A stretch of DNA of 64,000 bases, taken from sequence record MT446396.1; one strand, given 5' to 3'. Origin of the DNA: Escherichia virus TH22. Numbering within the stretch: position 1 is the first letter of the stretch; every line of letters begins with the position of its first letter. A model generated the notes under the pieces. It searched no databases. It saw nothing but the letters and a program-made list of their open reading frames with translations, and had not been told where the DNA came from. Shown here one piece after another: positions 1-64,000 of this stretch. A program made the position numbers and the translations under genes.

Positions 1-1461
<1,461 letters not shown>

Positions 1462-1465
<4 letters not shown>

Positions 1466-2337
1466 AGTGGTACCCTATTTTTTCTTGGGGCTGGCGGTGC
1501 TGGGTCAACCGGTACAGGAATATCCTGCGAATATGTTTGAACAGATTCACCTTGCCAGTCTTCTTGGTCGACGTCTCGTGGAACAGCTTCCGAGTCAACA
1601 GATTCGAAATTGCCCTCCGGTGCAAGCTCTCTGGAATTTGCAAAGAAGTCAAGATAGATAGTACGGATTTCCCCGGCTACTTCCTTGACCGGTGGATATA
1701 ACCAACCGTTAACTTCGAACATAATGGACCATTCGAGTCTACGACGAGTCATTGCATCACCTTCAATTTGCTCATCCATTGCTATGGACTGCAATACGAT
1801 TCTTATATCACGTTCGAACGTAATTTCATTCGTATAAAGTTCAGTGATGGTTGTATTAAAATGTGGCTGGAAGTAAGGCATGATTTGTTCGATAATCTGG
1901 AACATATCATCTTGATGCCTTGTATATATTCCAAGCTCGAAAATCATTTTGACCGGTACAGGAGAATATTGAGATATCTGCTTGCGAGGGTCGTTATTAG
2001 CAAATCGCGCCTGTGTGTGATTCTGGAGAGCCGTTTTATATTGCCCATTATACATCAAGTCAACCATATGTAGGTTCATACGGGGCAATATGGTCTCGAT
2101 TTTAGCCTTCTGAGCAGCACGTTCTTGTGGTGACATGTCAGGAGTCGGTGTATTCTGAATAGCGGTCCATTTTCCAAGCTGCATCATGAATTTTTCTTTT
2201 GAAGCATAAGAAATAGGGACCTTAATATATTTAAGTCCAGTGTCTTCTCTGGTTCTGGCCACTTGTACATGGGAAAATAAATCGCCCATTAAAACGATAT
2301 AGCGACGCAGAGACGAATTATAAAAATGCCCAAACAA
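1462..2337 (-). CDS. 15: Tail sheath stabilizer/tail completion protein gp15
   Basis: 291-aa ORF between gp14 and gp16 as in T4; overlaps gp16 start by 4 nt. Confidence 0.8.
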
Positions 2338-2349
2338 AGTAACCTCCAG

Positions 2350-2366
2350 GCGCCCAGTTCGGGCGC
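2350..2366 (-). promoter_or_regulatory. Intercistronic GC hairpin between genes 14 and 15
   Basis: Perfect inverted repeat GCGCCC-N5-GGGCGC followed by GGAGG RBS of gene 15; no U-run, so more likely a stabilising/processing structure than a terminator. Confidence 0.3.
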
Positions 2367-2380
2367 ATTAATAAATGTAT

Positions 2381-3166
2381 TTATTCATCAAAGAAACTAT
2401 CGTCAAAGCTATCCTGTTTTGCCTTAGGTGGAGCCTCAAGTCCACGACCATTCTGCACAAAATATGGTTTAACATATTCAGCTGCTTCTGCGTTAATCTC
2501 ATTGGATTCAGCATAAGGGATATCGCTGATATCTGTAAGACCATCGATATTGTGGATTGGTTGTAAATCGAGCTCACTGAATTCTGGAATATTAATACCT
2601 TCATTTCGTTGCAATTCGGGTTTAAGCTCTTCTCCGGAGTAAATGTATTTGCTCGCGGTGATTTTACGGATAGCATTTTGACCTACCTGATAGAATGGGT
2701 CATAAGGTTGCACCCATGTAATTTCGAACAGGCTGTTATCAAGAGGGAAATAAATCAAATCCCCGGCAATAGGTTCAGTTCCATTGCATTGGTGTTTAAA
2801 CAGATTAGGGTTAATGGATATTGTAATTTCATCGTTCACAGTCATACCGAATTTACTAAAGATAGAACCATCACCCTGATATGCATCGAACGTATCCAGA
2901 TATCCAGCAAATTTCCATGCTTTATCAAATTTACTCTGGAGGTCTTCACCAAATAACAAATCCGGTTTAACGAATTGCCTTGGGATATAATAAAGAGACA
3001 TTCCGCGCATCTGAATACTTTCAGCAACAATAGCATCGGCTAAAGTCTGGGTATTTTCATGATGCATAAAGTTTACATAAGGGTTCAATATCTCTGTAGC
3101 ATTGGTATTGTCATACCCGGTCCCGTCTTCGAGCCGGGCGAATAATCTTGCGTCATAAGTAGCCAT
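2381..3166 (-). CDS. 14: Neck protein gp14
   Basis: 261-aa ORF, size and position (13-14-15) match T4 gp14 (~256 aa). Confidence 0.8.
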
Positions 3167-4104
3167 TAGCCCACCAATATAGGAGTCGGTGCATCCAGCA
3201 GGTCAAGTTCCTCACGAAGACGTTCTTTTTCCATACGAGCTTCTTCAATTAAACGAACACCATCAACCGTGGTACCACCTGGCATCATCATCCCCTGGTG
3301 TTTAGCCAATACGTTGCCGTTAACTTCCTTAACGAGCGCCGTGGCATAGTCTTTCACCCAACGGTTGTTGTATGCGCCATCTTGAAGTCCAAGGTCCTCA
3401 CCTGCTCTCATGCCGCTTATTCTGCGTGCCGGGTTATCCCACTGTGCGCCAGCATTCCACGGATTATCACAATCGGCCGAAGCAAAACCATATCCAGCTG
3501 TATTACCTACCATTGAATCCACGCCGTTATACGATTTGGTATAAACTTCAATTACAATCACATCTCCCTGACGGAAGTTGCCCATAATTTTAAGTTGTTC
3601 AGTATCGTCATTATACCAGTAATCCGGAAGCGGAACCATCAGGTCTTGCATCATTGAACGATATTGCATAAGCTGTGTAAAATAACCAAGGTCTGCACCA
3701 AAAGCATTTGGACCAAAGCTGTTACATGAGCTACCCATTCCACCGTTAATCCCGGCCAGTCCCAGAACAAAATCTGTGAACCATGGATATGTAGCTTGAC
3801 CATCCATCGAAGTTAATGAACCGACGTTAGTACGAATAATCTGCGTTACTGCAAAAATATTACGGCCTTTTAAATCGAAAACACCATCGCGAAATTTCTG
3901 TTGTGAAACGTCATCATGACCGATATAAAAAGCCTGATAACCTTTGTTATAACCATTATAATGATATTCGCCATATAATTCTAATGCACGCTGGATGCAA
4001 TCATAGACCTGTTCGGTCGTAACTTCGATATTCGTAATTGGAGCACCAAGACGTCGAAGGATTGCATCTTTTAATTGTTTCGGGTTGTATGATTCAGTTG
4101 CCAT
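3166..4104 (-). CDS. 13: Neck protein gp13
   Basis: 312-aa ORF downstream of wac as in T4 (gp13 ~309 aa); stop overlaps gene 14 start. Confidence 0.8.
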
Positions 4105-4122
4105 ATGTTTTCCTCTTTACTG

Positions 4123-4130
4123 TATTTATA
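4123..4130 (-). promoter_or_regulatory. T4-type late promoter (TATAAATA) for gene 13
   Basis: Minus strand reads TATAAATAC about 20 nt upstream of gene 13 ATG, just after the wac terminator hairpin. Confidence 0.6.
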
Positions 4131-4132
4131 CG

Positions 4133-4154
4133 AAAAAAGGGCCGAAGCCCTTTT
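4133..4154 (-). terminator. Rho-independent terminator after wac
   Basis: GGGC-TTCG-GCCC hairpin followed by a T-run on the minus strand, immediately after the wac stop. Confidence 0.6.
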
Positions 4155-4155
4155 G

Positions 4156-5781
4156 TTATGGTCCAACAGTCACGAATGTAGACAAAAGAACCCATGCATT
4201 ATCAACGAGCACATAAGGGAGACCATCAGCTGCAGGAGCGACAGGAGGCCTTTTGGCGAGCTCTGTTTCTAAGGCTGATACTTTACCTTCTAAAGTAGTT
4301 ATCTTCGCCTCGGCCGCATCCAGGCGACCAGGGAGCGGAGTTACTGTACCTTCAAGGGTTGTCACGCGAGTGGTTAATGGTGCAATTTTTGCAGTATCGA
4401 GTTTAATTGCATCAATCTCGGTTCTGGTATCGATAATTTCAGTCCAGTTTCCTTGCTTGCGACCATATAACTTATTGTCCAATGGTGCGTCGTTCAGCTT
4501 GGACGCCATCAGCATATCCAAGTTAATTACAACCGGAAGAACACCACGTTCAGCCACGGTAGCACCGTTAGGGTTTGTACCATTCATCTGGCTAGTTAAA
4601 GTCAAAATAGAGCCTTTCATACCAGTGTTATTTGTACCGATTTCGGCCTGTACATCCTGAAGGCCTGATGCAGTTTCGTTAGCCAGTGTAGTGGTCGCAT
4701 TCAACTTATACGTGATAGTGTTTGGCTCCGGAGATTGCTCTGTACCGATTCTCTGAGAAAGCCATGCAGTGGTTCCGCGTAAACCAGAGCTTGAATCCTG
4801 GCCAACAACAACCTGTAAGCCATTAACATCCGAACGCAAAGCACTGATTCGACCATTAATTGTTAACGGTTCCAGAGCGGTGCCGATATCAGCTTCAACC
4901 TTAGCAAGTCTTGGTTTGATATCCACAATATCTGTTTCATTGACCGAAACACGTCCACCAAGATTTTCAACGCGAGTTGTAATTGCAAGTCCGGTACCAA
5001 AACCAATAGCTTCTTGAATGTTGGCAATATCTTCGTCAATTTCAACTGCTTTACCATCAAGAGTATTCAGTCGAACAAATACAGCCGGTTTACCTGTTGC
5101 TAAAGTAGACTCACCTAATTCTTCACGAATTTTAATTACTTTTACGTTAAGAGAACCAACATCAGAATCATGATAGTTATCTTCAAGAGTCTTAATACGA
5201 ACTCCATGAGCAACAATAGCCGAACTGTTATCGATGATGCGGCGTTTCATGCCTTTTGACGGATTGCCGATAACCTGGAGACCATTTATATCTTGGTCAA
5301 CATACTGGCCTAATTCATTTTTAATCCATACGAGGTCATTACGAACTGTGCGATAATATGAATCGGTTAACGGGTCATAAACACCAACATCTTCTTTTAA
5401 CTTTTTAAGGTCTTCAGATGTTTCGCTTGATAACAATTCGGTATTAAATTGACGTTCATCAAGGTCAAGAATATCCGTACGGTTTTTTTCAATTTGTTTA
5501 ACAACTTCCGTGTTAGTTGTTATATTCAAAGCTTCCTGAATATTATTGACGTTATCAATAATTTCGTTTATTTTTTCTTTAGATGCATTTGAGTTGTCGT
5601 CGAGTGTATCTACGTTTGTTTGAACGCCAACTGCAGCGGCGTTCAAATTACCATCATGACCATATTTGGTACTGGCCGCAGTCATACAATCGCCGTTTTG
5701 TATCCAACGAATTCTCTGTTGACCTTCGTCTGGAATACCGATGCTATACGGCAGTTCTTTGAGACTGAGTTTATTAATCAT
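4156..5781 (-). CDS. wac: Fibritin (whisker antigen control), neck whiskers
   Basis: C-terminus ...GLPYVLVDNAWVLLSTFV resembles the T4 fibritin foldon; long coiled-coil-like body; start set at MINKLSL (5781), 9 nt after gp12 stop, not the upstream in-frame Met of the track ORF. Confidence 0.85.
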   Translation of the reverse strand: MINKLSLKELPYSIGIPDEGQQRIRWIQNGDCMTAASTKYGHDGNLNAAAVGVQTNVDTLDDNSNASKEKINEIIDNVNNIQEALNITTNTEVVKQIEKNRTDILDLDERQFNTELLSSETSEDLKKLKEDVGVYDPLTDSYYRTVRNDLVWIKNELGQYVDQDINGLQVIGNPSKGMKRRIIDNSSAIVAHGVRIKTLEDNYHDSDVGSLNVKVIKIREELGESTLATGKPAVFVRLNTLDGKAVEIDEDIANIQEAIGFGTGLAITTRVENLGGRVSVNETDIVDIKPRLAKVEADIGTALEPLTINGRISALRSDVNGLQVVVGQDSSSGLRGTTAWLSQRIGTEQSPEPNTITYKLNATTTLANETASGLQDVQAEIGTNNTGMKGSILTLTSQMNGTNPNGATVAERGVLPVVINLDMLMASKLNDAPLDNKLYGRKQGNWTEIIDTRTEIDAIKLDTAKIAPLTTRVTTLEGTVTPLPGRLDAAEAKITTLEGKVSALETELAKRPPVAPAADGLPYVLVDNAWVLLSTFVTVGP

Positions 5782-5789
5782 TTTGGTCC

Positions 5790-7340
5790 TTAGTAATGAA
5801 TTTTGATAATATAGTTTAAAGACATATTCCATGGGCGAGTTTCATAACCAATAAGACCTTCACGGTTTAACGTACCTAAAGCATCTCTGCCGCCACCGAG
5901 TTCAAATCCATCGTTAGTAAAATATGAAGCGTTATCCCAGTCTGCATATTTTCTTGTACCCAGATAACCTTGATAAACTGATGCACCAAATGGAGCTTCG
6001 TTACGTTGGTATTCACCCCAACCACCCGCGTGTTTATGATATGACATTTGCTGAGCTTGTACACCACCGACCCATGAACCATCACAACCAACACCCAAAC
6101 GGTCTTTGCCATAACCATCTTGACCGCGGTTATTCAGAATATGTCCACCGGTACCAGCACCACGAACAAACAAACCACGCATATCAGGAATACCGACGTT
6201 GGTCCAATCGCCACCGAAACGAGTTCCAACAGTATTTCGATAGTCAGGGAATTGGTCACCATTAACGGTGCCGCCGTGACACATAATCCAGCCAGGAGGA
6301 GCACTATCACCTGCGAACATCATCACCGTTCCAACTGGAACCCGTTCAGAAGCATAACGCTGTGTAGAAAGTAATTGACCGCCCATATGAGCTGTATTGG
6401 AATCAAAATTGCCGGTGGAAATATAATCTAAAGAAAGACTTCCATTAATTCGTTGACCACCGCGAGTGTTGATTACATCAGCATTCCAAGCCAGTGCACC
6501 GGCACCATCACCACCAGGAGCAACCCCAGCCTGAGTAGTTAATCTAACGACGCCGCGATTATCGGTTGTGGCTCCACGACCATTAAGAGTTGCGCCAGTT
6601 ACCGCAACACCATCAGCACTGTTATTAATCTCTGACTGATTACCAAGACGAATAATCCCAGCGCGGTCTTGTGTTGCTGTACGAGCATTTAAACCTGCTG
6701 GAGAAATTGCTACACCGTCACCCAGGGTTCCTGCTTGCACTTCAGCATTTGTAGCAATTCGTACTAAACCAGAAACAGTTTGTGTGGCAGTTGAATAAGT
6801 TGGAAGCGCCGCTGTTGCTTTGCCAATTGCCAGAGCAACTTTCAACGGAGACATAGCGGTTGTGTCATCTGTGCCAGCTAAAGCTGCATCCTCGGTACTA
6901 ATACGAAGAACACCCAGGTTATTTTCAGTACCAACACGAACAGTAAAAACATCATCAATTGTTGCTTTTAATGAAGATGGAACAATAGCTGCATCGGTTA
7001 CTGTCCCGGCAATTGCTTCGGCATTGGTTGCATAACGGGTAATACCTACATAAGTTTCTGTAGCTTGCGTAGGAATGTCTAAACGAGCTTTTAAGGTCGC
7101 TGGAGTAACTGCAGAGTCTGGACTAATACCATCAATAACTTCTTGTGTGGTGGCTAGCCTGATGAGTCCTGCGGTCGTTTCGGATGAGGCTGGGATATAT
7201 CCATCTAACGCAATTTTATTAAGAGACCCTAAAGCCTCTTGCACGTTGGTAACAGTCGACGGGAAAGCTGTTCCCGTCGGGTCGAATGTTTTATATTCGG
7301 ATTTATCGCTAATGTGTTTTAGCGTGTTAGTCGTTGTCAT
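5790..7340 (-). CDS. 12: Short tail fiber gp12
   Basis: 516 aa; C-terminal motifs IPVGTVMMFAGDSAPPGW, LPDMRGLFVRG, SYHKHAGG, ETRPWNMSLNYIIK match T4 gp12 receptor-binding domain. Confidence 0.9.
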   Translation of the reverse strand: MTTTNTLKHISDKSEYKTFDPTGTAFPSTVTNVQEALGSLNKIALDGYIPASSETTAGLIRLATTQEVIDGISPDSAVTPATLKARLDIPTQATETYVGITRYATNAEAIAGTVTDAAIVPSSLKATIDDVFTVRVGTENNLGVLRISTEDAALAGTDDTTAMSPLKVALAIGKATAALPTYSTATQTVSGLVRIATNAEVQAGTLGDGVAISPAGLNARTATQDRAGIIRLGNQSEINNSADGVAVTGATLNGRGATTDNRGVVRLTTQAGVAPGGDGAGALAWNADVINTRGGQRINGSLSLDYISTGNFDSNTAHMGGQLLSTQRYASERVPVGTVMMFAGDSAPPGWIMCHGGTVNGDQFPDYRNTVGTRFGGDWTNVGIPDMRGLFVRGAGTGGHILNNRGQDGYGKDRLGVGCDGSWVGGVQAQQMSYHKHAGGWGEYQRNEAPFGASVYQGYLGTRKYADWDNASYFTNDGFELGGGRDALGTLNREGLIGYETRPWNMSLNYIIKIHY

Positions 7341-8005
7341 TACGATACTCGCTTATAATGGTAAAGTGAAATTGCGCCATCTGCTGTGCCACCTGATAAT
7401 GTCTGGGTTGAAGTTCCAAGATATTCCCAGGAACCATAACCACCGCGCGGTTGCTGTATAATAGTCTGGCTAAGCGTACAACCATATTGAGCAAAAGGTG
7501 CAAAATTATGGTTTTGATAGTCGTTATATGTAATATTTAATATAGACTGGTCTACACTATCAATTGCAGAGCTTGACACAATTAAACTATCAGCAACAGC
7601 CGCCAGCAAAGCATCGTTAACCTTGGAAGCAACTAATACAGCCGAATCCCCGACAATAACCTCAACTGGAATACCAAAAATGAAAAATAAAACAGTATCA
7701 CCAACCCCAGCACCAGAAATAGACCCGGTAAATTTAATTTTATCCGACTGACTGATTGCTGCAGGAGAAAGGTTATTCGTATTAGTAATTACACTGCCAA
7801 CCGGAAGCTCATATCGAAACGCAATATCATCTATTGCGCTCTGAACTGTTGGATAAAAAATACCTTCGGTTGTTTGTGTTGCGGATGGGCCGCCGATTGC
7901 TCGTTGACCCATGACAGCCGTAATATTTTTTGATGTATTTTGAAATTCTAAGCAACTAGCAAGGCGGGAAATTACTCCAGCCTTTTTATTCGTTAATGTT
8001 TTCAT
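7340..8005 (-). CDS. 11: Baseplate wedge protein gp11
   Basis: 221 aa, N-terminus M..NKKAGVISRLA resembles T4 gp11; T4 order 10-11-12. Confidence 0.85.
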   Translation of the reverse strand: MKTLTNKKAGVISRLASCLEFQNTSKNITAVMGQRAIGGPSATQTTEGIFYPTVQSAIDDIAFRYELPVGSVITNTNNLSPAAISQSDKIKFTGSISGAGVGDTVLFFIFGIPVEVIVGDSAVLVASKVNDALLAAVADSLIVSSSAIDSVDQSILNITYNDYQNHNFAPFAQYGCTLSQTIIQQPRGGYGSWEYLGTSTQTLSGGTADGAISLYHYKRVS

Positions 8006-9816
8006 TAAGCAATCCTTACCCAGCGATGAGCAATCAAATATGGAGGCATTGTATAAACCGGTTGAGCTTGAGGGTCTTGCGCCTGATTAATGGTGGCTTT
8101 GTCTTCTCTGTATTTGGTATAGGCTGGACCTTGTGCATCTGGGTCTACCTGACAACCACCGACAACAATCGGGCCATTATCATCAACAACTAAAACCTTC
8201 TCATCAGTTTCAAGTTTAGGTACGTTTATATCTTTAATATGAACTTCAACGCTACCACCTGTACCACCTGCTGTCGCTTGTGGGTTACCACCAGAATCCA
8301 GGTCATTATTGTTTGTATGGAAGTTTGAGGCAGGGTCGTCTGACCAGGCAACAATTACACGTTCTTTCAAACGTTTCCATGAACCAAATCCCATATAAGT
8401 AACCGGGTTATTTGGGTTAACCGTATTTTCGTAAATTGTACCGACCGGATAGAATAATTCAAAGATAACGCCAACAGAAGATGGAACAACTTCCTGAAGA
8501 CCGACTGGTTCAACGTTTGGTGCAAACGGATTATCAAAATCTGTAATACGCACACGACCGGTTAGGCTCAACGTATTTCCCTGAGAAACATAAAGAGTAT
8601 CAGTCTCATCACGGATTTCATCCATGGTCATAGTTGTGCCGATATCGTTATTGTACCAAATGACTGACAGAATATCACCGTCTTCAAATTCACGGTAAAT
8701 GCTAATGCCTTCGATACGGTTATCATCATCAAATTGCAGCAAATAATCCTGGTTTGATTCAGACCAGCTACCACCATTTGCACTACATTCTGCAGCAGTA
8801 GAACCTTGTGCACCTTCACAATAAAATACTGGAGTTCCCGCAGTACCAGCTTGATGTTGCAAAATACTGTTAATGAATACCTGACATGCGTTTGGGTTAA
8901 TTGGGCTACCAGGAGAAATACCAAGTTCTTCAATTGTAAAGGTGTGTTTGGTTGTCAAATCTGTAACAATCAAAGAACCATTAATTGTTGTTTCTTTGGT
9001 CCTGTCTTGACTACGAACAAGTATATCACGACGATTATACGAACTACGCCATTGAGCAATACCATCATTAAATGTTCGGATGATAACAGTATCACCTTCA
9101 GCACATGGCATTTTCAGACGGATGCTTTTACCATCAAGCGCAACGATTTCACCAGGGTTTGCACCAGGGGAACCAAATTCAGCATTCACCGGGTCAAAAA
9201 TATCATCTTTACCATAAAACAGGTCGTTACCACGATGTTTGACTTCTAAGTTCGATACGCTATATGGAATAGCACCAAACACATTGATAAAGTCAGTTTG
9301 TCCTTCGGTGGCAATAAACTGTTGGGATGCAACTGTGGCAACGTCGTTATTTGAAATTTTATCGACTTGTTTATTATCGATATATTCCCAACGACCTGGT
9401 GAACAATATACAAGTTCAAGGTCAGCTAAGTTGCGTTTAATTTCTACTGGATTCGGTGAGCCTTTAATCGTATCCCCGACTGCAGGAACAATTGTCACCG
9501 GGTTGATTTGCCAGGTAGCAAACACATCACGCAAGCGAATTACATAATTGTATTCTTGAGTTGTTCCTTTCGGAAGGACGACTCGAACGGCACCCGCTGA
9601 TGTATCGATGGTATAGCTTCGGCCCATAACAGCGGACAACTCGGTACCTTCTTGCGTAGTCCAAGTTTTCCATGCACCAGCTGCATGGGGATTTTCACCG
9701 TCCCCTAGCTGATAATAAAGGTCATCAAAGTTATTATTTATTTTTTGACCGCCGAGACGAAGGTAATCACCAGTACCATCATCAACCATATTGCCAATTT
9801 TTAAATTCTGTTTCAT
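8005..9816 (-). CDS. 10: Baseplate wedge protein gp10
   Basis: 603 aa (T4 gp10 ~602 aa); between gp9 and gp11. Confidence 0.85.
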   Translation of the reverse strand: MKQNLKIGNMVDDGTGDYLRLGGQKINNNFDDLYYQLGDGENPHAAGAWKTWTTQEGTELSAVMGRSYTIDTSAGAVRVVLPKGTTQEYNYVIRLRDVFATWQINPVTIVPAVGDTIKGSPNPVEIKRNLADLELVYCSPGRWEYIDNKQVDKISNNDVATVASQQFIATEGQTDFINVFGAIPYSVSNLEVKHRGNDLFYGKDDIFDPVNAEFGSPGANPGEIVALDGKSIRLKMPCAEGDTVIIRTFNDGIAQWRSSYNRRDILVRSQDRTKETTINGSLIVTDLTTKHTFTIEELGISPGSPINPNACQVFINSILQHQAGTAGTPVFYCEGAQGSTAAECSANGGSWSESNQDYLLQFDDDNRIEGISIYREFEDGDILSVIWYNNDIGTTMTMDEIRDETDTLYVSQGNTLSLTGRVRITDFDNPFAPNVEPVGLQEVVPSSVGVIFELFYPVGTIYENTVNPNNPVTYMGFGSWKRLKERVIVAWSDDPASNFHTNNNDLDSGGNPQATAGGTGGSVEVHIKDINVPKLETDEKVLVVDDNGPIVVGGCQVDPDAQGPAYTKYREDKATINQAQDPQAQPVYTMPPYLIAHRWVRIA

Positions 9817-10685
9817 TATACCGGTACTCCGATTGTTTGGGCGGAAATTACTTTAATAGCGAGCTTCATGGCAGTGGGTGAGCTTATAGCCGCCTGTATG
9901 ATGTCCTGGTTATCAATTCTAAAATCGATAGCATATATCTCATCATCGTCGTTAGCTTGTCCACGTCTGATTACAGCGTATTCTGTGCTATATACCTTGC
10001 GGTCCTTAAGGTCGATGTAAAGTAACATTTCTGATGCTTTGTATTTAGTTTCGTCTGTTGAAATAGCCGTAAGCATCAATTTGATAGTTTTATAATCTGC
10101 GCGGTAAGCGATTGGAATATCACGAACAACCGAGCTCATATTGTATGTTTTGTCGAGCAATACAGATTGGTTACCAAACATACTTTCAATTTTGTAGTCC
10201 CAGGTCCCTACGCCGTTAGCATCGTCAATACACCACAATGTAATTTTTGTATAAGGCTGAGTAAATTTCATTTTGTTCGTTGCAGCGGTCAGGAATGAAT
10301 CCGTGCCTTGTAGTTCAACTTCCAGAGGCATCGAGGTAGATAATGAACCATTGGAGTTAATAAAGATAACACCTTCGCCTGCTTTACCTTTTGCAATTCT
10401 TGCGGTGATAACACCTTCGGCAGTATTGACATCACGCATAGAACCGAGAGCAACAGTTGAGTTCCATTCGATGATATTTGTAGCTTTTTGATAGTACCCA
10501 GTCGCATGAAGGACCTGGGTGTTTTCTCCATTGTTCACAGAGTACAGACGTTGGTCGCCAAATGTATTATACAAACTGTCTAAATCCACGTTCAGTTTAC
10601 GACCGCCTTCATATAGAATATCACCGGTGCTAGCGTTACCAATCTCGCCGATGTCTACTAATAATTTTGGGGTTTGATTAATCAT
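9816..10685 (-). CDS. 9: Baseplate wedge protein gp9 (long tail fiber socket)
   Basis: 289 aa (T4 gp9 ~288 aa); preceded by its own late promoter as in T4. Confidence 0.8.
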   Translation of the reverse strand: MINQTPKLLVDIGEIGNASTGDILYEGGRKLNVDLDSLYNTFGDQRLYSVNNGENTQVLHATGYYQKATNIIEWNSTVALGSMRDVNTAEGVITARIAKGKAGEGVIFINSNGSLSTSMPLEVELQGTDSFLTAATNKMKFTQPYTKITLWCIDDANGVGTWDYKIESMFGNQSVLLDKTYNMSSVVRDIPIAYRADYKTIKLMLTAISTDETKYKASEMLLYIDLKDRKVYSTEYAVIRRGQANDDDEIYAIDFRIDNQDIIQAAISSPTAMKLAIKVISAQTIGVPV

Positions 10686-10712
10686 AGGTAAGCCTCGTTA
10701 TTGATATAGCTA

Positions 10713-10720
10713 TATTTATA
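10713..10720 (-). promoter_or_regulatory. T4-type late promoter (TATAAATA) for gene 9
   Basis: Minus strand reads TATAAATA ~28 nt upstream of gene 9 ATG, downstream of the gene 8 terminator. Confidence 0.6.
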
Positions 10721-10724
10721 GAAT

Positions 10725-10746
10725 AAAAAAGGGACCCGAAGGTCCC
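10725..10746 (-). terminator. Rho-independent terminator after gene 8
   Basis: GGGACC-TTCG-GGTCCC hairpin followed by TTTTTT on the minus strand. Confidence 0.65.
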
Positions 10747-10749
10747 TAG

Positions 10750-11754
10750 TTAGAATTCAAAAATAATGTTAACTTCTTCTGTCTGGTCCATTGCACGAAT
10801 AATTGGTGGGCGGTTTTCCATATAAATCATTTCCCCAGAATGACGGTCCAAATCAATTGCATCGTAGTATTCTTTGATTGCTTTGATATTTGGGTCATTA
10901 GGATGTACTTTAACTTCAAGTGGGTTGGATATAATCGACAGCTGTCGGAAGCCTTTGTTTCCCGGGAGACTGAATTCCGGGAAGTAAATGGAATCCATAA
11001 ATGCTTTAAATCTGATTGTATATCCTTTGATTCTATATATTAAACCGAAATCATCTTGTTGCCAGCTGATATTATCTTTGTAACCCCAGCGTGACGGGTC
11101 TTCTTCGATTTCTTCAGGCCATGGAACAACAATATATTCGTTAGTACAACGGTTGATGGATACATCAGGCGGAATCTCATACAAATATTCCCAGAGATAA
11201 CCATCGCCCATATCAACTCGTCCTTCAGTGTCGCCAGTCCCTGCTGGAGCTCTCGTCGAGTTATATTCTGCCGTCCATTTACCACCGAGTTTTAAGCACT
11301 CTTCTTTATTGATAATGGAATAAATGGAGCAAGTCCCAACATCAGGAACATCCACGCAACGATAAACCATCCAACCTTTACCAACATCAGTTCGGTTATA
11401 TGGAGCACTGTTAGCTACAACAATTTCCCCTACCTGGAAGTTAAGCGGATTAGGATATCTGATATCGCCCCAGTCTTTACGTGGGACAACACAATCAAGC
11501 ATTGACTTATAAACTTTGACTGCCCCCATCATATTGGTCCAAGTATCTTCAACACCTTGTGCTGTATCAACCGGATAAGGAGGGGCGAACCCCGGGTCAT
11601 TCTCATTCGAAGCCCAGGGTTCAGCCCGACCGAATGTTACATACATCGTATTCTGGTCAGGCTCGTTACCAATCATTTTATAAAAGTTATACATTTTTTC
11701 AGTTCGAAATTTCGAGGTAATTATCGAACGATAAACTACAGATGAATTATTCAT
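10750..11754 (-). CDS. 8: Baseplate wedge protein gp8
   Basis: 334 aa, identical in length to T4 gp8; overlaps gp7 stop. Confidence 0.8.
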   Translation of the reverse strand: MNNSSVVYRSIITSKFRTEKMYNFYKMIGNEPDQNTMYVTFGRAEPWASNENDPGFAPPYPVDTAQGVEDTWTNMMGAVKVYKSMLDCVVPRKDWGDIRYPNPLNFQVGEIVVANSAPYNRTDVGKGWMVYRCVDVPDVGTCSIYSIINKEECLKLGGKWTAEYNSTRAPAGTGDTEGRVDMGDGYLWEYLYEIPPDVSINRCTNEYIVVPWPEEIEEDPSRWGYKDNISWQQDDFGLIYRIKGYTIRFKAFMDSIYFPEFSLPGNKGFRQLSIISNPLEVKVHPNDPNIKAIKEYYDAIDLDRHSGEMIYMENRPPIIRAMDQTEEVNIIFEF

Positions 11755-14700
11755 TTACCTTTACCTGTGTGGGTTCTTTCGGGTCGCGTGGATTACCAAT
11801 ATCATCCTTAAGACGTTGATTAACCAAATTGCGCCAGTTAGCAAAAGTCACGGCAGACTGGTCAAACAATGGACTGTATTTTTTACGACGTTCAGACGGG
11901 AGAGTCCCATGAAAATCTGAAAAATCGTTTTCGGCATCATAATCTGCTGGTAATGGGAATGGTAAACCTGCATTAGGAGCAATATTATATACCGCTTCAC
12001 CTGTAACAGGACTACGCTCAATGTTTCCATCGGCCCCAATAACTGCGATACGGTCGCACCATTCTGACGGAATACCTGACGACCAACGATAGTTGTTCAG
12101 TTTATTGATAATAGTTTCGGTATGTTTTAATGACAGACCAGCATTAACAAACATTGTCAATAATGTAATTCCAACGAATCCAAATCCAACCGGATGAACA
12201 AATCGCAATACGTCATTACGATAACGAGATGTTGGGAGACTTGATTTAATGGTCATTACATAGTAAGAACGATTTCGGTTGATATAATCGATGTTGTTGC
12301 TAAGTAATTCTTTCCCACGAACACCCTGAACAATCATACCTTCAAAGGAAGTCCTTTCGGATTTAATTTCTTGCCCAACAATAAAGCGACCAAGTAAGTT
12401 ATGAATCGTGATACGCCATCTCAATTTACCCTGTTTGTAGTCACGTTCCATATAAGTAACGTTACTGCGACCAGTTGGTGTGTAAATTGTTTGTCCAACA
12501 ATATCTTCGCTGATGTTATCAGATTCGACGATTATGTCATACTCGGTTCCGTTCTTGGATTCAATATCGATTTCAACGTCTTCATTATATAACAATTTGA
12601 ACAAAAATTTATAGGATGCTTCAGTACCCTTAGTGGCCCAAAAATCAGACTGTCTTGCTTCAAAGAAACGAACTACTTCGTCACGCTTGGTCTTTGACAA
12701 ATATATATTTCTTTTGTACATTTCGCTCCAAAGGTATTCCCATGCATCTTCCTCGCGCGGGTACTGGTTGCGAATTAAGTTCAAAAGGTTGTTATAATAT
12801 GTACCAGAGCCATCACTGATAAACTGCAAATAATATTCACAGAATTTTTCAAAGTTGCTATCCTGGAGCAAATAACTATCTGGAACCATCTTTGTTAAAA
12901 GAGGACGCAAGTCTGGGTCTTTCTCTTGTTCGTCATTATCTGGTGTCCATGGAATATCATGTTCCTGGTTCTGTAATTCTGCAGTGAACATAACTTCTTT
13001 CGGTTTCCAGATTAATCTAACTTCATCACGCCTACGATAGTCAAATTCAAAATAGCCAATAAGCTCTCCAGTATTTTTGTGTAACATAATACCCGAGGCG
13101 TATTTTTTAAAGCCATTGAATTCGATGTTAGGAGAAGTAACTTTTACTTGACCTTTATTCCAGTATTCGTGTACAATACGTTCAGGGGATGAACCACCAA
13201 AGGTATCGATAATCTTTTGATACAGCATGTCATTATATACAACCAGAGCTCTGTCTGACGTAGTAATCCAACAACGAGTATCATCACGACGAGACCAGTT
13301 AAAGAACGGTTCAGCGTAATATGACATACGGCCAGGTTTAAACTCTTCCCAACCTGAATCTTTATTCGACCTAAAACTCATCATCAAATAATGCTTGTCA
13401 TGTATCCATTGTTCGTCATACACATATTTGACTGCTTCATTAACTTCTTCAGGATACTTAGCAGGGAGTTCAGTATCCGGCTCTACGGAATAACGGAAGT
13501 TACTTGAACTGATAAAAAGTTCAATTCCGTCGGTTGACATGCTTGTGTAACCATGTTCAATACGTCGACGTTCATCCTCTGTGTTACCAAAAACTCGTGT
13601 CCATGTATCGGTGTCAGCATTTAATTTATAAACGCCCTTAGATAACGAATCGACAACGTTTTCAGGTTTAGTCGGGTCTTGTCGCTCTTCTTTTACTTCC
13701 CCCGTGATTAATGCAAATACTTCACCATCAATTGCATCCATCTTATAACAAACAGCTTTTGGATTACCACTTATTGTGCTATATCCAGCTTCAAATAATT
13801 TTTCACCGAATGTTGGGGAGTTGGGGTCGTTATCAATTGGAGCATCAGAAGATTTAGCTTTGTACACACGGTCGCGCCCGGCAACGTAAATCATGGAATC
13901 GGTCGTAGTGATTGCTTCAGCAATTGTCGAGATATAAGCAGGAAGTCTTGCGTATGTGCCAAATATTTCAATATCAAATCCAAGATTGATATCCGAACCA
14001 ATTTTTGCAAATGTTATATCCTGGGAACTGAATCGAACATCATCAGCAGACCATCTTATGTCACTTGATTTGCGGCCGTAAAAAATTCGGTCATACCCGA
14101 GTACGTAAGTTGTCGTATCTGATTGATAATAAATTGTGCGCGATACTGGGTTACCGATACGGTCATTAAACAATTTTACATAATACCAGTTCTGCCCTTT
14201 ATCATTGGAGACTTTGACAGTTGTCTGGAATCGTTCAAACAAATACAGTACGCCACCGAGTTCAGCAATCATTGTACGATTAACATCGTTACATACCGGC
14301 TGAATGCTACCCTGGATTTCGTGGTATTGGTCTTCTTTTAATACATAGTTTGAAATTGAAGACAAATGAGAATACGCAGGAGTAAAGCTAAAATCTTCAG
14401 ACATCAGCGATGCCATAATTGCATCATTATTAAAGTTGATATAAGCTTGGTTATTGTTTGTAAATTTTTCTTCGATGAATTTATTTGTTAATGTAAATTC
14501 ACGCATGTGCTCAAATGTGTATGCGTTAGTTGCAAAGGTTTCAAATTCTTCGGTATAAACCCAATCAGATTGTTCAAAACCCATTGCTGCAACAGCAACA
14601 CGCATTTTGTAAAATGATACTGGACGAATAAAATCTTGTTCGAACCATTCATTGTCTGGAGTATAACCTAAATTCCTCCATAACAGATTTTCTTCTGGAA

Positions 14701-14845
14701 TAGCAACACCATTTTCTTTTGTCGTAGCAATCTCAACAAAATAATAAAAGTTGGCGCCAACATTATCCCATTTTATGCTAACCTGGTTAGCAGATAGTTT
14801 ATCAATCCGTAAGCTGGTTACATAAGGGGCTTTAACACTCATCAT
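11747..14845 (-). CDS. 7: Baseplate wedge protein gp7
   Basis: Start set at MMSVKAPYV (14845) after gp6 stop, giving 1032 aa, the T4 gp7 length; track ORF has an in-frame upstream extension. Confidence 0.85.
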   Translation of the reverse strand: MMSVKAPYVTSLRIDKLSANQVSIKWDNVGANFYYFVEIATTKENGVAIPEENLLWRNLGYTPDNEWFEQDFIRPVSFYKMRVAVAAMGFEQSDWVYTEEFETFATNAYTFEHMREFTLTNKFIEEKFTNNNQAYINFNNDAIMASLMSEDFSFTPAYSHLSSISNYVLKEDQYHEIQGSIQPVCNDVNRTMIAELGGVLYLFERFQTTVKVSNDKGQNWYYVKLFNDRIGNPVSRTIYYQSDTTTYVLGYDRIFYGRKSSDIRWSADDVRFSSQDITFAKIGSDINLGFDIEIFGTYARLPAYISTIAEAITTTDSMIYVAGRDRVYKAKSSDAPIDNDPNSPTFGEKLFEAGYSTISGNPKAVCYKMDAIDGEVFALITGEVKEERQDPTKPENVVDSLSKGVYKLNADTDTWTRVFGNTEDERRRIEHGYTSMSTDGIELFISSSNFRYSVEPDTELPAKYPEEVNEAVKYVYDEQWIHDKHYLMMSFRSNKDSGWEEFKPGRMSYYAEPFFNWSRRDDTRCWITTSDRALVVYNDMLYQKIIDTFGGSSPERIVHEYWNKGQVKVTSPNIEFNGFKKYASGIMLHKNTGELIGYFEFDYRRRDEVRLIWKPKEVMFTAELQNQEHDIPWTPDNDEQEKDPDLRPLLTKMVPDSYLLQDSNFEKFCEYYLQFISDGSGTYYNNLLNLIRNQYPREEDAWEYLWSEMYKRNIYLSKTKRDEVVRFFEARQSDFWATKGTEASYKFLFKLLYNEDVEIDIESKNGTEYDIIVESDNISEDIVGQTIYTPTGRSNVTYMERDYKQGKLRWRITIHNLLGRFIVGQEIKSERTSFEGMIVQGVRGKELLSNNIDYINRNRSYYVMTIKSSLPTSRYRNDVLRFVHPVGFGFVGITLLTMFVNAGLSLKHTETIINKLNNYRWSSGIPSEWCDRIAVIGADGNIERSPVTGEAVYNIAPNAGLPFPLPADYDAENDFSDFHGTLPSERRKKYSPLFDQSAVTFANWRNLVNQRLKDDIGNPRDPKEPTQVKVNE

Positions 14846-14849
14846 GGTT

Positions 14850-14873
14850 TCCTTAAAAAGCCTCCGAAGAGGC
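14850..14873 (-). promoter_or_regulatory. Intercistronic hairpin between genes 6 and 7
   Basis: AGCCTC-TTCG-GAGGCT hairpin plus short T-run on minus strand, followed by RBS and gene 7 ATG; possible attenuator. Confidence 0.3.
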
Positions 14874-16820
14874 TTATAGTGTAATCGGTTCAAGGTCAAT
14901 CTTTGTATATTGCGGACGAAGGTCATTCTCAAATACAATCAGTGAACCATCTTGCGTGTATATATTATCTTGGTTGGGACTTGCATAAAGTTCGATTGAT
15001 TGAACTTCAAAGCGCTCGGAGGTCAATCCAATCGCGGCGATATCCCAAAAAATATAATCAGAGTAATAGTCAATTTCGCCAATTGCGTAATAAACTGTTT
15101 GGTCAGCCGGAGCTTCCATTTTATTAAAGTCATCTTGGAGGTAAGGCTGGATGTTTACGTTTTCGATAACATCACCCGGACGGAATGGACCAATTACCAT
15201 TTTGCCATCACCGCGAGAATCTTTATCAGTTGCAACAATGCGAACGTTATAGGCTTCACCCGTAGTCGGAACAAATTCAAATTCGCTTGATTCGACTGAA
15301 CGGTTGCCATACTGGTTATAGTATTTAATGCCGGATTCCGGAGTCTTAAAGAAGTTCAGGACTTCACGCACCATCGAAATGGTTGCAGACGAGCCAAGAA
15401 TACTATGGTCGGTATTATCCACATATGTAAGCATTTTTGACTTAGCAAAACTTCTGTTAAAGATTTCAACTTCATCGATATAATAACGGTCAATCTGATT
15501 AATGATTTGTGCTTGCAACCATTGTTCAGATTCTTGCAATTTGTTCAGCGCATAAGACACTTTGATATTATGTTTAAGGAACAAATAATCCGGAGAAATT
15601 ACCGATGGTGTAATTGTTGATACGTTGAACTCGCTAAGGTAGTTCTGGATGTCCTCACGCTGCACTGCAGTGAGATACAAGCCCGATTTAGGCTTAACTG
15701 ATATAAACGCATATCCAGGTTTATTAGCGTCTGTAAACGTCTGCACGGCTTGTACAATTGACCCAAATCTTTCGGATACGAAGGTATCATAATCTGTTCC
15801 GGTGACAGCACGCATCTGCGCTTCACGTTTAACAACAGCCAGTTCACGGATACGTTCGATATCTTCTGGGTCACCACCACCATCAGCACCGACATAATCA
15901 GGGTCATTATTGTAGTTTTCAGTAATCTTATCCACTGTGATATAAGACAACGTATCAGCATAACTGAAATCGACAGCGCCGTTTGCATCTGCCCCGGAAG
16001 TACGAAGATACTCAATAACAATTGTTGAATCTTGCACAGGTTTAAGACCGCCAATATAGTTGGCTTCCATAACGCCACCGGCCACAGATTTGGTGGATTC
16101 GCCTTCACCGAAGAAAAATTCGGTATAGCCATCGATTGTTTCACGCATATAAAATATGGTGGAAGTCGAACCAGCGTGAACCATTGATTTGTTCGTCCAG
16201 TCATCCCACTCAACACCATTCACATATAACTTAACTTCTTTGCGGTCAATATCCGGGTCGCGGATAAGAATAGGTTGTTTCGGGTCATATAAAAGTTCCG
16301 TACGAATAATACGACCCTGTGCCAGAGATACAATCGGAAGGTATTGGTTGTTAATATCTTTAACCGCGATAACGTTTTCCGTGGTAACAAAAACATAAGG
16401 GTCAGCTGATGTATCACGAGCATAAGCCAGGAATTTAGTTCCTCGTGGGATTTCAATATTCGACGGCTGCAAAGCATGAGAACATGTCAACATAACCGAA
16501 GTCTTTGCAGCCGAGCGAGAAGATGGAAGATATCCATTATCCTGCGCAGCCTGAACAACTGAAGACCTTAAGTTTGCAGTTCCAATAAATGATTCATAAA
16601 CCGCTGTATTAGCAAACTGCTGCATATACAATGTATTATATGCAAGCATGTCAATCAGGATATTCATTCGCGAACCTACGAAATCATAATCCTTAAATTC
16701 ATCCTGGCTTGATAACCAGTCGATGATATTCTTTTTAATTTCTTCAAACGTAGCTCCCACAAATACTTTTGGGATAGCGTTAACGGTTCTTGTTAATTGG
16801 TAATTCGTAGGAGTAGCCAT
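14874..16820 (-). CDS. 6: Baseplate wedge protein gp6
   Basis: 648 aa (T4 gp6 ~660 aa); position between 5.4 and 7. Confidence 0.85.
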   Translation of the reverse strand: MATPTNYQLTRTVNAIPKVFVGATFEEIKKNIIDWLSSQDEFKDYDFVGSRMNILIDMLAYNTLYMQQFANTAVYESFIGTANLRSSVVQAAQDNGYLPSSRSAAKTSVMLTCSHALQPSNIEIPRGTKFLAYARDTSADPYVFVTTENVIAVKDINNQYLPIVSLAQGRIIRTELLYDPKQPILIRDPDIDRKEVKLYVNGVEWDDWTNKSMVHAGSTSTIFYMRETIDGYTEFFFGEGESTKSVAGGVMEANYIGGLKPVQDSTIVIEYLRTSGADANGAVDFSYADTLSYITVDKITENYNNDPDYVGADGGGDPEDIERIRELAVVKREAQMRAVTGTDYDTFVSERFGSIVQAVQTFTDANKPGYAFISVKPKSGLYLTAVQREDIQNYLSEFNVSTITPSVISPDYLFLKHNIKVSYALNKLQESEQWLQAQIINQIDRYYIDEVEIFNRSFAKSKMLTYVDNTDHSILGSSATISMVREVLNFFKTPESGIKYYNQYGNRSVESSEFEFVPTTGEAYNVRIVATDKDSRGDGKMVIGPFRPGDVIENVNIQPYLQDDFNKMEAPADQTVYYAIGEIDYYSDYIFWDIAAIGLTSERFEVQSIELYASPNQDNIYTQDGSLIVFENDLRPQYTKIDLEPITL

Positions 16821-16828
16821 TTTATTTC

Positions 16829-17122
16829 CTATTTTATAAAGACTTTTGATGAGGCTTGAGCCACAGTATCACCACATGAAATCGGGTCTGCCATTTGAAC
16901 AGCTTTCTTACCAGTAACAAATACCTTTGATGTACGCGGTTGTGTTACTCCGCCGTGGGTTTCATATGGTTTTTTAATTTCGGTATGCTCGGTAATAGGG
17001 TCTCCGGCGACTAATACTGGAATTCCCCCGGTGAATACTTTACCTTGAGTTGCATTAATTACAGTCGGCGGCCATGCTTCGTGGCCTGCTGTAACACATT
17101 GATTAAAACTTAATCCAGCCAT
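16829..17122 (-). CDS. 5.4: PAAR-repeat baseplate tip/spike-sharpening protein gp5.4
   Basis: 97 aa, same length as T4 gp5.4; Gly/Pro-rich PAAR-like repeats ([21 protein letters not shown]). Confidence 0.8.
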
Positions 17123-17643
17123 TAATCCCTCGCGTATACGTATGAACGCAATTTATCGGCCCATCTTGACCAGTTGCCAACGATAGTTTTTGTGTAAACT
17201 TTTGTCATTGTCTTTCTTACTGGAGCAGGAGGTGGGTCGGTCTCATTACCTGTACGGCTATTACTGCCACCAGAGTTCCCTGTGTCTCCGCCAGAGCTCT
17301 CTTCTTGAAAATCATAGGTTAGGGTTACCGTGTATGAAAAGACCTTCTGGAGGCTCGATGGGGCCCTCCAGAGATACAATTGAGTACTCTTATCGGTAGG
17401 AAGGTCTTCCCATGAACCAGCAGTTTTAAATTCATCATTAAGCCGATATTTAAGTGCATCATCTGCAAATCCAAACACGGATTCATAAACACCATAAAGA
17501 TGATTTCCCTCAACATTAACGCCAGGGGTGACCTCATATTCAGTTATATTTATTTCGACTAATGTTTCGTTTGTTTCTAATTGAGCTGTAAACGTAACAT
17601 CGATTGAGGCTCCTTCCATGGAGTCTCCTAGGTCAGTGCTCAT
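17122..17643 (-). CDS. Hypothetical protein in gene 5.1 position
   Basis: ORF between gene 5 and 5.4; start set at MSTDLGD (17643) just after gp5 stop, but no clear RBS; track ORF extends upstream into gene 5. Confidence 0.5.
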
Positions 17644-17653
17644 CGGAAGTATA

Positions 17654-19396
17654 TTAGCCAATGTCAATCCTCGAACCATCAATAGTATATTGACCAGATG
17701 CAATAGAACTCATTGAAGCCATAGTCTCGGACCAAGCACCTGCACAAGTCCAAGATACGGTACCATTTACAGTCCAGTTTAAATTACCATTAGTCGTGCG
17801 AGTTTCATTACCTTCTACTAAGGTAGTCGCATCACCCTTAACAGTAACATCAGCATTTCCTTCAACAATAACAGTAACGTTGCCTTTAACTCTGAGTGTT
17901 CCATTACCTTCTACAGTTTTCTCTTCGTTACCACGAATATGGATGGTTTCGTTTCCATCGGTCTGACGACGAACGTTAGCCATATTGTAATAGGTTTCAT
18001 CACCACCAACGTTGACTTTATTATTCCCACCAACATAAGTGCTTGAATCGCCCTGGGTCATATAATAGCCATCGGCTACCGTCTTCGAAGTCTTACGACC
18101 ATCTGGTGCAACTTCCTCATAGGAACCGGTCGGATGAATCAGTCGATAACGTTCTTGTCCTGGAGTGTTATCAAATTCCTGAATATGACCGCCTTCAGTT
18201 TGCATTGTCTGCACGTAAGGATATTCACCTTTGTAACTTGATTCTGGCTCTTTAAATAGAATCCTCGTATCTTCTGGAGTCCACGGGTCGGCCGGGTCGG
18301 AATTTGTAGGGGCCACAAAGGTTTGAATCATCCTGTATGAACGCCCTTTAAATGACCTTTCTTTAGGGGCCATAATACCATATGATTCCATGTTACCTGT
18401 GAGGATAATCATTGATACCCTTGATGCACGGCCTTTAGTTTGGTTAAACCATACAGAATCACGAGCGGCATCAAATGCTTTCTTATAATCTCCGGCTAAC
18501 ATTGCAGCGAGCATCGTTTTAAATTTAGCAAGTCCACCTAATCCCATTTGGAAAGCCATGTTTTCAAGAGCCATTTGTCTTGAACGGTTTTCTTTATTGT
18601 AAACCGGACCTACAACACTATGTCTACCTATATCATTTTGGACTTTTTTAAGGTCTTCTTGGAATAACTTAGAAGCCTCGTCCATTGATATTGCACCAGG
18701 GTTACCTTTAACTTCACGGCCTATTTGATTGGATAATATTTTGTTTATCTGATTCATATCTCTAATAGGTTGTGGTGTAATTAAGTGTCCTATACCTATA
18801 GTAGGATAACCTTCAGTGTCCCAATATACTTTCAGACGAAGACCTTCATCGCGGTGAAGCATGTTTTCTATTGTGAAATTAGGATTATCATCAGGCTTAA
18901 CTTGGCTTAAATCTAACCCGTCTGGATTAATACCTACATCAGTGTTTGCATCTTGTATTACGTTTGAAGTGTCATCATAACCGACCTCACCGCCTCGGTT
19001 AAGCGCAGCAGCATCATTGCCCACATAAAGCGGATATTGCCCTGTGGGGTCACTAAAACCTTCTGTTGTGTTTGCCTTCTGTCTTGATGCTGAGCCATAT
19101 GTACCAAGGACTAATCCATTGAGCTTCCACTTGTCCAAAAAGTGACCATATACTTGAGTACCCGGGACCATACCAGTCATGGCAGTTTGAATACCGGAAA
19201 CCGATGCAGATGATGTTGGCATCAATACAGACATCCAGGGCAGGTCTTCAGTTCTGATACCTTTTACAGGCCCTTGCGATTTCTCATATGGATGCATACC
19301 CCATACACGAACACGAACACGACCTTGTTGAAGTGGGTCCATTCGGTCTTCGACAACACCGACGAACCAACTTACACTATCTGACATATTAATCAT
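17654..19396 (-). CDS. 5: Baseplate hub and tail lysozyme gp5
   Basis: 580 aa; internal T4-lysozyme-like segment (YWDTEGYPTIGIGHLI) and C-terminal beta-helix VxGxxxV repeats (VKGNVTVIVEGNADVTVKGDATTLVEGN) as in T4 gp5. Confidence 0.9.
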   Translation of the reverse strand: MINMSDSVSWFVGVVEDRMDPLQQGRVRVRVWGMHPYEKSQGPVKGIRTEDLPWMSVLMPTSSASVSGIQTAMTGMVPGTQVYGHFLDKWKLNGLVLGTYGSASRQKANTTEGFSDPTGQYPLYVGNDAAALNRGGEVGYDDTSNVIQDANTDVGINPDGLDLSQVKPDDNPNFTIENMLHRDEGLRLKVYWDTEGYPTIGIGHLITPQPIRDMNQINKILSNQIGREVKGNPGAISMDEASKLFQEDLKKVQNDIGRHSVVGPVYNKENRSRQMALENMAFQMGLGGLAKFKTMLAAMLAGDYKKAFDAARDSVWFNQTKGRASRVSMIILTGNMESYGIMAPKERSFKGRSYRMIQTFVAPTNSDPADPWTPEDTRILFKEPESSYKGEYPYVQTMQTEGGHIQEFDNTPGQERYRLIHPTGSYEEVAPDGRKTSKTVADGYYMTQGDSSTYVGGNNKVNVGGDETYYNMANVRRQTDGNETIHIRGNEEKTVEGNGTLRVKGNVTVIVEGNADVTVKGDATTLVEGNETRTTNGNLNWTVNGTVSWTCAGAWSETMASMSSIASGQYTIDGSRIDIG

Positions 19397-19995
19397 AGCG
19401 CCTTCTCCATCTCGCGGATTAATGCCGAAATAAATGATTCGATATCATTAGGGTCGATTATCTTTATTTCTCGTTTATATTCATTTTTGCGAATAGCATC
19501 TTCGTAGATATCCACTGCAGCTAATGGGCCTTCATACTGTGGGTATAATTTGTTCTTATCACCTTTATCATACCATGTGTATGGATTATCAGGATAAGAA
19601 ACAAGATTCCAGAATTTTTCACCATCTTCATTTACATGATAAAGAACCTGATTACCACCTATATTCGAATAGCGTTGAATTGATGCCTGATATGATGATT
19701 CTTGTGAACATATCCAACCATAATACGGGTCATAGATATTATTAAGCATAAGGAGAACCCAATAGAGTTGAGTATTACCATAGAGCTGATATGCAAGTTC
19801 TTCAGGTCTCGGAGCTCCGGCGATGTAATATGTTTTCGGTGTATAATTAACCGCGACCTTATCAAAATATGCACGATAGTTTCTGAAGATGTCAGTCATT
19901 GGGATGCTTAAGACATCTTCTTTCGTTAATGATGCCGAGTTTTTTCTGATTGTTTTAGCATCATAATCAATTGGGTTAAAAAATGAAAAAAGCAT
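19393..19995 (-). CDS. 53: Baseplate wedge protein gp53
   Basis: 200 aa (T4 gp53 ~196 aa), first gene of the minus-strand late operon, overlapping gene 5 start. Confidence 0.85.
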   Translation of the reverse strand: MLFSFFNPIDYDAKTIRKNSASLTKEDVLSIPMTDIFRNYRAYFDKVAVNYTPKTYYIAGAPRPEELAYQLYGNTQLYWVLLMLNNIYDPYYGWICSQESSYQASIQRYSNIGGNQVLYHVNEDGEKFWNLVSYPDNPYTWYDKGDKNKLYPQYEGPLAAVDIYEDAIRKNEYKREIKIIDPNDIESFISALIREMEKAL

Positions 19996-20035
19996 AAAGC
20001 CTCCATTTACAATATGGTTTAAGTATGATATACTC

Positions 20036-20047
20036 TATTTATAAATA
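20036..20047. promoter_or_regulatory. Divergent overlapping late promoters (TATTTATAAATA)
   Basis: TATTTATAAATA contains TATAAATA on both strands: minus copy faces gene 53, plus copy lies ~20 nt upstream of the ATG at 20066. Confidence 0.55.
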
Positions 20048-20065
20048 CATATGAGGAAAATATAA

Positions 20066-20773
20066 ATGAACTATCTAAAACATTACAATAACTTAATCCA
20101 ACGAGCTAAAAATCGAGCACCCATTGATGGTTACAAAGAGAAACATCACATTATTCCAAGATGTATGGGCGGATTAGATACTGATGAAAATTTAGTCGAG
20201 CTTACCGCTCCTGAACATTTTGTCGCCCACCTGTTATTGGTTAAAATTTATCCAGATAATCACTCGTTAGCACATGCTGCGAAAATTCTAATGGGTTCCA
20301 ACAATTACAATAACAAACAATTTGAATGGGTGCGCATCCGCGCTGTTGAGACTTCCATTAAGTTTCACACTGGACGTAAACGTTCAAAACAAACATGTGA
20401 AAATATTTCAAAAGCTCTTAAAGGTAAGAAATATGGCCCGCGCTCTGAAGAGCATTGCAAAAAGTTGTCAGAAGCAGCAAAGGGTAAAAAGTTCTCTGAA
20501 GAACATTGTAAGAAATTATCAGAAAGAGTGTTTACAGATGATTGGCGAGCAAAAATATCCAAGGCAAATAAAGAAAGAGTTTTGGTAAATCATAGCGAGA
20601 AAATAAAGCAAGGTATTACTGATGATGTCAGAAAACGTTTATCAGAGCTTAATAAAAATGCTCCCCGTCACACCTGTGAACACTGTGGAAAAATAACAAA
20701 TCCAGGCAACTATAAACGTTGGCATGGTGAAAATTGTAAGGTACTTAAAAATGGCGTACTCCGGGAAGTTTAA
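20066..20773 (+). CDS. Free-standing HNH homing endonuclease (mob-like) with repeated basic nucleic-acid-binding motifs
   Basis: N-terminal HNH signature EKHHIIPRCMGG...ENLVELTAPEHFVAHLL; repeated KKxSE(E)HCKKLSE motifs; stop overlaps gene 4 start. Confidence 0.8.
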   Translation: MNYLKHYNNLIQRAKNRAPIDGYKEKHHIIPRCMGGLDTDENLVELTAPEHFVAHLLLVKIYPDNHSLAHAAKILMGSNNYNNKQFEWVRIRAVETSIKFHTGRKRSKQTCENISKALKGKKYGPRSEEHCKKLSEAAKGKKFSEEHCKKLSERVFTDDWRAKISKANKERVLVNHSEKIKQGITDDVRKRLSELNKNAPRHTCEHCGKITNPGNYKRWHGENCKVLKNGVLREV

Positions 20774-21200
20774 ACCAACAAATCTAGAAAAATATAAAGG
20801 TGATTGGAAGAAAATACAGTACAGGTCGAGTTGGGAGGCATATATGTTCAAGTGGCTCGACACTCACCCCAATGTTGTTCAATGGGGTTCTGAGACTGTT
20901 GTTATTCCATATTTTAGCAATGCTGATGGCAAAAAGCGCCGTTACTATATGGATATATGGTGTAAATTTGATACCGGCCAGCAATTTTTTATTGAAATAA
21001 AACCATTCAAAGAAACACAGCCCCCAAAAATTCCTGTAAATAATACAGCAGCCAGTAAGAAACGTTATATAAACGAAATGTACACTTATTCTGTGAACAG
21101 GGATAAGTGGAAAGCTGCACAAGCTACCGCAGATAAAATGGGTATTACATTTCGCATTCTAACCGAAAACGGCCTGAAAAAATTAGGATGGAAAGGATGA
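20751..21200 (+). CDS. 4: Head completion protein gp4
   Basis: Start at MAYSGKF gives 149 aa (T4 gp4 ~150 aa); T4 order 53/4/2/3. Confidence 0.8.
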
Positions 21201-22024
21201 GTATTTTTACATTTATCAATGAATCTGCAGATAAACCAGGTCCGAAACCCAGTAAATCAGAACAACAATGGGTTGAGATAGGGGTTGAATTTTATACAGC
21301 AAAAGAAAAAGGAATGACCTCGAAGAAGTTTGCTGAAGAGAAAGGAATCAACTATTCGACCTTTACCAAAAGCATGTCGAGGTATCATTCAAGAATTCAG
21401 ACTGCTTATAAAGTATCCAAGCTCAAAAAGAAACCTGCTGGTAAACTTACGAAGGCTGAACGCCAGCTGATAATGGTGAATAGCTTTAGGAAGAGCATAA
21501 GAGATAAGATTGCTAACGAAGGCGCTGCAAGCAACACCAAATCTGCCAGATGGTTCGCAGAGACAATTAAGAAATCAGTTCGCGGCCACGTAACGGCTAA
21601 ACCTCAACCAGGTAAACTTTATGCTTATATCTATGATGCAAAGCATAAGGATACTCTTCCATACTGGGACAAATATCCGTTAATCATTTATCTTGGTCTA
21701 GGTAAGCATAATTTGATGTACGGTTTGAACTTGCACTATATTCCACCGAAGGCACGTCAAGAGTTCCTTGAGGAACTTCTTAAGCAATATGCTAATACTC
21801 CTACGATTACAAACAAGACTCATCTGAAGATTGATTGGTCAAAGGTGAAGGGATTTAAAGGGGCTGACCAGATGATTAAAGCATATATACCCGGCAATAT
21901 AAAAGGTACTATCACTGAAATCAAGCCCAGCGACTGGGCAAATGTGGTATTACTCCCCCTTCAGCAGTTTTTTTCAAAAGGCAAAAGATATTCTTCCCAG
22001 AAAGTATGGAGAAATTCACTTTGA
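21197..22024 (+). CDS. 2: DNA end protector protein gp2
   Basis: Start at MSIFTF (ATGA overlap with gene 4 stop) gives 275 aa (T4 gp2 ~274 aa); in-frame alternative start at 21188. Confidence 0.8.
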
Positions 22025-22680
22025 ATTATCAGTTTATATATTCATCGTTAATTGAAAGGGCCTGTAACAGGGTCCTGATTTCATATAAAGAATCTCATCA
22101 CATCATTCCGAAATGTATGGGTGGTTCAAATGACCCAGATAATCTGGTCGATTTGACTCCTGAGGAACATTATGTAGCCCATCAACTATTGGTTAAAATA
22201 TATCCTACAAATCCAGGTTTAAGTTTTGCTGCTACATCCATGTGCCAGTCAAGCAAGTATTTGAAACGCAATAATAAATTATTTGGTTGGTTAAGACGTA
22301 GACACGCTGACAATATTTCTAAAAGTCAAACCGGTAAAGTTTACTTTAATAATGGTGTCAAATCGATAAAACTATTTCCATGGGAAAATATTCCGGATGG
22401 GTTTGTCAAAGGAAGACATTACAGTCCAACCAAGGGTACAAAACATTCTCGCAATAATGGTCATTTTAAAAATAAAGAGATTCAGGATGAATTGAGAAAG
22501 CGCCGGTGGGAAAAAGATAGGCAAGAAATGTGTAAAAACTTCGGAGTTGATACCGTCGAGCAAGCTCGAGAGTTGGTCTTAGCATATAAAAAGGAATTGC
22601 ATCCTCGATACTGGGTAAAGCCAATGTTGGAACGTTATCCGTTTATGACTAAGCTAAGACTTAACACATTAATAAAATAA
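22006..22680 (+). CDS. Free-standing HNH homing endonuclease (second copy, paralog of 20066)
   Basis: HNH signature [12 protein letters not shown]...[23 protein letters not shown] closely parallels the 20066 protein; start overlaps gene 2 end. Confidence 0.8.
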
Positions 22681-22765
22681 TCTATTATCGGTCAGTGTTA
22701 TTGGTAAGGACAAAAGGTCTAGAACCATTATAACACTGATTGTTTTAAAGCAAACAAGGTGCATT

Positions 22766-23365
22766 ATGTCAGGTTTATATAATCAAACTAACACGACTAA
22801 CTTTATATTAGAGGTAAGCGATTCAAACCTCACACAGACCTTTAAACTCAACGTTCAAGACGTTACCCTCCCAGGGGTTCACATCCCTGTGACAGATGTT
22901 CCTGGGGGAACACAAGGTATAAATCGCTCCAGTCTTCCTGGTAGTACAATAGAATTCGACCCACTGATTGTTAACTTTCTGTGTGACAAAGACCTAAGAG
23001 CATGGCTTGACATTTATAAATGGATGCTCTCGCTCAACAACTACATCACACACGAATCAAAAGCATGGCATCCGAAGGGTCGTCCCGAAGCGGTCACGCT
23101 TCATATCTTAGATAACAACAAGGACAAAATTGTCATGTCAATCCATTACTATGGAGCATGGCCGTCCGACCTGTCAGAGATTCAGTATTCATATAAAGAA
23201 GATTCTGACCCGGCTATCAATGCAACAGCAACTTTTAACTTTAAGTCTTTTGCTGTAGAAATTGATGGTATAATAATAGAAGGTAGACCACAGATTGATA
23301 GTAATGCAGCAATGCAACAGGAAATCAGGTCTAAGTCAATGCATCCATCTATGAGAAACGTATGA
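22766..23365 (+). CDS. 3: Tail completion/sheath stabilizer protein gp3 (by synteny)
   Basis: 199-aa ORF between genes 2 and 1 as in T4; no motif I can name, so assignment is positional. Confidence 0.65.
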   Translation: MSGLYNQTNTTNFILEVSDSNLTQTFKLNVQDVTLPGVHIPVTDVPGGTQGINRSSLPGSTIEFDPLIVNFLCDKDLRAWLDIYKWMLSLNNYITHESKAWHPKGRPEAVTLHILDNNKDKIVMSIHYYGAWPSDLSEIQYSYKEDSDPAINATATFNFKSFAVEIDGIIIEGRPQIDSNAAMQQEIRSKSMHPSMRNV

Positions 23366-24038
23366 AATTAATTGCGATTGTGGGTAAAAAACGCAGTGGT
23401 AAAGATACGACTGCTGATTATGTTATTAGTCAAAACGGAACAAAGTGGCAGCTTGCAGGTCCGATTAAAGAAGCGCTTTATAAAGCGTGGATTCGTCAAG
23501 ACCTGCCACACAATTTGACCCTGGAAAATTTTGATGGACAAGGTTATGACCGTGAAAAAACCTTGATAATGAACAACACCGAAGCTTATATTCTTCTGGT
23601 TGATGCTCTTGAATGGTTGAAACAACAATACAATCTTGACCTTCCGAATCCAGATATGGTTCGTAAAATCATTGAATTTCACACACTAAATAATGTTGAG
23701 CCCTGGACAGTTAGACGTTTCATGCAGACCCTTGGAACTGACATCGTTTGTACAGAGTTCGACAGCATGTTTTGGATTAAAACTTTTGCGTGCGATTATC
23801 TTGACAACCTCTATTCTGGATATAAATATTACGTTGTCCCAGATGTTCGTCAAAAGAACGAACTTGATTCGCTTCGGGCGATGGGTGCTACAATAATCTT
23901 TGTAGAGCGCGATGAAGCAAATCATTCTACTGATACACACATTACGGAAGCTGGACTTCCACCACTAGCTAGTGACATTGTTATTAAAAACGATGGCACA
24001 CTCGAAGAACTTTTTGATAAAATTAATAAGGTAATATA

Positions 24039-24039
<1 letters not shown>
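23362..24039 (+). CDS. 1: Deoxynucleoside monophosphate kinase gp1
   Basis: N-terminus MKLIAIVGKKRSGKDTTADYV...YQLAGPIKEALYKAW matches T4 gp1 P-loop region. Confidence 0.9.
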
Positions 24040-24730
<691 letters not shown>

Positions 24731-24790
24731 TGTACAAATGAGTGTAGGTGCAGTATTATGTTCCTACACCAACGAACAAACGGAGTTAAT
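24731..24790 (+). promoter_or_regulatory. Early promoter cassette with -10 inside inverted repeat
   Basis: TGTACA -35, 17-bp spacer, TATTAT -10 flanked by inverted repeat GTGTAGG...CCTACAC; precedes first internal-protein gene. Confidence 0.55.
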
Positions 24791-25123
24791 ATGAACATCA
24801 AAACTTACAACGAGTTTTTAGCCGAATCCGCCATCAATGAGACCAAATCAATTGATGATAGTGAAGGCTCTCTGAAATTTGGTTTAACCAAAAATGCAGA
24901 TGGTGTTTTCTTTCAGATTGGTAATGAACGTTTTCAAACGTCCAAATATTCCAAAGCTGCAGTTGAAGCTGTCCTGAAATCTGGTGGCAAGTGGAAAGGC
25001 AAAGAAGGTACTAAAGAAATTGGTATCGCTGTTGACGGTGGTATGGCTTATTTTAAAATTGGCGATGAACAATTTATTATGTCTGCTCGCGGACGTAAAG
25101 AACTGGCAAAACTTTATAAATAA
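24791..25123 (+). CDS. Internal protein (IP)-like, CTS variant MNIKTYNEFLAE
   Basis: N-terminus resembles the T4 capsid targeting sequence (MKTYQEFIAE) with a (L/I)xE protease site; first of five tandem genes; start chosen at internal Met of track ORF. Confidence 0.65.
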   Translation: MNIKTYNEFLAESAINETKSIDDSEGSLKFGLTKNADGVFFQIGNERFQTSKYSKAAVEAVLKSGGKWKGKEGTKEIGIAVDGGMAYFKIGDEQFIMSARGRKELAKLYK

Positions 25124-25131
25124 GGTTTCTT

Positions 25132-25404
25132 ATGAAAACTTTCAATGAATTTTTCAACGAGTCCCAACTGAATGAAGAAGTAAAAATTAGTAAAGCAGTC
25201 AAAGCTATGATTGACAATATCAATCACCTGTATAGCATTGACTTGACTGACCATATAACAATTGGTAACAAACGCAACTTTTTCGCGTTTGACATTTCAG
25301 AACTTGACCAGAACCAAATTAATAACATTGAGCGTTTTGCCAATGACAAGGGTCTCCGCCATGAGACAGCTGGTTATAAAAAATACGCAATTTATCTAAA
25401 ATAG
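25132..25404 (+). CDS. Internal protein-like, CTS variant MKTFNEFFNES
   Basis: CTS-like N-terminus; 8-nt spacer with RBS after previous gene. Confidence 0.6.
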   Translation: MKTFNEFFNESQLNEEVKISKAVKAMIDNINHLYSIDLTDHITIGNKRNFFAFDISELDQNQINNIERFANDKGLRHETAGYKKYAIYLK

Positions 25405-25412
25405 GATTTCAA

Positions 25413-25712
25413 ATGCAAACGCTCCATGAATTTTTGGTAGAAAACAATTATCTGGCAGAAGCAAAAACCTGGCCTCTGGGCCTTCAGAAGAAAAACACCT
25501 ACAAATGGGTTGACTTCAAAGGTAAAGGCGACGCTGAAGACTTTGACCAGCTGTGTAAAAATGGTTATACCTTCCTTGACTCTAACTATAATAAAATTAC
25601 CTCATTTAGTCAGAAATCCAGCATTGCATATATTGAAACTGGTAAGAACACCCCTAAGAACATCACTGACGACTTCGCAGCTTATGGCGTGATTCGCGGT
25701 TCAAAAATGTAA
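25413..25712 (+). CDS. Internal protein-like, divergent CTS (MQTLHEFLVENNYLAE)
   Basis: Weaker CTS match but same tandem context and spacing. Confidence 0.5.
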   Translation: MQTLHEFLVENNYLAEAKTWPLGLQKKNTYKWVDFKGKGDAEDFDQLCKNGYTFLDSNYNKITSFSQKSSIAYIETGKNTPKNITDDFAAYGVIRGSKM

Positions 25713-25766
25713 TGTACATGATGGGATAACTGCAGTATAATTATCCCATCAACTACTGGAGACAAC
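25712..25766 (+). promoter_or_regulatory. Early promoter cassette (PeSL-like)
   Basis: TGTACA -35, TATAAT -10 within inverted repeat GGGATAA...TTATCCC, conserved leader CATCAACTACTGGAGACAAC then ATG. Confidence 0.7.
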
Positions 25767-26009
25767 ATGAAAACTTATCAAACATTTATAACAGAATCTT
25801 CCCATGGTATGGAAGTTAAACTTGGTCAAGCCCTTGCTGAAGCAGAGCGCCTGTTTGCACGTATCAAAGAACTTGCTGATTCTGTAGATGCATCATCTTT
25901 TAAAGGCGACCAGGGTAAAGTTAAAGCTCTCCTTGCTCTTTGTTCTGATGCAGGCGAAATTGCTAAGAATGGTACCAAGATGAAAAAACGCCTAGAAGAC
26001 TTAAAATAA
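25767..26009 (+). CDS. Internal protein-like, CTS MKTYQTFITES
   Basis: Near-exact CTS; 80 aa; own promoter cassette. Confidence 0.75.
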   Translation: MKTYQTFITESSHGMEVKLGQALAEAERLFARIKELADSVDASSFKGDQGKVKALLALCSDAGEIAKNGTKMKKRLEDLK

Positions 26010-26064
26010 GTATACATGATGGGATAACTGCAGTATAATTATCCCATCAACTACTGGAGACAAC
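26010..26064 (+). promoter_or_regulatory. Early promoter cassette, exact duplicate of 25716-25766
   Basis: Identical sequence ACATGATGGGATAACTGCAGTATAATTATCCCATCAACTACTGGAGACAAC. Confidence 0.7.
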
Positions 26065-26298
26065 ATGAAAACTTATCAAGAATTTATTAATGAAACTGCT
26101 GATGTTAAAGTGCAATTCATTTACACCGGCAAGAAAGATAAAATGGGCGAAATGCCTTATGGAACTCTCCGCGACGCCTTAGATAATTACGGTCAGCTCG
26201 GCGGTGAAGAGTTTGGGGACTATTTTGTTATCCAGGGTCCGGCAGAAGTTATCGAGAAATGGGCTAACAAGTATAAATCAATTTTCCGTAAAAAATAA
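26065..26298 (+). CDS. Internal protein-like, CTS MKTYQEFINET
   Basis: CTS nearly identical to T4 IP consensus; 77 aa. Confidence 0.75.
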   Translation: MKTYQEFINETADVKVQFIYTGKKDKMGEMPYGTLRDALDNYGQLGGEEFGDYFVIQGPAEVIEKWANKYKSIFRKK

Positions 26299-26357
26299 GT
26301 GTACTTTTAGATATGGGATAGTGTATAATTATCCCATCAACTACTGAGGAGAATAAA
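26299..26357 (+). promoter_or_regulatory. Early promoter cassette (PeSL-like)
   Basis: GTGTAC -35, TATAAT -10 within GGGATAG...TATCCC inverted repeat, leader CATCAACTACTGAGGAGAATAAA. Confidence 0.7.
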
Positions 26358-26543
26358 ATGAAACGTTGCGAATTAATTAGAAATGTTACTGCCCTTGTTG
26401 CTGTTACCGCTTTTGGTTTTAGCATGTTTGCTGGCTTTATGTTGAATATGCTTTCAACTTCTGAGAATATAATCTCTTTAGTAGTTGCATTCTTAATTGG
26501 TTCAATCTCTTTCGTTATGGATAAAATCTCTAAAGGTGAATAA
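26358..26543 (+). CDS. Small hydrophobic membrane protein
   Basis: 61 aa, two hydrophobic segments; directly after a promoter cassette. Confidence 0.6.
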   Translation: MKRCELIRNVTALVAVTAFGFSMFAGFMLNMLSTSENIISLVVAFLIGSISFVMDKISKGE

Positions 26544-26950
26544 TGAACGTTGAATATTATGTATATGCAGATTATGAAAATAATCCGTCTAAAGATGAAG
26601 ATAATCGTTTAGGTGTAGATGCTTTCGATTCCCCTGCTGCCGCGTGGCAATGGGTTGAAAGAACCGATATTCCTTACCGTTATATTGAAGTGGTCGACCA
26701 CGCAGGAAACAAGTATCCTAAGGAAGCATATGTTCCTTCTGGGAAGGTGAATTTCCTTCTGTTTGCAGGTGATAACTATTATCCACGCGGTGGGTATACC
26801 GATTTAATCGCTAAAGCATTTTCTGAAGATGAACTGCGTGAAATTATAGAACAGAACAGTAGAAAACCGATGTATGGTTCTGACCGTTTTGACTGGTGGC
26901 AAATTGTTAATGCCAATACCCATACTGTTGTTGATGAGGGTTGTTTATGA
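26543..26950 (+). CDS. Hypothetical protein
   Basis: 135-aa ORF, start overlaps previous stop (TAATG); no recognisable motif. Confidence 0.55.
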   Translation: MNVEYYVYADYENNPSKDEDNRLGVDAFDSPAAAWQWVERTDIPYRYIEVVDHAGNKYPKEAYVPSGKVNFLLFAGDNYYPRGGYTDLIAKAFSEDELREIIEQNSRKPMYGSDRFDWWQIVNANTHTVVDEGCL

Positions 26951-27423
26951 ATATTAAATTTGGACAGACTATCCCTAAAGGTTATGTTGTTGAAATTGAA
27001 ACCTGGGAAAATGACGGTGATAACTATAAAACCCAGACAATATTTGGTGTAGAAGAACAAGAAATCCAACAGTACAAATATATCCTAGAACTTTTCCATG
27101 GTTCGCATTGCAACAACCCGGATAAATGTGGTAATTCAGAATGGGACGTAGTTAAAGACTTTATTATCGCACACATTGAATCTGGTGTAAAATCTGGCCA
27201 ATTAACTCCTGAATTCATTAACAAAACACTTTGTATTGAAAATCTGGAAAACCTGGTTGAAGGTGGCAATGGCCAGGAATTTGAATTATTGTGTTCTCTC
27301 CAGGAATTGCTGGGCGAGCCGGTGGAATATGATAGCGTTTTGCGCGTAGTTTCGTGGGTAAAATTATACATCATCGAAGAAGAAATCCAAATACCAAACG
27401 TTAAAGCACTTGATATGCTTTAA
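26947..27423 (+). CDS. Hypothetical protein
   Basis: ATG at 26947 overlaps previous stop (ATGA); track ORF start at 26941 is a non-ATG codon. Confidence 0.55.
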   Translation: MNIKFGQTIPKGYVVEIETWENDGDNYKTQTIFGVEEQEIQQYKYILELFHGSHCNNPDKCGNSEWDVVKDFIIAHIESGVKSGQLTPEFINKTLCIENLENLVEGGNGQEFELLCSLQELLGEPVEYDSVLRVVSWVKLYIIEEEIQIPNVKALDML

Positions 27424-27501
27424 TAAAAACGCGTTATTATTAATAAGTACCCTCTATTACCAAAGGTTCTTCCCTCAAAGAGCCTTTCATAATAGAATTA
27501 A

Positions 27502-27575
27502 GGCCCTGTAGCTGGACGGTCAAGCGAGCGACTCATAATCGCTGGATGGTGGTTCGATTCCACCCAGGGCCACCA
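27502..27575 (+). tRNA. tRNA with anticodon CAT (Met, or Ile if lysidine-modified)
   Basis: Cloverleaf folds by hand: acceptor GGCCCTG/CAGGGCC, D-loop with GG, anticodon stem AGCGA/TCGCT, loop CTCATAA, T-arm GGTGG-TTCGATT-CCACC, encoded CCA. Confidence 0.85.
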
Positions 27576-27593
27576 AACTTATTTTAAATTATC

Positions 27594-27701
27594 ATGGCGA
27601 TAGGTATTGTAGATGCGGTTCGATTCCGTCCGGGGTAAGTGCCCTAGCATGCTTGGAGCATGAGTGACTTAATATTGGTGGTTCGAGTCCACCCCGCTAT
27701 G
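27594..27701 (+). ncRNA. Non-canonical tRNA-like element (two T-arm-like motifs)
   Basis: Contains GCGG-TTCGATT-CCGT and GGTGG-TTCGAGT-CCACC T-arm-like hairpins, but no 5' acceptor pairs at tRNA distance; could be a stable small RNA or decayed tRNA. Confidence 0.3.
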
Positions 27702-27709
27702 AACAAACA

Positions 27710-27785
27710 CGAGGCATAGCTCAGAAGGAAGAGCAAGGACCTTCTAAGTCCTAGGTCGTAGGTTCGATTCCTACTGTCTCGACCA
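27710..27785 (+). tRNA. tRNA-Arg (anticodon TCT)
   Basis: Acceptor CGAGGCA/TGTCTCG, D-arm GCTC...GAGC, anticodon stem AGGAC/GTCCT with loop CTTCTAA, T-arm GTAGG-TTCGATT-CCTAC, encoded CCA. Confidence 0.9.
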
Positions 27786-27958
27786 AACAAGAAACCGGGT
27801 CGCTACCGGTAAGTCGTCGGACTGAAGTTCCCTGTTTAAGGACTGGCATTAATAAATCTTTACGATTTGTTGATGTCCCCTTATATCACAGCTGAAACGG
27901 CGCACCTAATTAACGATTCGAGGAAATATCTTTGCCGTAAGCCGAGTAGCGTTTTTGA

Positions 27959-28050
27959 CGGAACGTTCGGATATGGTCGAGATATGGCCTTTTAAAAATA
28001 TTGAGTAGCGTCAACTACTTGATAACCGGGTTCAAATCCCGGCGTTTCGT
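27959..28050 (+). ncRNA. Non-canonical tRNA-like element
   Basis: Perfect T-arm CCGGG-TTCAAAT-CCCGG plus acceptor-like 3' strand pairing with CGGAACG 92 nt upstream, but no valid D or anticodon arms; internal hairpin GAGTAG-N6-CTACTT. Confidence 0.3.
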
Positions 28051-28100
28051 ACAAACACTTGCCTAGCAGGTGGAACCCCGACAAGGTTGCCACAAGGTAT

Positions 28101-28129
28101 AGCCCCTTCCGAAAGGTTGGGGCTTTTTT
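28101..28129 (+). terminator. Rho-independent terminator after tRNA region
   Basis: AGCCCC-loop-GGGGCT hairpin followed by TTTTTT; a TATAAATA motif follows at 28129-28136. Confidence 0.55.
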
Positions 28130-28162
28130 ATAAATATAACGTACCCATAACTAAGGAAATTT

Positions 28163-28717
28163 ATGAAACTTTTAAAATATCTAAGCTGGATTCTGTTAGT
28201 ACCACTGGATTTCATTTCAATGATTCTGGCTGTTATCCTTGCACCATTTGTAGTGCCGTTCCATAACAAAAAGACTGGTAAGCTTCCGTTCGGATTTGAC
28301 TGGATGATGACATACGATAATCCAATTGATGGTGACCGTGGTCATGTTAAACGCTGGGAAAAAATCAGAAAATGGCCGTTAGGCGTTTACTTCCAGCGAG
28401 TGGCCTGGCTCTGGCGAAACAAAGCCTACAATTTTGCTTATCATAAGCTGGGCCGCGATTGCGATTCTAAATTCCATTATAAAGGTAATCCTGATGTTGA
28501 ATCGGGCTCCCCGGATAAAGCTCACCATGGCTGGCTCTGGATGTGGAATGATAATGCATGGGGCGTGTTCGCTTCCGTACCTTATCTTAAAGTTGGTGGA
28601 ATCACCTTTTATCTGCGCGTGTATTGCGGTTGGAAGCTCAAAAGTCTTCTGTCCCGTCCTATCCCGAAAGCTATGTTAGCCTTTCATATCAATCCCTTCC
28701 GTTTTTATAAGAACTAA
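28163..28717 (+). CDS. Hypothetical membrane protein
   Basis: 184 aa, hydrophobic N-terminal segment; RBS GGAAATTTATG. Confidence 0.6.
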   Translation: MKLLKYLSWILLVPLDFISMILAVILAPFVVPFHNKKTGKLPFGFDWMMTYDNPIDGDRGHVKRWEKIRKWPLGVYFQRVAWLWRNKAYNFAYHKLGRDCDSKFHYKGNPDVESGSPDKAHHGWLWMWNDNAWGVFASVPYLKVGGITFYLRVYCGWKLKSLLSRPIPKAMLAFHINPFRFYKN

Positions 28718-28720
28718 TCA

Positions 28721-28746
28721 AACCCGCTCCGGCGGGTTTATTTTTA
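28721..28746 (+). terminator. Rho-independent terminator
   Basis: AACCCGC-TCCG-GCGGGTT hairpin followed by TTTATTTTT. Confidence 0.7.
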
Positions 28747-28764
28747 ATATTTCTTCAAAAAGTA

Positions 28765-28844
28765 GTGTACATCCGAATTGACCGGGTGCATAATGATTCC
28801 ATACTGAGTTACACACTGAATCACAAAAACTTTGGAGAAATAAA
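28765..28844 (+). promoter_or_regulatory. Early promoter cassette (B-type)
   Basis: GTGTAC -35, CATAAT -10, leader GATTCCATACTGAGTTAC...GGAGAAATAAA. Confidence 0.65.
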
Positions 28845-29270
28845 ATGAACTTTCTGACCCTGACCTCTGCATTTTCTGTTACCCGCATCACTAACAAAAT
28901 GGTTGCTGACGAAGTATGTGAAATCTGCATTCGTGAAGATGCACTTATCCATCTGACTTCAACCCAGATTGTTGCCATCGCTAAGTCCCTTAATTCTGAA
29001 CTGAAGGTAAACACCAAACAGTCAAAAGAATCCATCATTGAATTAATCCAAGCTGAAATGATTGAATTCCCAATTGAAGAAGTTAAAGAAGAAAAAATCC
29101 AGTCCAAATCTGGTAACGCCCGTGACATTTGCTTCCAGGCATTTGCAGAAATTGATATGAATGATAATGCAGCTCGCCGCGCTCTGATTGATGTTCTGGT
29201 TACCACCCATGATATCAAAAAGACTGTTGTTCAGTCATATGCTTCCAACTTCCGCAAAGCTCAAAAATAA
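28845..29270 (+). CDS. Hypothetical protein, paralog of 29723 (shared C-terminal domain)
   Basis: C-terminus ICFQAFAEIDMNDNAARRALIDVLV...VVQSYASNFRKAQK closely parallels the 29723 protein. Confidence 0.7.
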   Translation: MNFLTLTSAFSVTRITNKMVADEVCEICIREDALIHLTSTQIVAIAKSLNSELKVNTKQSKESIIELIQAEMIEFPIEEVKEEKIQSKSGNARDICFQAFAEIDMNDNAARRALIDVLVTTHDIKKTVVQSYASNFRKAQK

Positions 29271-29281
29271 TTGAGAAAAGT

Positions 29282-29352
29282 GTTTTACTTCCAGGTGGGA
29301 TAGTGTATAATTATCCCATACTGAGTTGCCAAATAAAACACTGGAGAATAAA
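29282..29352 (+). promoter_or_regulatory. Early promoter cassette (hybrid type)
   Basis: GTTTTAC -35, TATAAT -10 in GGGATAG...TATCCC inverted repeat, B-type leader ending CTGGAGAATAAA. Confidence 0.65.
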
Positions 29353-29649
29353 ATGTTTAACGCACCTGCATGGCACGCTACCCAAGCTCAAGAAGAAAAC
29401 AAAGCAATCATTTCTGCTAAAATTGAAGCTCAACTGAATGAATTGTGCGAAACTGCTTCTGAAGAAGTTGTTGCAATCATCAAACAGTATCCTGCATCCA
29501 ACTATTCTCTGGCATGCATTAAAACAGAAATGGTTAACTTATGGCGCAAGAACAAGAAAACTTTCTTGGGTATGCAGTATCAAGCAATTGCATCTGCAGT
29601 AGTAAACATGTATGACTTTGAAGTTTATTTCCCAACTTCTGAAAATTAA
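29353..29649 (+). CDS. Hypothetical protein
   Basis: Start at ATG after cassette leader (internal Met of track ORF); 98 aa. Confidence 0.6.
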   Translation: MFNAPAWHATQAQEENKAIISAKIEAQLNELCETASEEVVAIIKQYPASNYSLACIKTEMVNLWRKNKKTFLGMQYQAIASAVVNMYDFEVYFPTSEN

Positions 29650-29650
29650 T

Positions 29651-29722
29651 GTGTACTTTGGAATTTGACTAAGGCATAATGATTCCATACTGAGTTACCA
29701 AATAAACAAACGGGATAATAAA
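29651..29722 (+). promoter_or_regulatory. Early promoter cassette (B-type)
   Basis: GTGTAC -35, CATAAT -10, leader GATTCCATACTGAGTTACCAAATAAAC. Confidence 0.65.
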
Positions 29723-30166
29723 ATGAAAACTTCAAAACTGGTTAAGTACGTTAAACTGGCATTAAACAACTCTTCTGAAGCTGAAGCACAATCCGCAGCA
29801 CGTATGTTCTTCAAACGTCTGACAGCTGAAGGTATTTCATTTAACCCGGCAGTATTTGGTATCACTCGTGGCGAAGCTGTTAAACTGGCAACTCTGGCAG
29901 GTAAAATTTTTAAAGGTCTGAATGATGGACAGGTTAAAGCAGAAGTTAAACCTACTCCTAAAGCTGAACCAAAAGCTGAGCGTAAGGCACCTAAACGCTC
30001 CGGTATGAGCAACAAAGATTTATGCTATGATATGTTCAAAACTGTTAATATGTCTAATGGTGCCGCTCGTAGGGCTGTTATTGATATGATTGTGCGTGAG
30101 TTTGGATTCAACAAAGCATCAGTTCAGTCTTATGCTTCCAACTTCCGCAAAGAATTTGAAATTTAA
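29723..30166 (+). CDS. Hypothetical protein, paralog of 28845 (shared C-terminal domain)
   Basis: C-terminus LCYDMFKTVNMSNGAARRAVIDMIV...SVQSYASNFRKEFEI; Lys/Ala/Pro-rich linker. Confidence 0.7.
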   Translation: MKTSKLVKYVKLALNNSSEAEAQSAARMFFKRLTAEGISFNPAVFGITRGEAVKLATLAGKIFKGLNDGQVKAEVKPTPKAEPKAERKAPKRSGMSNKDLCYDMFKTVNMSNGAARRAVIDMIVREFGFNKASVQSYASNFRKEFEI

Positions 30167-30174
30167 TTCAAAAA

Positions 30175-30249
30175 GGGGGTATACAAGCCCCCTGCTTTAA
30201 GGCATAATGATTCCATACTGAGTTACACAATAAAACACTGGAGAATAAA
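30175..30249 (+). promoter_or_regulatory. Early promoter cassette with -35 in hairpin loop
   Basis: GGGGG-TATACAA-GCCCCC stem-loop carrying the -35, then CATAAT -10 and B-type leader. Confidence 0.65.
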
Positions 30250-30555
30250 ATGAAATTCATCATCAACCTGGCGCTTGTTGACTTTGATAAAACTGGTAAT
30301 TTCGCATCTGCTGAAAATATGATTCGTAACACCAAGTTTAAAGTGCAAGTTCAACAGGCGGTAGCAAAAGAGTTCTTTACTGATAAATTAACTAACGTTG
30401 TTAATCACCTGAATGTGCAAGTTAAATTTACTCGTGAAGCAGAAACTACTGTTGCATTTGATTTTGACTGCCAATACCATGATGAATATGTTCGCCGTAT
30501 CCTGGATATTGTGTCTGATGAACTTTACTATGGTGTGCAGGAAAATAAAATCTAA
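30250..30555 (+). CDS. Hypothetical protein
   Basis: 101 aa directly after cassette. Confidence 0.6.
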   Translation: MKFIINLALVDFDKTGNFASAENMIRNTKFKVQVQQAVAKEFFTDKLTNVVNHLNVQVKFTREAETTVAFDFDCQYHDEYVRRILDIVSDELYYGVQENKI

Positions 30556-30559
30556 ATCA

Positions 30560-30631
30560 GTGTACACTTTAATGGGAACATGATAGTATGTTCCCTGGAT
30601 AATAAAACATTAACCAACTGAAGGAAATACC
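30560..30631 (+). promoter_or_regulatory. Early promoter cassette
   Basis: GTGTAC -35; TAGTAT -10 inside inverted repeat GGGAACAT...ATGTTCCC. Confidence 0.65.
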
Positions 30632-31225
30632 ATGAATACTTTAAAGAAACTTGTTGAATTCATCCGCTCCAAACTGGGTACTGCAATGGCAAAAAACCTG
30701 TCTATTGAAGACCAATATACTCAAGCGGCGTCTACCCTGATTGACAAGATTACTGAGCTCCAGACTGCACACGTTAAGTCTGTTAATGAAGAAAAACGCA
30801 TCCGCGAATTAGCAAATGAAAAAGACCAACTCGCCGCTTCAAAAGAGCGGGAAATCCGCAAACTGATTGCTGATGGTGCTGATGTCCAGGTCCATGCTAA
30901 ACTGGGCCTCCTGTATCGTCGCACTGCTAAACAACTTCGTAAGAAGGCAGATGATTATGTTGAAATGCGTAATGAAATTAAATTGAAAGTTAAAGAGCTG
31001 GATGATTCTCGTCAGGAACTAGCTGTTAAACTGGAATACATCCGCGAAACCCGTAAGGTATCTGCCCTGGGTATTGCGACTGCAGATGATGTTGTTGAAA
31101 TCGCTGCATTGACTAAGATTGATATTGAAGACACCCTGATGCGTGTTGAAACCTTCAAAGGTCCACAGGTTGGTGTGGATACCACGTCAGCTGACATTGA
31201 AGAATACATCAATTCACTTAAGTAA
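30632..31225 (+). CDS. Hypothetical coiled-coil protein
   Basis: 197 aa rich in E/K/R/L heptad-like sequence. Confidence 0.6.
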
Positions 31226-31231
31226 GATAAA

Positions 31232-31250
31232 AGGGGGCTTTGCCCCCTTA
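31232..31250 (+). terminator. GC hairpin, possible weak terminator
   Basis: AGGGGGC-TTT-GCCCCCT hairpin after the 30632 gene; only a short U-run. Confidence 0.4.
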
Positions 31251-31269
31251 ATTGGGAGAGGAGAATATT

Positions 31270-31824
31270 ATGACTTCATACGATAATCTTATATCAAATG
31301 TAGACTGGTTTGGTGGTAGTGGCCTTGCTACTGAAACTAATACAGTTCTTTATAGAATCCGTGGTGACTTGGGTTATTCCAATGATTTCTTAAGAAGAAC
31401 AACAAGTCGCGGCGATACTACCAAATTGCCTTTTATTTTTGCTTTAGCTGAAGACCTTTCTTTCGCAGATGCCTTGGAAATTATTGACGTAAATCTGGGT
31501 ATTCAACGAGTGGAATTCGCTGGACTACGTTATTCAGTATATGCTTTAAACGAGAGCAATGATTGCATACTTCTTAATATGGCAGATGATGATTACCATT
31601 TAGTATGTTATGTGGCGCTAGAAAATGGTGATGTATTTGGAATGGTTGACCGACGGCCAGCTTATACTGATATTAAAAATTATGATAAAGCTGAGCTTGC
31701 TATTTTGACTAATGAGTACACATTAGAATGTCATAAACAAAAACGAAAGCTTAATCGTTTTATTACTGAATGTCGTGAATATGCTAAAGGGGTTCAAAAT
31801 GCGAACGCTATATCTGCCAAGTAA
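31270..31824 (+). CDS. Hypothetical protein
   Basis: Start at MTSYDNL after GAGGAGAATATT RBS; 184 aa. Confidence 0.6.
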   Translation: MTSYDNLISNVDWFGGSGLATETNTVLYRIRGDLGYSNDFLRRTTSRGDTTKLPFIFALAEDLSFADALEIIDVNLGIQRVEFAGLRYSVYALNESNDCILLNMADDDYHLVCYVALENGDVFGMVDRRPAYTDIKNYDKAELAILTNEYTLECHKQKRKLNRFITECREYAKGVQNANAISAK

Positions 31825-32158
31825 ACCAGAAAAATTTGTATATGCAGACAAAATTGATAAAGACCTTATGCCTCCATTTGGGGCTCTGTCCATGTGCATC
31901 GTTGGGGTTATAATGATGGTGCTTTGTGGGGATATGGGTATCATTAGTGTTGGAGCCGCCTGGGCACTAATAATTGCAGCTCCTTTTATTACAGTCCTGG
32001 GTATGATTTTGATAAATGTGTGGCATCAAAATCATATGAATAAAGGATACCGTGGACGAGTTAAAGAGTGGGAACAAAAATGTGTTTCCCTACAAGAAGA
32101 GCACAAAATTAAATGTGCCGAAGAATTTATTAAGGAGGTTCGTAATGGAACGGCCTAG
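31799..32158 (+). CDS. Small membrane protein, FIKEC-tail family member 1
   Basis: Start at MRTLYL after AAGGGG RBS; one or two TM segments; C-terminus ...CAEEFIKEVRNGTA. Confidence 0.5.
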   Translation: MRTLYLPSKPEKFVYADKIDKDLMPPFGALSMCIVGVIMMVLCGDMGIISVGAAWALIIAAPFITVLGMILINVWHQNHMNKGYRGRVKEWEQKCVSLQEEHKIKCAEEFIKEVRNGTA

Positions 32159-32498
32159 TCTTGCATCACATGTTTATCAATTGGCTGAATATGATATTGG
32201 TGCCAATTTATTATTAGGAATTGTCACCGCTATGCTCGGGGGGCTGGTTGGCCTGGTAATGACCACAGTTATGGCTGCAATCGAGGGAGTCATGCCTATT
32301 GAGATGGGCTTCTTTATGATAATTGCTCCGGCTGTTGTGGCTTATTTTATCCCGGTTGTGTATGATATCTGTCACACAAATGCCTTGAATGCTCCTAGCC
32401 GCAAGAGATACGCTTCGGCAATGGCTGAGTATAATAAGTTCCTAGACAAAACAAAACGCAATGACCTTGAAACCTTTATTAAGGAATGTAAATCATGA
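32145..32498 (+). CDS. Small membrane protein, FIKEC-tail family member 2
   Basis: Start at MERPSLASH; hydrophobic core; C-terminus ...LETFIKECKS. Confidence 0.55.
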   Translation: MERPSLASHVYQLAEYDIGANLLLGIVTAMLGGLVGLVMTTVMAAIEGVMPIEMGFFMIIAPAVVAYFIPVVYDICHTNALNAPSRKRYASAMAEYNKFLDKTKRNDLETFIKECKS

Positions 32499-32785
32499 AT
32501 AAAATTGAAATTGCTATCCCCAAGTATTATGATGAGAAATCTGCAGAAAAAGCTATCTATTCTCTTCTAAATAAGACCTCTGAAATTGAAAAACACTGTG
32601 AAGAAATCGCAGATGAATATGGTATCGAATTCAGCACTGGTGATTACGGCACCGGCCGTACATATCACCCAGTCGGTTATGGATGCTCTGAATGGTTCGC
32701 TCACCATATTGAAAACAACGGCGGGCAAGTTGAAAACGGCATTGTTACTGTTGGTGCCTGGGTTTCCTCTTCTGAGGTGTGCTAA
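32495..32785 (+). CDS. Small protein, W-V-S-S-S-x-E-C C-terminal family member 1
   Basis: 96 aa ending ...GIVTVGAWVSSSEVC. Confidence 0.6.
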   Translation: MNKIEIAIPKYYDEKSAEKAIYSLLNKTSEIEKHCEEIADEYGIEFSTGDYGTGRTYHPVGYGCSEWFAHHIENNGGQVENGIVTVGAWVSSSEVC

Positions 32786-32786
32786 T

Positions 32787-33068
32787 ATGATGAATGATTA
32801 CCGTAAAAATAAAGAACTGGCTAACGCAGTAAATGACATCCATAAAGCTATTCGTCGTGCCGAGGAAATTGCAAACAAATATGAGACTCATTTTAATATA
32901 TACCCTGCTCGCGGTATGGGCGGTGACTATTATTCTCCTGGCGCCTTGAAAACTGACCTTGCTCATTGGGAAGAACATGGTGAAGCTCAATACGCTATTG
33001 TTAACCAACACGACTACACAACAAGCCTAGAGCATGGTGGTTGGGTGTCCTCTTCTTCTGAATGTTAA
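32787..33068 (+). CDS. Small protein, W-V-S-S-S-x-E-C family member 2
   Basis: Start at MMNDYRK (track ORF 32586 is a 5' over-extension into the previous gene); ends ...LEHGGWVSSSSEC. Confidence 0.6.
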   Translation: MMNDYRKNKELANAVNDIHKAIRRAEEIANKYETHFNIYPARGMGGDYYSPGALKTDLAHWEEHGEAQYAIVNQHDYTTSLEHGGWVSSSSEC

Positions 33069-33076
33069 GGAATTAT

Positions 33077-33274
33077 ATGTCTCGTGAATTAGATTGTGCA
33101 ATCCGTACTGCTGCGGCAGCTATTGAAAACGTTATCCAGATTTGCAAAGAAGAACGCGAAGAAGCTGATATCTACATTGATGGTGTTCGTGACTTAGAAC
33201 GACATATCACGCTTTATAACGGTTGTATTACTATTAGTGGTACCTCTTGGGTATCATCCTCTTACGAATGCTAA
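33077..33274 (+). CDS. Small protein, W-V-S-S-S-x-E-C family member 3
   Basis: Start at MSRELD; ends ...ISGTSWVSSSYEC. Confidence 0.55.
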   Translation: MSRELDCAIRTAAAAIENVIQICKEEREEADIYIDGVRDLERHITLYNGCITISGTSWVSSSYEC

Positions 33275-33284
33275 GGAAATAAAA

Positions 33285-33509
33285 ATGTCTGATATTAATG
33301 AATTAGAAAAAGCAGCACTTGAACTGGCTGCATTGTATAAGAAAGTAAAAGATATGGCTTCTGCTCAAGATTTTGGTGTCGAGCTCGATGATTATGACGG
33401 CGAAGTCCGACTTGAAGACTGGTTGAACAGCTCTTGTTATGGTGAAGAAGCTGGCCGTACCTTCGTTGCTCGTGCCGATGGTAAAATCTGGTACCCGAGC
33501 AGCTGCTAA
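33285..33509 (+). CDS. Small protein, degenerate family member 4
   Basis: Start at MSDINEL; ends ...DGKIWYPSSC. Confidence 0.5.
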   Translation: MSDINELEKAALELAALYKKVKDMASAQDFGVELDDYDGEVRLEDWLNSSCYGEEAGRTFVARADGKIWYPSSC

Positions 33510-33539
33510 AATTATCACAAGGATGTGATAGGAGGACTT

Positions 33540-33869
33540 ATGCACAGAGATTCAGTATTTAAATATCTTTTAAAAACAGATAAAGAATTTTATATGGATG
33601 GACAAGCATTCTTGTTCGTTCGCGGTAAGCGTGAAATGTTTTATAAATGCGACCTCTCCATGCATCATCACATGTACCATACCCATGGCGAGTCCATACT
33701 AGGGTTCTCTGGTGATGAGACTAAACATATAGCTATGTATTATGACCATTTCAAGCTTAATGATTGTGGTGATAATGCTTTGGTCTGGAATCCATCTTGG
33801 TGTCGGTGGGATACAATAGACAACAATAAATTATTTTTAGAATATTGCAGAAGTAGTATACAACTCTAG
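33540..33869 (+). CDS. Hypothetical His/Cys-rich protein
   Basis: Start at MHRDS after AGGAGG RBS; HHHMYHTH stretch and several Cys. Confidence 0.55.
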   Translation: MHRDSVFKYLLKTDKEFYMDGQAFLFVRGKREMFYKCDLSMHHHMYHTHGESILGFSGDETKHIAMYYDHFKLNDCGDNALVWNPSWCRWDTIDNNKLFLEYCRSSIQL

Positions 33870-33933
33870 AAAATCGTGTTACTATTCTCTTATCAACTGA
33901 TGACACTCACGTTATCAGAACAGGAGAATAAAA

Positions 33934-34134
33934 ATGTCTATCGCAAACGAATTAATCAAAGTTCTGAACGAAGCCAAAGCCAACCAACTGGAGGTTAATC
34001 TCCAGGAAGTTTCAGATGGCATTAAAGTAACCATCAGCGGCGATGGCGTTCCAGGCACTACAGAGGTTTACGATTCTTTGGAAGAAGTGGTTTCTTGCAT
34101 TAAAAGAGCCGTTTACTTATATGGTATAATTTGA
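33934..34134 (+). CDS. Hypothetical small protein
   Basis: 66 aa; preceded by degenerate promoter-like leader ending CAGGAGAATAAAAATG. Confidence 0.5.
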   Translation: MSIANELIKVLNEAKANQLEVNLQEVSDGIKVTISGDGVPGTTEVYDSLEEVVSCIKRAVYLYGII

Positions 34135-34144
34135 GGAAAATATT

Positions 34145-34312
34145 ATGTATAATGTTCTTATTGTTTTTGTCACTCATCCGCAAGGTGGAGTAAGACAGAA
34201 TACTTCTCAAGTGGTTCAATTTTCTTCACTAGAGGCCGCCAATCTTGCTGCCTCACGAATTGAAGCGAAAAAATCGGCACTTGGAAAATATGAAGTAACT
34301 CGTCTTTACTAA
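34145..34312 (+). CDS. Small ORF (55 aa), below ORF-track size cutoff
   Basis: ATG preceded by GAGGAAAATATT, the same initiation region reused at 34326 and 35345; translation MYNVLIVFVTHPQGG... Confidence 0.4.
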   Translation: MYNVLIVFVTHPQGGVRQNTSQVVQFSSLEAANLAASRIEAKKSALGKYEVTRLY

Positions 34313-34325
34313 TGAGGAAAATATT

Positions 34326-35285
34326 ATGATGTTAGTTATTGGCTCTCGCGCATTGCATAACGCCGGTCTGATTGAAAGTAAGAAAATTGAAAACTCTGAT
34401 TGGGACTTTATAGCAGACCAAGGTTCCTGGAACAACTTTAAAACCCAGATGATGGGGCAGCATGTTCCTGTGGATAACCCAGATGTGCAAGCTTTTAAGT
34501 GTATGCACAACGGTAAAGAAACCTATTTTGAAGCATACATCGTCCGAGCCCTGACAAGTGTTCGTGAGCTGACTGATGAGCTACAAGAGGAAGATTTTAC
34601 TTCCAGTTATCGTCTGCTCAAATATGCGAAGGCGAATATTCAGAAAGACCGTCTATCTGGTTTTTACTGGGCGACTCCTGATATTTGTCTGGCAATTAAA
34701 CTGTCTCATCGTTACCTGAAGAACAATCCATTCTTCCTGAAGACCATGAGTCATATTAATTACCTTCGTAATAAGGGTGTTGTTCTTAATGATGAACTGC
34801 AGAAAATCATGCTGCAACGCCAGGCAGAAACATTGTCATATAGCCACCCTAAACTAGACGTGGGCAAGAAAACTTTCTTTAATGATACAATCTATACCCT
34901 TGACCATGACTCCATCCACGAGGCCGTGGCACTTGCTGATAAGCCTGCATATAAGTTCTATATGAAGGATGATTCAGAAGTCATGACCTCACGTGAAAAA
35001 TTTGAAGCACTCCCTGATGTTATTAAACTGGCAGGGGTTTATGAAGAAGCATGTGTGCTTGCTCTGGAACGTTCACAGGTTCCTAATGAGTTCAATATCT
35101 CTCCATCCGTGAGCTTCCATATTGCTCTGGAAAAAGTCTGTACCTCCATTACTTCTGGATGGTTCCGTGAGTATGCCTGGGAACATTACCAGGATGTGGT
35201 TAATATGTACAACACCCTGGGACACGAAGACTATGTTAAACGTTTCAAAGCTAACCAACATTTAATTCGTCCTTTCGAAAAATAA
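34326..35285 (+). CDS. Hypothetical protein (319 aa)
   Basis: Long ORF with strong RBS; N-terminal GSRAL...SDWDFIAD is loosely reminiscent of a nucleotidyltransferase G-S...D-x-D motif but the spacing is atypical. Confidence 0.65.
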   Translation: MMLVIGSRALHNAGLIESKKIENSDWDFIADQGSWNNFKTQMMGQHVPVDNPDVQAFKCMHNGKETYFEAYIVRALTSVRELTDELQEEDFTSSYRLLKYAKANIQKDRLSGFYWATPDICLAIKLSHRYLKNNPFFLKTMSHINYLRNKGVVLNDELQKIMLQRQAETLSYSHPKLDVGKKTFFNDTIYTLDHDSIHEAVALADKPAYKFYMKDDSEVMTSREKFEALPDVIKLAGVYEEACVLALERSQVPNEFNISPSVSFHIALEKVCTSITSGWFREYAWEHYQDVVNMYNTLGHEDYVKRFKANQHLIRPFEK

Positions 35286-35344
35286 GTGTGTACAACCAAA
35301 TGGGGCTATGACATAATGGTCCCACAATCAATGAGGAAAATATT
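35286..35344 (+). promoter_or_regulatory. Early promoter cassette
   Basis: TGTACA -35, CATAAT -10 flanked by GGGGCTATG...(C)ATAATGGTCCC imperfect inverted repeat, leader GAGGAAAATATT. Confidence 0.65.
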
Positions 35345-36031
35345 ATGAACGGTCCTAAAACTTTTAATAGTCAAGCTCGTGCAGTAGGTGGTTTTGCCGG
35401 CGGTATTTCTAATGATAAAATCAAGAACGAGCCTATGTTCTTCAACTGTAGTTTAGAATTTGCTTATAATAACGGCGGTCCTATTACTCGCAGCTTCATC
35501 ATGAACTTGCCAGATGATTGGAACACCGACCAGGTTGTATTTGATTCTCGGGTTCATATGCTGATGCCTGGTTGGTATCCTGCTATCCCAGGTTATCACC
35601 ATGACGATGTACCACGCCCGGATATTCCGGTTGGTCAACACTTTATTACTGCAGGGCAACCTGATTATGATAATCCTCGTTACCATTCTGAACATATTCT
35701 TGGTCTTGTTAACGCTGATGTGTGTCCTACTTATTTTGCAACCGGAACTGCACAATTTAGTCAGATTCCTGAAGGCGAACTTATCTATCGCCAGTGGCAT
35801 AAAGAAGTTCTGGAAAAAATTGAGTCCAATGAATTAACCAAGTGGGATGCTCCTGACCGCACGTTGCTCCAGTTTGATTGGCAGACATGGCATACAGGTT
35901 CTCGCGCAGTAAGTAACGGTTGGCGCTGGTTTGGTCGCGTGTCTCGTAATACCGACCGTGTTAAAAAGATTACAAATGAAATCCGCGTTAATGCTCAAGT
36001 ATATCTGGAATTCCCTATGGAGGGATGGTAA
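35345..36031 (+). CDS. Hypothetical protein (228 aa)
   Basis: ORF directly after cassette; no motif I can name. Confidence 0.65.
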   Translation: MNGPKTFNSQARAVGGFAGGISNDKIKNEPMFFNCSLEFAYNNGGPITRSFIMNLPDDWNTDQVVFDSRVHMLMPGWYPAIPGYHHDDVPRPDIPVGQHFITAGQPDYDNPRYHSEHILGLVNADVCPTYFATGTAQFSQIPEGELIYRQWHKEVLEKIESNELTKWDAPDRTLLQFDWQTWHTGSRAVSNGWRWFGRVSRNTDRVKKITNEIRVNAQVYLEFPMEGW

Positions 36032-36606
36032 TGATGTATGAACCCGGTTGCATGGGTGATATGAAAGGTCCACAAGGATGTGCAGGTATTCCAGTTCCAA
36101 GAGATGAATTTATGATTACCAAAAGATATTGGGCAGACCTTGATGATGGCGATGAAGGAATCAAGGTGGAAAACGTTGATTGGTCGCGATGCAATCGCCA
36201 TATGAAAGAGCTTTTAATTGAGGAATATAAAATGAAGCACATCGTTAAAGGTTGGCAACCAGAACCACATAAAGAACAAACACCTGACCCATTGATTTGT
36301 TATAGTGAAAAATATGGTTTTCGTACATGGAGCGATGAATATGACAAGTTAGTGTGCTCCAGATTCTATGCCTGGATGGGAATACTATTTTTTCCAATCC
36401 TGTGGTTTTTCCTGACAACGAAAAATGACTTGCCAGTTTGCATATTCGGGGCAGCAGTGACTGCGGCCATTGCAGGTATTATCGCCTCATTTTTATGGAC
36501 TGCGATTATTGAAGTACCTTTTCGTATTTCTAAAGTTAAAAAGGTATATGACAATATCACAAAGAAAAATACATTGAACTCTTTTATTGAGGAATGTCGC
36601 AAATGA
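36031..36606 (+). CDS. Membrane protein, FIKEC-tail family member 3
   Basis: Start at ATG overlapping previous stop; C-terminal hydrophobic segments then ...TLNSFIEECRK. Confidence 0.55.
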   Translation: MMYEPGCMGDMKGPQGCAGIPVPRDEFMITKRYWADLDDGDEGIKVENVDWSRCNRHMKELLIEEYKMKHIVKGWQPEPHKEQTPDPLICYSEKYGFRTWSDEYDKLVCSRFYAWMGILFFPILWFFLTTKNDLPVCIFGAAVTAAIAGIIASFLWTAIIEVPFRISKVKKVYDNITKKNTLNSFIEECRK

Positions 36607-36839
36607 GTATTGCAATTTATATTAAATCCGAGTCATGTGATTCTTACCTGTATTCCTATGATAAAGGTACGCCCGAAGTTGAAATCAAAGATGATTTAGA
36701 AATTGACCTGGACTTGTTCCGCCCAATTTCTGAATACAGAGTTCAAACTTCTAGTAGTGAATCACCTTCAACAGAAACACGCATTGAAATTATTATGGCT
36801 GAAATCTTTAAAAAATCTTGGGAACGTGATGATGAGTAA
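36594..36839 (+). CDS. Hypothetical acidic protein
   Basis: 81 aa; overlaps nudE start. Confidence 0.5.
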   Translation: MSQMSIAIYIKSESCDSYLYSYDKGTPEVEIKDDLEIDLDLFRPISEYRVQTSSSESPSTETRIEIIMAEIFKKSWERDDE

Positions 36840-37290
36840 GAAAAACGTGGTGAAAGAATTATCTGCTGGCATTATTTTCATGACTGAAGATAAAGAGTTA
36901 TTCATGGGGCGCGTGACTGGTTCTCGCAAACCGGGTATGCCTGCGCATAAATGGGATATCCCTAAGGGTCATGTTGAAGCCGGTGAATCCCCGATTGAAG
37001 CAGCTATGCGTGAATGTGAAGAAGAAACAGGCTTTACCCAGTATGACCCGGCATTCTTAAAAGACCTAGGCGAGTTCCGTTATTCAGATAACAAAAACCT
37101 TCACCTGTTTTTGTACACGGCCCCGGTCGAGCATGAGCAGTTCAGACATAGTAAATGCTCTGCCTATCATACCTTCCCGGATGGTAGTTCGGCCCCCGAG
37201 TTTGATGCATTTGCTCTGATTAAACCGAGCCAATGGCAATACGTAATGGGTAAATCGATGTACAAGGTTTTGACTCAAATTTTCGGATAA
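36832..37290 (+). CDS. nudE: Nudix hydrolase NudE
   Basis: Nudix box GHVEAGESPIEAAMRECEEETG; 152 aa; immediately upstream of lysozyme e as T4 e.1/nudE. Confidence 0.85.
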   Translation: MSKKNVVKELSAGIIFMTEDKELFMGRVTGSRKPGMPAHKWDIPKGHVEAGESPIEAAMRECEEETGFTQYDPAFLKDLGEFRYSDNKNLHLFLYTAPVEHEQFRHSKCSAYHTFPDGSSAPEFDAFALIKPSQWQYVMGKSMYKVLTQIFG

Positions 37291-37316
37291 TAAATACCCC
37301 TATATAAGGGGGTATT

Positions 37317-37808
37317 ATGAATATATTCGAAATGTTACGCATAGATGAAGGTTGTAAGTTGGATTTGTACCGTGACACCGAAGGCTTTTGGACCATCGGC
37401 ATCGGTCAATTGATAACTAAGAACCCATCGAAAGACGTTGCTCGCGCTGAGCTGGACAAATTAATGGGTCGTGTTTGCAACGGTAGGATTACCCAGATTG
37501 AAGCTGAAACCTTGTTTAACCGTTCAGTGGAAAAAGCTAAAGCCGGAATCTTGAAACATCCTGTCTTAAAACCTGTTTATGATGTACTGGATGAAGTTCG
37601 TCGTTGCGCACTCATTAATATGGTATTCCAAATGGGTGTAGCTGGTGTAGCTGGTTTTCCTAAGGGGCTGCGATTGCTCAAGGCTAAATCATGGGAAGCT
37701 GCTGCTAAGGAACTGGCTGACTCAAGATGGTATAAAGTCCAGACTCCGAACCGGGCCAAACGAGTTATTGAAACTTTCCGTACTGGAACTTTTGACGCAT
37801 ACAAATGA
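37317..37808 (+). CDS. e: Endolysin (T4 lysozyme e)
   Basis: [12 protein letters not shown]...[14 protein letters not shown]...[19 protein letters not shown] matches T4 lysozyme over its length (163 vs 164 aa). Confidence 0.95.
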
Positions 37809-37864
37809 GTTTACATCTCCAAACGATAGGGTTATAATGACCCTATCAACTACGGAGAACAAAC
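37809..37864 (+). promoter_or_regulatory. Early promoter cassette
   Basis: GTTTAC -35; TATAAT -10 in loop of inverted repeat GATAGGG...CCCTATC. Confidence 0.7.
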
Positions 37865-38281
37865 ATGACTCGCATTAATTTAACCCTGGTATCTGAACTT
37901 GCTGACCAACACCTTATGGCTGAATACCGTGAGCTTCCTCGCGTGTTTGGTGCTGTTCGTAAGCATGTGCAAAATGGTAAAAAGGTGTCTGACTTTAAAA
38001 TCCCATCATCTTTTCTTTTAGGAACTGGTCATGTCACCTTCTTTTATGATAAGCTTTTGTTCCTTAAAAACCGTCATCAAGAACTTATTGCTGAATGTTT
38101 AAAGCGAGGGTTTAATATAAAAGATATTTCTACCCAAGATTTAAATGATATTCCTGATGAATGGAAGAATGATTATCAACCATCAATCTGGTCAATTGAA
38201 ATCAGTCAATCCAGACTGAATGAGAAAATTTCTCAAAAGCCTACCTGGTACAAATACTATGGGAAAGCTGTGTACGCTTAA
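37865..38281 (+). CDS. denV: Endonuclease V (pyrimidine-dimer DNA glycosylase)
   Basis: [35 protein letters not shown]...[13 protein letters not shown] matches T4 DenV (138 aa). Confidence 0.95.
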
Positions 38282-38329
38282 CTAAAAAGGTTGTATAATG
38301 ATTTTATCAACCAAACAATGGAATATAAA
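38270..38329 (+). promoter_or_regulatory. Early promoter cassette overlapping denV stop
   Basis: GTGTAC -35 within last denV codons, TATAAT -10 inside GGTTG...CAACC inverted repeat. Confidence 0.6.
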
Positions 38330-38644
38330 ATGAAAACTTATCAAGAATTTATTACTGAATCTACTCAACAACGTGTTGAAGGTGGTTATGTCTGGATTGA
38401 ACAGTTAACCCCACCAAGTGAAACAAGCACTGGTTCGTGGAAAATTACTGTTGATGGTCCTGGTGGAAAACGCAAGACTATTAAAGAAATTAAAGGTTAT
38501 TATGACGAAGCTAAATCATGGGCTGGTAGTCATGTAATGCAGATTAAAATTGCAAACCCAGATAACGTTCATGCGGCAAAAGCGTTCCGTCGCATTGGTA
38601 ATAAACTTTATGATGCGTTTTTGCGCGATTTCCCTAAAGCTTAA
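38330..38644 (+). CDS. Internal protein-like, CTS MKTYQEFITES
   Basis: Start at internal Met of track ORF; CTS identical to the 38658 protein; position matches T4 ipII/ipIII beside denV/e. Confidence 0.7.
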   Translation: MKTYQEFITESTQQRVEGGYVWIEQLTPPSETSTGSWKITVDGPGGKRKTIKEIKGYYDEAKSWAGSHVMQIKIANPDNVHAAKAFRRIGNKLYDAFLRDFPKA

Positions 38645-38657
38645 CTAAAGAGCCATT

Positions 38658-38921
38658 ATGAAAACTTATCAAGAATTTATTACTGAATCCGCTAAAGCTC
38701 CTGCTGGTTCCTTTAAAGTCCGCGCCTTCGCTGGTGATGCTGAAGACTTTGGTACCATGAAGCGCAATGGTTATTCTTTCTTTGGCGGCGATGGCAAAGA
38801 AATTGTTACCTATGCAAAACGCCGCGAAATCGCATTTGTGGTTGCTGGTAAGAAAGTTGATGTTGACGATATTGAATGGGACTTTGAGACCTTTGGTATT
38901 GTTTCTGGCGGTAAAGCGTAA
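38658..38921 (+). CDS. Internal protein-like, CTS MKTYQEFITES
   Basis: 87 aa; first 32 nt of coding sequence identical to 38330 gene. Confidence 0.7.
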   Translation: MKTYQEFITESAKAPAGSFKVRAFAGDAEDFGTMKRNGYSFFGGDGKEIVTYAKRREIAFVVAGKKVDVDDIEWDFETFGIVSGGKA

Positions 38922-39063
38922 TAATTAAATGGGAATAACCTGGACCTCAATCCTGAGGGACTCCCGCCAACCTGTAATAAGGTCGAGCCCGCGGCGGTAA
39001 TGGGTAATACAGGAAGGGATGAATTAATGTGCCAAGGAACGGCCCCACAACTAAGAGACAACT

Positions 39064-39591
39064 ATGAAATTTTTAACTCCAATTTATCTAACCTTAATGC
39101 ACGCCTTCGCTGAACGCGCCATTGAACGCTTAGATTCAGACCAATACACCTGGTATGAACCTACTTCAAGAATGCAAGAGTTTGGTACTCTTAGACTTGA
39201 TGGTGGAAGACAAACAGGTAAAACAAGTGCCATTGCACAGTTCGCCGCAGATTGGGTTTCTAAGGGTAATGATGTGATTGTTATGTCGAGTTCTTCGCAT
39301 CGCTCACGAGAAATCTGTGATATAATAAAGCGGGTTTCTAAAGCACAACCACATCTTAATGTTGAACGACCTGGTTTTGTTGTATATGATACCGTTCGTT
39401 CATTTTTAGACGAAGATAATTTCCATAAGTATCGTGGGTTATCTGTTACTCGATTATTGATTATTATCGAAGAGCCTATTCGCCTTCCAGCGATGGATAA
39501 GTTCTATGAAGCTTACCAGGTAATGCTGAATAAATTTATGTGTCAAGGTTCTAAACCTCTGCCGTTATTCTTTGTGATAGGAATGCAATAA
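39064..39591 (+). CDS. P-loop NTPase-like protein
   Basis: Walker A-like GGRQTGKTS and hydrophobic strand then acidic residue (LLIIIEE). Confidence 0.6.
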   Translation: MKFLTPIYLTLMHAFAERAIERLDSDQYTWYEPTSRMQEFGTLRLDGGRQTGKTSAIAQFAADWVSKGNDVIVMSSSSHRSREICDIIKRVSKAQPHLNVERPGFVVYDTVRSFLDEDNFHKYRGLSVTRLLIIIEEPIRLPAMDKFYEAYQVMLNKFMCQGSKPLPLFFVIGMQ

Positions 39592-39887
39592 TGACTCATG
39601 AAGAGCTTTTTGACCAAATCTATTTTATTCCAAAGGTTAGGTCTGAAGATTTCGTAAAGAATTTTGAAATCTTTAATAAAGCAAATTTCTTTGAGTACGT
39701 GTTTTTGTCTGGACCTTTTATTGGGTCCAGATTTCGTTGCACTGCTCCGAGTATTCGCTTGATGAAGTTGGTTCCTTACTTTACTCTGGAATTTATTTCT
39801 GGACCATGTAGGGGTATTATAACTCGTAGCCTCCTGACGTATGACCAGGATGTGCGATTAATTAGTGACTGGAAAAAATATGTCTAA
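39591..39887 (+). CDS. Hypothetical protein
   Basis: 98 aa; ATG overlaps previous stop. Confidence 0.5.
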   Translation: MTHEELFDQIYFIPKVRSEDFVKNFEIFNKANFFEYVFLSGPFIGSRFRCTAPSIRLMKLVPYFTLEFISGPCRGIITRSLLTYDQDVRLISDWKKYV

Positions 39888-40094
39888 ACTGACGATTGAA
39901 GGCTCTGATGCAGCCTTGAAAAGATTCGTTGAATGGTTTAATGGCCCTGGCGAACAAGACTTTCTGGAAGTCTGGGACGGTGGTCAATGGAACGGTAAAG
40001 AACTGGTTTATCCTAGCACTTATATCTCCGTACAAGGTTGGACGGATGGGCTTCGTTTGGTAGAATATGATATCGCAACCGGCGAGGAAGTGAA

Positions 40095-40098
<4 letters not shown>
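39880..40098 (+). CDS. Hypothetical protein
   Basis: Start at MSKLTIEG (internal Met of track ORF). Confidence 0.45.
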
Positions 40099-40677
<579 letters not shown>

Positions 40678-40678
<1 letters not shown>

Positions 40679-40734
40679 TGTACAAGCAGGTTGAAATGAG
40701 TTATGATTATCCCATCAAACAAAAGGAGATAATC
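40678..40734 (+). promoter_or_regulatory. Early promoter cassette
   Basis: GTGTAC -35, TATGAT -10, leader TATCCCATCAAACAAAAGGAGATAATC. Confidence 0.65.
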
Positions 40735-41193
40735 ATGACTACTATCGATTCAAGTGTTTACATTCGCCGCAATAAACTTCGTCGTATTTTTGAAACGGAG
40801 TTCCTCAAAATTAATAATGCTATCAACAAGGCTTGTAAAGAAGCAGGTCTTGAAGCATTCTTCATTAAGTACAGTCCACACCTGTTGGACCGTGCAATCC
40901 AACGTGAAATTGACGAACAATATGTTTTTGACTTGTTTGGAAAAATCACACCACATGTAAAAGAAATCGTTGAATTCCTGGAGATGAAACCACTCCCGGA
41001 AGTTGAAGCACAAATTGACCCGAGTGTGAACTACCGTCCACTTCGTCTGGAAATCACAGACAAGAACCTATGGTTAGGAATGACAGTTAACCCAGCTCTT
41101 CCTGGGAAGTCTCCAACCATGTGTTGTCGTATGGCGTTTGTTAACTCTAATCGTCTTGAAGGAAAAATTAGCACAAAAGTGATTTATATCTAA
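40735..41193 (+). CDS. regB: Sequence-specific endoribonuclease RegB
   Basis: Start at MTTIDSSVYIRRNKLRR...SPHLLDRAIQREIDE...RPLRLEITDKNLWLG matches T4 RegB as I recall it; 152 aa (T4 153). Confidence 0.8.
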   Translation: MTTIDSSVYIRRNKLRRIFETEFLKINNAINKACKEAGLEAFFIKYSPHLLDRAIQREIDEQYVFDLFGKITPHVKEIVEFLEMKPLPEVEAQIDPSVNYRPLRLEITDKNLWLGMTVNPALPGKSPTMCCRMAFVNSNRLEGKISTKVIYI

Positions 41194-41203
41194 TGGGGAA
41201 TTC

Positions 41204-41746
41204 ATGAAAAAAGTAATCGCCACCTTACTATTGACAGTTAGTATGTCTGCCCATAGCGTAGAGCCTACTTTCAGTAATGAACAGATGGAAAATCTTCAAT
41301 ATGCTTATGCGTTTGGAGAACAGTTCCAGAAAAATGGTAAGTACAAAGAAAATCCGCACCAACATAATGGTTTGGGATATATCATGGCTGGTTTAACCTG
41401 GCAGGAATCATCTGCTGGTGTTAATACAGGATTAAATAAAGATAAGCATCATGCATATGGTATATTCCAAAATTATCTTCCAACCGTGCGCGAGCGCGTA
41501 AAACAGGTTGGGTGGACAATGACAGATAAAGAAATAATCAAGATGATAAGCAAGAGAGAGAACAGTGCACGCTGGGCTTATATTGAGTTTTCATACTGGT
41601 TAAACATTCACAAGGGGGACATAAGAAAAACACTATCATCATATAACGCAGGGTGGAATGTGAAAGCTGGAAATACGTATGCTTCGCAAGTCCTAGAAAA
41701 AGCTAACTACTTAAAATCACGAGGCCTATTAAAAACGGTGGATTAA
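41204..41746 (+). CDS. Secreted protein, possible lytic transglycosylase-like
   Basis: N-terminal signal peptide (MKKVIATLLLTVSMSAHS); GLTWQESS...YGIFQ loosely resembles SLT catalytic region. Confidence 0.5.
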   Translation: MKKVIATLLLTVSMSAHSVEPTFSNEQMENLQYAYAFGEQFQKNGKYKENPHQHNGLGYIMAGLTWQESSAGVNTGLNKDKHHAYGIFQNYLPTVRERVKQVGWTMTDKEIIKMISKRENSARWAYIEFSYWLNIHKGDIRKTLSSYNAGWNVKAGNTYASQVLEKANYLKSRGLLKTVD

Positions 41747-42106
41747 ATGGTAAGAGTCATAACTTTAGCCATAGGGTTAGTATTCAGCACGGGAGGAATA
41801 GCTTCAGTACAGAGCGATGACAATAATAGCATCATAGAATATGCAACGAGGACGGCCAAAGATTATTGCGCATCAAGCAATGTGGATTGTGTAATCCGGT
41901 TCAGTGCCAAGCTCACCGCGGCATATAAAGACGGTCAAAATGATGTTGAACACACTCTTATGAAAAAGAGCACTTTATCCAACAAATATGAAAAGAAACT
42001 ATTTGAAATGGATTGTATTCTGTCGAGTGCCAAATATAAAGCGGCCTGCACCAGTATGGTTGACAGGTTAGTCGATTCCTATAACAGAGGATTGAACTCT
42101 AAATGA
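41747..42106 (+). CDS. Secreted Cys-containing hypothetical protein
   Basis: Signal-peptide-like N-terminus; four Cys. Confidence 0.5.
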   Translation: MVRVITLAIGLVFSTGGIASVQSDDNNSIIEYATRTAKDYCASSNVDCVIRFSAKLTAAYKDGQNDVEHTLMKKSTLSNKYEKKLFEMDCILSSAKYKAACTSMVDRLVDSYNRGLNSK

Positions 42107-42567
42107 TTGTTAACTATATTAAGGGCGATATTGTCGCCCTTTTTCTCGAAGGAAACATCATAGCTCATGGCTGTAACTGCTTCCATACAATGGGTTCAGG
42201 CGTTGCTGGCCAACTGGCAAAGGCTTACCCAAAAATTTTAGAAATGGATAAGACAACAACTGAATACGGTTCCCGAGAAAAACTCGGTGATATGTCTATT
42301 GTTTTTAAACATAAGCCAACTGGATTTGGTATGTGCTATAACCTTTATACCCAGTATGAACCGGGTCCAAATCTGGATTATGGCGCTTTAGTAAATTGTA
42401 TGATAGAATTAAATCTACAAGCAGAAACCCTTTTGTTTAAACCGGTAATTTATATTCCCAGGATTGGCTGTGGTATTGCAGGTGGTGATTGGGATAAGGT
42501 TTCCCGGTTAATTGATATGTTTACTCCTGATATTGATTTGATAGTGGTGGATTATGAGTCAAACTAG
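42103..42567 (+). CDS. Macro-domain (ADP-ribose-binding/processing) protein
   Basis: NIIAHGCNCFHTMGSGVAGQL resembles the macro-domain N...GGGV motif and IPRIGCGIAGGDW the G-I-x-G phosphate-binding motif. Confidence 0.7.
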   Translation: MIVNYIKGDIVALFLEGNIIAHGCNCFHTMGSGVAGQLAKAYPKILEMDKTTTEYGSREKLGDMSIVFKHKPTGFGMCYNLYTQYEPGPNLDYGALVNCMIELNLQAETLLFKPVIYIPRIGCGIAGGDWDKVSRLIDMFTPDIDLIVVDYESN

Positions 42568-42760
42568 TATTCTTAAAAATGCTCACTGTGAAAAGTGTAA
42601 ATGGCCAGTTGTTTTTGCTTTATGCAACGATGAAATGATATGTGATTTTGATTATTGGTGCTATTGTTCTAATAAAGGGTGTGTGAATCATGCAGGCGCC
42701 GGTTTCTATTCCGGGTTTCAACCGTATCCAGACTTTGTAAAACAAGGTGAACCGAAATGA
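42554..42760 (+). CDS. Small Cys-rich (likely Zn-binding) protein
   Basis: 68 aa with CxxC and several further Cys/His. Confidence 0.5.
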   Translation: MSQTSILKNAHCEKCKWPVVFALCNDEMICDFDYWCYCSNKGCVNHAGAGFYSGFQPYPDFVKQGEPK

Positions 42761-42942
42761 GTTTAAGTATTAGTCAGAAAAGTAGATTGTTTGAGCTTAT
42801 CCATGAGCTTTTGGACGAGCATACGGAAGCGAACGCTTTTTATGATGAATACGGCCCGATAGATGCCGAGCATCAGGAAGAATTTGCTAATCGGTTTGAT
42901 GAGAAAGAAAACGAATTAATTGCTTATGTGAATACTCTTTAA
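42757..42942 (+). CDS. Small acidic protein
   Basis: 61 aa; overlaps previous stop. Confidence 0.45.
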   Translation: MSLSISQKSRLFELIHELLDEHTEANAFYDEYGPIDAEHQEEFANRFDEKENELIAYVNTL

Positions 42943-42951
42943 GAAGGTGAT

Positions 42952-43524
42952 ATGGCGAGTTTAATTTATCATTACGCGGCAATGAATGCAGGCAAAACAG
43001 CTTCATTGCTGACTGCAGCTTATTCCTATAAAGAGCGTGGAATGAGTGTGCTTTTGCTAAAACCTGTTATTGATAATCGGGACTCGGAATCTGAAATTAA
43101 ATCACGTATTGGTATTAGCCAGGAAGCAAACCTGGTAACGGCCGACATGAACCTGTTTGAATTCTATAAATGGGCCGAGTCTCAAAAGGATATCCATTGT
43201 GTCCTGGTCGATGAAGCTCAATTTTTGTTACCAGAGCAAATTGACCAGTTAGCACGAGTGGTTGATAATTATAATATCCCCGTTATGTGTTACGGGCTAA
43301 GAACAGATTTTCGGGGTCAGTTATTTCCCGGTTCGGCCAGACTTCTGGCTATTTCGGATAAACTGGTTGAATTAAAGGGCGTCTGCCATTGCGGCCGGAA
43401 AGCAACCATGACCGCTCGAGTAATCGACGGTGCTGCTGTAAAGGTCGGCGAGCAAGTATTGGTCGGTGGGAATGAATCGTACGTATCTTTATGCAGGAAA
43501 CATTGGCTCGAATTGACAAGCTGA
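42952..43524 (+). CDS. tk: Thymidine kinase
   Basis: P-loop YAAMNAGKTASLL, VLVDEAQFL and C-terminal Zn site CHCGRKAT...CRKH match thymidine kinases; 190 aa (T4 Tk 193). Confidence 0.9.
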   Translation: MASLIYHYAAMNAGKTASLLTAAYSYKERGMSVLLLKPVIDNRDSESEIKSRIGISQEANLVTADMNLFEFYKWAESQKDIHCVLVDEAQFLLPEQIDQLARVVDNYNIPVMCYGLRTDFRGQLFPGSARLLAISDKLVELKGVCHCGRKATMTARVIDGAAVKVGEQVLVGGNESYVSLCRKHWLELTS

Positions 43525-43531
43525 GGTCCTT

Positions 43532-43807
43532 ATGATATATAAGATTTGGACGTATATCTCTATTTTTGTTATTGCTGGAATTGCATTTATCCCCACACAA
43601 ACAGATAGCGAGAGATATGAAAGGGAAATTGAAATAGTAGCAAGCACGTACCATTCTGTTAATAAAGAATGCCCGAATAAAAATGGAATAAATTTACAAA
43701 AAGCACATTATATGCTGACTGTTACTAGCCCAGTGCAAAGAATATGGGTTGATAGACATTTTTCTGATTTATTTGCAATATATTGTTTCAAGTTTAAAAG
43801 ATTATAA
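43532..43807 (+). CDS. Small membrane protein
   Basis: 91 aa with N-terminal TM segment. Confidence 0.5.
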   Translation: MIYKIWTYISIFVIAGIAFIPTQTDSERYEREIEIVASTYHSVNKECPNKNGINLQKAHYMLTVTSPVQRIWVDRHFSDLFAIYCFKFKRL

Positions 43808-43810
43808 ATA
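43803..43810 (+). promoter_or_regulatory. Late-promoter-like TATAAATA upstream of rI
   Basis: TATAAATA overlapping the stop of the 43532 gene, ~70 nt upstream of the rI ATG. Confidence 0.45.
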
Positions 43811-43881
43811 CAGTTACTAACTAGTATTCCGCTATGTTAAGGCTGCAAAGCGTAATCATGACCAACAATAAGGAGTCCTTT

Positions 43882-44178
43882 ATGGACCTTATTCGAGGAC
43901 TTTCTCTAAGTCTATTACTAATGGGCTGTTTAGGCCCAAATCTGTCCTCTGCTACAGATGGTAAATTTACCCAGTACGCAGATAGTGCGATGCAAATCTA
44001 TTCGCAATTCAAAGAACCCAGCGTCGAGCAGTCCGAACAATTTTGGGCTTTTATTAAAACCGAATGGAACAATAAGAGTCAATGTGTAAATGAAATCACA
44101 TGTCAAATTGATGGCCGGGCTGCTGCAGTCGAATACGCTAAATTAATGAAGGTAAAATTGGAAGATGAAATTCGATGA
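43882..44178 (+). CDS. rI: Lysis-inhibition regulator RI (antiholin)
   Basis: Start at MDLIRG after AAGGAG RBS; N-terminal signal-anchor; C-terminal ...SVEQSEQFWAFIKTEW...C...C...AVEYAKLMKVKLE parallels T4 RI; 98 aa (T4 97). Confidence 0.6.
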   Translation: MDLIRGLSLSLLLMGCLGPNLSSATDGKFTQYADSAMQIYSQFKEPSVEQSEQFWAFIKTEWNNKSQCVNEITCQIDGRAAAVEYAKLMKVKLEDEIR

Positions 44179-44548
44179 TTTCGTAACAGGTCGTGGGTCT
44201 GAGGTGGATTCATACATTGGGTGGCTATTAGTCTCTTTAGCATATTTTAAGTCCGCCCATCTTGAAACCAAAAGTTACGCCCGCCATAAAGCTTATGATT
44301 TCTACTTCACAGAAATCCAAGGTCCACTCGACCAGTTCAGTGAGCAATGGTTAGGTTACAGCGGGAAACAATACAAAGCTGCATTACCGTCCGCCTCGGA
44401 CTTGCCGAAAGATACAATTTTGTTTTTAGATGAAATGATTAAAAGCTCTGAAAGAGTCTATAAAGTTGTGCCCAAGGCTATTCAATCGACTCTGGACGAT
44501 ATCGTTGGCGTTTTCTTTCAAACCAAGTACCTGTTAACATTAGAGTAA
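44165..44548 (+). CDS. Hypothetical protein
   Basis: 127 aa overlapping rI stop. Confidence 0.5.
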   Translation: MKFDDFVTGRGSEVDSYIGWLLVSLAYFKSAHLETKSYARHKAYDFYFTEIQGPLDQFSEQWLGYSGKQYKAALPSASDLPKDTILFLDEMIKSSERVYKVVPKAIQSTLDDIVGVFFQTKYLLTLE

Positions 44549-44551
44549 TTC

Positions 44552-44581
44552 AAAAGGTCTGCCTTCGGGTGGACCTTTTTT
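44552..44581 (+). terminator. Rho-independent terminator
   Basis: AAAGGTC...GACCTTT hairpin with GC-rich inner stem, followed by TTTTTT. Confidence 0.65.
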
Positions 44582-44589
44582 CATTTAGG

Positions 44590-44648
44590 GGTTTACATCC
44601 TCATCAAAAGGGTGTACTATTATCCCATCAACTACTGAGGAGAATACA
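44590..44648 (+). promoter_or_regulatory. Early promoter cassette
   Basis: GTTTAC -35, TACTAT -10, leader TATCCCATCAACTACTGAGGAGAATACAA. Confidence 0.65.
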
Positions 44649-44852
44649 ATGAGAATTAAAAATATCAAGATTGATGCAGTTAATACTGGTGATGAGGTTG
44701 TTATCTATCTTAATGATTATGCAATCTTTATGGACAGTGCCACTGATGAAGAAGTGGTTGAACTCTTACAGAAAGCTCCATTTGAACTGTGTGAAGAAGA
44801 TGCTACCCATCTTTCATCAGCAATTTTCTCATTATCATATGTGGTGGAATAA
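44649..44852 (+). CDS. Hypothetical small protein
   Basis: 67 aa directly after cassette. Confidence 0.55.
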   Translation: MRIKNIKIDAVNTGDEVVIYLNDYAIFMDSATDEEVVELLQKAPFELCEEDATHLSSAIFSLSYVVE

Positions 44853-45088
44853 TGAAACTTACAAATACCATGGTTTCATTGGAATATGAAACCAATAATC
44901 ATATTCTTGAAATTAAGATATTTGATGACGGAAGCATATTTGCTGATTACCGCGGATATAGAATTCGCCTGGAAAAGGAACAGCTTAAAGATGTTGAGCT
45001 TTTTAAAGAAACATTAAAAAGTTGTGGGTGTAAACTGAAAAATACTCAAGTCCAAGAATTAATTTCTACCATCAACAAATACTGGTGA
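44852..45088 (+). CDS. Hypothetical small protein
   Basis: 78 aa; ATG overlaps previous stop. Confidence 0.5.
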   Translation: MKLTNTMVSLEYETNNHILEIKIFDDGSIFADYRGYRIRLEKEQLKDVELFKETLKSCGCKLKNTQVQELISTINKYW

Positions 45089-45092
45089 TATT

Positions 45093-45275
45093 ATGTTAAC
45101 TACTGAACAAATTGAAAAAATTATTAAACTCGCCTGGCATATTGAAAATGCATCTAATGACCTGGCAGTGGAATTATGTGAAGGCTATTCATATTCTGGA
45201 ATAGAACAGTGTAAGCGTGATTTGAATAGTTCTAAAGCTAATTTGGTTGAATATCTGAATGGGTTGAAAGCATAA
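45093..45275 (+). CDS. Hypothetical small protein
   Basis: 60 aa. Confidence 0.45.
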   Translation: MLTTEQIEKIIKLAWHIENASNDLAVELCEGYSYSGIEQCKRDLNSSKANLVEYLNGLKA

Positions 45276-45532
45276 TGGCTGTTGGATTTGCAAAAGATGG
45301 CGCTGAACAGTTAGAGATGGAAGCGGTTGTACAAGCCGCTATCACCCATGCGAGAGCACAGGTTGCAGTTGAAAGGGAGTCTGCTGAATTCTGTTTTGAC
45401 TGCGACGAAAAAATTCCTGAAGCGCGGAGACAAGCGATTAAGGGTGTGATATATTGTGTTGGTTGTCAATCAATGCATGATGAAATTTTTAAACGTGAGC
45501 CACGTAACTGTTGGCATAGGAGCATGAGATGA
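45275..45532 (+). CDS. DksA/TraR-type C4 zinc-finger protein
   Basis: CFDCDEKIPEARRQAIKGVIYCVGCQS: CxxC-x17-CxxC typical of DksA/TraR zinc fingers. Confidence 0.55.
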   Translation: MAVGFAKDGAEQLEMEAVVQAAITHARAQVAVERESAEFCFDCDEKIPEARRQAIKGVIYCVGCQSMHDEIFKREPRNCWHRSMR

Positions 45533-45623
45533 TTTACTATCTTGAACCTTGGGCTTGGTTAATAATGGCTGTAGGGCCTGTTTTAATTGGTTTATTCTTT
45601 TCATGGTTAGCGAGGAAACTGTA

Positions 45624-45839
45624 ATGTTATACGACCCAAGTGGTAATTCTGAAAATGGTGTGATTGTTCTGGAGCCTGAGCATCCGACTGGTGAGGTGTA
45701 CCGTACCGTTGAAGTGTGTGAATGTAATTTCGTTGAAGGAAATACCGGTGGGATTTCCATTGAGCAAGATGATGATGTTATTTACCTGGATGCAAGCCAA
45801 GTAGAAGCTCTTTATAGTATTTTAAAACATAACCGTTAA
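45624..45839 (+). CDS. Hypothetical small protein
   Basis: Start at MLYDPSG (internal Met of track ORF). Confidence 0.45.
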   Translation: MLYDPSGNSENGVIVLEPEHPTGEVYRTVEVCECNFVEGNTGGISIEQDDDVIYLDASQVEALYSILKHNR

Positions 45840-45851
45840 GAGGAAATTAAA

Positions 45852-46406
45852 ATGATTATTGAAAAATCTGGGTTGTTTGGTGACCTGACTGCCGATGTAA
45901 TTGATAATGCAATCGTGCTTAAACAAGAAGATGATACAGTCGTTTTGACCATTCAAGATATTCAGAACCTGTACAAGTTGTCTGTTATTGATGCAGAGCA
46001 GTATATTCGAACTCATAATCGTGTCTTTAAAATTAACGATGAAGTTGTGGCTTGGTTGTATCGAGGTGAAAATGGCTTTAATCTGGAAACCGAATGGGCT
46101 TGTTTATCCATTAAAAACCGTTCAGAATTTTTAGAGAAAATTTTTAAACTGTTCCAAGAAGAGTGTGTACCTGAGCTCGAATGGAAAATCCATGGTTGTG
46201 ATGCTATTATGCATTCAAGCGAAACCTTTGAAGGTGATGAAGAAGGTGATTATAATACTGAATTCAGTGTCCACCAACATCAAGGTCGCGATATGTTATC
46301 TATCATCCAGACCCACGATGGTGAAGCTGAAGTAGTATTCACTAAAGACGAATTAAAAGTTCTGGTAAAATACCTGAACACTGTTATCCCAACTATGAAC
46401 GCATAA
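45852..46406 (+). CDS. Hypothetical protein
   Basis: 184 aa. Confidence 0.55.
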   Translation: MIIEKSGLFGDLTADVIDNAIVLKQEDDTVVLTIQDIQNLYKLSVIDAEQYIRTHNRVFKINDEVVAWLYRGENGFNLETEWACLSIKNRSEFLEKIFKLFQEECVPELEWKIHGCDAIMHSSETFEGDEEGDYNTEFSVHQHQGRDMLSIIQTHDGEAEVVFTKDELKVLVKYLNTVIPTMNA

Positions 46407-46415
46407 GGAATTACA

Positions 46416-46868
46416 ATGATTATTAATGAAAACGCCTGGCACGTTAAATTACACGACCGTTTTTATGGCCATTATTCTCGCCCACACTCTTTGTGTGCTT
46501 ACTTCTGGAAAATTGTATGGGTCTGCTTTATTTGTTCTGTGCTTGCAGGTAGTACAATCTTCGCCTTAACTGTTGCAGGTGCTGGTGTATTGGAGCAGTT
46601 CTTTGTATTAAGTACTCCTGTTGGTTTAGGGTTAGGGTTTATTTTAGGACTAGCTACAATGGCTCTTATTTTGGCGGTAGCATTTGGTTTAATATATGGT
46701 CTAATGAATTTATGGGCCTGGTATGATTTACGTAAAGAAGAAAAAGAATGGGAACGAATTAAAGCCAAACGCGAAGGAAAGGAAATTAAAGAAAACGTTT
46801 TCATTCAATATATCAAAGCTCGTAAATCTAAGATGTGTCCGGTAATCCATTTTGAGGCGAAGAAATGA
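46416..46868 (+). CDS. Hypothetical membrane protein
   Basis: Two or three TM segments, Gly/Leu-rich. Confidence 0.55.
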   Translation: MIINENAWHVKLHDRFYGHYSRPHSLCAYFWKIVWVCFICSVLAGSTIFALTVAGAGVLEQFFVLSTPVGLGLGFILGLATMALILAVAFGLIYGLMNLWAWYDLRKEEKEWERIKAKREGKEIKENVFIQYIKARKSKMCPVIHFEAKK

Positions 46869-47875
46869 GAACAGTTATGAAGGGATATTTTGGGTCCCAT
46901 CTTTATGGAACAAGTACTCCGGAATCTGATGTCGATTTTAAGGAAATCTTTGTTCCACATCCACGTGATATTCTGTTAGGTACGGCAATGAATCATACAA
47001 ACTTGAACACGAATAACACGGCATCCAAAAACACTAAAGACGATGTTGACCACGAGCTTTATAGCCTGAAATATTTCTTTAAACTGGCGGCTGAAGGTGA
47101 AACTGTTGCTCTGGACATGATTCACACTCCGGCTAACCTGGTAGTCAAATCCGATTTACCAGATGTATGGAAGTTTATCCAAGACAACCGTTCACGGTTC
47201 TATACGACCAACATGAAAGCATATTTGGGGTACGTCCGTAAGCAAGCTTCAAAATATGGTGTTAAAGGTTCTAGACTGGCTGCTTTACGTGGTGTACTGG
47301 CAATTGTTAACCAGATTCCTGAACAGTGGGTTGACTACCAAGAAGATGGTTCGACTAAACAACGTCGCACTAAAGTTGAAGATATTAAGCATCGTCTCCC
47401 AGAGAATGAATTCTGTGAATGGGTATTCCATAACCATGAGAAAACCGGTCCTCAAACGTTTTATACTGTTCTCGGTCGCAAATACCAAACTACTTTGTCA
47501 TTAATCGAGCTTAAGCAATCTCTGAATAAACTTGATGCCGAATATGGTGAACGCGCTCGTAAGGCCGAAGCTAACGAAGGTATTGACTGGAAAGCTCTGA
47601 GCCACGCTTATCGTGCTGGATATCAGTTGAAGGAAATTTATATGACCGGTGACCTTCAATATCCTTTACGAACAGCCCCATTTATCCTTGAAATCAAACA
47701 AGGGCTACATGCTTTTAAAGATGTACAAGCTGAACTTGAAGCAATCGTCGATGAAGTCGAAACCAATGCCATCTGGGCGGCCAAGAACGGCATGCCCGAT
47801 AAGGTAGACATGAAGTTCTGGGACAAGTTTGTTGAAGAGGTATATCTTGACAACCACAATTCCTATTATCGTTAA
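46865..47875 (+). CDS. Pol-beta-superfamily nucleotidyltransferase-like protein
   Basis: N-terminal GSHLYGTSTPESDVDF fits the G-S-x(9-13)-D-x-D nucleotidyltransferase signature; 336 aa; function not assignable by eye. Confidence 0.65.
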   Translation: MRTVMKGYFGSHLYGTSTPESDVDFKEIFVPHPRDILLGTAMNHTNLNTNNTASKNTKDDVDHELYSLKYFFKLAAEGETVALDMIHTPANLVVKSDLPDVWKFIQDNRSRFYTTNMKAYLGYVRKQASKYGVKGSRLAALRGVLAIVNQIPEQWVDYQEDGSTKQRRTKVEDIKHRLPENEFCEWVFHNHEKTGPQTFYTVLGRKYQTTLSLIELKQSLNKLDAEYGERARKAEANEGIDWKALSHAYRAGYQLKEIYMTGDLQYPLRTAPFILEIKQGLHAFKDVQAELEAIVDEVETNAIWAAKNGMPDKVDMKFWDKFVEEVYLDNHNSYYR

Positions 47876-47882
47876 TGAAGAA

Positions 47883-48071
47883 ATGAAGGTCTTCTTATCA
47901 TATGGAAGACCCAATAAAGGTCGGCGCTGGTATCTCGAAGCAGTCTGTCGGAAAACTGGCAGACGAATCAACATTAAGTACACGTGTAAACCAACTTCCA
48001 AACAAACCAGGCGTTTTGTTAACTGGGCTATCAATATTATAAGATTCCATAATTTTTGGAGTGCAATCTAA
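47883..48071 (+). CDS. Small basic protein
   Basis: Start at MKVFLSYG; Arg/Lys-rich. Confidence 0.45.
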   Translation: MKVFLSYGRPNKGRRWYLEAVCRKTGRRINIKYTCKPTSKQTRRFVNWAINIIRFHNFWSAI

Positions 48072-48097
48072 GGACCCTTCGGGGTCCTTTTTTATTT
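48071..48097 (+). terminator. Rho-independent terminator
   Basis: AGGACCC-TTCG-GGGTCCT hairpin followed by TTTTTTATTTT. Confidence 0.75.
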
Positions 48098-48106
48098 TAA
48101 AAAGTA

Positions 48107-48174
48107 GTGTACAACAAGATGGTCATGAGGCATAATGATTCCATACTGAGTTACCAAATAAACTGGAGAATAAA
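48107..48174 (+). promoter_or_regulatory. Early promoter cassette (B-type)
   Basis: GTGTAC -35, CATAAT -10, leader GATTCCATACTGAGTTACCAAATAAACTGGAGAATAAA. Confidence 0.7.
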
Positions 48175-48381
48175 ATGTTAGAATTAATCAAAGCTGCTGG
48201 TGAAAAAGGTCTGATGGTTAACACTCGTGACCCTGAACAACGTCAAGCATTTGGTGAGTTAAAAGCCAAAGGTCTGGTTAAAGCATCCCTTGGTATTGGT
48301 AATGCTTTGCGTGTGACTTTGACCCCTGCAGGTAAAGCAATGTTCTTCCCTAAACCATTACCAAAACGTCGTCGCAAGTGA
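48175..48381 (+). CDS. Hypothetical small basic protein
   Basis: 68 aa; C-terminal KRRRK. Confidence 0.55.
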   Translation: MLELIKAAGEKGLMVNTRDPEQRQAFGELKAKGLVKASLGIGNALRVTLTPAGKAMFFPKPLPKRRRK

Positions 48382-48387
48382 GGAATT

Positions 48388-48690
48388 ATGAAAAAGTATG
48401 AAATTGACATGATTGATGCATGTCTGAAATCTGCTGACCATTTTAAATTGAAAATGCACAAGTTAAGAGGAATGGTCAAAACTCCAGAAGAGAAGAAACG
48501 TTATGCTCTGAAGGAGAAATGTAAAGCTCTTATCATGATGGATAAGCTGCAAATGGTCGCCGCAGAAGCTCACAGGACAAGAAAAGCAGAGGCTCTTGGT
48601 GTTTATATGGCTGAACAGATTCATCGCGCACAGCAAGCCGTTAAGAGCGCCTGGTTCAGTGGTGAAAATACTGAAAGAACTTTTAATTAA
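48388..48690 (+). CDS. Hypothetical protein
   Basis: 100 aa. Confidence 0.55.
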   Translation: MKKYEIDMIDACLKSADHFKLKMHKLRGMVKTPEEKKRYALKEKCKALIMMDKLQMVAAEAHRTRKAEALGVYMAEQIHRAQQAVKSAWFSGENTERTFN

Positions 48691-48692
48691 AT

Positions 48693-48760
48693 GTGTACAC
48701 AAGTATGGGAGCGTGGCATAATGTTCCTATACTGAGTTACCAAACAAACGGGAGAATAAA
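48693..48760 (+). promoter_or_regulatory. Early promoter cassette (B-type)
   Basis: GTGTAC -35, CATAAT -10, leader GTTCCTATACTGAGTTACCAAACAAACGGGAGAATAAA. Confidence 0.7.
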
Positions 48761-49285
48761 ATGGAAGCCAAATCAATCTTTAATCTGATTAATTACAATA
48801 ATGGTAATTTTAAATCAGAAGCACAAAGCAAGTTCTTTAATGATGTTGCTTGTGCAGGTGAGATTACAGTATCAGGTGGTCAAACTTATAAAAACGCCTG
48901 GAACTGGATTGTGACTGTTGATTCAGTTGGTATTGTTGATGTGTATAAAAACACTAACAAAAACCGCTCTTTGTTCTGGTCAAGAGAGACTAATGCTGAG
49001 TATCAAGCGGCAAGAGCAAAGAAAAATATGCCAACTGAATCTGATATCCAAAACATCAAATCAGATATCCAATATTATGATGGTCTGATTGCTGAACAAC
49101 AAGCAGTGCTTGATAAGTTCAATGAAATCAAAGCATGTAAAGAGATTCCTGAATTCATGCGGGAATCAGTTAATGAACAATACAATCTCACTTCAGAGCG
49201 TATTGAAACCTATACCAAACAAAGAGCAGAGCGCCAGGTACTCCTTCAGAAGTTTGAAGAGCGTTTAAAGACGGTTCTCGCATAA
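48761..49285 (+). CDS. Hypothetical protein with C-terminal coiled coil
   Basis: 174 aa. Confidence 0.6.
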   Translation: MEAKSIFNLINYNNGNFKSEAQSKFFNDVACAGEITVSGGQTYKNAWNWIVTVDSVGIVDVYKNTNKNRSLFWSRETNAEYQAARAKKNMPTESDIQNIKSDIQYYDGLIAEQQAVLDKFNEIKACKEIPEFMRESVNEQYNLTSERIETYTKQRAERQVLLQKFEERLKTVLA

Positions 49286-49311
49286 ACGCTTTATACCAAG
49301 GATGGTATAAT
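49284..49311 (+). promoter_or_regulatory. Possible MotA-type middle promoter
   Basis: CGCTTTA (one mismatch to TGCTTTA box) 14 nt upstream of TATAAT; precedes 49349 gene. Confidence 0.35.
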
Positions 49312-49348
49312 GGTTCTGACCTTTGATTAATCTATTGAGGAAATTATT

Positions 49349-50197
49349 ATGTCACAAGCAATTAATGAAATTCGTTCTGAAGTTAAAAAAGTTGTTAAAT
49401 TTAACAGTATTCCAAGCACTAAAGATGTGGTTTTAAATGTTCTATATATGATGTGGAATAAGTTCAATGTTTGTACTAATTCTGCTGAATTCACTAAAAT
49501 CTTTAATAAAACAACGGGCTTGCTTACATTAGAAGACCGAGTCATGAAATCTCTTCAACGTTCAGGTATGTTGTCTCGTGCTAATGTCAAAATTTTACTT
49601 AAAAATTATAATAAAGGTTATGACCTTTATGGTCGTGCGATTAGCACCATGACATTTGATGAAGTGGTCAAAGACCTTCATACTAACCAACGACGTTTAT
49701 TAGCTCTTGGTGCTCGTTTAGCAAGCGGTCAAGATAAACAAATGACCTTTAAAACCAATAATTCTTTAGATTATAAACTATTTAATGTTATTAAAGGTCA
49801 AAATGAAGGCGAATACAGTATTTCTTCTTTTAGCGGATGTCAATACGAAAACTGGAAATTCCACCTCCGTTTGGCTTTGTCTGAACTCGAACATCATGGG
49901 GTTCTTACCTTCTATGATGTTAAAACTGGAGGTGTCCAGCGCATTAAACTATGTCAAATTAAAGACCGAGTTGTAGTTGAGAGTCCTTCAGAGCAAGCTC
50001 CTAAAATGGAACCTGTTCCAGTGCGAAGCAATGAAAAATATTCAGAGCAAATTGAGCTTTTCACTAAACAGATTGAAGAACTTAACATCACTATCCAGCA
50101 GCAAGATGATGAAATTTTCCGTCTGTCAGGACTGAACAATGCAGCGAAAGCCGAACGTCAGAAACTGATGAACGTTATTGAATTGCTTAAGGATTAA
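49349..50197 (+). CDS. Hypothetical protein with C-terminal coiled coil
   Basis: 282 aa. Confidence 0.6.
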   Translation: MSQAINEIRSEVKKVVKFNSIPSTKDVVLNVLYMMWNKFNVCTNSAEFTKIFNKTTGLLTLEDRVMKSLQRSGMLSRANVKILLKNYNKGYDLYGRAISTMTFDEVVKDLHTNQRRLLALGARLASGQDKQMTFKTNNSLDYKLFNVIKGQNEGEYSISSFSGCQYENWKFHLRLALSELEHHGVLTFYDVKTGGVQRIKLCQIKDRVVVESPSEQAPKMEPVPVRSNEKYSEQIELFTKQIEELNITIQQQDDEIFRLSGLNNAAKAERQKLMNVIELLKD

Positions 50198-50198
50198 T

Positions 50199-50414
50199 AT
50201 GACCATTTTGATTATCAGTATTATTTTTGGTTATCTTTTGACGGGATTTATTACTACCCTGTTGCTCCACAAGTTTGATAGTCCCTACGAAAGTGGGGAC
50301 GAGTATGATGCGGTGTTCACAACATTTTGCTGGCCTATATTCTGGGTAGTCGCTGTTATAATGTGTGTGGCCTGGCCTTTTGCTAAACTCTATAAAAAAT
50401 TATTTGGATTATGA
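50199..50414 (+). CDS. Small membrane protein
   Basis: Start at MTILIISI; two TM segments. Confidence 0.5.
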   Translation: MTILIISIIFGYLLTGFITTLLLHKFDSPYESGDEYDAVFTTFCWPIFWVVAVIMCVAWPFAKLYKKLFGL

Positions 50415-50415
50415 T

Positions 50416-51297
50416 ATGAACATTAAAACACGTAAAGAATATTCTCGATTTGAACAGCGTGAAGGTCGTGCAACCCGTCTTATCGCGATGAATTCTCTGG
50501 TTAACTTTGGTAAAATCAAATCAGGTTCTGCCACCCAGGGGTATGGGCAACGTATTGTAAGAATTAACTCTCTGAATGATTACTGCCGCCGCCCTGCGTT
50601 TTTGTTTGGTGCCACAGTTCGTAAGAGCATTAAGGAAATCCTGGCTGGCGGGCTTCGTATTCGCAAGGCTCCGGTTAACATCAAGAACTATAATTTTAAC
50701 TCTGACAACTTGATTATCAATATCAAGAATGATGGTATACAGATTAAGTTCAAACCAACCACCAAGGGCGACGTTGCTCTTTGTGATACCTTTAAAGAGG
50801 TTATGGGTATCGCGCTGTTTTATATGCGCCATGCTGTTGAAGCATACACGTTTGAAGAAGATACAAATTATATCCACCAAACGGAAAAATTCCTTAAAAC
50901 TATAGTCATTGATATTAAATTAACTAAAGAATATCTTTTGTCTTATGCACCTTATCAAGAGAAAAAGGAACCAGAAATGGCAGAACATATCCCTACTGCG
51001 ACATATAACCCAGCAGTTACAGGTCAGTTTAAATCTTACGACCAGGCTAAAATTTCACCACTGGAAGTTAAAAATATGTATCAATGGAAAATCCAGCCAA
51101 ACAGCTCTCTTGAAATCTTTAACCCACCAATGAAGCCTATTGAGAGCTATCATGCTGATGCTATCCAGGAATCAGTCAACCGCTTAAACGGTCTGATTGA
51201 AGATGAGAAAAAGGGTATTCAGGATGTTCTGAATCGCATCAAGAATATGGAAACACAACGCAATAAATTGCAGGCGGCGATTTTAGCATTAAAATAA
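50416..51297 (+). CDS. Hypothetical protein with C-terminal coiled coil
   Basis: Start at MNIKTRK (internal Met of track ORF); 293 aa. Confidence 0.6.
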   Translation: MNIKTRKEYSRFEQREGRATRLIAMNSLVNFGKIKSGSATQGYGQRIVRINSLNDYCRRPAFLFGATVRKSIKEILAGGLRIRKAPVNIKNYNFNSDNLIINIKNDGIQIKFKPTTKGDVALCDTFKEVMGIALFYMRHAVEAYTFEEDTNYIHQTEKFLKTIVIDIKLTKEYLLSYAPYQEKKEPEMAEHIPTATYNPAVTGQFKSYDQAKISPLEVKNMYQWKIQPNSSLEIFNPPMKPIESYHADAIQESVNRLNGLIEDEKKGIQDVLNRIKNMETQRNKLQAAILALK

Positions 51298-51298
51298 T

Positions 51299-51355
51299 GT
51301 TTACTTCCAAGGATGGAGGGAGTATAATGAATTCCTACTTTATGAGGAGAACACT
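51299..51355 (+). promoter_or_regulatory. Early-type promoter
   Basis: GTTTAC -35, 18-nt spacer, TATAAT -10; leader ends GAGGAGAACACT ATG. Confidence 0.6.
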
Positions 51356-52345
51356 ATGACACGTAACGAATATATCCAGGCCTTTAACACCACTATCGAT
51401 GCAAAAGTAAAACCATTAATAGGTGAATCGGCTATCCTTTTAATTATCAATTACTGGTTAAATCAGATTGACTCGACGATTGTTGCATCCGGGCGCTTCA
51501 AGAAAGACATTGCGACTATTGCGAGCCGTGCCGGTAAAGATGATATCAAGAAAACTTTTAAAGGTTCCCGAGTCCTGGCATACCTGGTTAATAAAGACCT
51601 TCTTAATAAGTTTGGCGTTGAATCCAGACATGGTAAAGGTACAATTGGATATCATTGGTTTGGTGATGTTGAAAAATACTACCTTGATAAACAAGGCTAT
51701 ACTGTTTCTGAATTCGCAAATTGCTGGGCTCGTGAATTCAGAGATAACAAAATGTCTATCATCAAATCAGCGACAAAATTGATGGGTAGCGATTATCGCA
51801 CTATCTCCCATTTGGCTGAGCACATGATAAATGTTAAAGAGTCTGGTGAAAACCAGGTAATTATTACAGTTAAGTATGAATTCTTTACGCCGGTAGCTAC
51901 TCCAGAAAATGTCAAAAAGTATCTTGATGCCGCGAGCACGCTTACTTCACAGATGCAGTGCGCCCTTAACTATATGCGCACTGTTGAAAAAATTAAAGTA
52001 GACCCTATCACCAGTACTCATGGTTGGAAAGGTTGGAAAATTGTGGTGACATTACGCGAAGTTAAATGCGCAAAACAACCAACTGATGCAGAAATTTATA
52101 AAAAGAAAAGTGAGGAAATTATGAATGCTCCGCAAGAAACCACCCTTGAAGACCTGATTGATAATCTGAATAATGAGCCAGTGGAACAAAAAGCGCCTGA
52201 AATTGTTGCTCTGGAAATGGCGTATAATAAAGCTCTTGCTGTTAATAAAAAGGCAACTGAAGACTATACCAAAGCCAAGCGACTTTGGGAAGAATCAACT
52301 AATCGTCTGGATAAACTGGAACAGGCTCTGGAGCTACTGAAATGA
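51356..52345 (+). CDS. Hypothetical protein with C-terminal coiled coil
   Basis: 329 aa. Confidence 0.6.
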   Translation: MTRNEYIQAFNTTIDAKVKPLIGESAILLIINYWLNQIDSTIVASGRFKKDIATIASRAGKDDIKKTFKGSRVLAYLVNKDLLNKFGVESRHGKGTIGYHWFGDVEKYYLDKQGYTVSEFANCWAREFRDNKMSIIKSATKLMGSDYRTISHLAEHMINVKESGENQVIITVKYEFFTPVATPENVKKYLDAASTLTSQMQCALNYMRTVEKIKVDPITSTHGWKGWKIVVTLREVKCAKQPTDAEIYKKKSEEIMNAPQETTLEDLIDNLNNEPVEQKAPEIVALEMAYNKALAVNKKATEDYTKAKRLWEESTNRLDKLEQALELLK

Positions 52346-52635
52346 AACAACGTTTAGCTGAAGATATTGCAGAAACTGCATTTCCAGAATGGACCCCCGC
52401 AGCGGGGTTTAATAAAGGTCTTATAAACTGGACTGATGATTATAGTCAGGTTCCCGATTGGGATATGGTAATGGCTATGGTTCGCCGCCGTGAACGTGCT
52501 TCTAAGAGCGTTCCTAACTGTCCAGAATGTGGAACTGAACAGGTCCAGTTAGTCCATTGGCAGACTAGTACTCTTCGTTACAAATGCAGACATTGTAAAC
52601 ACAAATTTGAGCGAGACGAAAATGGCAAAGCGTAA
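52342..52635 (+). CDS. Zinc-ribbon protein
   Basis: CPECG...CRHCKH (CxxC-x(n)-CxxC). Confidence 0.55.
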
Positions 52636-52864
52636 AGAATATCTTGAGACTGCTGATAAGGCGGTCCGTGAATTAACTCTGGCCTATTATAAAGAACACG
52701 GTAAACTTCCGGATAGTTATTCAGTATTGAAATCTGCTTTAACTCGTTCATATAATAATATGCGTTCAGAAGTTTATGGTATTATGGTCAAACATAAAGA
52801 ACAAACCGGTCAATACCCCGATTATACTGAGACCTTCAAACAAGTATTAGGAATTAAGGAATAA
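52622..52864 (+). CDS. Hypothetical small protein
   Basis: Start at MAKRKEY within previous gene's last codons; alternative in-frame start at 52607. Confidence 0.5.
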
Positions 52865-52865
52865 T

Positions 52866-53129
52866 ATGTTTAAAGTATATGGTTATGATTCATCTATTCA
52901 TCGCTGTGTATTCTGCGATAATGCAAAACGTTTTTTGGATGTTAAAAAACAACCTTACGAGTTCATCAACGTTATGCCAGAAAAAGGTGTGTTTGATGAT
53001 GAGAAGATTGCCCAACTCCTGGCTGCACTTGGTCGCGAATCTCAAATTGGTTTGACCATGCCGCAAGTATTTGCTCCTGACGGAAGTCATATTGGCGGCT
53101 TTGACCAACTGCGAGAATATTTTAAATGA
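52866..53129 (+). CDS. nrdC: Thioredoxin/glutaredoxin NrdC
   Basis: MFKVYGYDSSIHRCVFCDNAKR...MPQVFAPDGSHIGGFDQLREYFK matches T4 NrdC (87 aa) with CxxC active site. Confidence 0.9.
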   Translation: MFKVYGYDSSIHRCVFCDNAKRFLDVKKQPYEFINVMPEKGVFDDEKIAQLLAALGRESQIGLTMPQVFAPDGSHIGGFDQLREYFK

Positions 53130-53293
53130 TTGAATTATCGTTGGGTGTTTTGTATCTTATCATCGGTATTGGTTATGCTAAGACCCTAGCTAAATTAGAT
53201 GATTTCGGTGCAGGTGACTTTTGCTGGTGGCTGACGTCTATGATTTGTTGGCCTTTATTTCTGGTTGGTGCTTCATTCTGGAACTTTAAATGA
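53126..53293 (+). CDS. Small membrane ORF (55 aa), below track cutoff
   Basis: ATGA overlap with nrdC stop; hydrophobic MIELSLGVLYLIIGIGYAK... Confidence 0.4.
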   Translation: MIELSLGVLYLIIGIGYAKTLAKLDDFGAGDFCWWLTSMICWPLFLVGASFWNFK

Positions 53294-53466
53294 CCGAATT
53301 TGATATGGCTTATAAAACCTGCGCAAGAGAGTTTGATACTCCTGCGCCTAGTAAAGAAACCGTATTGGCAAATCTCCCGGATTGGTTAAAAGAAGAAGCC
53401 AACGAATGGGGTTGGACTGATACTTGTGTACGCGACCAGTTATTTGAATTTATGGTGGAATTATGA
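53290..53466 (+). CDS. Small ORF (58 aa), below track cutoff
   Basis: ATGA overlaps at both ends, linking it to neighbours by translational coupling. Confidence 0.4.
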   Translation: MTEFDMAYKTCAREFDTPAPSKETVLANLPDWLKEEANEWGWTDTCVRDQLFEFMVEL

Positions 53467-53771
53467 GTGAATTAGACGGACAAACAATTTATCTGGGCGA
53501 TGGCAACGAAGACGACCTGGAATATAAACTATACGAATACATGGTCGCCCTGGCAAAGGAAGAAGGTATTGACTTTGCTGTGGCTAACCCGTATGGTGAG
53601 AACACTGTTGTAATTGGTGGCACTGCTTATGAAGTCCAATGGCAATACGTTGGGCTTGAATCTATAGAATATGAAGAAGATAAGCATGGCGATTGGCATC
53701 CGGTGGGTCCCTGGTACTGGGACGACGGCGAGCCTGATTTTGAAGTATCAAGCTATTGGAGTGACCAATGA
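53463..53771 (+). CDS. Hypothetical acidic protein
   Basis: 102 aa, Asp/Glu/Tyr/Trp-rich. Confidence 0.55.
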   Translation: MSELDGQTIYLGDGNEDDLEYKLYEYMVALAKEEGIDFAVANPYGENTVVIGGTAYEVQWQYVGLESIEYEEDKHGDWHPVGPWYWDDGEPDFEVSSYWSDQ

Positions 53772-54088
53772 CTATTGAAAATGAATTAGATGTTGATGCT
53801 GTTTTAAGCGAAATCATTGAAGACCATGATGCGTTTACTGAATCATACGAGTTTGAATTTTCGGACTACCTGGTTCCGGTTGAATTAGGCGAATGGACAC
53901 AAACCGGCAAATACCAATATCGCCAGGCAATTTATTTCAGCAAAAAACATAATGTGCATGTGGCTGTAAACGAAACTCGTACCGGTTCTTATCATACCGA
54001 CTGGGACCATATGGTCCCGACTGTTGAACTGGTTAAGCTCCAAGAACGTGTCGTAACCCAAACTATCAGAGAATGGATTACGCTATAA
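53768..54088 (+). CDS. Hypothetical protein
   Basis: 106 aa; overlapping start. Confidence 0.55.
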   Translation: MTIENELDVDAVLSEIIEDHDAFTESYEFEFSDYLVPVELGEWTQTGKYQYRQAIYFSKKHNVHVAVNETRTGSYHTDWDHMVPTVELVKLQERVVTQTIREWITL

Positions 54089-54205
54089 AACCATGGTATA
54101 CCGCTCGATGGGAAACCGTCGAGCCAGAGGAACCTGTTTACAACGATTCCGAAATAGATTATAATGAACCTTCAAACAATGATTTAATCGATATGGAGTT
54201 TGGAT

Positions 54206-54379
54206 ATGAGTACCAAAATTGAAATTGGCCGTCATAAAGGCCGCCTGATTGAAAAATCACTTTATGAACTGTCGGATTCCCGTAAGTTACCTGATGAAGA
54301 ATCTGCTTTAATTTTTGCCGCGGCGGATTATATCCATTGGCTTGAAGCTCAACTTCGCTTTGCTGATGAGGCCTTCTGA
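54206..54379 (+). CDS. Small ORF (57 aa), below track cutoff
   Basis: MSTKIEIGRHKGRL...; stop overlaps ATG of 54379 gene (ATGA). Confidence 0.35.
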   Translation: MSTKIEIGRHKGRLIEKSLYELSDSRKLPDEESALIFAAADYIHWLEAQLRFADEAF

Positions 54380-54681
54380 TGAATTTATTTGAATTTGAAG
54401 GTAAAACTGTTCGTATTACTGAAGAAGATGTTGACCATTATGTTGACTGGCCTGAATTAAACGGCAATCGCGGTTTTGAGTCAGGCGAGCTCTGTGAAGG
54501 TGCTGAAGTTAAAATCTTGAAGGTGGAGATTTCTCCATGGGGCAATCCTGAAATCATTGGCGTAACTGCTATCGAATTCAATGGTAAGGTATACGAATAC
54601 ACTAAAGAAATGTTTGAAGATACTAAAGCTTCATTCTGGTGTTTTTGGACTAACGATGATAATGAATTTGAGGTCGCATGA
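54379..54681 (+). CDS. Hypothetical protein
   Basis: 100 aa. Confidence 0.55.
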   Translation: MNLFEFEGKTVRITEEDVDHYVDWPELNGNRGFESGELCEGAEVKILKVEISPWGNPEIIGVTAIEFNGKVYEYTKEMFEDTKASFWCFWTNDDNEFEVA

Positions 54682-54854
54682 AAACTGCATTAGTCTATAC
54701 CGAAAAGTTAAATGGTGTCAAGGTCTGGAAACTTCTTATTAAAGGAAGTCCTACCGACCAGTTTATGGCCACCTGTGTAGGATTGTATACTCGTCCTACT
54801 AAAAAGATGATTCGTCAATTTAAACGGTTACACCGCGCGTTTTATAAGATTTAA
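54678..54854 (+). CDS. Small ORF (58 aa), below track cutoff
   Basis: ATGA overlap with previous stop; basic C-terminus. Confidence 0.4.
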   Translation: MKTALVYTEKLNGVKVWKLLIKGSPTDQFMATCVGLYTRPTKKMIRQFKRLHRAFYKI

Positions 54855-54889
54855 TAAATACCCTTATCTAATAATGGTAAGGGTTTATT

Positions 54890-55363
54890 ATGTTGTTGAC
54901 TGGCAAATTATACAAAGAAGAAAAACAAAAACTTTATGATGCACAAGCTGGTAAGTGTCCAATTTGCCACCGTGATTTGGACTCCGATGTTCAGGCCAAC
55001 CATCTTGACCATGACCACGAATTGAACGGGCCAAAAGCTGGTAAGGTTCGCGGGTTACTATGCAATCTGTGCAATGGGACAGAAGGACAAATGAAGCATA
55101 AGTTCAGCCGTTCGGGTCTGAAAAGTCGCGATGTTGACTACCTGGAATGGTTAGAGAGTTTGCTTGTCTATCTGAAATCTGATTATACCGAAAACAATAT
55201 TCACCCCAATTTTGTAACAGACAAAGCCAAAGAGTTCGGTCGTCTGGGGAAAGAAGAAATGATTCGGGAAATGCTTTTGAATGGTATGACTTATAATGAA
55301 TCTGACACCAAAACACAATTAATGGCTTCATTTAAGAAGCAGCTTAGAAAGAGTTTAAAATGA
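54890..55363 (+). CDS. 49: Endonuclease VII (Holliday-junction resolvase)
   Basis: MLLTGKLYKEEKQK...GKCPICHRDL...HLDHDHELNGPKAGKVRGLLCNLCN...KKQLRKSLK matches T4 gp49 (157 aa) including Zn site and H-N-H-like catalytic core. Confidence 0.9.
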   Translation: MLLTGKLYKEEKQKLYDAQAGKCPICHRDLDSDVQANHLDHDHELNGPKAGKVRGLLCNLCNGTEGQMKHKFSRSGLKSRDVDYLEWLESLLVYLKSDYTENNIHPNFVTDKAKEFGRLGKEEMIREMLLNGMTYNESDTKTQLMASFKKQLRKSLK

Positions 55364-57177
55364 CAATTGAAAACGAAATTGAAGGATTGATTCATAAAAC
55401 TAATAAAGACCTTTTAAACGAGAATGCTAATAAAGATTCTCGTGTTTTTCCAACTCAACGGGACCTTATGGCTGGTATTGTATCTAAACACATTGCCAAA
55501 AATATGGTCGCGTCTTTTATTATGAAAGCACATGAAAGTGGAATTATTCATTTCCATGATATTGATTATTCCCCTGCTCTTCCATTTACTAATTGCTGTT
55601 TAGTAGATTTAAAAGGAATGCTTGAGAACGGATTTAAGCTTGGTAATGCACAGATTGAAACTCCTAAATCAATCGGTGTTGCTACTGCAATTATGGCACA
55701 AATTACTGCACAGGTTGCTTCTCACCAATATGGCGGAACGACTTTTGCTAATGTAGACAAAGTATTTTCTCCTTATGTTAAACGTACATACGCAAAACAT
55801 ATTGAAGATGCAGAAAAATGGCAAATCACTGATGCATTGAATTATGCCCAATCTAAAACAGAAAAAGACGTATACGATGCATTCCAAGCTTATGAATATG
55901 AAGTAAATACGCTCTTTAGTTCAAATGGGCAAACGCCTTTTGTGACAATTACGTTTGGCACGGGAACTGACTGGACTGAACGAATGATTCAGAAAGCAAT
56001 TCTGAAAAATCGTATCAAAGGTCTTGGTCGCGATGGGATAACTCCTATTTTCCCTAAACTTGTTATGTTCGTTGAAGAAGGTGTTAATCTTTATAAAGAC
56101 GACCCGAACTATGATATTAAGCAGCTTGCTCTAGAGTGTGCAAGCAAAAGAATGTATCCTGATATTATTTCAGCTAAGAACAATAAAGCTATCACTGGTT
56201 CATCTATTCCTGTTTCTCCAATGGGTTGCCGTAGTTTCTTGGGCGTATGGAAAGATTCGACTGGTAATGAAATTCTTGATGGACGTAATAATCTTGGTGT
56301 TGTAACACTGAATCTTCCTCGCATTGCGTTAGATTCTTATATTGGAACACAGTTCAATGAACAGAAATTTATCGAATTGTTCAATGAGCGAATGGATTTG
56401 TGTTTTGAAGCTTTGATGTGTAGAATTAGTTCTTTAAAAGGAGTTAAAGCGACTGTTGCTCCTATTCTTTACCAAGAAGGTGCATTCGGGGTTCGTCTTA
56501 AACCTGATGATGATATAATTGAGTTATTTAAAAACGGTAGAAGTTCAGTGTCTTTGGGATACATTGGTATTCACGAATTGAATATTCTTGCCGGTCGTGA
56601 TATTGGGCAAGAAATTTTAACTAAAATGAATGCTCGTCTTAAGCAGTGGACTGAAAGAACCGGTTTTGCTTTTAGTTTGTATTCTACACCTGCTGAAAAC
56701 CTTTGTTATCGCTTCTGTAAACTTGATACTGAAAAATATGGAAGTGTAAAAGATGTTACCGATAAAGGATGGTACACTAACAGTTTCCACGTTTCAGTAG
56801 AAGAAAATATTACTCCGTTTGAAAAGATTTCTCGCGAAGCCCCATATCATTTCATTGCGACAGGTGGTCACATTTCTTATGTTGAACTTCCTGATATGAA
56901 AAATAACTTAAAAGGTCTTGAGGCTGTATGGGATTATGCCGCGCAACATTTAGATTATTTTGGTGTTAATATGCCAGTAGATAAATGTTTTACGTGTGGA
57001 AGTACCCATGAAATGACTCCTACTGAAAACGGATTTGTTTGTTCTATTTGTGGAGAAACTGACCCTAAAAAGATGAACACAATAAGAAGAACTTGCGGTT
57101 ATTTGGGAAATCCGAACGAACGTGGATTTAATCTCGGCAAAAATAAAGAAATCATGCATAGGGTTAAACACCAATGA
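55360..57177 (+). CDS. nrdD: Anaerobic ribonucleoside-triphosphate reductase NrdD
   Basis: 605 aa, same length as T4 NrdD; C-terminal Zn ribbon CFTCGSTHEM...CSICGE and glycyl-radical tail RTCGYLGN; single uninterrupted ORF. Confidence 0.95.
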   Translation: MTIENEIEGLIHKTNKDLLNENANKDSRVFPTQRDLMAGIVSKHIAKNMVASFIMKAHESGIIHFHDIDYSPALPFTNCCLVDLKGMLENGFKLGNAQIETPKSIGVATAIMAQITAQVASHQYGGTTFANVDKVFSPYVKRTYAKHIEDAEKWQITDALNYAQSKTEKDVYDAFQAYEYEVNTLFSSNGQTPFVTITFGTGTDWTERMIQKAILKNRIKGLGRDGITPIFPKLVMFVEEGVNLYKDDPNYDIKQLALECASKRMYPDIISAKNNKAITGSSIPVSPMGCRSFLGVWKDSTGNEILDGRNNLGVVTLNLPRIALDSYIGTQFNEQKFIELFNERMDLCFEALMCRISSLKGVKATVAPILYQEGAFGVRLKPDDDIIELFKNGRSSVSLGYIGIHELNILAGRDIGQEILTKMNARLKQWTERTGFAFSLYSTPAENLCYRFCKLDTEKYGSVKDVTDKGWYTNSFHVSVEENITPFEKISREAPYHFIATGGHISYVELPDMKNNLKGLEAVWDYAAQHLDYFGVNMPVDKCFTCGSTHEMTPTENGFVCSICGETDPKKMNTIRRTCGYLGNPNERGFNLGKNKEIMHRVKHQ

Positions 57178-57644
57178 ATTATGATAGATTTTATCCTTGT
57201 GATTTTGTGAATGGCCCTGGATGCAGGGTCGTTCTTTTCGTTACAGGTTGTTTGCATAAATGTGAAGGGTGTTATAATAAATCAACATGGAATGCTAGAA
57301 ATGGGGTTCCATTCACTGGTGAAACACTAGAACAATTAATTGAATGTTTGAATAATGATTATATAGAAGGATTAACTATAACTGGAGGAGACCCTCTCTA
57401 TCCTGATAACCGAGATGTTATTCACTCTGTGGTTCAAACTGTTAAAAATCTTTATCCAAATAAAAGCATTTGGATGTGGACAGGATATAAGTTTGAAGAT
57501 ATTAAACAACTAGAAATGCTTAAATATGTTGATGTTATTATTGATGGGAAGTATGAGAAAAATCTTCCGACCAAAAAACTGTGGCGAGGGTCAGATAATC
57601 AGCGACTTTGGTCAAATACCGATGGGGTGTGGAAACATGATTAA
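57174..57644 (+). CDS. nrdG: Anaerobic RNR activating protein NrdG (radical SAM)
   Basis: Radical-SAM cysteine cluster CLHKCEGCYNK; overlaps nrdD stop. Confidence 0.9.
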   Translation: MNYDRFYPCDFVNGPGCRVVLFVTGCLHKCEGCYNKSTWNARNGVPFTGETLEQLIECLNNDYIEGLTITGGDPLYPDNRDVIHSVVQTVKNLYPNKSIWMWTGYKFEDIKQLEMLKYVDVIIDGKYEKNLPTKKLWRGSDNQRLWSNTDGVWKHD

Positions 57645-57758
57645 ATTTAATTATATTATGGATACTATAAATGATATGATTTTTCATTTTGGTCCAGAAT
57701 TTTATTCGCAGTATAGTTTAGTGCTTATCAATGCTTGGTTAATCAATTAAGGGTAAAT

Positions 57759-57974
57759 ATGAATAAATTTCGTAATGCTGTTTCTGATATCCTGGCCAAT
57801 ATTACATTTGTCCTGTTTATTGTGTGCCTTTTAATCCTGGTTATCCCATTTGGATTGCTGTTTGTGATGATTGGTGCCCTGAGTACTGAAAAGGGCCTTG
57901 AAGGGTCTGAGTTCGACAAACGAATCCAGGCTGTCCATAGTGTTATTGCTAAAATGATGAAGGTGAAAGAATGA
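57759..57974 (+). CDS. Small membrane protein
   Basis: Start at MNKFRNAV; one long hydrophobic segment. Confidence 0.5.
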   Translation: MNKFRNAVSDILANITFVLFIVCLLILVIPFGLLFVMIGALSTEKGLEGSEFDKRIQAVHSVIAKMMKVKE

Positions 57975-58270
57975 AACGTTTCGAAGAATATGTAGCTACT
58001 AATTGGACCGCATGGGACAAGTTCGGTGATGAATGGTACTTCCATGACTGTGACTTGGACCCGAAATTCTTTGCTGATAAAGAAGAAGACCTTAAAGATA
58101 TCTATGCTCTATCTGAGATTCATGGAATCAAACCGACGGTTTATTTCTCTTTCGATGACACAGGTTTCCTTATTCAGGTTTATGTCCCGTATGCAACCGC
58201 CAGCGATGAAGAAGTTATTAAAACCTGGAACTACCAAGGAGTGATTTCCTGTGGGCCAAAACTCGACTAA
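57971..58270 (+). CDS. Hypothetical protein
   Basis: 99 aa. Confidence 0.5.
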   Translation: MKRFEEYVATNWTAWDKFGDEWYFHDCDLDPKFFADKEEDLKDIYALSEIHGIKPTVYFSFDDTGFLIQVYVPYATASDEEVIKTWNYQGVISCGPKLD

Positions 58271-58568
58271 GATTGAAATCTATGGTATCCCCGAAGAAGT
58301 CGGTCGATGCCCTGGTTGTATGCACGTCAGGAGCCTTCTGGGCTCCTTAAACCTTCCTTATACATTCTATTCAGTCCTTAACAAACAAGGCTCTGAAATC
58401 GCTTATGACAGGCCTTTAATCGTGTCTTTGGCTAAGCGTGGTGGATATCCTACTCTTAACATTCGTTACCCGGTGATTTTTGTCAATGATGAAAAAATGA
58501 CCAATATTCCTGCCTTTAAAACAAAACTGATATCCCTGGGGTACGACCAGGACTTAATTGAAGATTAA
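58251..58568 (+). CDS. Glutaredoxin-like protein (NrdH-like), probable GTG start
   Basis: KIEIYG...CPGC thioredoxin-fold redox motif; position after nrdG as T4 nrdH; start is a non-ATG codon. Confidence 0.55.
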   Translation: MGQNSTKIEIYGIPEEVGRCPGCMHVRSLLGSLNLPYTFYSVLNKQGSEIAYDRPLIVSLAKRGGYPTLNIRYPVIFVNDEKMTNIPAFKTKLISLGYDQDLIED

Positions 58569-58574
58569 AAAGGG

Positions 58575-58635
58575 GTGTACAAGCCCCTTTGAACGGTGTA
58601 TCATTATCCCATCAACTACTGATGAGGAAAACAAA
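58575..58635 (+). promoter_or_regulatory. Early promoter cassette with -35 in hairpin loop
   Basis: AAGGGG-TGTACAAGC-CCCTT hairpin carrying the -35, TATCAT -10, leader TATCCCATCAACTACTGATGAGGAAAACAAA. Confidence 0.65.
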
Positions 58636-58812
58636 ATGGTTATTGAAGATAAAGAAATTAAAGTCAACCAGTATTATTCAATCAACGGCAAAGCTGTTTT
58701 AGTAACTGAAATATCTAGCCTGGATGTGTGGTATACCATAATTGACCTTGGTATTAAAATGATTTGTGACCGTGGAGTGTTTTGTTCGATAGCTAAGGAA
58801 ATTAAATTATGA
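58636..58812 (+). CDS. Hypothetical small protein
   Basis: Start at MVIEDKE (internal Met of track ORF). Confidence 0.45.
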   Translation: MVIEDKEIKVNQYYSINGKAVLVTEISSLDVWYTIIDLGIKMICDRGVFCSIAKEIKL

Positions 58813-59063
58813 GCCTGAAATTACACTCAATGAAAAATATCATTACCCTTAATCTGGATGATGAGCGCCTAATTTTTCTCACCGTCACTGATAAGAATAT
58901 TGAAATTGCAAATGGTCCTAAGACTTATTGTTGCCCAGTGAAGAATTGGAAGCATGTAACCTTTTTGACCCTGTGCGACCGTCTGAAAGACCTTAAGTTG
59001 GATTTGGATGTCAAAGATATTCAGTACATTAAAAATCTTATTGGATACAAACTGTTGAGGTAA
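58809..59063 (+). CDS. Hypothetical small protein
   Basis: 84 aa. Confidence 0.5.
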   Translation: MSLKLHSMKNIITLNLDDERLIFLTVTDKNIEIANGPKTYCCPVKNWKHVTFLTLCDRLKDLKLDLDVKDIQYIKNLIGYKLLR

Positions 59064-59065
59064 CT

Positions 59066-59359
59066 ATGGGTAAAACTATTCGTCGTAAAGATTTGTCTTC
59101 TAAAGATTTTAATTGCATAGCTAGACGTAAAGCGCCTGATGGTGTATCAGAAGAAACTTTAAACGAAAATATCTTCCGTTCAGACAAATGGAAGCGTATG
59201 CGTGGCGTTGATTCAGAAGTCAAGAATGAGATGAATCGTCAACTGCGTAAAGAAGTTCGTCAGTTGAAAAAAGATGTATACGTTGAGGATGATTTGGATT
59301 ATAATACTTCTCATCTTGTTGCAAAACGTAAATCAAACGAGTGCTATCGTTACAGCTGA
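59066..59359 (+). CDS. Hypothetical basic protein
   Basis: 97 aa, Lys/Arg-rich. Confidence 0.5.
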   Translation: MGKTIRRKDLSSKDFNCIARRKAPDGVSEETLNENIFRSDKWKRMRGVDSEVKNEMNRQLRKEVRQLKKDVYVEDDLDYNTSHLVAKRKSNECYRYS

Positions 59360-59366
59360 GGAAAAC

Positions 59367-59498
59367 ATGAATATCAAACGAATGCTTTTTAAACAAGGAT
59401 TATACGCTTTAAATTCTGCTCCAAAAGGCGATACAACTAAGTGGTCAGTAAATGACTGGATTAAATTTATTGATGAAAACGGTAACTGGAAAATTTAA
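59367..59498 (+). CDS. Small ORF (43 aa)
   Basis: Start at MNIKRMLF after GAGGAAAAC; the longer track ORF would overlap the previous gene. Confidence 0.35.
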   Translation: MNIKRMLFKQGLYALNSAPKGDTTKWSVNDWIKFIDENGNWKI

Positions 59499-59696
59499 AT
59501 GAATCCTGAATCTAAATTATCACAGCGAATTGTTGAATCTCGTCGTCAGTTCTTTGAAAATATGATAGCTCAAGGTATTGATGATGAAGTTTTTCTGAAC
59601 TGGTTTTGGAATCTCTATTATTCAAAATGTGCAGGAACAATATTATTATCGGCCGCATTGATGTACGAAGGCTGGAAAGGCGCTAAAGCGCAGTAA
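59499..59696 (+). CDS. Hypothetical small protein
   Basis: 65 aa. Confidence 0.45.
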   Translation: MNPESKLSQRIVESRRQFFENMIAQGIDDEVFLNWFWNLYYSKCAGTILLSAALMYEGWKGAKAQ

Positions 59697-59704
59697 AAAC
59701 CAAC

Positions 59705-59768
59705 GGGGTCATGGTATAATGACCCTAGGATAATAAAATTTTAATTTAATGAGACTGAGGAATATATC
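59705..59768 (+). promoter_or_regulatory. Promoter-like cassette with -10 inside inverted repeat
   Basis: TATAAT inside GGGTCAT...ATGACCC inverted repeat; no clear -35 match. Confidence 0.5.
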
Positions 59769-60095
59769 ATGACTGCATCTATCACTAACATCATCGCTAA
59801 TTTCGCATTTGCTAAAGTTAACACTCTGATGAAATCTGGTTTTGTTACTCCTGAGATTCTGGACCAGTGGGAAGGCGATGTACAGAAACTGATTATTGCA
59901 GAAGGTCAGACAATGGGCAAAGCGCGTATTCGTGAAAGCCTTGTCCAGTATATCCTGAATGAATTTGATGTAGTAGCGTTTGGTTTACCGCTTCTGCGTG
60001 AAAACAAAGAAGTTTCTGATAAAGCTATCAAGCGTATGAAGGCCCAGCGCAAGAAGGGGTTTGTTGACCTGAAAATTGTTAAGGGTGCGAAATGA
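59769..60095 (+). CDS. Hypothetical protein
   Basis: 108 aa. Confidence 0.55.
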   Translation: MTASITNIIANFAFAKVNTLMKSGFVTPEILDQWEGDVQKLIIAEGQTMGKARIRESLVQYILNEFDVVAFGLPLLRENKEVSDKAIKRMKAQRKKGFVDLKIVKGAK

Positions 60096-60349
60096 TGTGT
60101 CCTGCTATTGAATTACCTGAAGGTGTTGCGGTAATAGTATCTTACAAGTATGCTAATGGAATTCGCCGAGCTCATAAAATTAGTCACGGTTACTATTTAC
60201 AAAGGATTTTAAATTATTTCATTTCAATGGGATATGAATTCAGAATCTATCCTATGTGTACTAAAACCAAGTACACTAAAATCGATGCTTGGGAAGCTTG
60301 GGGGGAAGGTATGACATTAGACGAATTCCTGGACTACTTAAATGATTAA
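60092..60349 (+). CDS. Hypothetical protein
   Basis: 85 aa. Confidence 0.5.
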   Translation: MMCPAIELPEGVAVIVSYKYANGIRRAHKISHGYYLQRILNYFISMGYEFRIYPMCTKTKYTKIDAWEAWGEGMTLDEFLDYLND

Positions 60350-60608
60350 AATTAAACTCTCTCATTATGAGAAAAACCTGGAAATGATTGCTATGAAAGA
60401 AGAACTCCTGAATGATGTACGTCTGGCAGGTTATGCTGTTTGTGTCAATGATGTTGGTGTCCTCCAGATTGAAGGTGACCACTTTATTATTGAATATGAA
60501 TTTCATCAGTATTGGTTGTATGCTAAAGATGAAGTAGGTGGGATTGATTATGTTGACCAGTTTGATAAGCTTGACGATGTTTTAGAAGCTGCTCAGATGG
60601 TGTACTGA
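60342..60608 (+). CDS. Hypothetical protein
   Basis: 88 aa. Confidence 0.5.
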   Translation: MIKIKLSHYEKNLEMIAMKEELLNDVRLAGYAVCVNDVGVLQIEGDHFIIEYEFHQYWLYAKDEVGGIDYVDQFDKLDDVLEAAQMVY

Positions 60609-60874
60609 TGCACATCAATCATACAATGATATCCGTCCAGGACCTGGGAACGTTTTGGGTGGATGAATTTATGAAAATAACATTCTTCCCGCACGCAGAA
60701 GGGTACGGCTCTTGGGAGTCCCATATTAGTATGCTGAATGAAGGGCAATACCGCAACGAACATGACCGCCTGATGGAATTCATTAGCGATGCCGAGGTTA
60801 TCCCTTATATTGACATTCATGAATTTAAGGCAATTATGGAGAAGGTCTTTCAGGCTTACTGTTTACTTCGCTAA
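60608..60874 (+). CDS. Hypothetical protein
   Basis: 88 aa. Confidence 0.5.
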   Translation: MHINHTMISVQDLGTFWVDEFMKITFFPHAEGYGSWESHISMLNEGQYRNEHDRLMEFISDAEVIPYIDIHEFKAIMEKVFQAYCLLR

Positions 60875-60899
60875 TGCTTTGTATTAAGGATGATATAAT
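60873..60899 (+). promoter_or_regulatory. Possible MotA-type middle promoter for gene 55
   Basis: AATGCTTTG (MotA-box-like TGCTT) 14 nt upstream of TATAAT; ~25 nt before gene 55 ATG. Confidence 0.4.
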
Positions 60900-60922
60900 A
60901 TTCATATACTAAGCGAGGCGAT

Positions 60923-61480
60923 ATGAACGAAATTAAATTAACCAAGAATAACTATGTAAATAATAAAGAGCTTCTGAAAGCTATTTCGGAGTGGAAACAG
61001 AAGCTGAATGCGAACACCGACCCGAATAAAATTATTCGCCAGAACGACGTTATTGGTCTGGCAATTATGCTTATAGCCGAAGGTCTTAGCAAACGTTTCA
61101 ACTTCTCCGGATATACCCAATCCTGGAAGCAAGAAATGATTGCAGACGGAATTGAGGCCGCAATAAAAGGTCTTCACAACTTCGACGAAACAAAATACGA
61201 TAATCCACATGCTTACATAACAATGGCTTGCTTCAATGCTTTCGTTCAGCGTATCAAAAAAGAACGTAAAGAAATGGCAAAGAAATATAGCTACTTCGTC
61301 CATAACGTGTATGATTCACGTGATGACGATATGGTGGCTCTGGCTGATGAAACATTTATCCAGGACATCTATGACAAAATGACACAGTACGAATCCTCTT
61401 TAGTTAAAGCGCCAGGGTCTGATAAGAGCGCCAAAGATAAAGAAGGTGATTTGGATTTTTTATATGGAACATCAATTTGA
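60923..61480 (+). CDS. 55: Late-transcription sigma factor gp55
   Basis: [12 protein letters not shown]...[37 protein letters not shown]...[17 protein letters not shown] matches T4 gp55; 185 aa. Confidence 0.9.
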
Positions 61481-61697
61481 TATTACCGATTTTTTAGATA
61501 AAATCGAGGAAGACTTTACTGCGCTCCCATATTTCATTAAACTTTATCTGCGAGACATAAAAGGTCTTCCAATTGATATCGACCCTTTAAACGTCCGGAA
61601 TCTGGAATTTACTTCACCGGATAATAACGTTGATTACCGTTATCATGTAGATAATGCTAATCTATATTTTACAATTGAGTTAACTCCCAAGGATTAA
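61467..61697 (+). CDS. Hypothetical small protein
   Basis: Start at MEHQFD (internal Met of track ORF). Confidence 0.45.
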
Positions 61698-61698
61698 T

Positions 61699-62010
61699 AT
61701 GCAAGCTCCAGATATTTCTCAACTGACCGATAAGCAGATTGAAGAAGCACAGGAACGTCTCGAAGAAGCGAACGCACTCGAAGCACAGAGTCAAGCGGCA
61801 AAGATTCTGAAAAAGAATGCTCGTGAAATTGCACGACTGAATAAGCATGCTCAAGGGGCAGTGCTGGAAAACAATTTTGAAGCATACAAATATGCTTTAG
61901 TTAAACTGCGTGGAATTTACCGCCAACCAGTTACGGAAGACCTGATTAAGTTGATGTGGGAAACTACTCGCAAACAAATTTGGGAAATCGTAAATGGCAT
62001 TAGTAAATAA
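61699..62010 (+). CDS. Hypothetical protein
   Basis: 103 aa, helical. Confidence 0.5.
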   Translation: MQAPDISQLTDKQIEEAQERLEEANALEAQSQAAKILKKNAREIARLNKHAQGAVLENNFEAYKYALVKLRGIYRQPVTEDLIKLMWETTRKQIWEIVNGISK

Positions 62011-62194
62011 ACCTTTTAAACGGCTTCTTGTTGGAGCCGCTTTCAGACTTCGCTCATATGGTAATATCTGTATCAAGCAGACTGAAACCGAATATAAAAT
62101 GGTTGGGCAGTATTCCGATGAAATTTTTCGGATTGAGCCTGTAGCCAAGGTTTGGGTGGATTCACATCAACTTAAGAAGTGGTGGCAACGATGA
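61994..62194 (+). CDS. Hypothetical small protein
   Basis: 66 aa. Confidence 0.4.
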   Translation: MALVNKPFKRLLVGAAFRLRSYGNICIKQTETEYKMVGQYSDEIFRIEPVAKVWVDSHQLKKWWQR

Positions 62195-62349
62195 TAACAT
62201 GGACTGCCGGTTAATGAATGACGAATACGAAAAAGTTTAAGAGGTGTATTATGACTATTGATGATGTAAATATTCTTACTTCCGACGAATTAAAACGATT
62301 GGGTAATATATTTCAAGACGAACATCCTGATTTTTAAGAGGTCATATGA

Positions 62350-62523
62350 ATGACGAATTCGACGGATTTTGATAAGATTAAATCTGATAAAAATGAGATG
62401 ATACTTCAATTTGAAGCCGCTCGTATTAAAGCAGAAAATGAAGGTACTATTACCCATAAGAAAATCAAGTTCAAGTCTAATCGCGAACCTCTGTATGGTG
62501 TATTAATTGGAAAGGAAGCCTAG
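62350..62523 (+). CDS. Small ORF (57 aa), below track cutoff
   Basis: MTNSTDFDKIKSDKNEM...; ends inside the terminator hairpin. Confidence 0.4.
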   Translation: MTNSTDFDKIKSDKNEMILQFEAARIKAENEGTITHKKIKFKSNREPLYGVLIGKEA

Positions 62524-62537
62524 TGCTTCCTTTTTGC
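62513..62537 (+). terminator. Rho-independent terminator
   Basis: AGGAAGC-CTAGT-GCTTCCT hairpin followed by TTTTTG. Confidence 0.7.
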
Positions 62538-62719
62538 TTTATATTCGGGATGATAAAATGAACCAACTGAGGAGATTATATGGAATTATTTTTAGGATAT
62601 GTTGTGTTATTCATGGCATTCTACACATTCACACGAGCTTGTTGGATAGGATTCTTTTCTACTCCTGACGGGTTCATTTCAATAATTTTATTTTGCACTG
62701 CGATAACGGCGCTTGGCTT

Positions 62720-63739
62720 ATGAAAATTTTAAATTTAGGTGATTGGCACTTGGGTGTCAAAGCTGACGACCCATGGGCTCAAAACATTCAACGTGATGGT
62801 ATTTTACAGGCGATTGCATATTCCAAAGCAAATGGAATTAAAGTCTGGATTCAATATGGTGATATTTTTGACGTCCGTAAGGCTGTAACGCATAAGACAA
62901 TGGAATTCAGCCGCGAGATTATGGAACTCCTTCGTGAAGCAGGAATTACTATGCACACGATAGTCGGGAACCATGACATGAATCTGAAGAATAAGATTCA
63001 TCCTAATGCTATCACCGAACTCCTGAATAAGTATGACCATGTTAAAATCTACGACAAGCCAACGACTGTTGATTTTGACGGTTGTCAGATTGATATGATT
63101 CCATGGATGTGTGACGAGAACGCGACTGACATTCATCAACACATCAAAACTTCTGGTGCCGAATATTGCATCGGTCACTGGGAATTAACCGGGTTTTATT
63201 TCTATAAAGGATTGAAATCCCACGGGCTTGAGCCTGATTTCCTTAAGAAGTACAAGCAAGTTTGGTCTGGGCACTTCCATACCATTTCGGAAGCTGCGAA
63301 CGTTAAGTACATAGGAACGCCATGGACATTAACAGCAGGTGATGAGAATGACCCGCGCGGATTCTGGGAATTTGATACAGAAACCGAAGAGATGAAATTT
63401 ATTCCGAATGAAACCACTTGGCATCGGAAGATTTTCTATCCAAACGAAACTATTAACTACGACGACTTCAAAGACTTATCAGTCCGTGTTATTGTAGAAA
63501 AAGTCGATAAAGACCTGACCAAGTTCGAATCTGAATTAGAAAAGCGTGTACATGAATTGCGTGTTGTCAATAAGGTTGATAACAGTGTTGATACGACTGA
63601 CTCCGAAGAAGAGTTAGACATAAAACGCTTAACTGATATGATGGCAGAATATATTGATGCATTACCTGACACCAATGAGAAAGAATCAAAAGCTCTTAAA
63701 GCATTGGCCAACAAATTATATCTTGAGGTGCAACCGTGA
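62720..63739 (+). CDS. 47: Recombination endonuclease subunit gp47 (Mre11-like)
   Basis: Start at MKILNLGDWHLG (phosphoesterase motif I); GDIFD, GNHD, GHWE, SGHFH motifs; 339 aa, the T4 gp47 length. Confidence 0.9.
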   Translation: MKILNLGDWHLGVKADDPWAQNIQRDGILQAIAYSKANGIKVWIQYGDIFDVRKAVTHKTMEFSREIMELLREAGITMHTIVGNHDMNLKNKIHPNAITELLNKYDHVKIYDKPTTVDFDGCQIDMIPWMCDENATDIHQHIKTSGAEYCIGHWELTGFYFYKGLKSHGLEPDFLKKYKQVWSGHFHTISEAANVKYIGTPWTLTAGDENDPRGFWEFDTETEEMKFIPNETTWHRKIFYPNETINYDDFKDLSVRVIVEKVDKDLTKFESELEKRVHELRVVNKVDNSVDTTDSEEELDIKRLTDMMAEYIDALPDTNEKESKALKALANKLYLEVQP

Positions 63740-63999
63740 GACTTTATGATTTTAATGAAGCGGGGCTTGAACATATCCGCGAATGTGATGTGGTTGACGA
63801 CGATAATCAACCGAATACTATTAAGTATTGGTTTGAAGCTATCACTGACCGGGAAACCGGTCAACTTATCAAAGTCTATGTAGTCACCGATTGGGCCGTA
63901 GAATTTAGTTTTAATGTAATGGAAGATGATACTCCAGAGACATTAATTCATATGGCTGAATCATGCATCAAGGATGCTTATTACGATGAAGACTTTTGA
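63736..63999 (+). CDS. Hypothetical acidic protein (probable GTG start)
   Basis: 87-aa ORF overlapping gp47 stop, first codon non-ATG; between 47 and the expected gene 46 beyond the window. Confidence 0.4.
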   Translation: MRLYDFNEAGLEHIRECDVVDDDNQPNTIKYWFEAITDRETGQLIKVYVVTDWAVEFSFNVMEDDTPETLIHMAESCIKDAYYDEDF

Positions 64000-64000
64000 A

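Follow-up and report, generated by a model that had tools for sequence, protein, structure and literature searches.

The rnaC (species 1 RNA) orthologue of Escherichia virus TH22: comparative evidence for a tRNA-like four-way junction with a probable kissing loop

The analysed window, a 64,000-nt stretch of the Escherichia virus TH22 sequence (MT446396.1), contains a tRNA region in which the following elements were distinguished: (i) a tRNA-Met gene (27502-27575) and (ii) a tRNA-Arg(tct) gene (27710-27785), both recognized by ARAGORN and Rfam, (iii) an orthologue of rnaD (species 2 RNA; 27787-27907, plus strand), delimited by alignment with T4 71053-71171 and with a computed fold, (iv) directly downstream of it, an orthologue of rnaC (species 1 RNA; 27913-28051, plus strand; 139 nt, ends transferred from the T4 annotation) and (v) the intrinsic terminator of the tRNA operon (28101-28130, plus strand). 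Positions 27400-28200 match about 800 genomes of T4-like phages (Straboviridae, Tevenvirinae), the nearest being those of Escherichia phages TH15, VR25 and VR5. According to the T4 annotation, rnaD (species 2, 119 nt) and rnaC (species 1, 139 nt) lie directly after tRNA-Arg and are followed by the terminator; a co-linear alignment of 27700-28140 revealed the same order (tRNA-Arg, rnaD, rnaC, operon terminator) on the same strand in TH22, with rnaC as the final RNA before the terminator in both phages.

The comparison with T4 rnaC and rnaD, proposed in the initial annotation, identified the element examined here as the rnaC orthologue. T4 rnaC (NC_000866, 70908-71046; T4s001) aligns end to end with 27913-28051, with 4 differences in 139 nt (97% identity); the four substitutions fall one each in the base preceding the acceptor stem, the long arm, the hairpin stem and the T loop. 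A covariance model built from 15 lineages (R1) scores 27913-28051 at 167.9 bits (E 5.5e-44). By homology and synteny, 27913-28051 is thus the orthologue of an already known RNA of T4-like phages. The initial annotation had placed a tRNA-like element at 27959-28050; a tRNA-like RNA is indeed encoded there, but these 92 nt are only the 3′ two-thirds of the 139-nt rnaC, and the proposed 5′ boundary is 46 nt short.

The predicted terminator downstream of the element was confirmed as a hairpin with a GAAA tetraloop (28101-28124) followed by a U run, and is conserved with T4. A tandem U.U interrupts the terminator stem of TH22 but not that of T4, which is perfect at the same place, and a simple scan overlooked the TH22 terminator because of these two internal U.U mismatches. 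The late-promoter-like TATAAATA that had been reported to follow is present at 28129-28136; the motif itself is not enriched, with 8 occurrences in the 64-kb window against 5.8 expected. It overlaps the terminator U run and lies 27 nt upstream of an open reading frame of 184 aa (28163-28717; phrog_2143, function unknown). T4 lacks both the TATAAATA that directly follows the terminator in TH22 and this ORF. Two isolated T-arm-like pieces, GCGGTTCGATTCCGT and GGTGGTTCGAGTCCACC, were observed in the gap between tRNA-Met and tRNA-Arg (27576-27709), where neither ARAGORN nor Rfam made a call. These may be tRNA remnants, and they probably correspond to the "first" tRNA-like element of the initial annotation. 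Phage JS10 carries an intact tRNA-Asn in the same gap, to which TH22 27576-27709 does not align.

Homologues of rnaC were collected by blastn, with the TH22 sequence as the query against 799 phage records and then with progressively more distant members as queries, by a pattern scan of IMG/VR, and with the covariance model R1. The resulting comparative set comprises 34 distinct sequences from about ten phage genera, covering Tequatrovirus, Mosigvirus, Karamvirus, Kanagawavirus, Moonvirus, Winklervirus, Tegunavirus and Marfavirus, as well as unclassified Citrobacter and Erwinia phages; the smaller MAFFT alignment comprises 15 lineages. The Tegunavirus group, as used here, consists of Yersinia phage phiR1-RT and two IMG/VR relatives. 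The position of rnaC within the tRNA cluster differs between phages: in Kanagawavirus it follows tRNA-Met, and in Karamvirus and the Erwinia and Citrobacter phages it either sits between the tRNA-Trp and tRNA-Gly genes or follows tRNA-Trp. Spacers of 3-7 nt separate it from the neighbouring tRNA genes in Karamvirus AS6 and CW742, in Erwinia phage COW86c and in Citrobacter phage Ursula. Phage JS10 has the flanks common to rnaC loci, yet rnaC itself is absent. The blastn comparison showed that rnaD is far less widely conserved than rnaC. Three phages have weak secondary matches of R1 (19-29 bits) at other places in their tRNA clusters (loci L036:1070-1196, L026:6094-6183 and L047:1442-1530); by eye these are ordinary or fragmentary tRNAs that fit the acceptor and T-arm portion of the model. 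In the search for a bacterial counterpart, a pattern scan of genome contigs gave at least 80 loci, and all the matches listed were chance occurrences, none of them a hit of the covariance model at E values up to 1.

The comparative data support a fold of rnaC as a tRNA-like four-way junction composed of a 7-bp acceptor stem, a 70-nt long arm, a 10-bp hairpin and a T arm. From the 5′ end, the predicted order at the junction is the acceptor 5′ strand, the helix at 27921-27990, an 8-nt linker, the hairpin at 27999-28024, one unpaired A, the T arm and the acceptor 3′ strand. RNAalifold, applied to the MAFFT alignment, and the single-sequence minimum free energy (MFE) structure agree on this fold. 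For the 15 lineages, 97.3% of the cells are paired and compensatory changes occur at 24 of the 44 pairs; none of 500 shuffled alignments reached any of the measures, and slid controls were about 40% paired. Over all 34 sequences, 93.3% of the cells are paired, with compensatory changes at 33 of 51 pairs. The full 139-nt RNA has an MFE of -51 kcal/mol (z -4.7). Its structure is different from, and much stronger than, that of the isolated 92-nt fragment (27959-28050), which folds at -28.1 kcal/mol (z -2.6) with the stem proposed in the initial annotation.

The two ends of the 139-nt RNA form, as judged from the alignments, the acceptor stem. Its 5′ strand, CGAUUCG (27914-27920), pairs with the 3′ strand CGUUUCG (28043-28049), and two of the seven pairs show compensatory changes (G-C to A-U and A-U to G-C). 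A tandem U.U interrupts the stem in 31 of the 34 sequences; the Tegunavirus group has U-A and C-G pairs instead, and the stem of Yersinia phage phiR1-RT is a perfect 7-bp helix (CAGUCCG/CGGACUG). The initial annotation had paired the same 3′ strand with CGGAACG at 27959-27965. The complementarity it described is real (7 pairs, one of them G-U), but this pairing shows no compensatory change in any lineage, the two bases of its third pair do not match in 10 of the 15 lineages, and the covarying partner is 27914-27920. In lineages with a U to C change in the 3′ strand, the strand at 27914-27920 changes from A to G, but the CGGAACG strand changes from G to A. In the supported fold, CGGAACG comprises the end of the long-arm apical loop and the 3′ strand of the apical stem, and is partnered with 27949-27955.

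The acceptor 3′ strand is followed by a U73-like base and an A-C-A tail, the whole segment spanning 28043-28053 on the plus strand. The tail has the form U-N-C-A in all 34 sequences (N being A, U or C), with the bases equivalent to C75 and A76 invariant. It is U-A-C-A in TH22 and U-ACA or U-UCA in other lineages, and a true U-CCA tail was found only in Marfavirus (the group of Klebsiella phage Marfa; loci L017:9221-9374, L018 and L019). The 3′ end annotated in T4 corresponds to position 28051, i.e., N74, and the annotated 5′ end precedes the first acceptor pair by 1 nt; the ends of rnaC as annotated are therefore not exactly those of a tRNA.

The long arm (27921-27990, plus strand) stands where a tRNA has its D and anticodon arms. 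It is an interrupted helix of about 26 pairs found both by RNAalifold and in the MFE structure, with compensatory changes at 18 of the 23 pairs counted in three helices. In the Klebsiella, Citrobacter and Edwardsiella lineages its sequence is largely replaced and the pairing retained. The arm is capped by the apical loop UUGACG (27955-27960). It is followed by a linker (27991-27998), U-rich and then A-rich, which is single-stranded in all models and differs between lineages in both sequence and length. The linker region of the T4 group (27988-27998) reads CCUUUUAAAAA and includes CUUUUAA, which is identical to the anticodon loop of E. coli tRNA-Lys(UUU), the target of PrrC. Mimicry of this loop was rejected as a feature of the family, given that the supported fold leaves the linker single-stranded and that it varies freely in other lineages, and the match in the T4 group is probably a coincidence.

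The hairpin (27999-28024, plus strand) occupies the position of a type II tRNA variable arm and exposes the 6-nt loop CGUCAA (28009-28014). Compensatory changes occur at 9 of its 10 pairs, and the loop is invariant apart from two covarying positions. The 6-bp hairpin originally described (GAGTAG-CGTCAA-CTACTT, 28003-28020) is thus present and backed by covariation, but it is only the upper part of a 10-bp stem. The 9-mer GAGTAGCGT, reported to recur, is found at 27944 and 28003; these are its only two copies in the 64-kb window, where 0.2 would be expected by chance. A functional repeat was rejected: the second copy diverges in other lineages through compensatory stem changes, the first is missing in the Klebsiella, Citrobacter and Edwardsiella lineages, and the repetition, not conserved as such, is treated here as coincidental.

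The T arm (CCGGG-TTCAAAT-CCCGG; 28026-28042, plus strand) consists of a 5-bp stem and the 7-nt loop UUCAAAU, exactly as read in the initial annotation, and is backed by covariation at pairs 2 and 3 of the stem (C-G/U-A and U-A/G-C/A-U, respectively). The loop is UUCRAnU in most lineages, and UGCAUGC or UGCAUUC in the Kanagawavirus and Winklervirus lineages. Three lineages (Enterobacter phages MY742 and IME523 and Kosakonia phage Kc304; L002, L003 and L011) keep the stem and have lost the T-loop consensus; a canonical T loop would therefore not be essential to rnaC function.

The apical loops of the long arm (UUGACG, 27955-27960) and of the hairpin (CGUCAA, 28009-28014) are exact reverse complements. 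They are fully complementary in all 34 sequences, and not one base beyond the loops takes part. The match has been preserved through two double substitutions that arose independently and affect different positions: three Tegunavirus sequences have UUGAUG/CAUCAA (C-G to U-A) and three Marfavirus sequences have UUGGCG/CGCCAA (A-U to G-C). The loop-loop pairing was absent from the model used for aligning the sequences. On the strength of these two covariation events, the loops probably form a 6-bp kissing loop that closes the body of the RNA into a compact shape. Most simply, the contact is intramolecular and joins the tips of the two non-tRNA arms; it could also be intermolecular, i.e., form a dimer. 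The sequence between the proposed acceptor strand and the T arm, described in the initial annotation as lacking D and anticodon arms and containing a 6-bp hairpin, is thus structured throughout most of its length, as part of a long arm followed by a hairpin, with loops that probably pair with each other.

Several traits of rnaC are tRNA-like: the ends form the predicted acceptor stem, the T arm lies directly 5′ of the acceptor 3′ strand, and the tail is U-N-C-A. A further trait, resembling type II tRNAs, is a hairpin placed one nucleotide before the T stem. No D arm, anticodon arm or conserved anticodon was found in rnaC by ARAGORN, by Rfam or among the 34 homologues, and rnaC would be unable to decode because the anticodon loop is absent. 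On this point the original description of a non-canonical tRNA-like RNA without canonical D and anticodon arms is upheld by ARAGORN, Rfam and the comparative test of the stems. With default settings, ARAGORN reported only tRNA-Met and tRNA-Arg in the TH22 stretch and no tRNA or tmRNA inside rnaC, so a clean type II fold was not obtained with this dedicated tool. An Rfam scan, both at the gathering threshold and at E values up to 10, gave no family covering rnaC, and the tRNA model RF00005 had no match in 27913-28051. The tmRNA models likewise had no match within 27913-28051, their weak matches being confined to the upstream region (27548-27802), in or between the tRNA genes, and the sole match of the YrlA model (RF02553) was at 27675-27734 (E 8.7), outside rnaC.

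Comparison with known systems shows which of these traits are shared. With type II tRNAs, rnaC has in common a 7-bp acceptor stem formed by both ends, the placement of the T arm, a stem-loop resembling the variable arm and a U73-N-C-A tail. It differs in having no D arm and no anticodon arm (5-bp stem, 7-nt loop), with a 70-nt helix there instead, in the 10-bp hairpin with a loop that would pair with the long arm, and in the tandem U.U of the acceptor stem; the Rfam tRNA model is blind to it. The mascRNA/MALAT1-type RNAs and the t-elements of plant mitochondria are likewise tRNA-like, embedded in a longer transcript, excised by tRNA enzymes (as would be the case for rnaC) and persistent. However, they are eukaryotic, unrelated to rnaC in sequence, and have a tRNA-sized cloverleaf without a kissing loop, and the only Rfam contact is a 17-nt match in the T arm (E 8.4). 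The tRNA-like domain of tmRNA and the bacterial, Y RNA-like YrlA resemble rnaC in combining an acceptor/T-arm module with a non-tRNA body; those RNAs act via SmpB and Rsr, respectively, whereas rnaC has no tag reading frame, no Ro-binding stem and no significant match to their models, and its ends form only the acceptor stem. Judged by these sequence and model comparisons, rnaC belongs to none of the mascRNA, t-element, tmRNA and YrlA families. In the HIV TAR-TAR* and ColE1 RNA I-RNA II complexes, as in rnaC, two 6-nt loops show complete Watson-Crick complementarity; those complexes are intermolecular, whereas the loops of rnaC lie in one RNA and by pairing would join two arms of the junction into a ring.

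The species 1 RNA of T4 has been known since the 1970s as a stable, tRNA-shaped RNA. It is among the oldest orphan RNAs in molecular biology and has no Rfam family. In T4, rnaC was seen by Northern blot and accumulates late (PMC9697503), transcription of the tRNA operon was reported to stop after the species I gene (PMC2330249), and the role of rnaC was called unknown in papers from 2010 to 2025 (PMC3014915, PMC9697503, PMC12685909). For rnaD, a 2025 study described a convergent SNP in a T4-like phage adapted to the semi-permissive E. coli ECOR34 (PMC12685909). By analogy with T4, a stable RNA of about 140 nt would accumulate during TH22 infection. Neither a function of rnaC nor the loop-loop pairing is described in the literature searched, which excluded the sequence papers of the 1970s and the 2003 review of the T4 genome, and an early drawing of the secondary structure may exist. 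The element itself being already known, what this analysis adds is a secondary structure backed by covariation, a corrected assignment of the acceptor stem, the probable kissing loop and the identification of misannotated tRNAs. The comparative model also allows precise and cheap mutational tests of the acceptor stem, the long arm, the hairpin and, above all, the loop-loop contact.

We lean, on balance, towards a joint explanation, in which the orthologue of rnaC adopts the four-way-junction fold with a kissing loop, is excised by tRNA-processing enzymes and serves as a non-decoding, protein-binding mimic of tRNA. An acceptor/T minihelix suffices as a substrate for RNase P, and a 3′ C-A contributes to recognition by this enzyme. 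rnaC would be co-transcribed with the phage tRNAs in a polycistronic transcript, and its acceptor/T-arm minihelix and NCA tail would lead to excision by the host tRNA-maturation enzymes, i.e., RNase P at the 5′ side and endo- and exonucleolytic trimming at the 3′ side; the compact shape would then stabilize the RNA. Excision by tRNA enzymes would explain both the tRNA slot that rnaC occupies in every genome and its stability. In the last step, the weakest of the scheme, the mimic would bind a tRNA-recognizing host or phage protein, titrating or recruiting it, and thereby provide a host-dependent advantage. Deletions of the T4 tRNA region are viable on laboratory hosts, and any function of rnaC would therefore be accessory. 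A host-dependent mimic is favoured because the tRNA region is dispensable on laboratory hosts, sequence conservation in nature is high, and the neighbouring rnaD underwent the convergent mutation described above.

The main rival to this explanation, to which we assign a minor though appreciable probability, is that rnaC acts only in cis, as a processing and stability module derived from a degenerate type II tRNA, whose minihelix provides cut sites for RNase P and 3′ nucleases. Such a module would punctuate the tRNA transcript and protect its 3′ end, leaving the stable 139-nt RNA as a by-product, like mascRNA at the 3′ end of MALAT1. This agrees with the constant location of rnaC in a tRNA cluster or at its end, with its place as the last RNA before the terminator in T4 and TH22, and with the fact that the acceptor stem, the T arm and the NCA tail are its most tRNA-like parts. 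However, punctuation needs the minihelix alone, whereas the 70-nt arm, the hairpin and the complementary loops have been kept by many compensatory changes across genera, and in Karamvirus and Erwinia phages rnaC lies between tRNAs that have their own processing signals. A function in trans is favoured because selection kept the whole body and not merely the minihelix.

A more far-reaching form of the mimic reading, which we regard as speculative and rather unlikely, is that rnaC represents a distinct structural class of tRNA mimic, in which an RNase P-competent acceptor/T minihelix is joined to a body closed into a ring by an intramolecular 6-bp kissing loop. Such an RNA would serve either as a decoy or as an adaptor, and its partner would be a host factor that binds tRNA, such as a defence nuclease directed at tRNAs or an enzyme of tRNA maturation. 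If true, it would provide T-even phages with a host-range advantage and, after 50 years, explain what species 1 RNA does.

It is also conceivable, but quite unlikely, that rnaC is a base-pairing RNA, one or both 6-nt loops of which pair in trans, either with a second rnaC molecule to form a dimer or with an RNA of the host or phage that is thereby regulated. No unpaired sequences of rnaC are more conserved than these two loops, and self-complementary loop pairs can also dimerize. Nevertheless, the loops changed jointly in two lineages, as expected for mutual pairing and unlikely with external targets, and six nucleotides are short for choosing targets.

That rnaC is a genuine, if unusual, decoding tRNA (a type II tRNA of 92-96 nt, e.g., tRNA-Lys(UUU), with the CGGAACG acceptor strand) is highly improbable: it draws on ARAGORN calls in two relatives and a relaxed call in TH22, and is refuted by the comparative evidence, namely the missing default ARAGORN and Rfam tRNA calls in TH22, an "anticodon" that varies among relatives, D and anticodon stems paired no better than in shuffled sequences, an acceptor pairing without covariation, a strongly supported competing fold, and a mature T4 RNA of 139 and not 94 nt.

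The calls in question are tRNAs of 94-96 nt that ARAGORN predicts over the 3′ part of rnaC: phage G4500 (MK327945.1; L055:273-366) receives a tRNA-Lys(ttt) and Erwinia phage COW86c (PP597396.1; L054:276-371) a tRNA-Phe(gaa). In TH22, the relaxed threshold yields only a "tRNA-??? (ttta)" with a four-base "anticodon". The type II cloverleaf of ARAGORN was rejected, as its D and anticodon stems are 47.7% paired over the 34 homologues, which is within the shuffled range, and clash with well-supported pairs. From these comparisons, the tRNA-Lys and tRNA-Phe calls over rnaC are artefacts. They have entered GenBank, where MK327945.1 annotates the tRNA-Lys(ttt) and OK210076.1 a matching tRNA-Phe over the same region. 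A covariance model like R1 would fix the misannotation of rnaC in more than 700 Tevenvirinae genomes. The loss of a single nucleotide from an A run suffices, in G4500, to push ARAGORN past its threshold. Small ORFs over rnaC in TH22 (42, 34 and 33 aa) were set aside as coding candidates, since the substitutions are patterned like those of a paired RNA; many GenBank records carry hypothetical-protein CDSs over rnaC.

Follow-up and report, generated by a model that had tools for sequence, protein, structure and literature searches.

The early region of this T4-like phage raises a simple question: are the similar cassettes that precede many of its small genes, several with the -10 element enclosed in an inverted repeat, mobile regulatory modules that shuffle genes, or are they the early promoters of the phage? 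The original prediction took the inverted repeats and the long shared leaders as marks of mobility. Our analysis of the window (the whole stretch of 64,000 nucleotides, Escherichia virus TH22, MT446396.1) points instead, with a probability of about 0.8, to sigma-70-dependent early promoters of Gaprivervirus, each packaged with the full 5' untranslated leader of the gene that it drives.

Genomic context

The window is 93-96% identical to phages of the VR20/VR25/VR7 group, and its source is a Gaprivervirus of the VR20/VR7/SP18 group of T4-like phages. Genes of the early region follow the order gp57B-ip-tRNA-e-denV-regB-tk-nrdC-gp49-gp55. All cassettes lie in this region, at 24.7-59.8 kb; the late-gene block (1-20 kb) has none. 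Within the focal segment 28765-30631, five consecutive genes have a cassette each, and the ORFs match only PHROGs of unknown function.

A strand-specific family of promoter cassettes

Sites were scored with position weights for an upstream/-35 block and a -10 block, allowing spacers of 16-18 bp and a cut-off of 12 bits. In the window, 19 sites on the plus strand reach this cut-off and none on the minus strand, with runners-up at about 10-11 bits; under an 18-seed model site 33857 passes too, giving 19-20 sites on the plus strand. A generic TTGACA/TATAAT scan returned 65 sites against 56 expected and 67 against 63 expected, with no enrichment over shuffled sequence, which places the signal in a family-specific motif and not in promoter-like noise. 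Generic sigma-70 and terminator scans were dropped for defining the family, their use being to locate three upstream terminators.

Taken together, the family comprises 18 strong intergenic cassettes, two weaker ones (33857, which overlaps an ORF end, and 59277, inside an ORF) and one half-cassette with a -10 only, all on the plus strand. All 19 sites listed in the original prediction are present where it placed them, and the motif scan, the strand specificity and the T4 counterparts described below agree with its view of them as T4-early-type promoters. Its count of more than twenty was slightly high. "Near-identical" holds from the -10 to the ATG inside one leader flavour but not elsewhere, since spacers differ and ungapped identity among copies is 60-90%. 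The statement that nearly every small early gene has a cassette fails: about 19 of the 99 plus-strand junctions between 24 and 62.5 kb have one.

Each cassette is 55-90 bp long and runs from an A-rich UP region through the -35 G(T/G)TACA, a 17-bp spacer, the -10 and a leader of 19-44 nt to a Shine-Dalgarno (SD) sequence and ATG, which close every copy. Alignments reveal a 12-nt A-rich block 5' of the -35 (e.g., AAAAAGTAG). The AT-rich tract, the SD with its ATG and, as recognised by sequence, an early promoter with -35, spacer of about 17 bp and -10 are the elements expected of a promoter-early stem-loop (PeSL). The features are as follows.

24719-24802, plus: cassette of an IP-like gene; -35 TGTACA 24731, -10 TATTAT 24754, SD GGAG, ATG 24800; 25.1 bits; inverted repeat GTGTAGG/CCTACAC, 24742-24748/24763-24769
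25701-25769, plus: flavour A cassette, internal head protein; -35 25713, -10 TATAAT 25736, ATG 25767; 33.2 bits; 11-bp inverted repeat 25719-25729/25741-25751; the repeat extends about 30 nt into capsid-targeting codons
25999-26067, plus: flavour A cassette nearly the same as the preceding one; -35 TATACA 26011, -10 26034, ATG 26065; 11-bp inverted repeat 26017-26027/26039-26049
26288-26360, plus: flavour A cassette, trna.4 orthologue; -35 26300, -10 26324, ATG 26358; inverted repeat ATGGGATA/TATCCCAT; perfect match to the RegB/S1 site, GGAGAATAAAA, at 26348
28720-28739, plus: terminator-like hairpin with T-run immediately 5' of cassette 28766, from the intrinsic-terminator scan
28754-28847, plus: flavour B cassette, long variant; -35 28766, -10 CATAAT 28789, SD GGAGAAATAAA, ATG 28845; 39.3 bits; no inverted repeat at the -10
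29272-29355, plus: flavour B cassette; -35 TTTACT 29284, -10 29306, inverted repeat TGGGATA/TATCCCA, RegB/S1 match 29343, ATG 29353
29640-29725, plus: flavour B cassette; -35 29652, -10 CATAAT 29675, SD GGGATAATAAAA, ATG 29723
30168-30252, plus: flavour B cassette; -35 TATACA looped by an AGGGGG/CCCCCT hairpin, 30174-30193; RegB/S1 match 30240; ATG 30250
30549-30634, plus: e.6 orthologue cassette with a leader of its own; -35 30561, -10 TAGTAT 30584, ATG 30632; 19.5 bits; 8-bp inverted repeat GGGAACAT/ATGTTCCC
33845-33936, plus: weak cassette overlapping the end of ORF 33540-33869; TATACA-17-TACTAT, ATCAACTG, RegB/S1 match 33923, ATG 33934
35277-35347, plus: cassette; -35 35289, -10 CATAAT 35312, hairpin with one G.U pair, ATG 35345
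37798-37867, plus: denV cassette, flavour A; -35 TTTACA 37810, -10 TATAAT 37833 looped by 8-bp inverted repeat GATAGGGT/ACCCTATC, SD GGAGAACAAAC, ATG 37865
38259-38332, plus: cassette 5' of an internal-protein gene; -35 TGTACG 38271, -10 38294, weak 5-bp stem, ATG 38330
40667-40737, plus: regB cassette; -35 40679, -10 TATGAT 40702, SD GGAGATAATCA, ATG 40735; 22.9 bits
40735-41193, plus: regB gene (PF10715, E=1.4e-71)
44552-44651, plus: terminator-like hairpin (44552-44579), then flavour A cassette; -35 TTTACA 44592, -10 TACTAT 44615, SD GGAGAATACAA, ATG 44649
48070-48177, plus: terminator-like hairpin (48070-48089), then flavour B cassette; -35 48108, -10 48131, RegB/S1 match 48165, ATG 48175; 41.3 bits
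48682-48763, plus: flavour B cassette; -35 48694, -10 48717, 9-bp stem AGTATGGGA/TCCTATACT with one G.T pair, RegB/S1 match 48751, ATG 48761
51288-51358, plus: cassette; -35 TTTACT 51300, -10 TATAAT 51323, SD GGAGAACACTA, ATG 51356
58564-58638, plus: flavour A cassette; -35 looped by an AAGGGG/CCCCTT hairpin, 58570-58589; -10 TATCAT 58599; ATG 58636
59265-59369, plus: promoter-type site in the 3' end of ORF 59066-59359, 5' of ORF 59367; TATACG-17-TATAAT; 18.3 bits; also present in VR20
59705-59771, plus: half-cassette missed by the motif model; -10 TATAAT within 7-bp inverted repeat GGGTCAT/ATGACCC, no recognisable -35, ATG 59769

The shared leader end matches the RegB/S1 consensus

Alignments confirm the two leader flavours that had been proposed. 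The 3' end common to the cassettes is GGAGAATAAAA, identical to the published 11-nt cleavage consensus of RegB and ribosomal protein S1; the RegB target has been given as GGAGRAYARAA, with GGAGAAUAAAA as the T4 consensus (Durand 2006, PMC1702504). Strict GGAGRAYARAA occurs six times on the plus strand of the window and never on the minus strand, against 0.19 expected; five matches lie within strong cassettes and the sixth (33923) within the weak 33857 cassette. GGAG serves as the SD of 13 of the 19 cassette genes compared with 13 of 91 others (p=5e-6), and regB's own SD contains it.

RegB is an endoribonuclease that cuts GGAG in early leaders. In line with this, the 11-nt matches are intergenic, folding of cassette-initiated RNA gives them a predicted unpaired probability of 0.56-0.85, and the phage encodes a RegB. 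By sequence and by analogy with T4, the cassette leaders would thus be probable targets of RegB cleavage, although the denV-type site is RegB-resistant in T4. The long shared leaders had been read as a sign of mobility; this view is not sustained, since their 3' end is a RegB/S1 site with SD and flavour A is kept at T4 orthologues.

The flavour B leader, of about 45 nt, is nearly invariant, occurs in 8-13 copies per genome and is almost restricted to one genus. Across the whole window, only two tRNAs reach the Rfam gathering score, leaders and hairpins having no family match, and folding of the conserved, GC-rich spacer 38922-39066 as a candidate RNA gives no excess structure (z=+0.94). Literal searches of papers for the leader sequences returned only unrelated primer matches.

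Cassettes are mostly inherited in place, with one clear recombinant

In 10 relatives the syntenic 49-kb locus has 17-21 sites each, and in a Dhakavirus it has 10; the opposite strand is empty in all of them. All 44 sites in the complete genome of the close relative TH44 likewise lie on a single strand, which marks the cassettes as the probable early-promoter set of the phage. In T4, the same model finds promoter-type sites 5' of ipI, trna.4, e.8, e.7, e.6, ipIII, ipII, denV and regB. Inverted repeats around the -10 are evident at ipI, trna.4, e.7, ipIII, ipII and denV, and the ATCAACTAC..GGAG leader, that is flavour A at orthologous promoters, at trna.4, e.8 and denV; T4 denV has the leader of the denV cassette described here with a different stem. 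As the T4 GenBank record is devoid of promoter features, orthology to mapped T4 promoters rests on the motif scan and general knowledge; our literature search found no genome-wide T4 start-site data set.

These observations give weight to the reading that the cassettes are ordinary, vertically inherited early promoters, alike through shared function and descent, with no extra recombinogenicity and with gene-content differences falling simply at gene boundaries. Across the 10 relatives, the individual -35 and spacer of each cassette stay in place, which indicates mostly vertical inheritance, and T4 has counterparts at orthologous genes. Modules of a cassette with an IP gene or small ORF are present or absent among relatives, and many indels are not bordered by a cassette on either side.

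The distribution of breakpoints also speaks for ordinary promoters. Cassette zones, 6.1% of the sequence, hold 23 of 104 breakpoints (p=6e-8 against a uniform background), but 87 of the 104 lie at gene junctions of any kind. A homology breakpoint falls in 15 of 19 cassette junctions and in 45 of 80 others (one-sided Fisher p=0.057), and among spacer-matched junctions of at least 20 nt in 12 of 17 others (p=0.42). The junction-matched test therefore attributes most of the signal to indels falling between genes, and the uniform-background test was rejected as evidence of a hotspot.

Three observations nevertheless count against the purely ordinary reading. First, in TH40, TH55, TH41 and TH15, four of the 10 relatives, a chimera joins the 5' half of cassette 29284 to the 29652 leader, and the intervening 98-aa ORF is missing; the crossover falls within CCATACTGAGTT, a shared 12-mer downstream of the hairpin. 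Second, function alone hardly accounts for a near-invariant flavour B leader so often repeated in one genus. Third, a C-to-A leader polymorphism (GTTACC to GTTAAC) occurs at three paralogous positions in different genomes. Overall, we hold the purely ordinary reading to be somewhat improbable. The gene shuffling envisaged in the original prediction is thus partly supported, by one clean cassette recombinant, while its hotspot claim lacks a significant breakpoint excess.

Stem-loops around the -10 and -35

The inverted repeats stand up to a background comparison: perfect arms of at least 7 bp enclose the -10 in 7 of 18 cassettes, whereas 4.9% of random 51-mers taken from this strand have such arms (binomial p ~1e-5). 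The half-cassette at 59705 has a like hairpin, and at 30180 and 58576 a 6-bp G/C hairpin holds the -35 in its loop, as had been claimed. Some 12-14 of the 18 cassettes contain a stem-loop: seven have the perfect -10 repeat of 7 bp or more, two or three a stem that includes a G.U pair, two a hairpin at the -35 and three a terminator upstream. About a third (4-6) have none, namely 28766 in its own promoter part, 29652, 40679 and 51300, so that the hairpin is not essential.

Among 122 unique cassettes, drawn from related and hence non-independent sequences, pairing of at least 6 bp between spacer and discriminator occurs in 59% compared with 14% when partners are swapped. These cassettes have about 41 different stem sequences, and pairing is maintained across three genera while the stem sequence varies. 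Mismatches inside stems are G.T in seven cases and A.C in two (p=0.09, not significant); the direction fits an RNA hairpin, but counts so few and partly non-independent were set aside as evidence.

The -10 repeats could be terminators or attenuators of upstream transcription, as in RB49/phi1 PeSLs, one of whose stem-loops has demonstrated terminator activity (Arbiol 2010, PMC2839356). In this regard, cassettes with a -10 hairpin tend not to have a stable hairpin upstream or at the -35, and -10 hairpins and canonical upstream terminators are nearly exclusive, as expected if both do the same job. However, the 3' arm is followed by ATCAACTACTG or ATACTGAG and not by a U-run, so these are not canonical intrinsic terminators, and the intrinsic-terminator scan of the plus strand detects the upstream hairpins at 28720, 44552 and 48070 but not those at the -10. 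We therefore find this reading rather unlikely, and the terminator/attenuator role of the RB49 stem-loops may not carry over to the -10 hairpins.

Dedicated integron-like or site-specific recombination recognising the hairpin, which would make the cassettes true mobile elements, was raised by Arbiol 2010 (PMC2839356) and agrees with the presence or absence of cassette-ORF modules and the conservation of hairpins as structures. It is very improbable: some 41 stem sequences leave no common recognition sequence, the sole resolved crossover lies in plain identity 3' of the hairpin, positions are stable among relatives, a third of cassettes have no hairpin, and we noticed no recombinase in the gene annotation of the region. 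Equally remote are operators for a dimeric repressor that silences early promoters, for although the palindromes overlap the -10, the classic operator position, and how T4 shuts off its early promoters is reported to be incompletely understood, varied stems with pairing kept, a symmetry centre that moves several bases from cassette to cassette and mismatches that are mostly of G.T type suggest nucleic-acid structure and not a protein site; the stem diversity led us to set both readings aside.

A proposed model for the early promoter cassettes

Our favoured reading, early promoters packaged with their leaders, can be put as a model. The UP region, -35 G(T/G)TACA, 17-bp spacer and -10 (T/C)ATAAT would draw host RNA polymerase right after infection, and transcription would start about 7 nt past the -10, as judged from the sequence and from T4, leaving a mostly unstructured leader of 19-44 nt. 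The leader's 3' end (GGAG plus an A-rich run, consensus GGAGAATAAAA) would be both Shine-Dalgarno and target of RegB acting with S1, so that early messages would be briefly translated and then inactivated. About two thirds of the cassettes would add one stem-loop, either GC-rich and terminator-like, upstream of or around the -35, or of the -10 type, with the 5' arm in the spacer and the 3' arm over the end of the -10 and the start site. Since cassettes share 12-50 bp of identical sequence, an occasional crossover by the homologous recombination system of the phage would delete, insert or swap the small genes between them.

With its 3' arm covering the start site, the -10 hairpin would form only in RNA read through from upstream and not in the cassette's own transcript. 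There it would most probably act as an attenuator, barrier or 3'-end protector that insulates neighbouring genes. A bolder, speculative version, to which we give little credence as yet, is that it is a selected sense-strand RNA element, with structure kept in at least three Tevenvirinae genera, which forms a two-part insulator with the RegB/S1 site 6-30 nt downstream: RegB would cut the SD of the downstream gene, the hairpin would either cap the 3' end so created on the upstream message or attenuate read-through, leaving the expression of each small early gene essentially to its own promoter. If so, PeSL stem-loops would gain a defined post-transcriptional role and their position over the -10 would be explained. 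As a variant, templated (quasi-palindrome) correction in replication could keep the palindromes perfect.

For a genus often proposed for therapy, these findings provide a sequence-based map of early promoters, 5' leaders and probable RegB sites. Two features may be of use to specialists: the exact RegB/S1 consensus that closes a conserved leader, and the -10 pairing that persists across genera with changing sequence, nearly exclusive with upstream terminators.

Comparison with known systems

The PeSL literature invoked in the original prediction exists and fits (Arbiol 2010, PMC2839356; Comeau 2014, PMC4122927). As in RB49/phi1 PeSLs, most of whose stem-loops lie between -35 and -10 or over the -10 (Arbiol 2010, PMC2839356), the cassettes combine an intergenic AT-rich region, early promoter, stem-loop, SD and ATG, cluster in hyperplastic early regions before small ORFs of unknown function, and recombine between neighbouring copies to delete or insert the intervening ORF; two (30180, 58576) share the G-run/C-run stem. 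The RB49 promoter, however, is TTGACA whereas that described here is of the T-even early type, and stems here are mostly AT-richer and varied, with no U-run after the -10 hairpins; the likeness shown is one of architecture. The PeSL definition also includes demonstrated promoter and terminator/attenuator activity and mini-circles, while the present cassettes are described from their sequence.

The promoter consensus of PST/T4 PeSLs, TTTACW-N17-TAYWAT (Comeau 2014, PMC4122927), resembles that of the present cassettes closely. The PST stem-loops lie just upstream of the promoter according to that paper's legend, whereas the -10 is enclosed by many of those found here and in our T4 scan; in this genus most -35 elements are TGTACA, and the flavour B leader is essentially Gaprivervirus-specific. 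T4 ipI, ipII, ipIII, denV and trna.4 share the -10-in-hairpin build, and trna.4, e.8 and denV leader A. The T-even IP-locus elements are, as reported through Arbiol 2010, tied to variable internal-protein genes (Repoila 1994); several cassettes here likewise lie 5' of IP genes beginning MKTYQEFI.

T4 early promoters consist of UP, -35, TGn and -10 elements with further conserved regions (Hinton 2010, PMC2988021). The cassettes resemble them by sequence, with an A-rich upstream region, -35 and -10, 17-bp spacer, extra conserved positions and a single strand, and in number (about 40 per genome in T4, 44 in TH44), the -35 variant here being GTGTACA. At early SDs, GGAGAATAAAA is identical to the T4 RegB/S1 target consensus (Durand 2006, PMC1702504; Uzan and Miller 2010, PMC3014915), although the strict consensus fits only 5-7 of 19 leaders and the sites are predicted. 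Integron cassettes and lambdoid 'morons', the analogies of Arbiol 2010, also have small genes with their own expression signals, but here there is no integrase or attC-type site, exchange seems homologous and positions are largely stable.

The published PeSL picture is thereby extended to Gaprivervirus and Dhakavirus and tempered, as breakpoints fall at gene junctions generally and cassettes are not demonstrably hotter in this data set. The cassettes match the published PeSL and T-even IP-locus elements: they are real, but largely ordinary for T4-type phages.

Early promoter cassettes and their distribution

Escherichia phages VR20, VR25, VR7, SP18 and the TH series (Gaprivervirus, Tevenvirinae) match the window at 93-96% identity, and JS98-type Dhakavirus at ~82%. 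According to annotated relatives, 1-20 kb carries late baseplate genes on the opposite strand and 20-64 kb is the early region, all on the + strand, with the gene order gp57B, internal proteins, tRNAs, e.x genes, nudE, e, denV, vs genes, regB, tk, mobD.x, nrdC.x, gp49, nrdD/G and gp55.

The cassettes, each an early promoter with its 5' leader and named here by the start of its -35, are built from an A-rich tract, a -35 G(T/G)TACA, a 17-bp spacer, a -10 (T/C)ATAAT and a conserved discriminator/start region (T/G)AT(C/T)CCAT, followed by the leader (19-44 nt, with the start placed 7 nt past the -10), the Shine-Dalgarno (SD) and the ATG. All 19 sites listed in the original prediction are present. 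A position-weight model, combining a block that covers the -35 and its upstream sequence with a block around the -10 (spacer 16-18 bp), was scanned over both strands of the whole window and returned 19 + strand sites scoring 12 bits or more (24731-59277) and none on the - strand; the runners-up reached only 10-11 bits. The weak site 33857 additionally passes with an 18-seed model; at site 59705 the -10 lies within a hairpin and no -35 is recognisable. Scanning the window for generic TTGACA/TATAAT promoters gave no enrichment over shuffles, and the signal therefore resides in the family-specific motif.

Taken together, the observation of a cassette family is solid, as is its reading as T4-early-type promoters, with the family motif confined to one strand of the early region. 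Its extent had been overstated, however: 18 full and 3 partial cassettes were counted rather than more than twenty, and they occupy only ~19 of the 99 + strand gene junctions in 24-62.5 kb, not the start of nearly every small early gene. Near-identity holds from the -10 to the ATG inside one leader flavour, but not elsewhere. In the stretch 28765-30631, five consecutive genes each have a cassette. Two of them, the ORFs 28845-29270 and 29723-30166, are paralogues without an assigned function that share a C-terminal domain, as judged by cross-matches to PHROGs 9997 and 18416. They also have 31 nt of near-identical DNA in common (29229-29259, 30122-30152).

Among 10 Gaprivervirus relatives, the syntenic 49 kb holds 17-21 cassette-type sites, with none on the opposite strand, and one Dhakavirus has 10. 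In the complete TH44 genome, one strand carries 44 sites and the other 0, a number close to that of the early promoters reported for T4. On these scans, the cassettes are the predicted early-promoter set of the phage.

Leader flavours and putative RegB/S1 sites

The two leader flavours that had been proposed were both recovered by alignment.

Leader flavours of the cassettes (positions of the -35, + strand)
25713, 26011, 26300, 37810, 44592, 58576: flavour A, ATCAACTACTG(A)GGAG...
40679: flavour A, degenerate
28766, 29284, 29652, 30180, 48108, 48694: flavour B, ATACTGAGTTACCAAATAAA..AC..GGAGAATAAAATG

The T4 trna.4, e.8 and denV promoters have the same ATCAACTAC..GGAG leader as flavour A, which is thus not peculiar to this phage. 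Flavour B was found in ~40 records, almost all of them Gaprivervirus, at 8-13 copies per genome. Among the very few matches outside Gaprivervirus, a flavour-B-like sequence in the T4-like Morganella phage MP1 (KX078569.1, 61827-61874; 86% identity over 49 nt) is annotated as 'promoter' by its depositors.

The 3' end that the leaders have in common, GGAGAATAAAA, is identical to the 11-nt sequence (general form GGAGRAYARAA) that the RegB endoribonuclease, acting with ribosomal protein S1, needs in order to cleave T4 early mRNAs efficiently (Durand et al., 2006, PMC1702504; reviewed by Uzan and Miller, 2010, PMC3014915). The strict pattern occurs 6 times on the + strand of the window against 0.19 expected, and 0 times on its - strand; five matches (26348, 29343, 30240, 48165 and 48751) lie within strong cassettes and the sixth (33923) within the weak cassette 33857. 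A GGAG Shine-Dalgarno precedes 13/19 cassette genes versus 13/91 other genes (p=5e-6). Folding predictions for RNA started at the cassettes leave the 11-mers largely unpaired, matching the requirement of the enzyme, and regB itself lies at 40735-41193, 3' of its own cassette (Pfam PF10715, E=1.4e-71). In this regard, a role of the leader as putative RegB/S1 target is well supported by sequence, by analogy with established T4 knowledge.

Inverted repeats and hairpins

Perfect arms of 7-11 bp surround the -10 in 7/18 cassettes, compared with 4.9% of random 51-mers, and cassettes 48694 and 35289 have equivalent stems, each with one G.U-compatible pair. As had been described, the loop of a G-run/C-run hairpin contains the -35 at 30180 and 58576, and canonical terminator-like hairpins precede cassettes 28766, 44592 and 48108.

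Pooling the window with 11 relatives and T4 gave 122 unique cassettes. In 59% of them the spacer forms 6 bp or more with the -10/discriminator region of the same cassette, against 14% with swapped partners. This set has ~41 different stem sequences, and the orthologous denV position has three different stems in the window, VR20 and T4; pairing is therefore conserved and sequence is not. Cassettes with a -10 hairpin tend not to have a stable hairpin upstream or at the -35 as well (pooled odds ratio 0.06-0.2; p=0.02 at one threshold in the window alone), although the hairpin p-values are indicative only because the pooled samples are related.

Since its 3' arm covers the start site, the -10 hairpin can form only in RNA reading in from upstream, and it is not a textbook terminator because no U-run follows it. 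Stem mismatches (G.T 7 versus A.C 2) lean towards a sense-strand RNA structure, but not significantly. We consider the -10 hairpin to be real as a structure, while its role is uncertain. An unusually GC-rich intergenic stretch 5' of the vs.8 orthologue (38922-39066), kept among relatives, has a predicted RNA structure no better than shuffled controls (z=+0.94) and no Rfam match.

Cassettes and recombination

When blastn matches of the window to 11 relatives were chained, 104 distinct homology breakpoints emerged in 24-62.5 kb. Cassette zones, 6.1% of the sequence, hold 23/104 of them (p=6e-8); this value is misleading, however, because 87/104 breakpoints sit at gene junctions of whatever kind.

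Junctions with a breakpoint (one-sided Fisher test against cassette junctions)
Cassette junctions: 15/19 (reference)
Other junctions: 45/80, p=0.057
Other junctions with a spacer of at least 20 nt: 12/17, p=0.42

Cassette boundaries thus coincide with differences in gene content, as had been anticipated, but these junction counts are not specific to cassettes, and for the suggested recombination hotspot no significant excess over other junctions was seen.

Several other differences were noted among relatives. Segment 28133-28741, with the DUF7338 gene (28163-28717) and the terminator of that gene, is missing in VR25, VR7 and TH57; on the right, this indel stops 24 nt 5' of the -35 of cassette 28766. 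The nrdD/nrdG block (55360-57758) is absent in VR7, TH15, TH44 and Dhakavirus CLBP2 and has a cassette at neither end. Two tRNA genes, tRNA-Met (cat, 27502-27575) and tRNA-Arg (tct, 27710-27785), lie in a 450-nt gene-free stretch where breakpoints among relatives cluster. ORFs 20066-20773 (235 aa) and 22021-22680 (219 aa), insertions missing from 10/11 and 8/11 relatives respectively, have weak NUMOD3/HNH matches and a common 122-nt repeat (70% identity), and probably encode homing endonucleases.

TH40, TH55, TH41 and TH15 have a chimera whose promoter half comes from cassette 29284 and whose leader comes from cassette 29652; the crossover falls within the common CCATACTGAGTT, and ORF 29353-29649 is lost. 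A cassette acted here, once, as recombination substrate. Relatives also have extra modules of a cassette with an internal-protein gene, and some cassettes with the -35 half or core exchanged. Across all relatives, each position keeps the -35 and spacer particular to its cassette, which speaks against the free mobility suggested for these modules.

The internal-head-protein ORFs starting at 25767, 26065, 38330 and 38658 begin with the capsid-targeting sequence MKTYQEFI, and at cassettes 25713, 26011 and 38271 the DNA repeat therefore extends past the ATG by ~30 nt of coding sequence. Breakpoints lie exactly at ATG+30 in several cases (25798, 26094, 38362), so that the targeting-sequence codons also serve as recombination homology.

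In flavour B, the same C-to-A change (GTTACC to GTTAAC) occurs at three paralogous cassettes in different genomes, and the number of (C)AAAC units in the leader middle varies among orthologues (e.g. 48153-48164; 33666 in a relative's locus, L006), hinting at slippage and short gene-conversion tracts. A 791-nt insertion between terminator 48070-48089 and cassette 48108, present in TH54 (locus L004, 34125-34915) and TH40 (locus L005, 33703-34493), appears to carry an opposite-strand gene, for which an SD and an ATG can be read in the reverse complement.

Comparison with promoter-early stem-loops

The literature invoked on promoter-early stem-loops (PeSLs) does exist for T4-type phages (Arbiol et al., 2010; Comeau et al., 2014); in it JS98 appears only in passing, and nothing was found on Gaprivervirus. 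PeSLs were first defined in RB49/phi1 as an AT-rich tract, strong early promoter, stem-loop, SD and ATG, with the stem-loop most often overlying the -10 or standing between it and the -35; they form clusters in hyperplastic regions, their recombination yields mini-circles, and their promoter and terminator activities were shown by experiment (Arbiol et al., 2010, PMC2839356). They were later extended to PST/T4 (TTTACW-N17-TAYWAT) and nt-1/KVP40 (Comeau et al., 2014, PMC4122927). At the level of sequence, the cassettes have the elements that define a PeSL, with a predicted stem-loop in about two thirds of them. In the account of Repoila 1994 contained in Arbiol et al. (2010, PMC2839356), T-even internal-protein loci have analogous elements, with AT-richer stems on T4 early promoters, and it is to this T-even type, based on the T4 early promoter, that the cassettes described here belong.

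Follow-up and report, generated by a model that had tools for sequence, protein, structure and literature searches.

Two neighboring genes of the window (the whole 64-kb stretch of DNA analyzed here) encode proteins, A and B, whose C-termini are confirmed as a paralogous domain set behind unrelated N-terminal modules. Overall, we put the chances at somewhat better than even that A and B are an old pair built by old fusions, that promoter/leader cassettes drive the turnover of genes around them, and that the domain they share is a putative targeting domain. This account separates two layers of modularity: recent, strain-level gain and loss of genes through cassettes, and old, cassette-independent recombination of domains.

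The window is 97.7% identical to Escherichia phage CJ20, a Gaprivervirus, and sequence comparison assigns it to the T4-like Gaprivervirus, in the VR7/SP18/CJ20 group. Genes A and B lie in a hyperplastic region with tRNA genes on one side and the e.3/e.4 genes on the other, and the locus by itself is an ordinary feature of T4-type hyperplastic regions, with small early ORFs, some of them paralogous. The ORFs of 141 and 147 aa that a sequence-only reading had placed at 28845–30166 were both found, on the plus strand (Table 1), and each has its own promoter cassette, as that reading had proposed, with a conserved leader. From the type and consensus of these promoters, we infer that A and B are expressed early.

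Table 1. Features of the A/B region (window coordinates), with the description or basis of each
Feature	Position	Strand	Description or basis
DUF7338 gene	28163-28717		Upstream of gene A
Terminator-like stem-loop after DUF7338 gene	28720-28739	+	8-bp stem, then T-run
Gene A early promoter	28766-28794	+	T4-type, TGTACA-17-CATAAT
Gene A conserved transcribed leader	28799-28844	+	CCATACTGAGTTAC core, extension and GGAG Shine-Dalgarno
Gene A leader extension	28816-28835	+	20 nt, CTGAATCACAAAAACTTTGG
Gene A	28845-29270	+	141 aa, phrog_9997
A N-terminal module (aa 1-78)	28845-29078	+	AlphaFold model
A shared C-terminal domain (aa 91-141)	29115-29267	+	Alignment to B and AF2 model
31-nt patch in A	29229-29259	+	Encodes VQSYASNFRK
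X98 early promoter	29284-29311	+	TTTACT-16-TATAAT
X98	29353-29649	+	98-aa gene between A and B, own cassette; phrog_27242
Gene B early promoter	29652-29680	+	TGTACT-17-CATAAT
CCATACTGAGTTAC leader of gene B	29685-29698	+
Gene B	29723-30166	+	147 aa, phrog_18416
B N-terminal helical module (aa 1-62)	29723-29908	+	AF2 model
B linker (aa 63-95)	29909-30007	+	Lys/Pro/Ala-rich
B shared C-terminal domain (aa 96-147)	30008-30163	+	Alignment to A and AF2 model
Partner of 31-nt patch in B	30122-30152	+
PeSL-like element 3' of B	30174-30208	+	GGGGG/CCCCC stem-loop
ORF101	30250-30555	+	phrog_7474, presence/absence cassette gene

One C-terminal domain on two N-terminal modules

BLASTP aligned A with B over 73 aa at 44% identity (E = 5e-18), and the Smith-Waterman score of the pair was 141, against 29.3 ± 5.2 for 5,000 shuffles (z = 21.6). 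With the VQSYASNFRK motif removed, the local score was still 77 (shuffles, 19.5 ± 4.0). The permutation test rejected a chance origin for the C-terminal similarity and detected no similarity between the N-terminal halves (p = 0.08). The sequence-only reading had described a shared C-terminal block on different N-terminal halves and had left the matter to alignment statistics, which back it; the consensus motif it quoted is essentially correct. When each C-terminal domain was compared with the six frames of the 64-kb window by tblastn, it matched only its counterpart (E ~ 1e-13), and all remaining matches had E > 0.3.

AlphaFold (AF2) models suggest that A and B are each built as a two-module "head on a tether", in which a flexible linker connects an N-terminal module with a three-helix bundle. 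The N-terminal module of A is modeled as three short strands followed by a helix-loop-helix (aa 39–74), with pLDDT of 81–94 across aa 1–70, and that of B as four helices (4–15, 19–36, 42–45 and 49–58). The linker of B is predicted to be disordered (pLDDT < 50, aa 66–91); the linkers of A-type proteins are acidic. Helix boundaries of the two C-terminal domains, which are ~49% identical to each other, correspond between A (92–100, 108–122 and 126–140; pLDDT 82–87) and B (97–105, 113–127 and 131–145; pLDDT 90–94), so that both models have the same three-helix fold. Helix 3, which reads KTVVQSYASNFRK in A, is near-invariant across the family (VVQSYASN[F/Y]RK). Protein A is acidic to neutral (pI 5.7) and B strongly basic (pI 10.0, net charge +13), while the C-terminal domain alone is mildly basic (net +1 to +5).

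Both proteins match PHROG families end to end (A to phrog_9997, E = 1.5e-71; B to phrog_18416, E = 6.1e-92). PHROGs keep these two apart from each other and from phrog_17275, which holds a stand-alone copy of the domain, and assign no function to any of them; the three cross-match, each A or B C-terminal domain also matching the other two. PHROGs have no record of the shared domain, of a third helical architecture (P0029/P0035) or of A/B synteny. No Pfam family scored above threshold for A, B or 24 members, and neither the named NCBIfam families nor the PADLOC defense and anti-defense families gave a profile match; profile matches to HrpF, PBP_like and CT847 were dismissed as noise. The domain is rare: among 1.84 billion representatives, a profile search detected only 13 true clusters. 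Foldseek comparison with the PDB returned nothing significant (E ≥ 0.96 for the A model, E ≥ 2.5 for the B model), and family members were the sole matches of the AF2 models in the viral structure library, where a search of BFVD with the A model returned a B-type protein of Morganella phage MP1 and the stand-alone VR7ORF277c. A full-text literature search with the motif peptide found no paper, and one for VR7 found nothing relevant. The shared domain is a phage-only, three-helix domain of ~50 residues, undescribed and missing from Pfam. Compact, confidently folded and ending in a near-invariant helix, it is a clean target for binding studies.

A reading of the N-terminal module of A as a SAP/HeH/Rho_N motif was not supported (hhalign P = 0.077, probability 0.7%, against five hand-typed SAP/Rho_N sequences), and the Pfam Rho_N profile did not match A; the predicted helix-loop-helix is the sole SAP/Rho_N-compatible feature of the protein. 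In B, the motif 'KYINLALNNSSEGEA..AAR' resembles the helical hairpin of DUF2786 (PF10979), and several members score at E = 0.04–0.17 (best 0.043 among 24 members). However, at 12–13 bits all of these matches fall short of the Pfam gathering threshold (23.9 bits), which leaves membership unproven. In VR7, the N-terminal module of B is left alone, its C-terminal domain having been lost through a 1.9-kb deletion.

Age, synteny and a third copy

Full-length A-type proteins occur in Erwinia phage RF1 (56%), Morganella phage MP1 (45%), Acinetobacter phages ZZ1 and 133 (42–45%) and Salmonella BP63-like phages (~31%); B-type proteins are likewise found full-length in RF1 and MP1 (52%), as well as in seven metagenomic clusters. 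B-type proteins have pI values of 9.5–10. In a tree of 47 alignment columns, built without bootstrap, the C-terminal domains grouped by architecture and not by phage, with 58% identity within the A clade, 54% within the B clade and 43% between them. Since the two C-terminal domains of the window are only ~49% identical and their DNA cannot be aligned outside one 31-nt patch, the duplication event is old. The domain duplication and both fusions predate the split of several phage genera. Domain recombination in this family occurred over long time scales, with no tie to the cassettes.

The two genes have traveled as neighbors ever since. A-type and B-type genes lie close together in Gaprivervirus, in MP1, in the 46-kb Erwinia RF1-like phages and on metagenomic contigs: the window has the order A-X98-B, MP1 has gp120(B)-gp119-gp118(A), RF1 has 59(A)-60-61(B), and two contigs have A-B (L013) and A-77aa-B (L014); on a third contig (L015), A is followed by a third-type protein. 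The genes between A and B in different phages are mutually unrelated. In the Acinetobacter and Salmonella phages A-type genes are present without B-type genes, implying that the pairing is not obligatory. Two elements of the locus, the X98 gene between A and B and the 31-nt patch of DNA identity, had gone unmentioned in the earlier reading.

A third copy of the domain, outside the window, is a stand-alone protein of 71–75 aa. Its gene immediately precedes motA in CJ20 and in every Gaprivervirus searched, with asiA nearby. Across the window and those stretches of CJ20 that were searched, the 20-nt leader extension of gene A recurs only before this stand-alone gene. The shared, unique leader suggests that a unit of cassette plus gene has been copied at least once, and promoter/leader cassettes may have dispersed the stand-alone copy.

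The 31-nt patch, 30/31 identical between A and B, is the sole DNA-level similarity between the two genes, and 9 of its 10 codons are identical, compared with 5 of 12 at conserved residues in other parts of the domain (Fisher p = 0.026). Such identity, whereas the rest of the domain DNA is unalignable, could reflect concerted evolution, with A and B still exchanging short tracts by gene conversion, or a functional element at the nucleotide level. We consider this decidedly unlikely: in four other genomes with both genes, patch identity within the genome (20–25/30) equals the between-genome mean (22.3), and the A patch of the window is 28/30 identical to that of a distant metagenomic contig (L013). 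A conversion tract or DNA element was rejected on this comparison, and invariant residues together with a common codon preference explain most of the patch identity.

Candidate roles of the shared domain

Our best guess, less likely than not and drawn from weak matches that are nonetheless in register, is that the domain binds nucleic acid as a homeodomain-like module. It would serve as a common targeting module for A and B: the polar residues of helix 3, which we assume to face outward, would bind one ligand, most likely nucleic acid, much as a homeodomain-like helix-turn-helix does, and the two N-terminal modules would deliver distinct activities to that common target in early infection. The basic character of B-type proteins and the location of one B-type gene between mrh-like and mod-like genes also fit this reading.

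The likeness to homeodomains begins with size and number of helices (~50–60 residues, three helices) and extends to an in-register helix 2-turn-helix 3 ('GLdkRVVQVWFQNRR' in homeodomains, 'nldkRVVQSYASNYRK' in the phage domain). Of the recognition-helix signature WFxNxR, an invariant N and a conserved R are kept in register at positions 51 and 53 (N51, R53), and Y occupies the core position W48; moreover, B has a basic segment ahead of helix 1 comparable to the homeodomain N-terminal arm. However, A takes the place of F49 and S that of Q50, and the phage domain has a low net charge while A-type proteins and their linkers are acidic, a charge profile atypical of DNA-binding homeodomains. Profile comparison with PDB homeobox chains gave sub-threshold E values of 0.011–0.4, for chains picked after a database-wide search, and hhalign of the domain with a hand-typed homeodomain alignment gave P = 6.9e-4 at 27% probability (control pairs, P = 0.12–0.27). 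With Foldseek, the B model gave only low-probability hits to the Exd/Ubx, MATalpha2 and ZHX1 homeodomains, at E = 5.8–8 (probability 0.18–0.28, TM 0.43–0.59 on the target). None of 24 members matched the Pfam Homeodomain (PF00046) at E ≤ 1. A match to TAL effectors proved artefactual, its whole-chain E of 1.4e-10 being the sum over 23 repeats of ≤3 bits each.

Alternatively, the C-terminal domain could be a protein-protein module, docking A and B onto one highly conserved host protein (e.g., RNA polymerase or another core machine) or heterodimerizing acidic A with basic B into a single two-subunit effector; we rate this as possible but doubtful. Its small net charge would fit such a role, as would the lack of a significant match to DNA-binding families. 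Acidic A-type and basic B-type genes also stay neighbors in at least four phage lineages, and their retention together across unrelated phages suggests a common target. The neighborhood is suggestive as well, in that motA and asiA, near the stand-alone copy, and the mrh-like and mod-like genes that flank one B-type gene are all RNA-polymerase modifiers, although the proximity of genes within T4 early regions carries little evidential weight. The absence of B-type genes from the A-carrying Acinetobacter and Salmonella phages speaks against this reading, and hosts spanning Acinetobacter to Escherichia would require a protein target of very high conservation.

A parallel that favors protein interaction comes from Yersinia phage P744 and Serratia phage Serbin, where the B-type N-terminal domain is fused to a different C-terminal module (C'). 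As with A and B, small adjacent proteins with differing N-terminal domains there have one ~50-aa C-terminal module in common; one of these N-terminal domains is the B-type module, and a second has a Rho_N-like annotation backed by a weak score. The C' module differs in its motif ('L..LC...G....ARRKLR....GW.F') and its setting, its genes adjoining replication/recombination genes in 42-kb phages, and homology to the C-terminal domain of A and B is unsupported (hhalign P = 0.03, probability 1.6%).

A broader proposal, which we regard as improbable, would make A and B a conserved two-component early effector, in which a phage-specific homeodomain-like module co-targets both proteins to a DNA or RNA site or heterodimerizes them, the pair being passed as a unit between unrelated phages (T4-like Straboviridae and 46-kb Erwinia phages) and the same design recurring with another tail module in the Yersinia and Serratia phages. 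If true, a recurring design of different heads on one tail would point to a general phage route of effector diversification around a common targeting domain. If its target proves to be DNA or a core machine of the host, the domain would define a new family of early host-takeover factors for T4-like phages.

Promoter cassettes and their relation to PeSLs

Cassettes were delimited from repeat families (D1/D2), a scan for promoters and stem-loops, and an alignment of 10 cassettes. [quoted passage not shown] The cassettes account for how whole genes come and go in this region. UPEC01 and RZ lack X98, the junctions falling within the flanking cassettes (29307–29355 and 29676–29724), and RZ also lacks ORF101, again with the junction inside a cassette; every one of these junctions consists of a 50-nt overlap in the cassette. 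The leader motif CCATACTGAGTTAC is present in Gaprivervirus, in MP1, which belongs to another genus, and on two metagenomic contigs (L013 and L015). Domain-carrying RF1-like, Acinetobacter and Salmonella phages lack it. The motif as a binding site for the domain family was rejected because it is missing in several carriers and so cannot be a universal partner.

A recent origin of the shared domain in this phage lineage by recombination between promoter cassettes is highly improbable: cassettes do flank all genes of the region and demonstrably mediate whole-gene indels between strains, and the unique leader extension is indeed common to gene A and the remote stand-alone copy, but the cassettes are intergenic, where recombination swaps or deletes entire ORFs (PMC2839356), no cassette or DNA similarity lies at or near the junctions of N-terminal module and C-terminal domain, and the diverged C-terminal domains form old, architecture-specific clades common to other genera, with both architectures kept end to end in distant phages. 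The sequence-only reading thus holds for the paralogous pair, the shared domain and the separate cassettes, and is not supported in attributing domain shuffling to the cassette mechanism. In the account that we favor, PeSL-like cassettes would drive the gain and loss of whole genes without having created the shared domain.

PeSLs (promoter-early stem-loops; Arbiol et al. 2010, PMC2839356; Comeau et al. 2014, PMC4122927) are mobile regulatory cassettes of T4-type phages at which whole genes are exchanged at intergenic sites (PMC2839356), and the cassette-bounded, whole-gene indels of the present region are consistent with that mechanism. Likenesses to PeSLs are an early promoter before each small ORF of the hyperplastic region (here TGTACA/TTTACT-N16-17-(C/T)ATAAT), a stem-loop over the -35 or ahead of the promoter in some cassettes (28720–28739 and 30174–30193), and single-ORF indels between strains with junctions inside cassettes. 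The cassettes differ in that gene B has no upstream stem-loop and in an additional, well-conserved transcribed leader, CCATACTGAGTTAC, which does not appear in the passages of these two papers that were consulted. They differ above all in reach, since here they explain the modularity of genes and not that of domains.

A C-terminal domain shared by two neighbouring genes

Across positions 28700-30400 the window matches ~34 T4-like coliphages at 96-98% identity; all are Gaprivervirus (Straboviridae, Tevenvirinae), among them VR7, VR20, SP18 and CJ20. The locus of genes A and B sits within a hyperplastic region. Gene order in the window and its relatives was gp3, gp1, gp57A, internal-protein genes, tRNA-Met, tRNA-Arg, a DUF7338 gene, A, X98, B, ORF101 and ORF197, with e.4/e.3 beyond. 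X98 and its cassette were absent from the sequence-only reading, which had proposed that A and B share a C-terminal block on different N-terminal halves. That observation is real: the proteins were 44% identical over 73 aa (BLASTP, E=5e-18), and a search of the entire window in six frames matched each C-terminal domain (C-domain) only to the other copy (E~1e-13). Alignment statistics, named beforehand as the refuting test, upheld the similarity (local score 141 vs 29 ± 5 in 5000 shuffles, z=21.6), leaving out the VQSYASNFRK motif still gave a score far beyond chance, and the N-terminal halves had no detectable similarity (p=0.08).

AlphaFold2 models built on family alignments placed three short strands and a helix-loop-helix in the N-module of A (aa 3-74), followed by a short, low-confidence linker and C-domain helices at 92-100, 108-122 and 126-140 (mean pLDDT 84). 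The model of B (mean pLDDT 74) has a helical N-module (aa 4-58), a disordered Lys/Pro/Ala-rich linker (aa 66-91, pLDDT below 50) and C-domain helices at 97-105, 113-127 and 131-145 (pLDDT 90-94). In 24 family members, helix 1 had an invariant Cys and an invariant Phe and helix 3 an invariant V-Q-S-Y, while the S, N and R of helix 3 were nearly invariant. A-type proteins were acidic to neutral (mostly pI 5.2-6.6; 2/8 at pI ~9), B-type proteins strongly basic (pI 9.5-10, net +8 to +13), and the C-domain by itself mildly basic (+1 to +5, with 2/20 tabulated members as exceptions). Several GenBank names of homologues are misleading: B is called an 'H15 domain-containing protein' from its linker, a stand-alone C-domain gene in EAWsc9 is overlaid by 'thioredoxin', and neighbours in UPEC01 are named 'holin' and 'host specificity protein'; profile searches supported none of these names.

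Coordinates of genes, cassettes and related features in the window and comparison sequences (L numbers)
Feature	Sequence	Position	Remark
tRNA-Met	window	27502-27575	
tRNA-Arg	window	27710-27785	
DUF7338 gene	window	28163-28717	
A	window	28845-29270	141 aa
X98	window	29353-29649	98 aa; separate gene between A and B, own promoter cassette
B	window	29723-30166	147 aa
ORF101	window	30250-30555	
Stem-loop before or over -35	window	28720-28739; 30174-30193	
CTGAATCACAAAAACTTTGG	window	28816-28835	ahead of A
CTGAATCACAAAAACTTTGG	CJ20, L002	35025-35044	ahead of stand-alone C-domain gene next to motA
Leader (GATT)CCATACTGAGTTAC	window	28799, 29316, 29685, 30213, 48141, 48727	+ strand
Leader (GATT)CCATACTGAGTTAC	CJ20	L002 8956, 30959, 35008; L003 3499, 18675	
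Leader (GATT)CCATACTGAGTTAC	MP1 (L010); L013; L015		6 copies in MP1
TATAATTATCCCATCAACTAC(TGGAG) cassettes	window	25733, 26031, 26321, 37830, 44612, 58596	
ATGAAAACTTATCAAGAATTTATT (MKTYQEFI) starts	window	25767, 26065, 38330, 38658	weaker copies 24795, 25130
1.9-kb deletion in VR7	window	29912 to 31831	junction L006 2658-2667, ~10-nt overlap
B-type variant	L016	1764-2360	198 aa
Gene 60	RF1, L009	3941-4444	
C' proteins	P744, L017	1803-3898	
C' proteins	Serbin, L018	2486-4222	

Promoter cassettes and the history of the pair

A and B each have their own promoter cassette, as had been read from the sequence; a T4-type early promoter ((T/G)GTACA or TTTACT, 16-17 nt, (C/T)ATAAT) stands ahead of every gene here, followed by a conserved transcribed leader (GATTCCATACTGAGTTAC ... 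GGAG ... ATG). These cassettes, some with a stem-loop before or over the -35, match published promoter-early stem-loop (PeSL) elements, between which whole ORFs are excised or inserted by recombination of flanking cassettes at intergenic sites (PMC2839356, PMC4122927). Among Gapriverviruses, X98 is missing from UPEC01 and RZ and ORF101 from RZ, and every indel junction was a ~50-nt overlap inside the flanking promoter/leader cassette. Such events leave untouched the domain boundary of either gene, at which the DNA showed no similarity, so the cassette mechanism is, on these alignments, not the cause of the shared domain; domain shuffling by cassettes, the earlier explanation, is not supported.

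The DNA of A and B was alike only in a 31-nt patch encoding VQSYASNFRK (30/31 identical). Within it 9/10 codons were identical, vs 5/12 at conserved positions outside it (Fisher p=0.026); however, within-genome patch identity in the four other genomes with both genes (20-25/30) was no different from the between-genome mean (22.3), and the window's A patch was 28/30 identical to that of a distant contig (L013). Invariant residues and codon preference account for most of the identity; a local conversion tract is an unlikely but conceivable contributor.

C-domains clustered by architecture, not by phage: mean identity was higher among A-type (58%) or among B-type (54%) domains than across the two types (43%). 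A neighbour-joining tree (47 columns, no bootstrap) set an A clade, with a third type attached, apart from a B clade. An A-type gene lay beside a B-type gene, or a third-type gene in one case, in six contexts: A - X98 - B in the window, gp120(B) - gp119 - gp118(A) in Morganella phage MP1, 59(A) - 60 - 61(B) in Erwinia phage RF1 (46 kb, not T4-like), A - 77 aa - B in the RF1-like contig L014, A - B in the T4-like contig L013, and A then the third type in L015. The intervening genes were mutually unrelated, and Acinetobacter and Salmonella phages carried A-type without B-type genes. Clades by architecture and adjacency across contexts therefore show that both fusions are old and that the genes were inherited or transferred together. 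RF1 gene 60 has a C-terminal HNH-like motif (HVVPL..G...GLHVHYNLQYLP...N..K), judged by eye; if it is an HNH endonuclease, a homing-type insertion would split this pair.

The Gaprivervirus stand-alone copy lies beyond the window, downstream of gene 52 and directly upstream of motA; its C-domain is closest to A, with the A-type 'TVVQSY' signature. A 20-nt leader extension, CTGAATCACAAAAACTTTGG, had exactly two copies in the window and ~71% of CJ20 (including all CJ20 sequence outside the window's span), and was absent from CJ20's own gene-A leader (L001). The paired copies suggest that a cassette and its gene were copied as one unit, or that the two genes have a regulatory element in common, and the stand-alone gene may plausibly have arisen by cassette-plus-gene copying of A, then loss of the N-module.

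Two cassette subclasses were also seen. The leader (GATT)CCATACTGAGTTAC comes after the -10 of one; it is common to Gaprivervirus and to MP1 (Gualtarvirus), with protein identity between them at only ~45-50%, and so is better conserved than coding sequence, candidate roles being an RNA 5' end, a translation/stability signal or a recombination target. In the other, TATAATTATCCCATCAACTAC(TGGAG) (repeat families D3-D5), an inverted repeat (GGGATAA ... TTATCCC) could form a hairpin with the -10 in its loop.

Extent of the family and possible functions

Profile searches found no Pfam, NCBIfam or PADLOC family for the C-domain, and PHROGs divides its carriers among three families, none with an assigned function. 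Scored against 1.84 billion representative proteins, a profile of 17 C-domains retrieved only 13 true clusters; five other matches were long repeat proteins, and TAL-effector matches were artefacts of repeat summing. Four architectures were present: A-type (window, RF1, MP1, Acinetobacter ZZ1/133, and 52-kb Rosemountvirus-like phages of Salmonella/E. coli, with divergent C-domains), B-type (window, RF1, MP1, metagenomic clusters), a third helical N-type (P0029 and P0035), and the stand-alone domain (71-75 aa in every Gaprivervirus searched; also Providencia PSTRCR_127, cluster P0036). P0036 is visibly an A-type gene minus its N-module, by internal deletion. VR7 retains no more of B than its initial 62 residues, in a 68-aa ORF (VR7ORF145c) comprising the B N-module alone; its deletion took away the C-domain of B as well as ORF101, ORF197 and most of the ORF that follows. 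A B-type variant with a ~50-aa insert, on a metagenomic T4-like contig, is flanked by T4_MRH-family and Mod ADP-ribosyltransferase-family genes, a location unlike the window's. The C-domain is undescribed; for A and B, database entries already exist, both as hypothetical proteins and in PHROG families. The two genes belong among the modular early ORFans found in hyperplastic regions of T4-type phages; an undescribed domain and a pairing of A with B that is conserved are of modest interest and amenable to experiment.

Foldseek searches of the PDB returned nothing significant for either model (E>=0.96), a BFVD search recovered family members only, and a literature search for the motif peptide found no paper containing it. 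Homeodomains gave the single coherent weak signal for the C-domain, below significance: PDB-sequence profile searches matched ATBF1 and Lhx4 (E=0.011-0.4), with helix 2 - turn - helix 3 in register ('GLkKRVVQVWFQNtR' vs 'nldKRVVQSYASNYRK' in the family), so that the N and R of the family fall on positions 51 and 53 of the homeodomain. hhalign against a hand-assembled set of nine homeodomains gave P=6.9e-4 and a probability of 27% (control pairs, P=0.12-0.27), and the B model had low-probability Foldseek matches to Exd/Ubx, MATalpha2 and ZHX1 homeodomains. Given these weak signals and the basic B protein, the likeliest reading, itself tentative, is a nucleic-acid-binding helix-turn-helix. Almost equally probable is a module for protein binding or heterodimerisation, a possibility favoured by the low charge of the C-domain, the acidity of A proteins and the conserved acidic A/basic B pairing. 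A SAP/Rho_N reading of the A helix-loop-helix had no statistical support.

Comparable modular proteins

Several small ORFs in the window open with the same ~30 nt, ATGAAAACTTATCAAGAATTTATT, encoding MKTYQEFI, which we take to be the capsid-targeting sequence of T4 internal proteins; on that basis they are probably an internal head protein gene family with a common N-terminal signal. If so, this signal is the mirror image of the C-terminal domain shared by A and B.

Two further phages have the B-type N-module joined to another C-module (C'), in ORF038 of Yersinia phage P744 and gp042 of Serratia phage Serbin. C', a ~50-aa module ('L..LC...G....ARRKLR....GW.F') not in Pfam, is found in two or three adjacent proteins per locus, including neighbours with other N-domains (P744 ORF036 and ORF040, Serbin gp039); its N-domains are the B-type N-module, a Rho_N-like one (ORF036, by annotation and by a weak score) and a longer one, and its genes adjoin those for Sak4, a helicase and a nuclease. 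The fusion of the B-type N-module to C' in both phages shows that recombination at the level of domains has taken place in the family, and that neighbouring genes for several heads on one tail domain are a design that recurs. The P744 and Serbin proteins resemble A and B in this arrangement, but differ in the tail module itself, C' not being demonstrably homologous to the C-domain.

What the first reader, a model, noticed from the sequence alone, without database searches (positions are those of the whole stretch)
32495..33509. Four tandem small genes sharing a C-terminal W-V-S-S-S-x-E-C tail
Consecutive proteins of 96, 93, 65 and 74 aa end in ...GAWVSSSEVC, ...GGWVSSSSEC, ...TSWVSSSYEC and ...KIWYPSSC, with the 3' coding sequence also similar at the nucleotide level (TGGGT(T/G)TCCTCTTCT...GA(G/A)TG(C/T)TAA). 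N-terminal regions are helical and largely divergent. A conserved extreme C-terminal Ser-rich motif ending in Cys on otherwise variable small proteins suggests a shared tag. It might be a modification, localisation or degradation signal, or a disulfide/metal-binding tail, paralleling the N-terminal CTS logic of the IP genes. I do not recognise this family.
Basis: seen in the sequence. Interest (0 to 1): 0.65.

Follow-up and report, generated by a model that had tools for sequence, protein, structure and literature searches.

The report
Small Cys-tailed phage proteins beside nucleotidyltransferase
The four small genes are real, ancient paralogs of an uncharacterised phage protein family ending in G-x-W-x-S-S-S-x-x-Cys, and in nearly every phage carrying them they lie just upstream of one predicted nucleotidyltransferase gene, suggesting an undescribed enzyme-plus-small-protein module of unknown function.

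Summary
Four tightly packed + strand genes (96, 93, 65 and 74 aa) are the only 4 of 506 window ORFs ending in W-x-S-S-x-x-C.

They are not variable proteins with a shared tag. They are full-length homologs (PHROG 899/4882, no Pfam entry, no PDB fold match). All four are under purifying selection, and each has orthologs in other phage genera.

The main new result is genomic. The family forms a near-obligate gene pair with the DUF7277+DUF7275 protein at 34326-35285. That protein is a Pol-beta-type nucleotidyltransferase whose best structural matches are MenT toxins and ANT/Lnu enzymes.
- In 28 of 31 NTase lineages, 1-7 small genes sit next to it (T4-likes, jumbo phages, Phapecoctavirus, Otagovirus and others).
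- 323 copies lie upstream and 4 downstream.
- No other gene family is shared across more than 5 lineages.
- The module is essentially phage-only, and T4 lacks it at the syntenic e.3/e.2 junction.

Best reading (inferred, not shown): the small acidic proteins are clients of the NTase, either substrates or adaptors. The invariant Ser-Ser...Cys-COOH tail would be the element that enters the enzyme, and the variable acidic middle would give target specificity. Antitoxin-like inhibition is the main rival. No literature was found.

The parts
32495..32785 (+). g1, a 96-aa family member of the 'GDYGxGRTYYP' subtype, ending GAWVSSSEVC
   Evidence: define the ORF. It matches PHROG 899 at E 1.7e-21 over residues 1-96. 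dN/dS is 0.07-0.18. The AF2 model has pLDDT 87.
32787..33068 (+). g2, a 93-aa family member of the 'YGMGG' subtype, ending GGWVSSSSEC
   Evidence: It matches PHROG 899 at E 1.1e-19. tblastn finds relatives in 333 phage records, including RB69 ORF137c and the Erwinia jumbo phage Kaldavass. dN/dS is 0.07-0.48.
33077..33274 (+). g3, a 65-aa reduced family member that lacks the Gly-rich loop, ending TSWVSSSYEC
   Evidence: It matches PHROG 4882 at E 2.4e-36. hhalign against the YGMGG subgroup gives 91% probability, E 9e-7, over 63 columns. dN/dS is 0-0.31.
33285..33509 (+). g4, a 74-aa 'double-motif' member with an internal DWLNSSC-YGEE and a terminal IWYPSSC
   Evidence: It matches PHROG 899 at E 5.3e-10. 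The same subtype is conserved in Aeromonas phage phiAS4, Phapecoctavirus and Pseudomonas PspYZU05-like contigs. dN/dS is 0.02-0.08.
33540..34312 (+). Three lineage-specific small genes (109, 66 and 55 aa) inserted between the array and the NTase gene; they are not family members
   Evidence: They match PHROGs 9796, 14244 and 20278. Among the sampled loci they are found only in the closest relatives. In most other lineages the array abuts the NTase gene directly.
34326..35285 (+). Partner gene: a 319-aa DUF7277 + DUF7275 protein, predicted to be a Pol-beta-superfamily nucleotidyltransferase with a large helical C-lobe

Best explanation
The four genes are ancient paralogs of a phage-specific family of small acidic proteins. 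Members are about 60-110 aa with median pI 4.4.

Each protein has a conserved scaffold and a variable part:
- Scaffold: an N-terminal amphipathic helix, a Gly-rich Y-G-x-G-G-T-Y-Y-P loop, and a final strand plus tail G-x-W-x-S-S-S-x-x-Cys-COOH.
- Variable part: an acidic, aromatic-rich segment between the loop and the tail.

The proteins work together with the nucleotidyltransferase encoded just downstream (window 34326-35285).

Proposed mechanism: the conserved scaffold, and above all the invariant Ser-Ser...Cys-COOH tail, is what the NTase recognises. The tail would enter the cleft between the NTase lobe and the highly conserved DUF7275 lobe. There a tail hydroxyl would be nucleotidylylated or phosphorylated. 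At minimum, the tail would tether the small protein to the enzyme as an adaptor. The variable middle of each paralog would give a different host target. This would make one enzyme with several clients, used for host takeover or counter-defence by large virulent phages.

Shown: the family, its invariants, purifying selection, the near-obligate gene pairing and gene order, and the NTase catalytic signature and fold class.

Inferred: physical interaction, the tail as the contact or modification site, and the biological role.
For: 1. Linkage.
- Loci seeded on the small family have the DUF7275 gene downstream on the same strand in 26 of 30 cases. Three of the four exceptions are contigs that end too soon.
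- Loci seeded on the NTase have at least one small-family HMM hit within 4 kb in 74 of 86 cases.
- 28 of 31 NTase lineages carry members, with 323 copies upstream and 4 downstream.
- It is the only family besides the NTase shared by more than 5 lineages.
- Three of three distant members taken from the exhaustive search also have the NTase gene downstream.
- All five of five MAG contigs holding the NTase also hold small-family members.

2. The enzyme looks active. G-S...D-x-D...E is invariant, and about 55 further positions are invariant, mostly in the C-lobe. This suggests an acceptor that does not vary, matching the invariant tail.

3. Its fold class includes enzymes that transfer NMP to hydroxyl groups (ANT(2''), LnuA) and MenT toxins. 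MenT1's own active-site Thr becomes phosphorylated when a 68-aa partner protein binds (PMC11375011).

4. Array logic fits one enzyme with many clients better than one toxin with one antitoxin. There are 1-7 paralogs per locus, and subtypes are conserved across genera. The tail and helix are conserved while the middle varies.

5. Residues R129, Y172 and H174 of the NTase are conserved in all partner-bearing lineages examined (R129 is Lys in Moby). All three are replaced in the four distant homologs that lack small genes: Bacillus G, Streptomyces Wakanda, Gordonia Bachita and DSS3_VP1. This is weak evidence because it is confounded with phylogenetic distance.
Against: - No direct evidence of interaction or modification exists.
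- In the AF2 model of g1 the W-V-S-S residues are part of a beta-sheet. The model is also uncertain: one model reached pLDDT 87 and the other four 43-57.
- An invariant terminal Cys is not explained by simple Ser O-nucleotidylylation.
- The NTase is near-neutral to slightly acidic (median pI 6.0), so there is no obvious charge match with acidic partners.
- A few NTase loci lack small genes within 4 kb even though their NTases keep every conserved residue: L061 and the L082/L084/L090/L109 group.
- In one jumbo-phage contig the small gene is followed by an AAA_33 kinase instead of the NTase.
- Tight synteny in phage early regions can persist without physical interaction.
Confidence: 0.4

Rival explanations
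1. Antitoxin-like regulators. The NTase is a MenT/AbiEii-like enzyme, for example one that modifies tRNA 3' ends for host shut-off or tRNA repair. The upstream small proteins inhibit or time its activity by blocking or re-shaping the active site, as MenA1 does for MenT1.
For: - The best structural matches of the NTase are MenT1, MenT3 and MenT4.
- The gene order, small gene upstream of the NTase gene, is the same as menA1-menT1. MenA1 is a 68-aa protein whose N-terminal helix acts on the toxin (PMC10435456, PMC11375011, PMC7450476).
- The small proteins are acidic and have a conserved N-terminal helix.
- RNA-related genes lie nearby in some phages: an RNA ligase next to the NTase in RSP15 and DSS3_VP1, a tRNA cluster in Gordonia Bachita, and a tRNA nucleotidyltransferase in phage G.
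Against: - Arrays of up to 6-7 divergent paralogs, each conserved across genera, are not expected for a single antitoxin.
- There is no sequence match to AbiEii/DUF1814 or to any PADLOC model.
- The module is absent from bacterial chromosomes and nearly absent from plasmids, where toxin-antitoxin systems normally live.
- The NTase lacks the overall basic character expected of a tRNA binder.
Confidence: 0.2
2. Independent effectors. The small proteins act on their own as host-takeover or anti-defence factors, for example as acidic mimics or ligand sponges that use the Gly-rich loop and the Ser-Ser tail as an anion or nucleotide site. They are merely syntenic with, or work in the same pathway as, the NTase, without being touched by it.
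For: - The proteins are small, acidic and aromatic-rich, and sit in an early-gene 'hyperplastic' region that T4 lacks.
- Gly-rich loops and Ser hydroxyls are typical phosphate binders (established structural knowledge).
- One locus has a member but no NTase.
- Some NTase loci have no members.
Against: - Synteny survives across T4-likes, jumbo phages, Phapecoctavirus, Otagovirus, Menderavirus and Ackermannviridae, while every other neighbouring gene changes.
- Such persistence usually reflects functional coupling.
- No fold match to known sponges or mimics was found.
Confidence: 0.2
3. The tail is a metal-binding or oligomerisation element. The terminal Cys thiolate and carboxylate, with the Ser hydroxyls, would build a shared metal site between subunits or paralogs. 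The tail would not be an enzyme recognition site.
For: - The terminal position of Cys is invariant in 126 of 129 members.
- g2 has this Cys as its only Cys, and family members carry 0-4 Cys with a median of 2.
- g4-type proteins carry the motif twice.
Against: - One Cys per chain is a weak metal ligand set.
- The idea does not explain the link to the NTase.
- Ralstonia RSP15 members carry 3 residues after the Cys.
Confidence: 0.1
4. RiPP-like precursors. A Gly-Gly site precedes an 8-residue core, W-V-S-S-S-x-x-C. A Ser would be activated by the NTase, eliminated to dehydroalanine, and captured by the terminal Cys to form a lanthionine or AviCys-like ring.
For: - The tail logo is G-G-W-[VIFM]-S-S-S-x-x-C.
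- A Ser at -3 or -4 from a C-terminal Cys matches the spacing of known thioether rings (own knowledge of epidermin and cypemycin).
- Several precursor-like genes precede one enzyme gene.
Against: - No LanB/LanM/LanC/LanD-type enzyme, peptidase or exporter is conserved nearby.
- The putative 'core' is the most conserved part and the 'leader' the more variable part, the opposite of typical RiPPs.
- The tail is predicted to belong to a folded domain.
- No precedent is known for Ser dehydration through nucleotidylylation.
Confidence: 0.05

Closest known systems
MenA1-MenT1 (Rv0078B/Rv0078A) and the wider MenAT/AbiE DUF1814 nucleotidyltransferase toxin-antitoxin systems
   Same: - A short protein gene lies immediately upstream of a bi-lobed Pol-beta-type NTase gene.
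- The partner's N-terminal helix acts on the enzyme's active site (PMC11375011).
   Different: - There is no sequence membership in DUF1814/AbiEii.
- The C-lobe (DUF7275) is much larger and has no PDB match of its own.
- The partner family is unrelated.
- The partner occurs in arrays of 1-7 paralogs with an invariant Cys-terminal tail.
- The module is found in virulent phage genomes, not in bacterial chromosomes.
Protein-modifying Pol-beta NTases: MntA-HepT (type VII TA), GlnD-PII, GlnE-glutamine synthetase
   Same: This is an analogy only, drawn from established knowledge. In these systems an NTase transfers NMP to a hydroxyl of a small partner protein encoded nearby, which is the working model proposed here.
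   Different: - Those enzymes modify Tyr of unrelated proteins.
- No homology was detected to them.
- Modification has not been shown here.
Small-molecule NTases ANT(2'') and LnuA
   Same: - They perform hydroxyl nucleotidylylation.
   Different: - They are resistance enzymes acting on antibiotics and have no protein partner.
- Sequence identity is only 7-9%.
Multi-precursor RiPP loci (for example the prochlorosin ProcA arrays with a single ProcM)
   Same: Several short paralogous genes with a shared recognition element precede one enzyme gene.
   Different: - No RiPP enzyme classes are present.
- The conserved and variable parts are inverted.
- The proteins look like folded domains.
PHROG 899 / PHROG 4882 (small proteins) and PHROG 2141 / Pfam DUF7277 + DUF7275 (NTase)
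   Same: The window genes are clear members of these families.
   Different: These are unannotated clusters labelled 'unknown function'. None records the tail motif, the pairing or a function. No paper mentions them.

Membership tests
Small Cys-tailed phage family (PHROG 899/4882) | Full-length profile match | tested here: met
   One search gives E 1.7e-21 (g1), 1.1e-19 (g2) and 5.3e-10 (g4) to PHROG 899, and E 2.4e-36 (g3) to PHROG 4882. hhalign links the two clusters at 91% probability.
Small Cys-tailed phage family (PHROG 899/4882) | C-terminus G-x-W-x-S-S-x-x-C, with Cys as the last residue | tested here: met
   All four genes have it. In the family, 126 of 129 unique members end in Cys.
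Small Cys-tailed phage family (PHROG 899/4882) | Located upstream of a DUF7277/DUF7275 gene on the same strand | tested here: met
   In the window the NTase gene starts 817 nt after g4. In the family, 323 members lie upstream and 4 downstream, across 28 of 31 lineages.
MenAT / AbiE (DUF1814 NTase toxin plus antitoxin) | Pol-beta motifs I and II (hG[GS]...Dh[DE]h, then a third carboxylate) | tested here: met
   G6 S7, D25 x D27 and E69 are invariant in 30 homologs. They are also kept in distant homologs.
MenAT / AbiE (DUF1814 NTase toxin plus antitoxin) | Sequence match to DUF1814/AbiEii, including the family-specific motifs III and IV (PMC7450476) | tested here: not met
   No Pfam hit other than DUF7275/DUF7277 at E up to 0.1. 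There is no PADLOC hit, no NCBIfam hit, and no PDB sequence hit.
MenAT / AbiE (DUF1814 NTase toxin plus antitoxin) | Bi-lobed MenT-like fold | tested here: inconclusive
   [not shown]
MenAT / AbiE (DUF1814 NTase toxin plus antitoxin) | Partner homologous to a known MenA/AbiEi antitoxin | tested here: not met
   [not shown]
MenAT / AbiE (DUF1814 NTase toxin plus antitoxin) | Toxicity of the NTase and its neutralisation by the partner | not testable with these tools
   This needs expression assays.
RiPP precursor with modifying enzyme (lanthipeptide-like) | A dehydratase/cyclase/decarboxylase, and a leader peptidase or exporter, in the locus | tested here: not met
   Only the NTase is conserved with the array. 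The neighbouring genes have no such Pfam domains.
RiPP precursor with modifying enzyme (lanthipeptide-like) | A conserved leader and a variable core | tested here: not met
   The tail, which would be the 'core', is the most conserved segment.
   No virion proteomics is available here. The family also occurs in non-T4-like phages.

The most novel reading that the evidence does not exclude
The module is a previously unknown phage protein-modification system. A MenT/ANT-like nucleotidyltransferase would covalently modify the invariant Ser-Ser...Cys-COOH tail of a whole set of small effector proteins. The modification could be O-nucleotidylylation, protein-primed nucleotide addition, or activation followed by elimination and ring closure with the terminal Cys. 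The result would be a panel of modified proteins, each aimed at a different host target.
Probability: 0.12. Interest if true: 0.9.

Novelty: new variant of a known kind. Interest (0 to 1): 0.68.

Why it matters
The module is widespread. The NTase is present in 731 of 50,697 GenBank phage records, and the small family in at least 333. These include the model phage RB69, Aeromonas and Klebsiella T4-likes, jumbo phages and Phapecoctavirus. It has escaped study, probably because T4 itself lacks it.

It pairs an apparently active nucleotidyltransferase with an array of tiny proteins whose most conserved feature is an exact C-terminal sequence. If the tail is an enzyme substrate or docking element, this would be a new way for phages to make or steer several effectors with one enzyme. 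It would also assign a role to two DUF families and two PHROGs.

The hypothesis can be tested directly with cloned genes from RB69 or any Dhakavirus.

Tried and rejected
- Known-family searches found nothing. The four proteins have no significant hit in Pfam, NCBIfam or PADLOC.
- A sequence profile of the NTase against PDB gave nothing.
- Seven literature searches found no paper on either family. They covered DUF7275, DUF7277 and the PF numbers, phrog_899, RB69 ORF names, MenT/phage terms, and keyword combinations.
- The search for related loci with the broad alignment A4 failed for lack of a conserved 7-10-residue stretch. The YGMGG subgroup (A5) was used instead.
- I looked for a third conserved component. 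The 228-aa gene at 35345-36031, e.6, and the coiled-coil gene in Kaldavass are not shared across lineages.
- Recent duplication or a pseudogene remnant is rejected by dN/dS and by deep orthology.
- Promoter and terminator scans showed nothing above background around the array.
- Rfam found only two tRNAs, about 5 kb upstream.

Full report
**Context.** The window is a T4-like myovirus of the Dhakavirus/Gaprivervirus group. The best match is Escherichia phage UPEC01 at 96% identity, and 84 related records were found. The finding lies in the variable early region between the e.4-like membrane genes and e.2/nudE/e (SP18 annotation). T4 itself has nothing there: e.3 abuts e.2, and neither the small family nor its partner gene is found in T4 62-76 kb.

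**Observation.** There are four co-directional genes: 32495-32785 (96 aa), 32787-33068 (93 aa), 33077-33274 (65 aa) and 33285-33509 (74 aa).
- They are separated by 1, 8 and 10 nt, and each has its own Shine-Dalgarno sequence.
- They are the only 4 of 506 window ORFs ending in W.{1,2}SS.{0,3}C, where chance expectation is 2e-5 per ORF.
- g4 carries the motif twice: an internal DWLNSSC that aligns with the other tails, and the terminal IWYPSSC.
- Nucleotide-level similarity of the tails holds for g1-g3 only.

**What the proteins are.** They are full-length homologs, not unrelated proteins sharing a tag.
- g1, g2 and g4 match PHROG 899 over essentially their whole length. g3 matches PHROG 4882. 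hhalign joins g3's subfamily to the rest at 91% probability, E 9e-7.
- Alignments of distant members show a common plan. It consists of an N-terminal helix (E-A-E-x-I-A-D-E-x-G), a Gly-rich loop (Y-G-M/S-G-G-T-Y-Y-P, missing in g3), a variable acidic and aromatic segment, and the tail G-x-W-x-S-S-S-x-x-C.
- Across 34 diverse members, only W, S, S and the terminal C are invariant.
- Among 129 unique members from the sampled loci, the median length is 90 aa, the median pI is 4.4, and 126 end exactly at Cys.
- An exhaustive profile search of 1.84 billion representatives found 47 clusters at E up to 1e-3. Word-indexed searches found only 'hypothetical' proteins with no Pfam domain.
- The AF2 model of g1 has one model at pLDDT 87 and four at 43-57. 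It shows a long helix packed against a small sheet whose last strand is A-W-V-S. It has no PDB counterpart.

**The genes are functional and old.** dN/dS against orthologs is 0.02-0.48 for all four genes, comparable to the neighbouring enzyme gene. Each subtype recurs in other genera:
- The g1, g2 and g3 types occur in RB69/Mosigvirus and in Klebsiella and Enterobacter T4-likes.
- The g4 double-motif type occurs in Aeromonas phiAS4 and in Phapecoctavirus.
- A fifth subtype, ending FWFNSSMSC, is present in SP18 but absent from this window.

**The key finding is an obligate neighbour.** The 319-aa protein at 34326-35285 (Pfam DUF7277 + DUF7275) is 52% identical to a gene that follows two tandem family members in the 367-kb Erwinia jumbo phage Kaldavass. 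I tested this link in both directions.
- Seeded on the small family (27 viral contigs plus 3 GenBank phages), the DUF7275 gene lies downstream on the same strand in 26 of 30 loci, with gaps from -37 to about 1280 nt. Three of the four exceptions are contigs that end too early.
- Seeded on the DUF7275 protein (80 viral contigs plus 6 GenBank phages), 74 of 86 loci have at least one HMM hit to the small family within 4 kb. All hits are on the same strand.
- When loci are grouped by NTase identity, 28 of 31 lineages carry members, with 323 copies upstream and 4 downstream.
- All-against-all clustering shows that no other family is shared by more than 5 lineages.
- Three distant members chosen independently from the exhaustive search all have the NTase gene downstream.
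- The lineages include Straboviridae of several genera, jumbo phages of 300-390 kb, Phapecoctavirus, Otagovirus, Menderavirus (where the members lie downstream) and an Ackermannviridae phage.
- Distant DUF7275 homologs in phages of Gram-positive hosts and in DSS3_VP1 lack recognisable partners.

The module is essentially phage-only. It appears in 5 MAG contigs among 185,579 species genomes, all of which also have small members, and in 3 remote hits among 72,556 plasmids.

**The partner enzyme.**
- Thirty homologs share invariant G6-S7, D25-x-D27 and E69, the Pol-beta nucleotidyltransferase signature. About 55 further positions are invariant, mostly in the C-terminal lobe.
- The AF2 model is confident (pLDDT 91.7).
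- It is not a sequence member of DUF1814/AbiEii.
- A core of residues is kept even in partner-less distant homologs: K125, H128, K139, H194-D195, H198, E240-E241 and E248-R249. R129, Y172 and H174 are kept in all partner-bearing lineages examined (R129 is Lys in Moby) but are replaced in the four partner-less distant homologs. This is suggestive but confounded with phylogenetic distance.

**Interpretation.** What is shown is a two-gene-type module: an array of small Cys-tailed proteins followed by an apparently active NTase. How it works is inferred.

I favour (0.4) the view that the small proteins are clients of the enzyme. Three arguments support this:
- Their conserved scaffold and invariant tail match an enzyme whose acceptor lobe is itself extremely conserved.
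- Multiple long-lived paralogs with a variable middle fit 'one enzyme, many substrates or adaptors'.
- This fold class transfers NMP or phosphate to hydroxyl groups, including a protein side chain in MenT1 when its 68-aa partner binds (PMC11375011).

The main rival (0.2) is an antitoxin-like inhibitor of a MenT-like tRNA enzyme. Gene order, the MenT fold hits and occasional RNA-repair neighbours support it. Paralog arrays and the absence from bacterial genomes weaken it. Further rivals:
- Independent effectors or sponges (0.2).
- A metal-binding or oligomerisation tail (0.1).
- A RiPP-like reading of the Gly-Gly + W-V-S-S-S-x-x-C tail (0.05).

**Verdict.** It misses two points: the proteins are homologous throughout, and the informative feature is the conserved NTase neighbour outside the given coordinates. 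I found no publication on either family.

Noticed in passing
L002 (RB69 NC_004928) 3179-3485: In the RB69 reference genome the ortholog of g1 is split into two annotated ORFs (ORF139c and ORF138c), and its tail reads AWVSSPALC. RB69-like contigs L010 and L014 carry an intact 101-aa gene ending AWVSSSALC. The split is therefore either a frameshift and decay in the reference strain or a sequencing error.
   Followed up: partly
L026 5956-6761 (305-kb viral contig): This is the one locus with enough downstream sequence that has a family member (...GGWSASSQSC) but no DUF7275 gene. There the member is followed, with overlap, by an AAA_33 P-loop kinase-like ORF. The kinase may be an alternative partner enzyme, or its position may be chance.
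   Followed up: partly
L129 (Ralstonia phage RSP15) 1958-2742: Three family members lie upstream of the NTase gene, and two have atypical ends where the Cys is not terminal (...GRWRSSTAICNGY and ...AKWNASAGMCGYL). An RNA ligase gene lies immediately downstream of the NTase gene. DSS3_VP1 has a phosphoesterase and an RNA ligase 2 upstream of its partner-less homolog.
   Followed up: partly
window 31775-32498: Two overlapping, mutually related predicted membrane-protein genes (127 and 148 aa, e.4/e.3-like, PHROG 2604 and 2330) lie directly upstream. The stop codon of the second overlaps the g1 start codon (ATGA).
   Followed up: no
window 35345-36031: A 228-aa protein (PHROG 1843, no Pfam hit) lies 60 nt downstream of the NTase gene. 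It is conserved in T4-like relatives only and has no match in the Kaldavass jumbo-phage locus. Its function is unknown.
   Followed up: partly
several loci, e.g. L074 2223-3086, L086 1270-1710, L125 4551-5018: Longer proteins (about 140-155 aa) sit in the same arrays and end in the same tail (...AWCSSSMIC, ...DWDSSSMYC, ...QWHSSQC). The small-family HMM does not detect them. The tail may therefore define a wider superfamily with different N-terminal bodies.
   Followed up: no
GenBank records MW233709 and MT150133; NCBI protein record of Klebsiella phage vB_KpnM-VAC36: The g2 ortholog is annotated 'tail completion protein' in UPEC01 and IME540. The NTase ortholog is named 'prohead assembly scaffold protein' in Klebsiella phage vB_KpnM-VAC36. 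Nothing found here supports these names, so they are probably annotation-pipeline artefacts.
   Followed up: no
window 27502-27572 and 27710-27782: Rfam finds two tRNA genes about 5 kb upstream of the array, on the same strand. SP18 has three tRNA genes at the corresponding place.
   Followed up: no
window 33066-33079 and 33272-33287: The g2/g3 and g3/g4 junctions repeat the same arrangement. The stop codon is fused to the next gene's ribosome-binding site (TGyTAAGGAAwTA...ATG). This is consistent with tandem duplication of a unit that included the junction.
   Followed up: no
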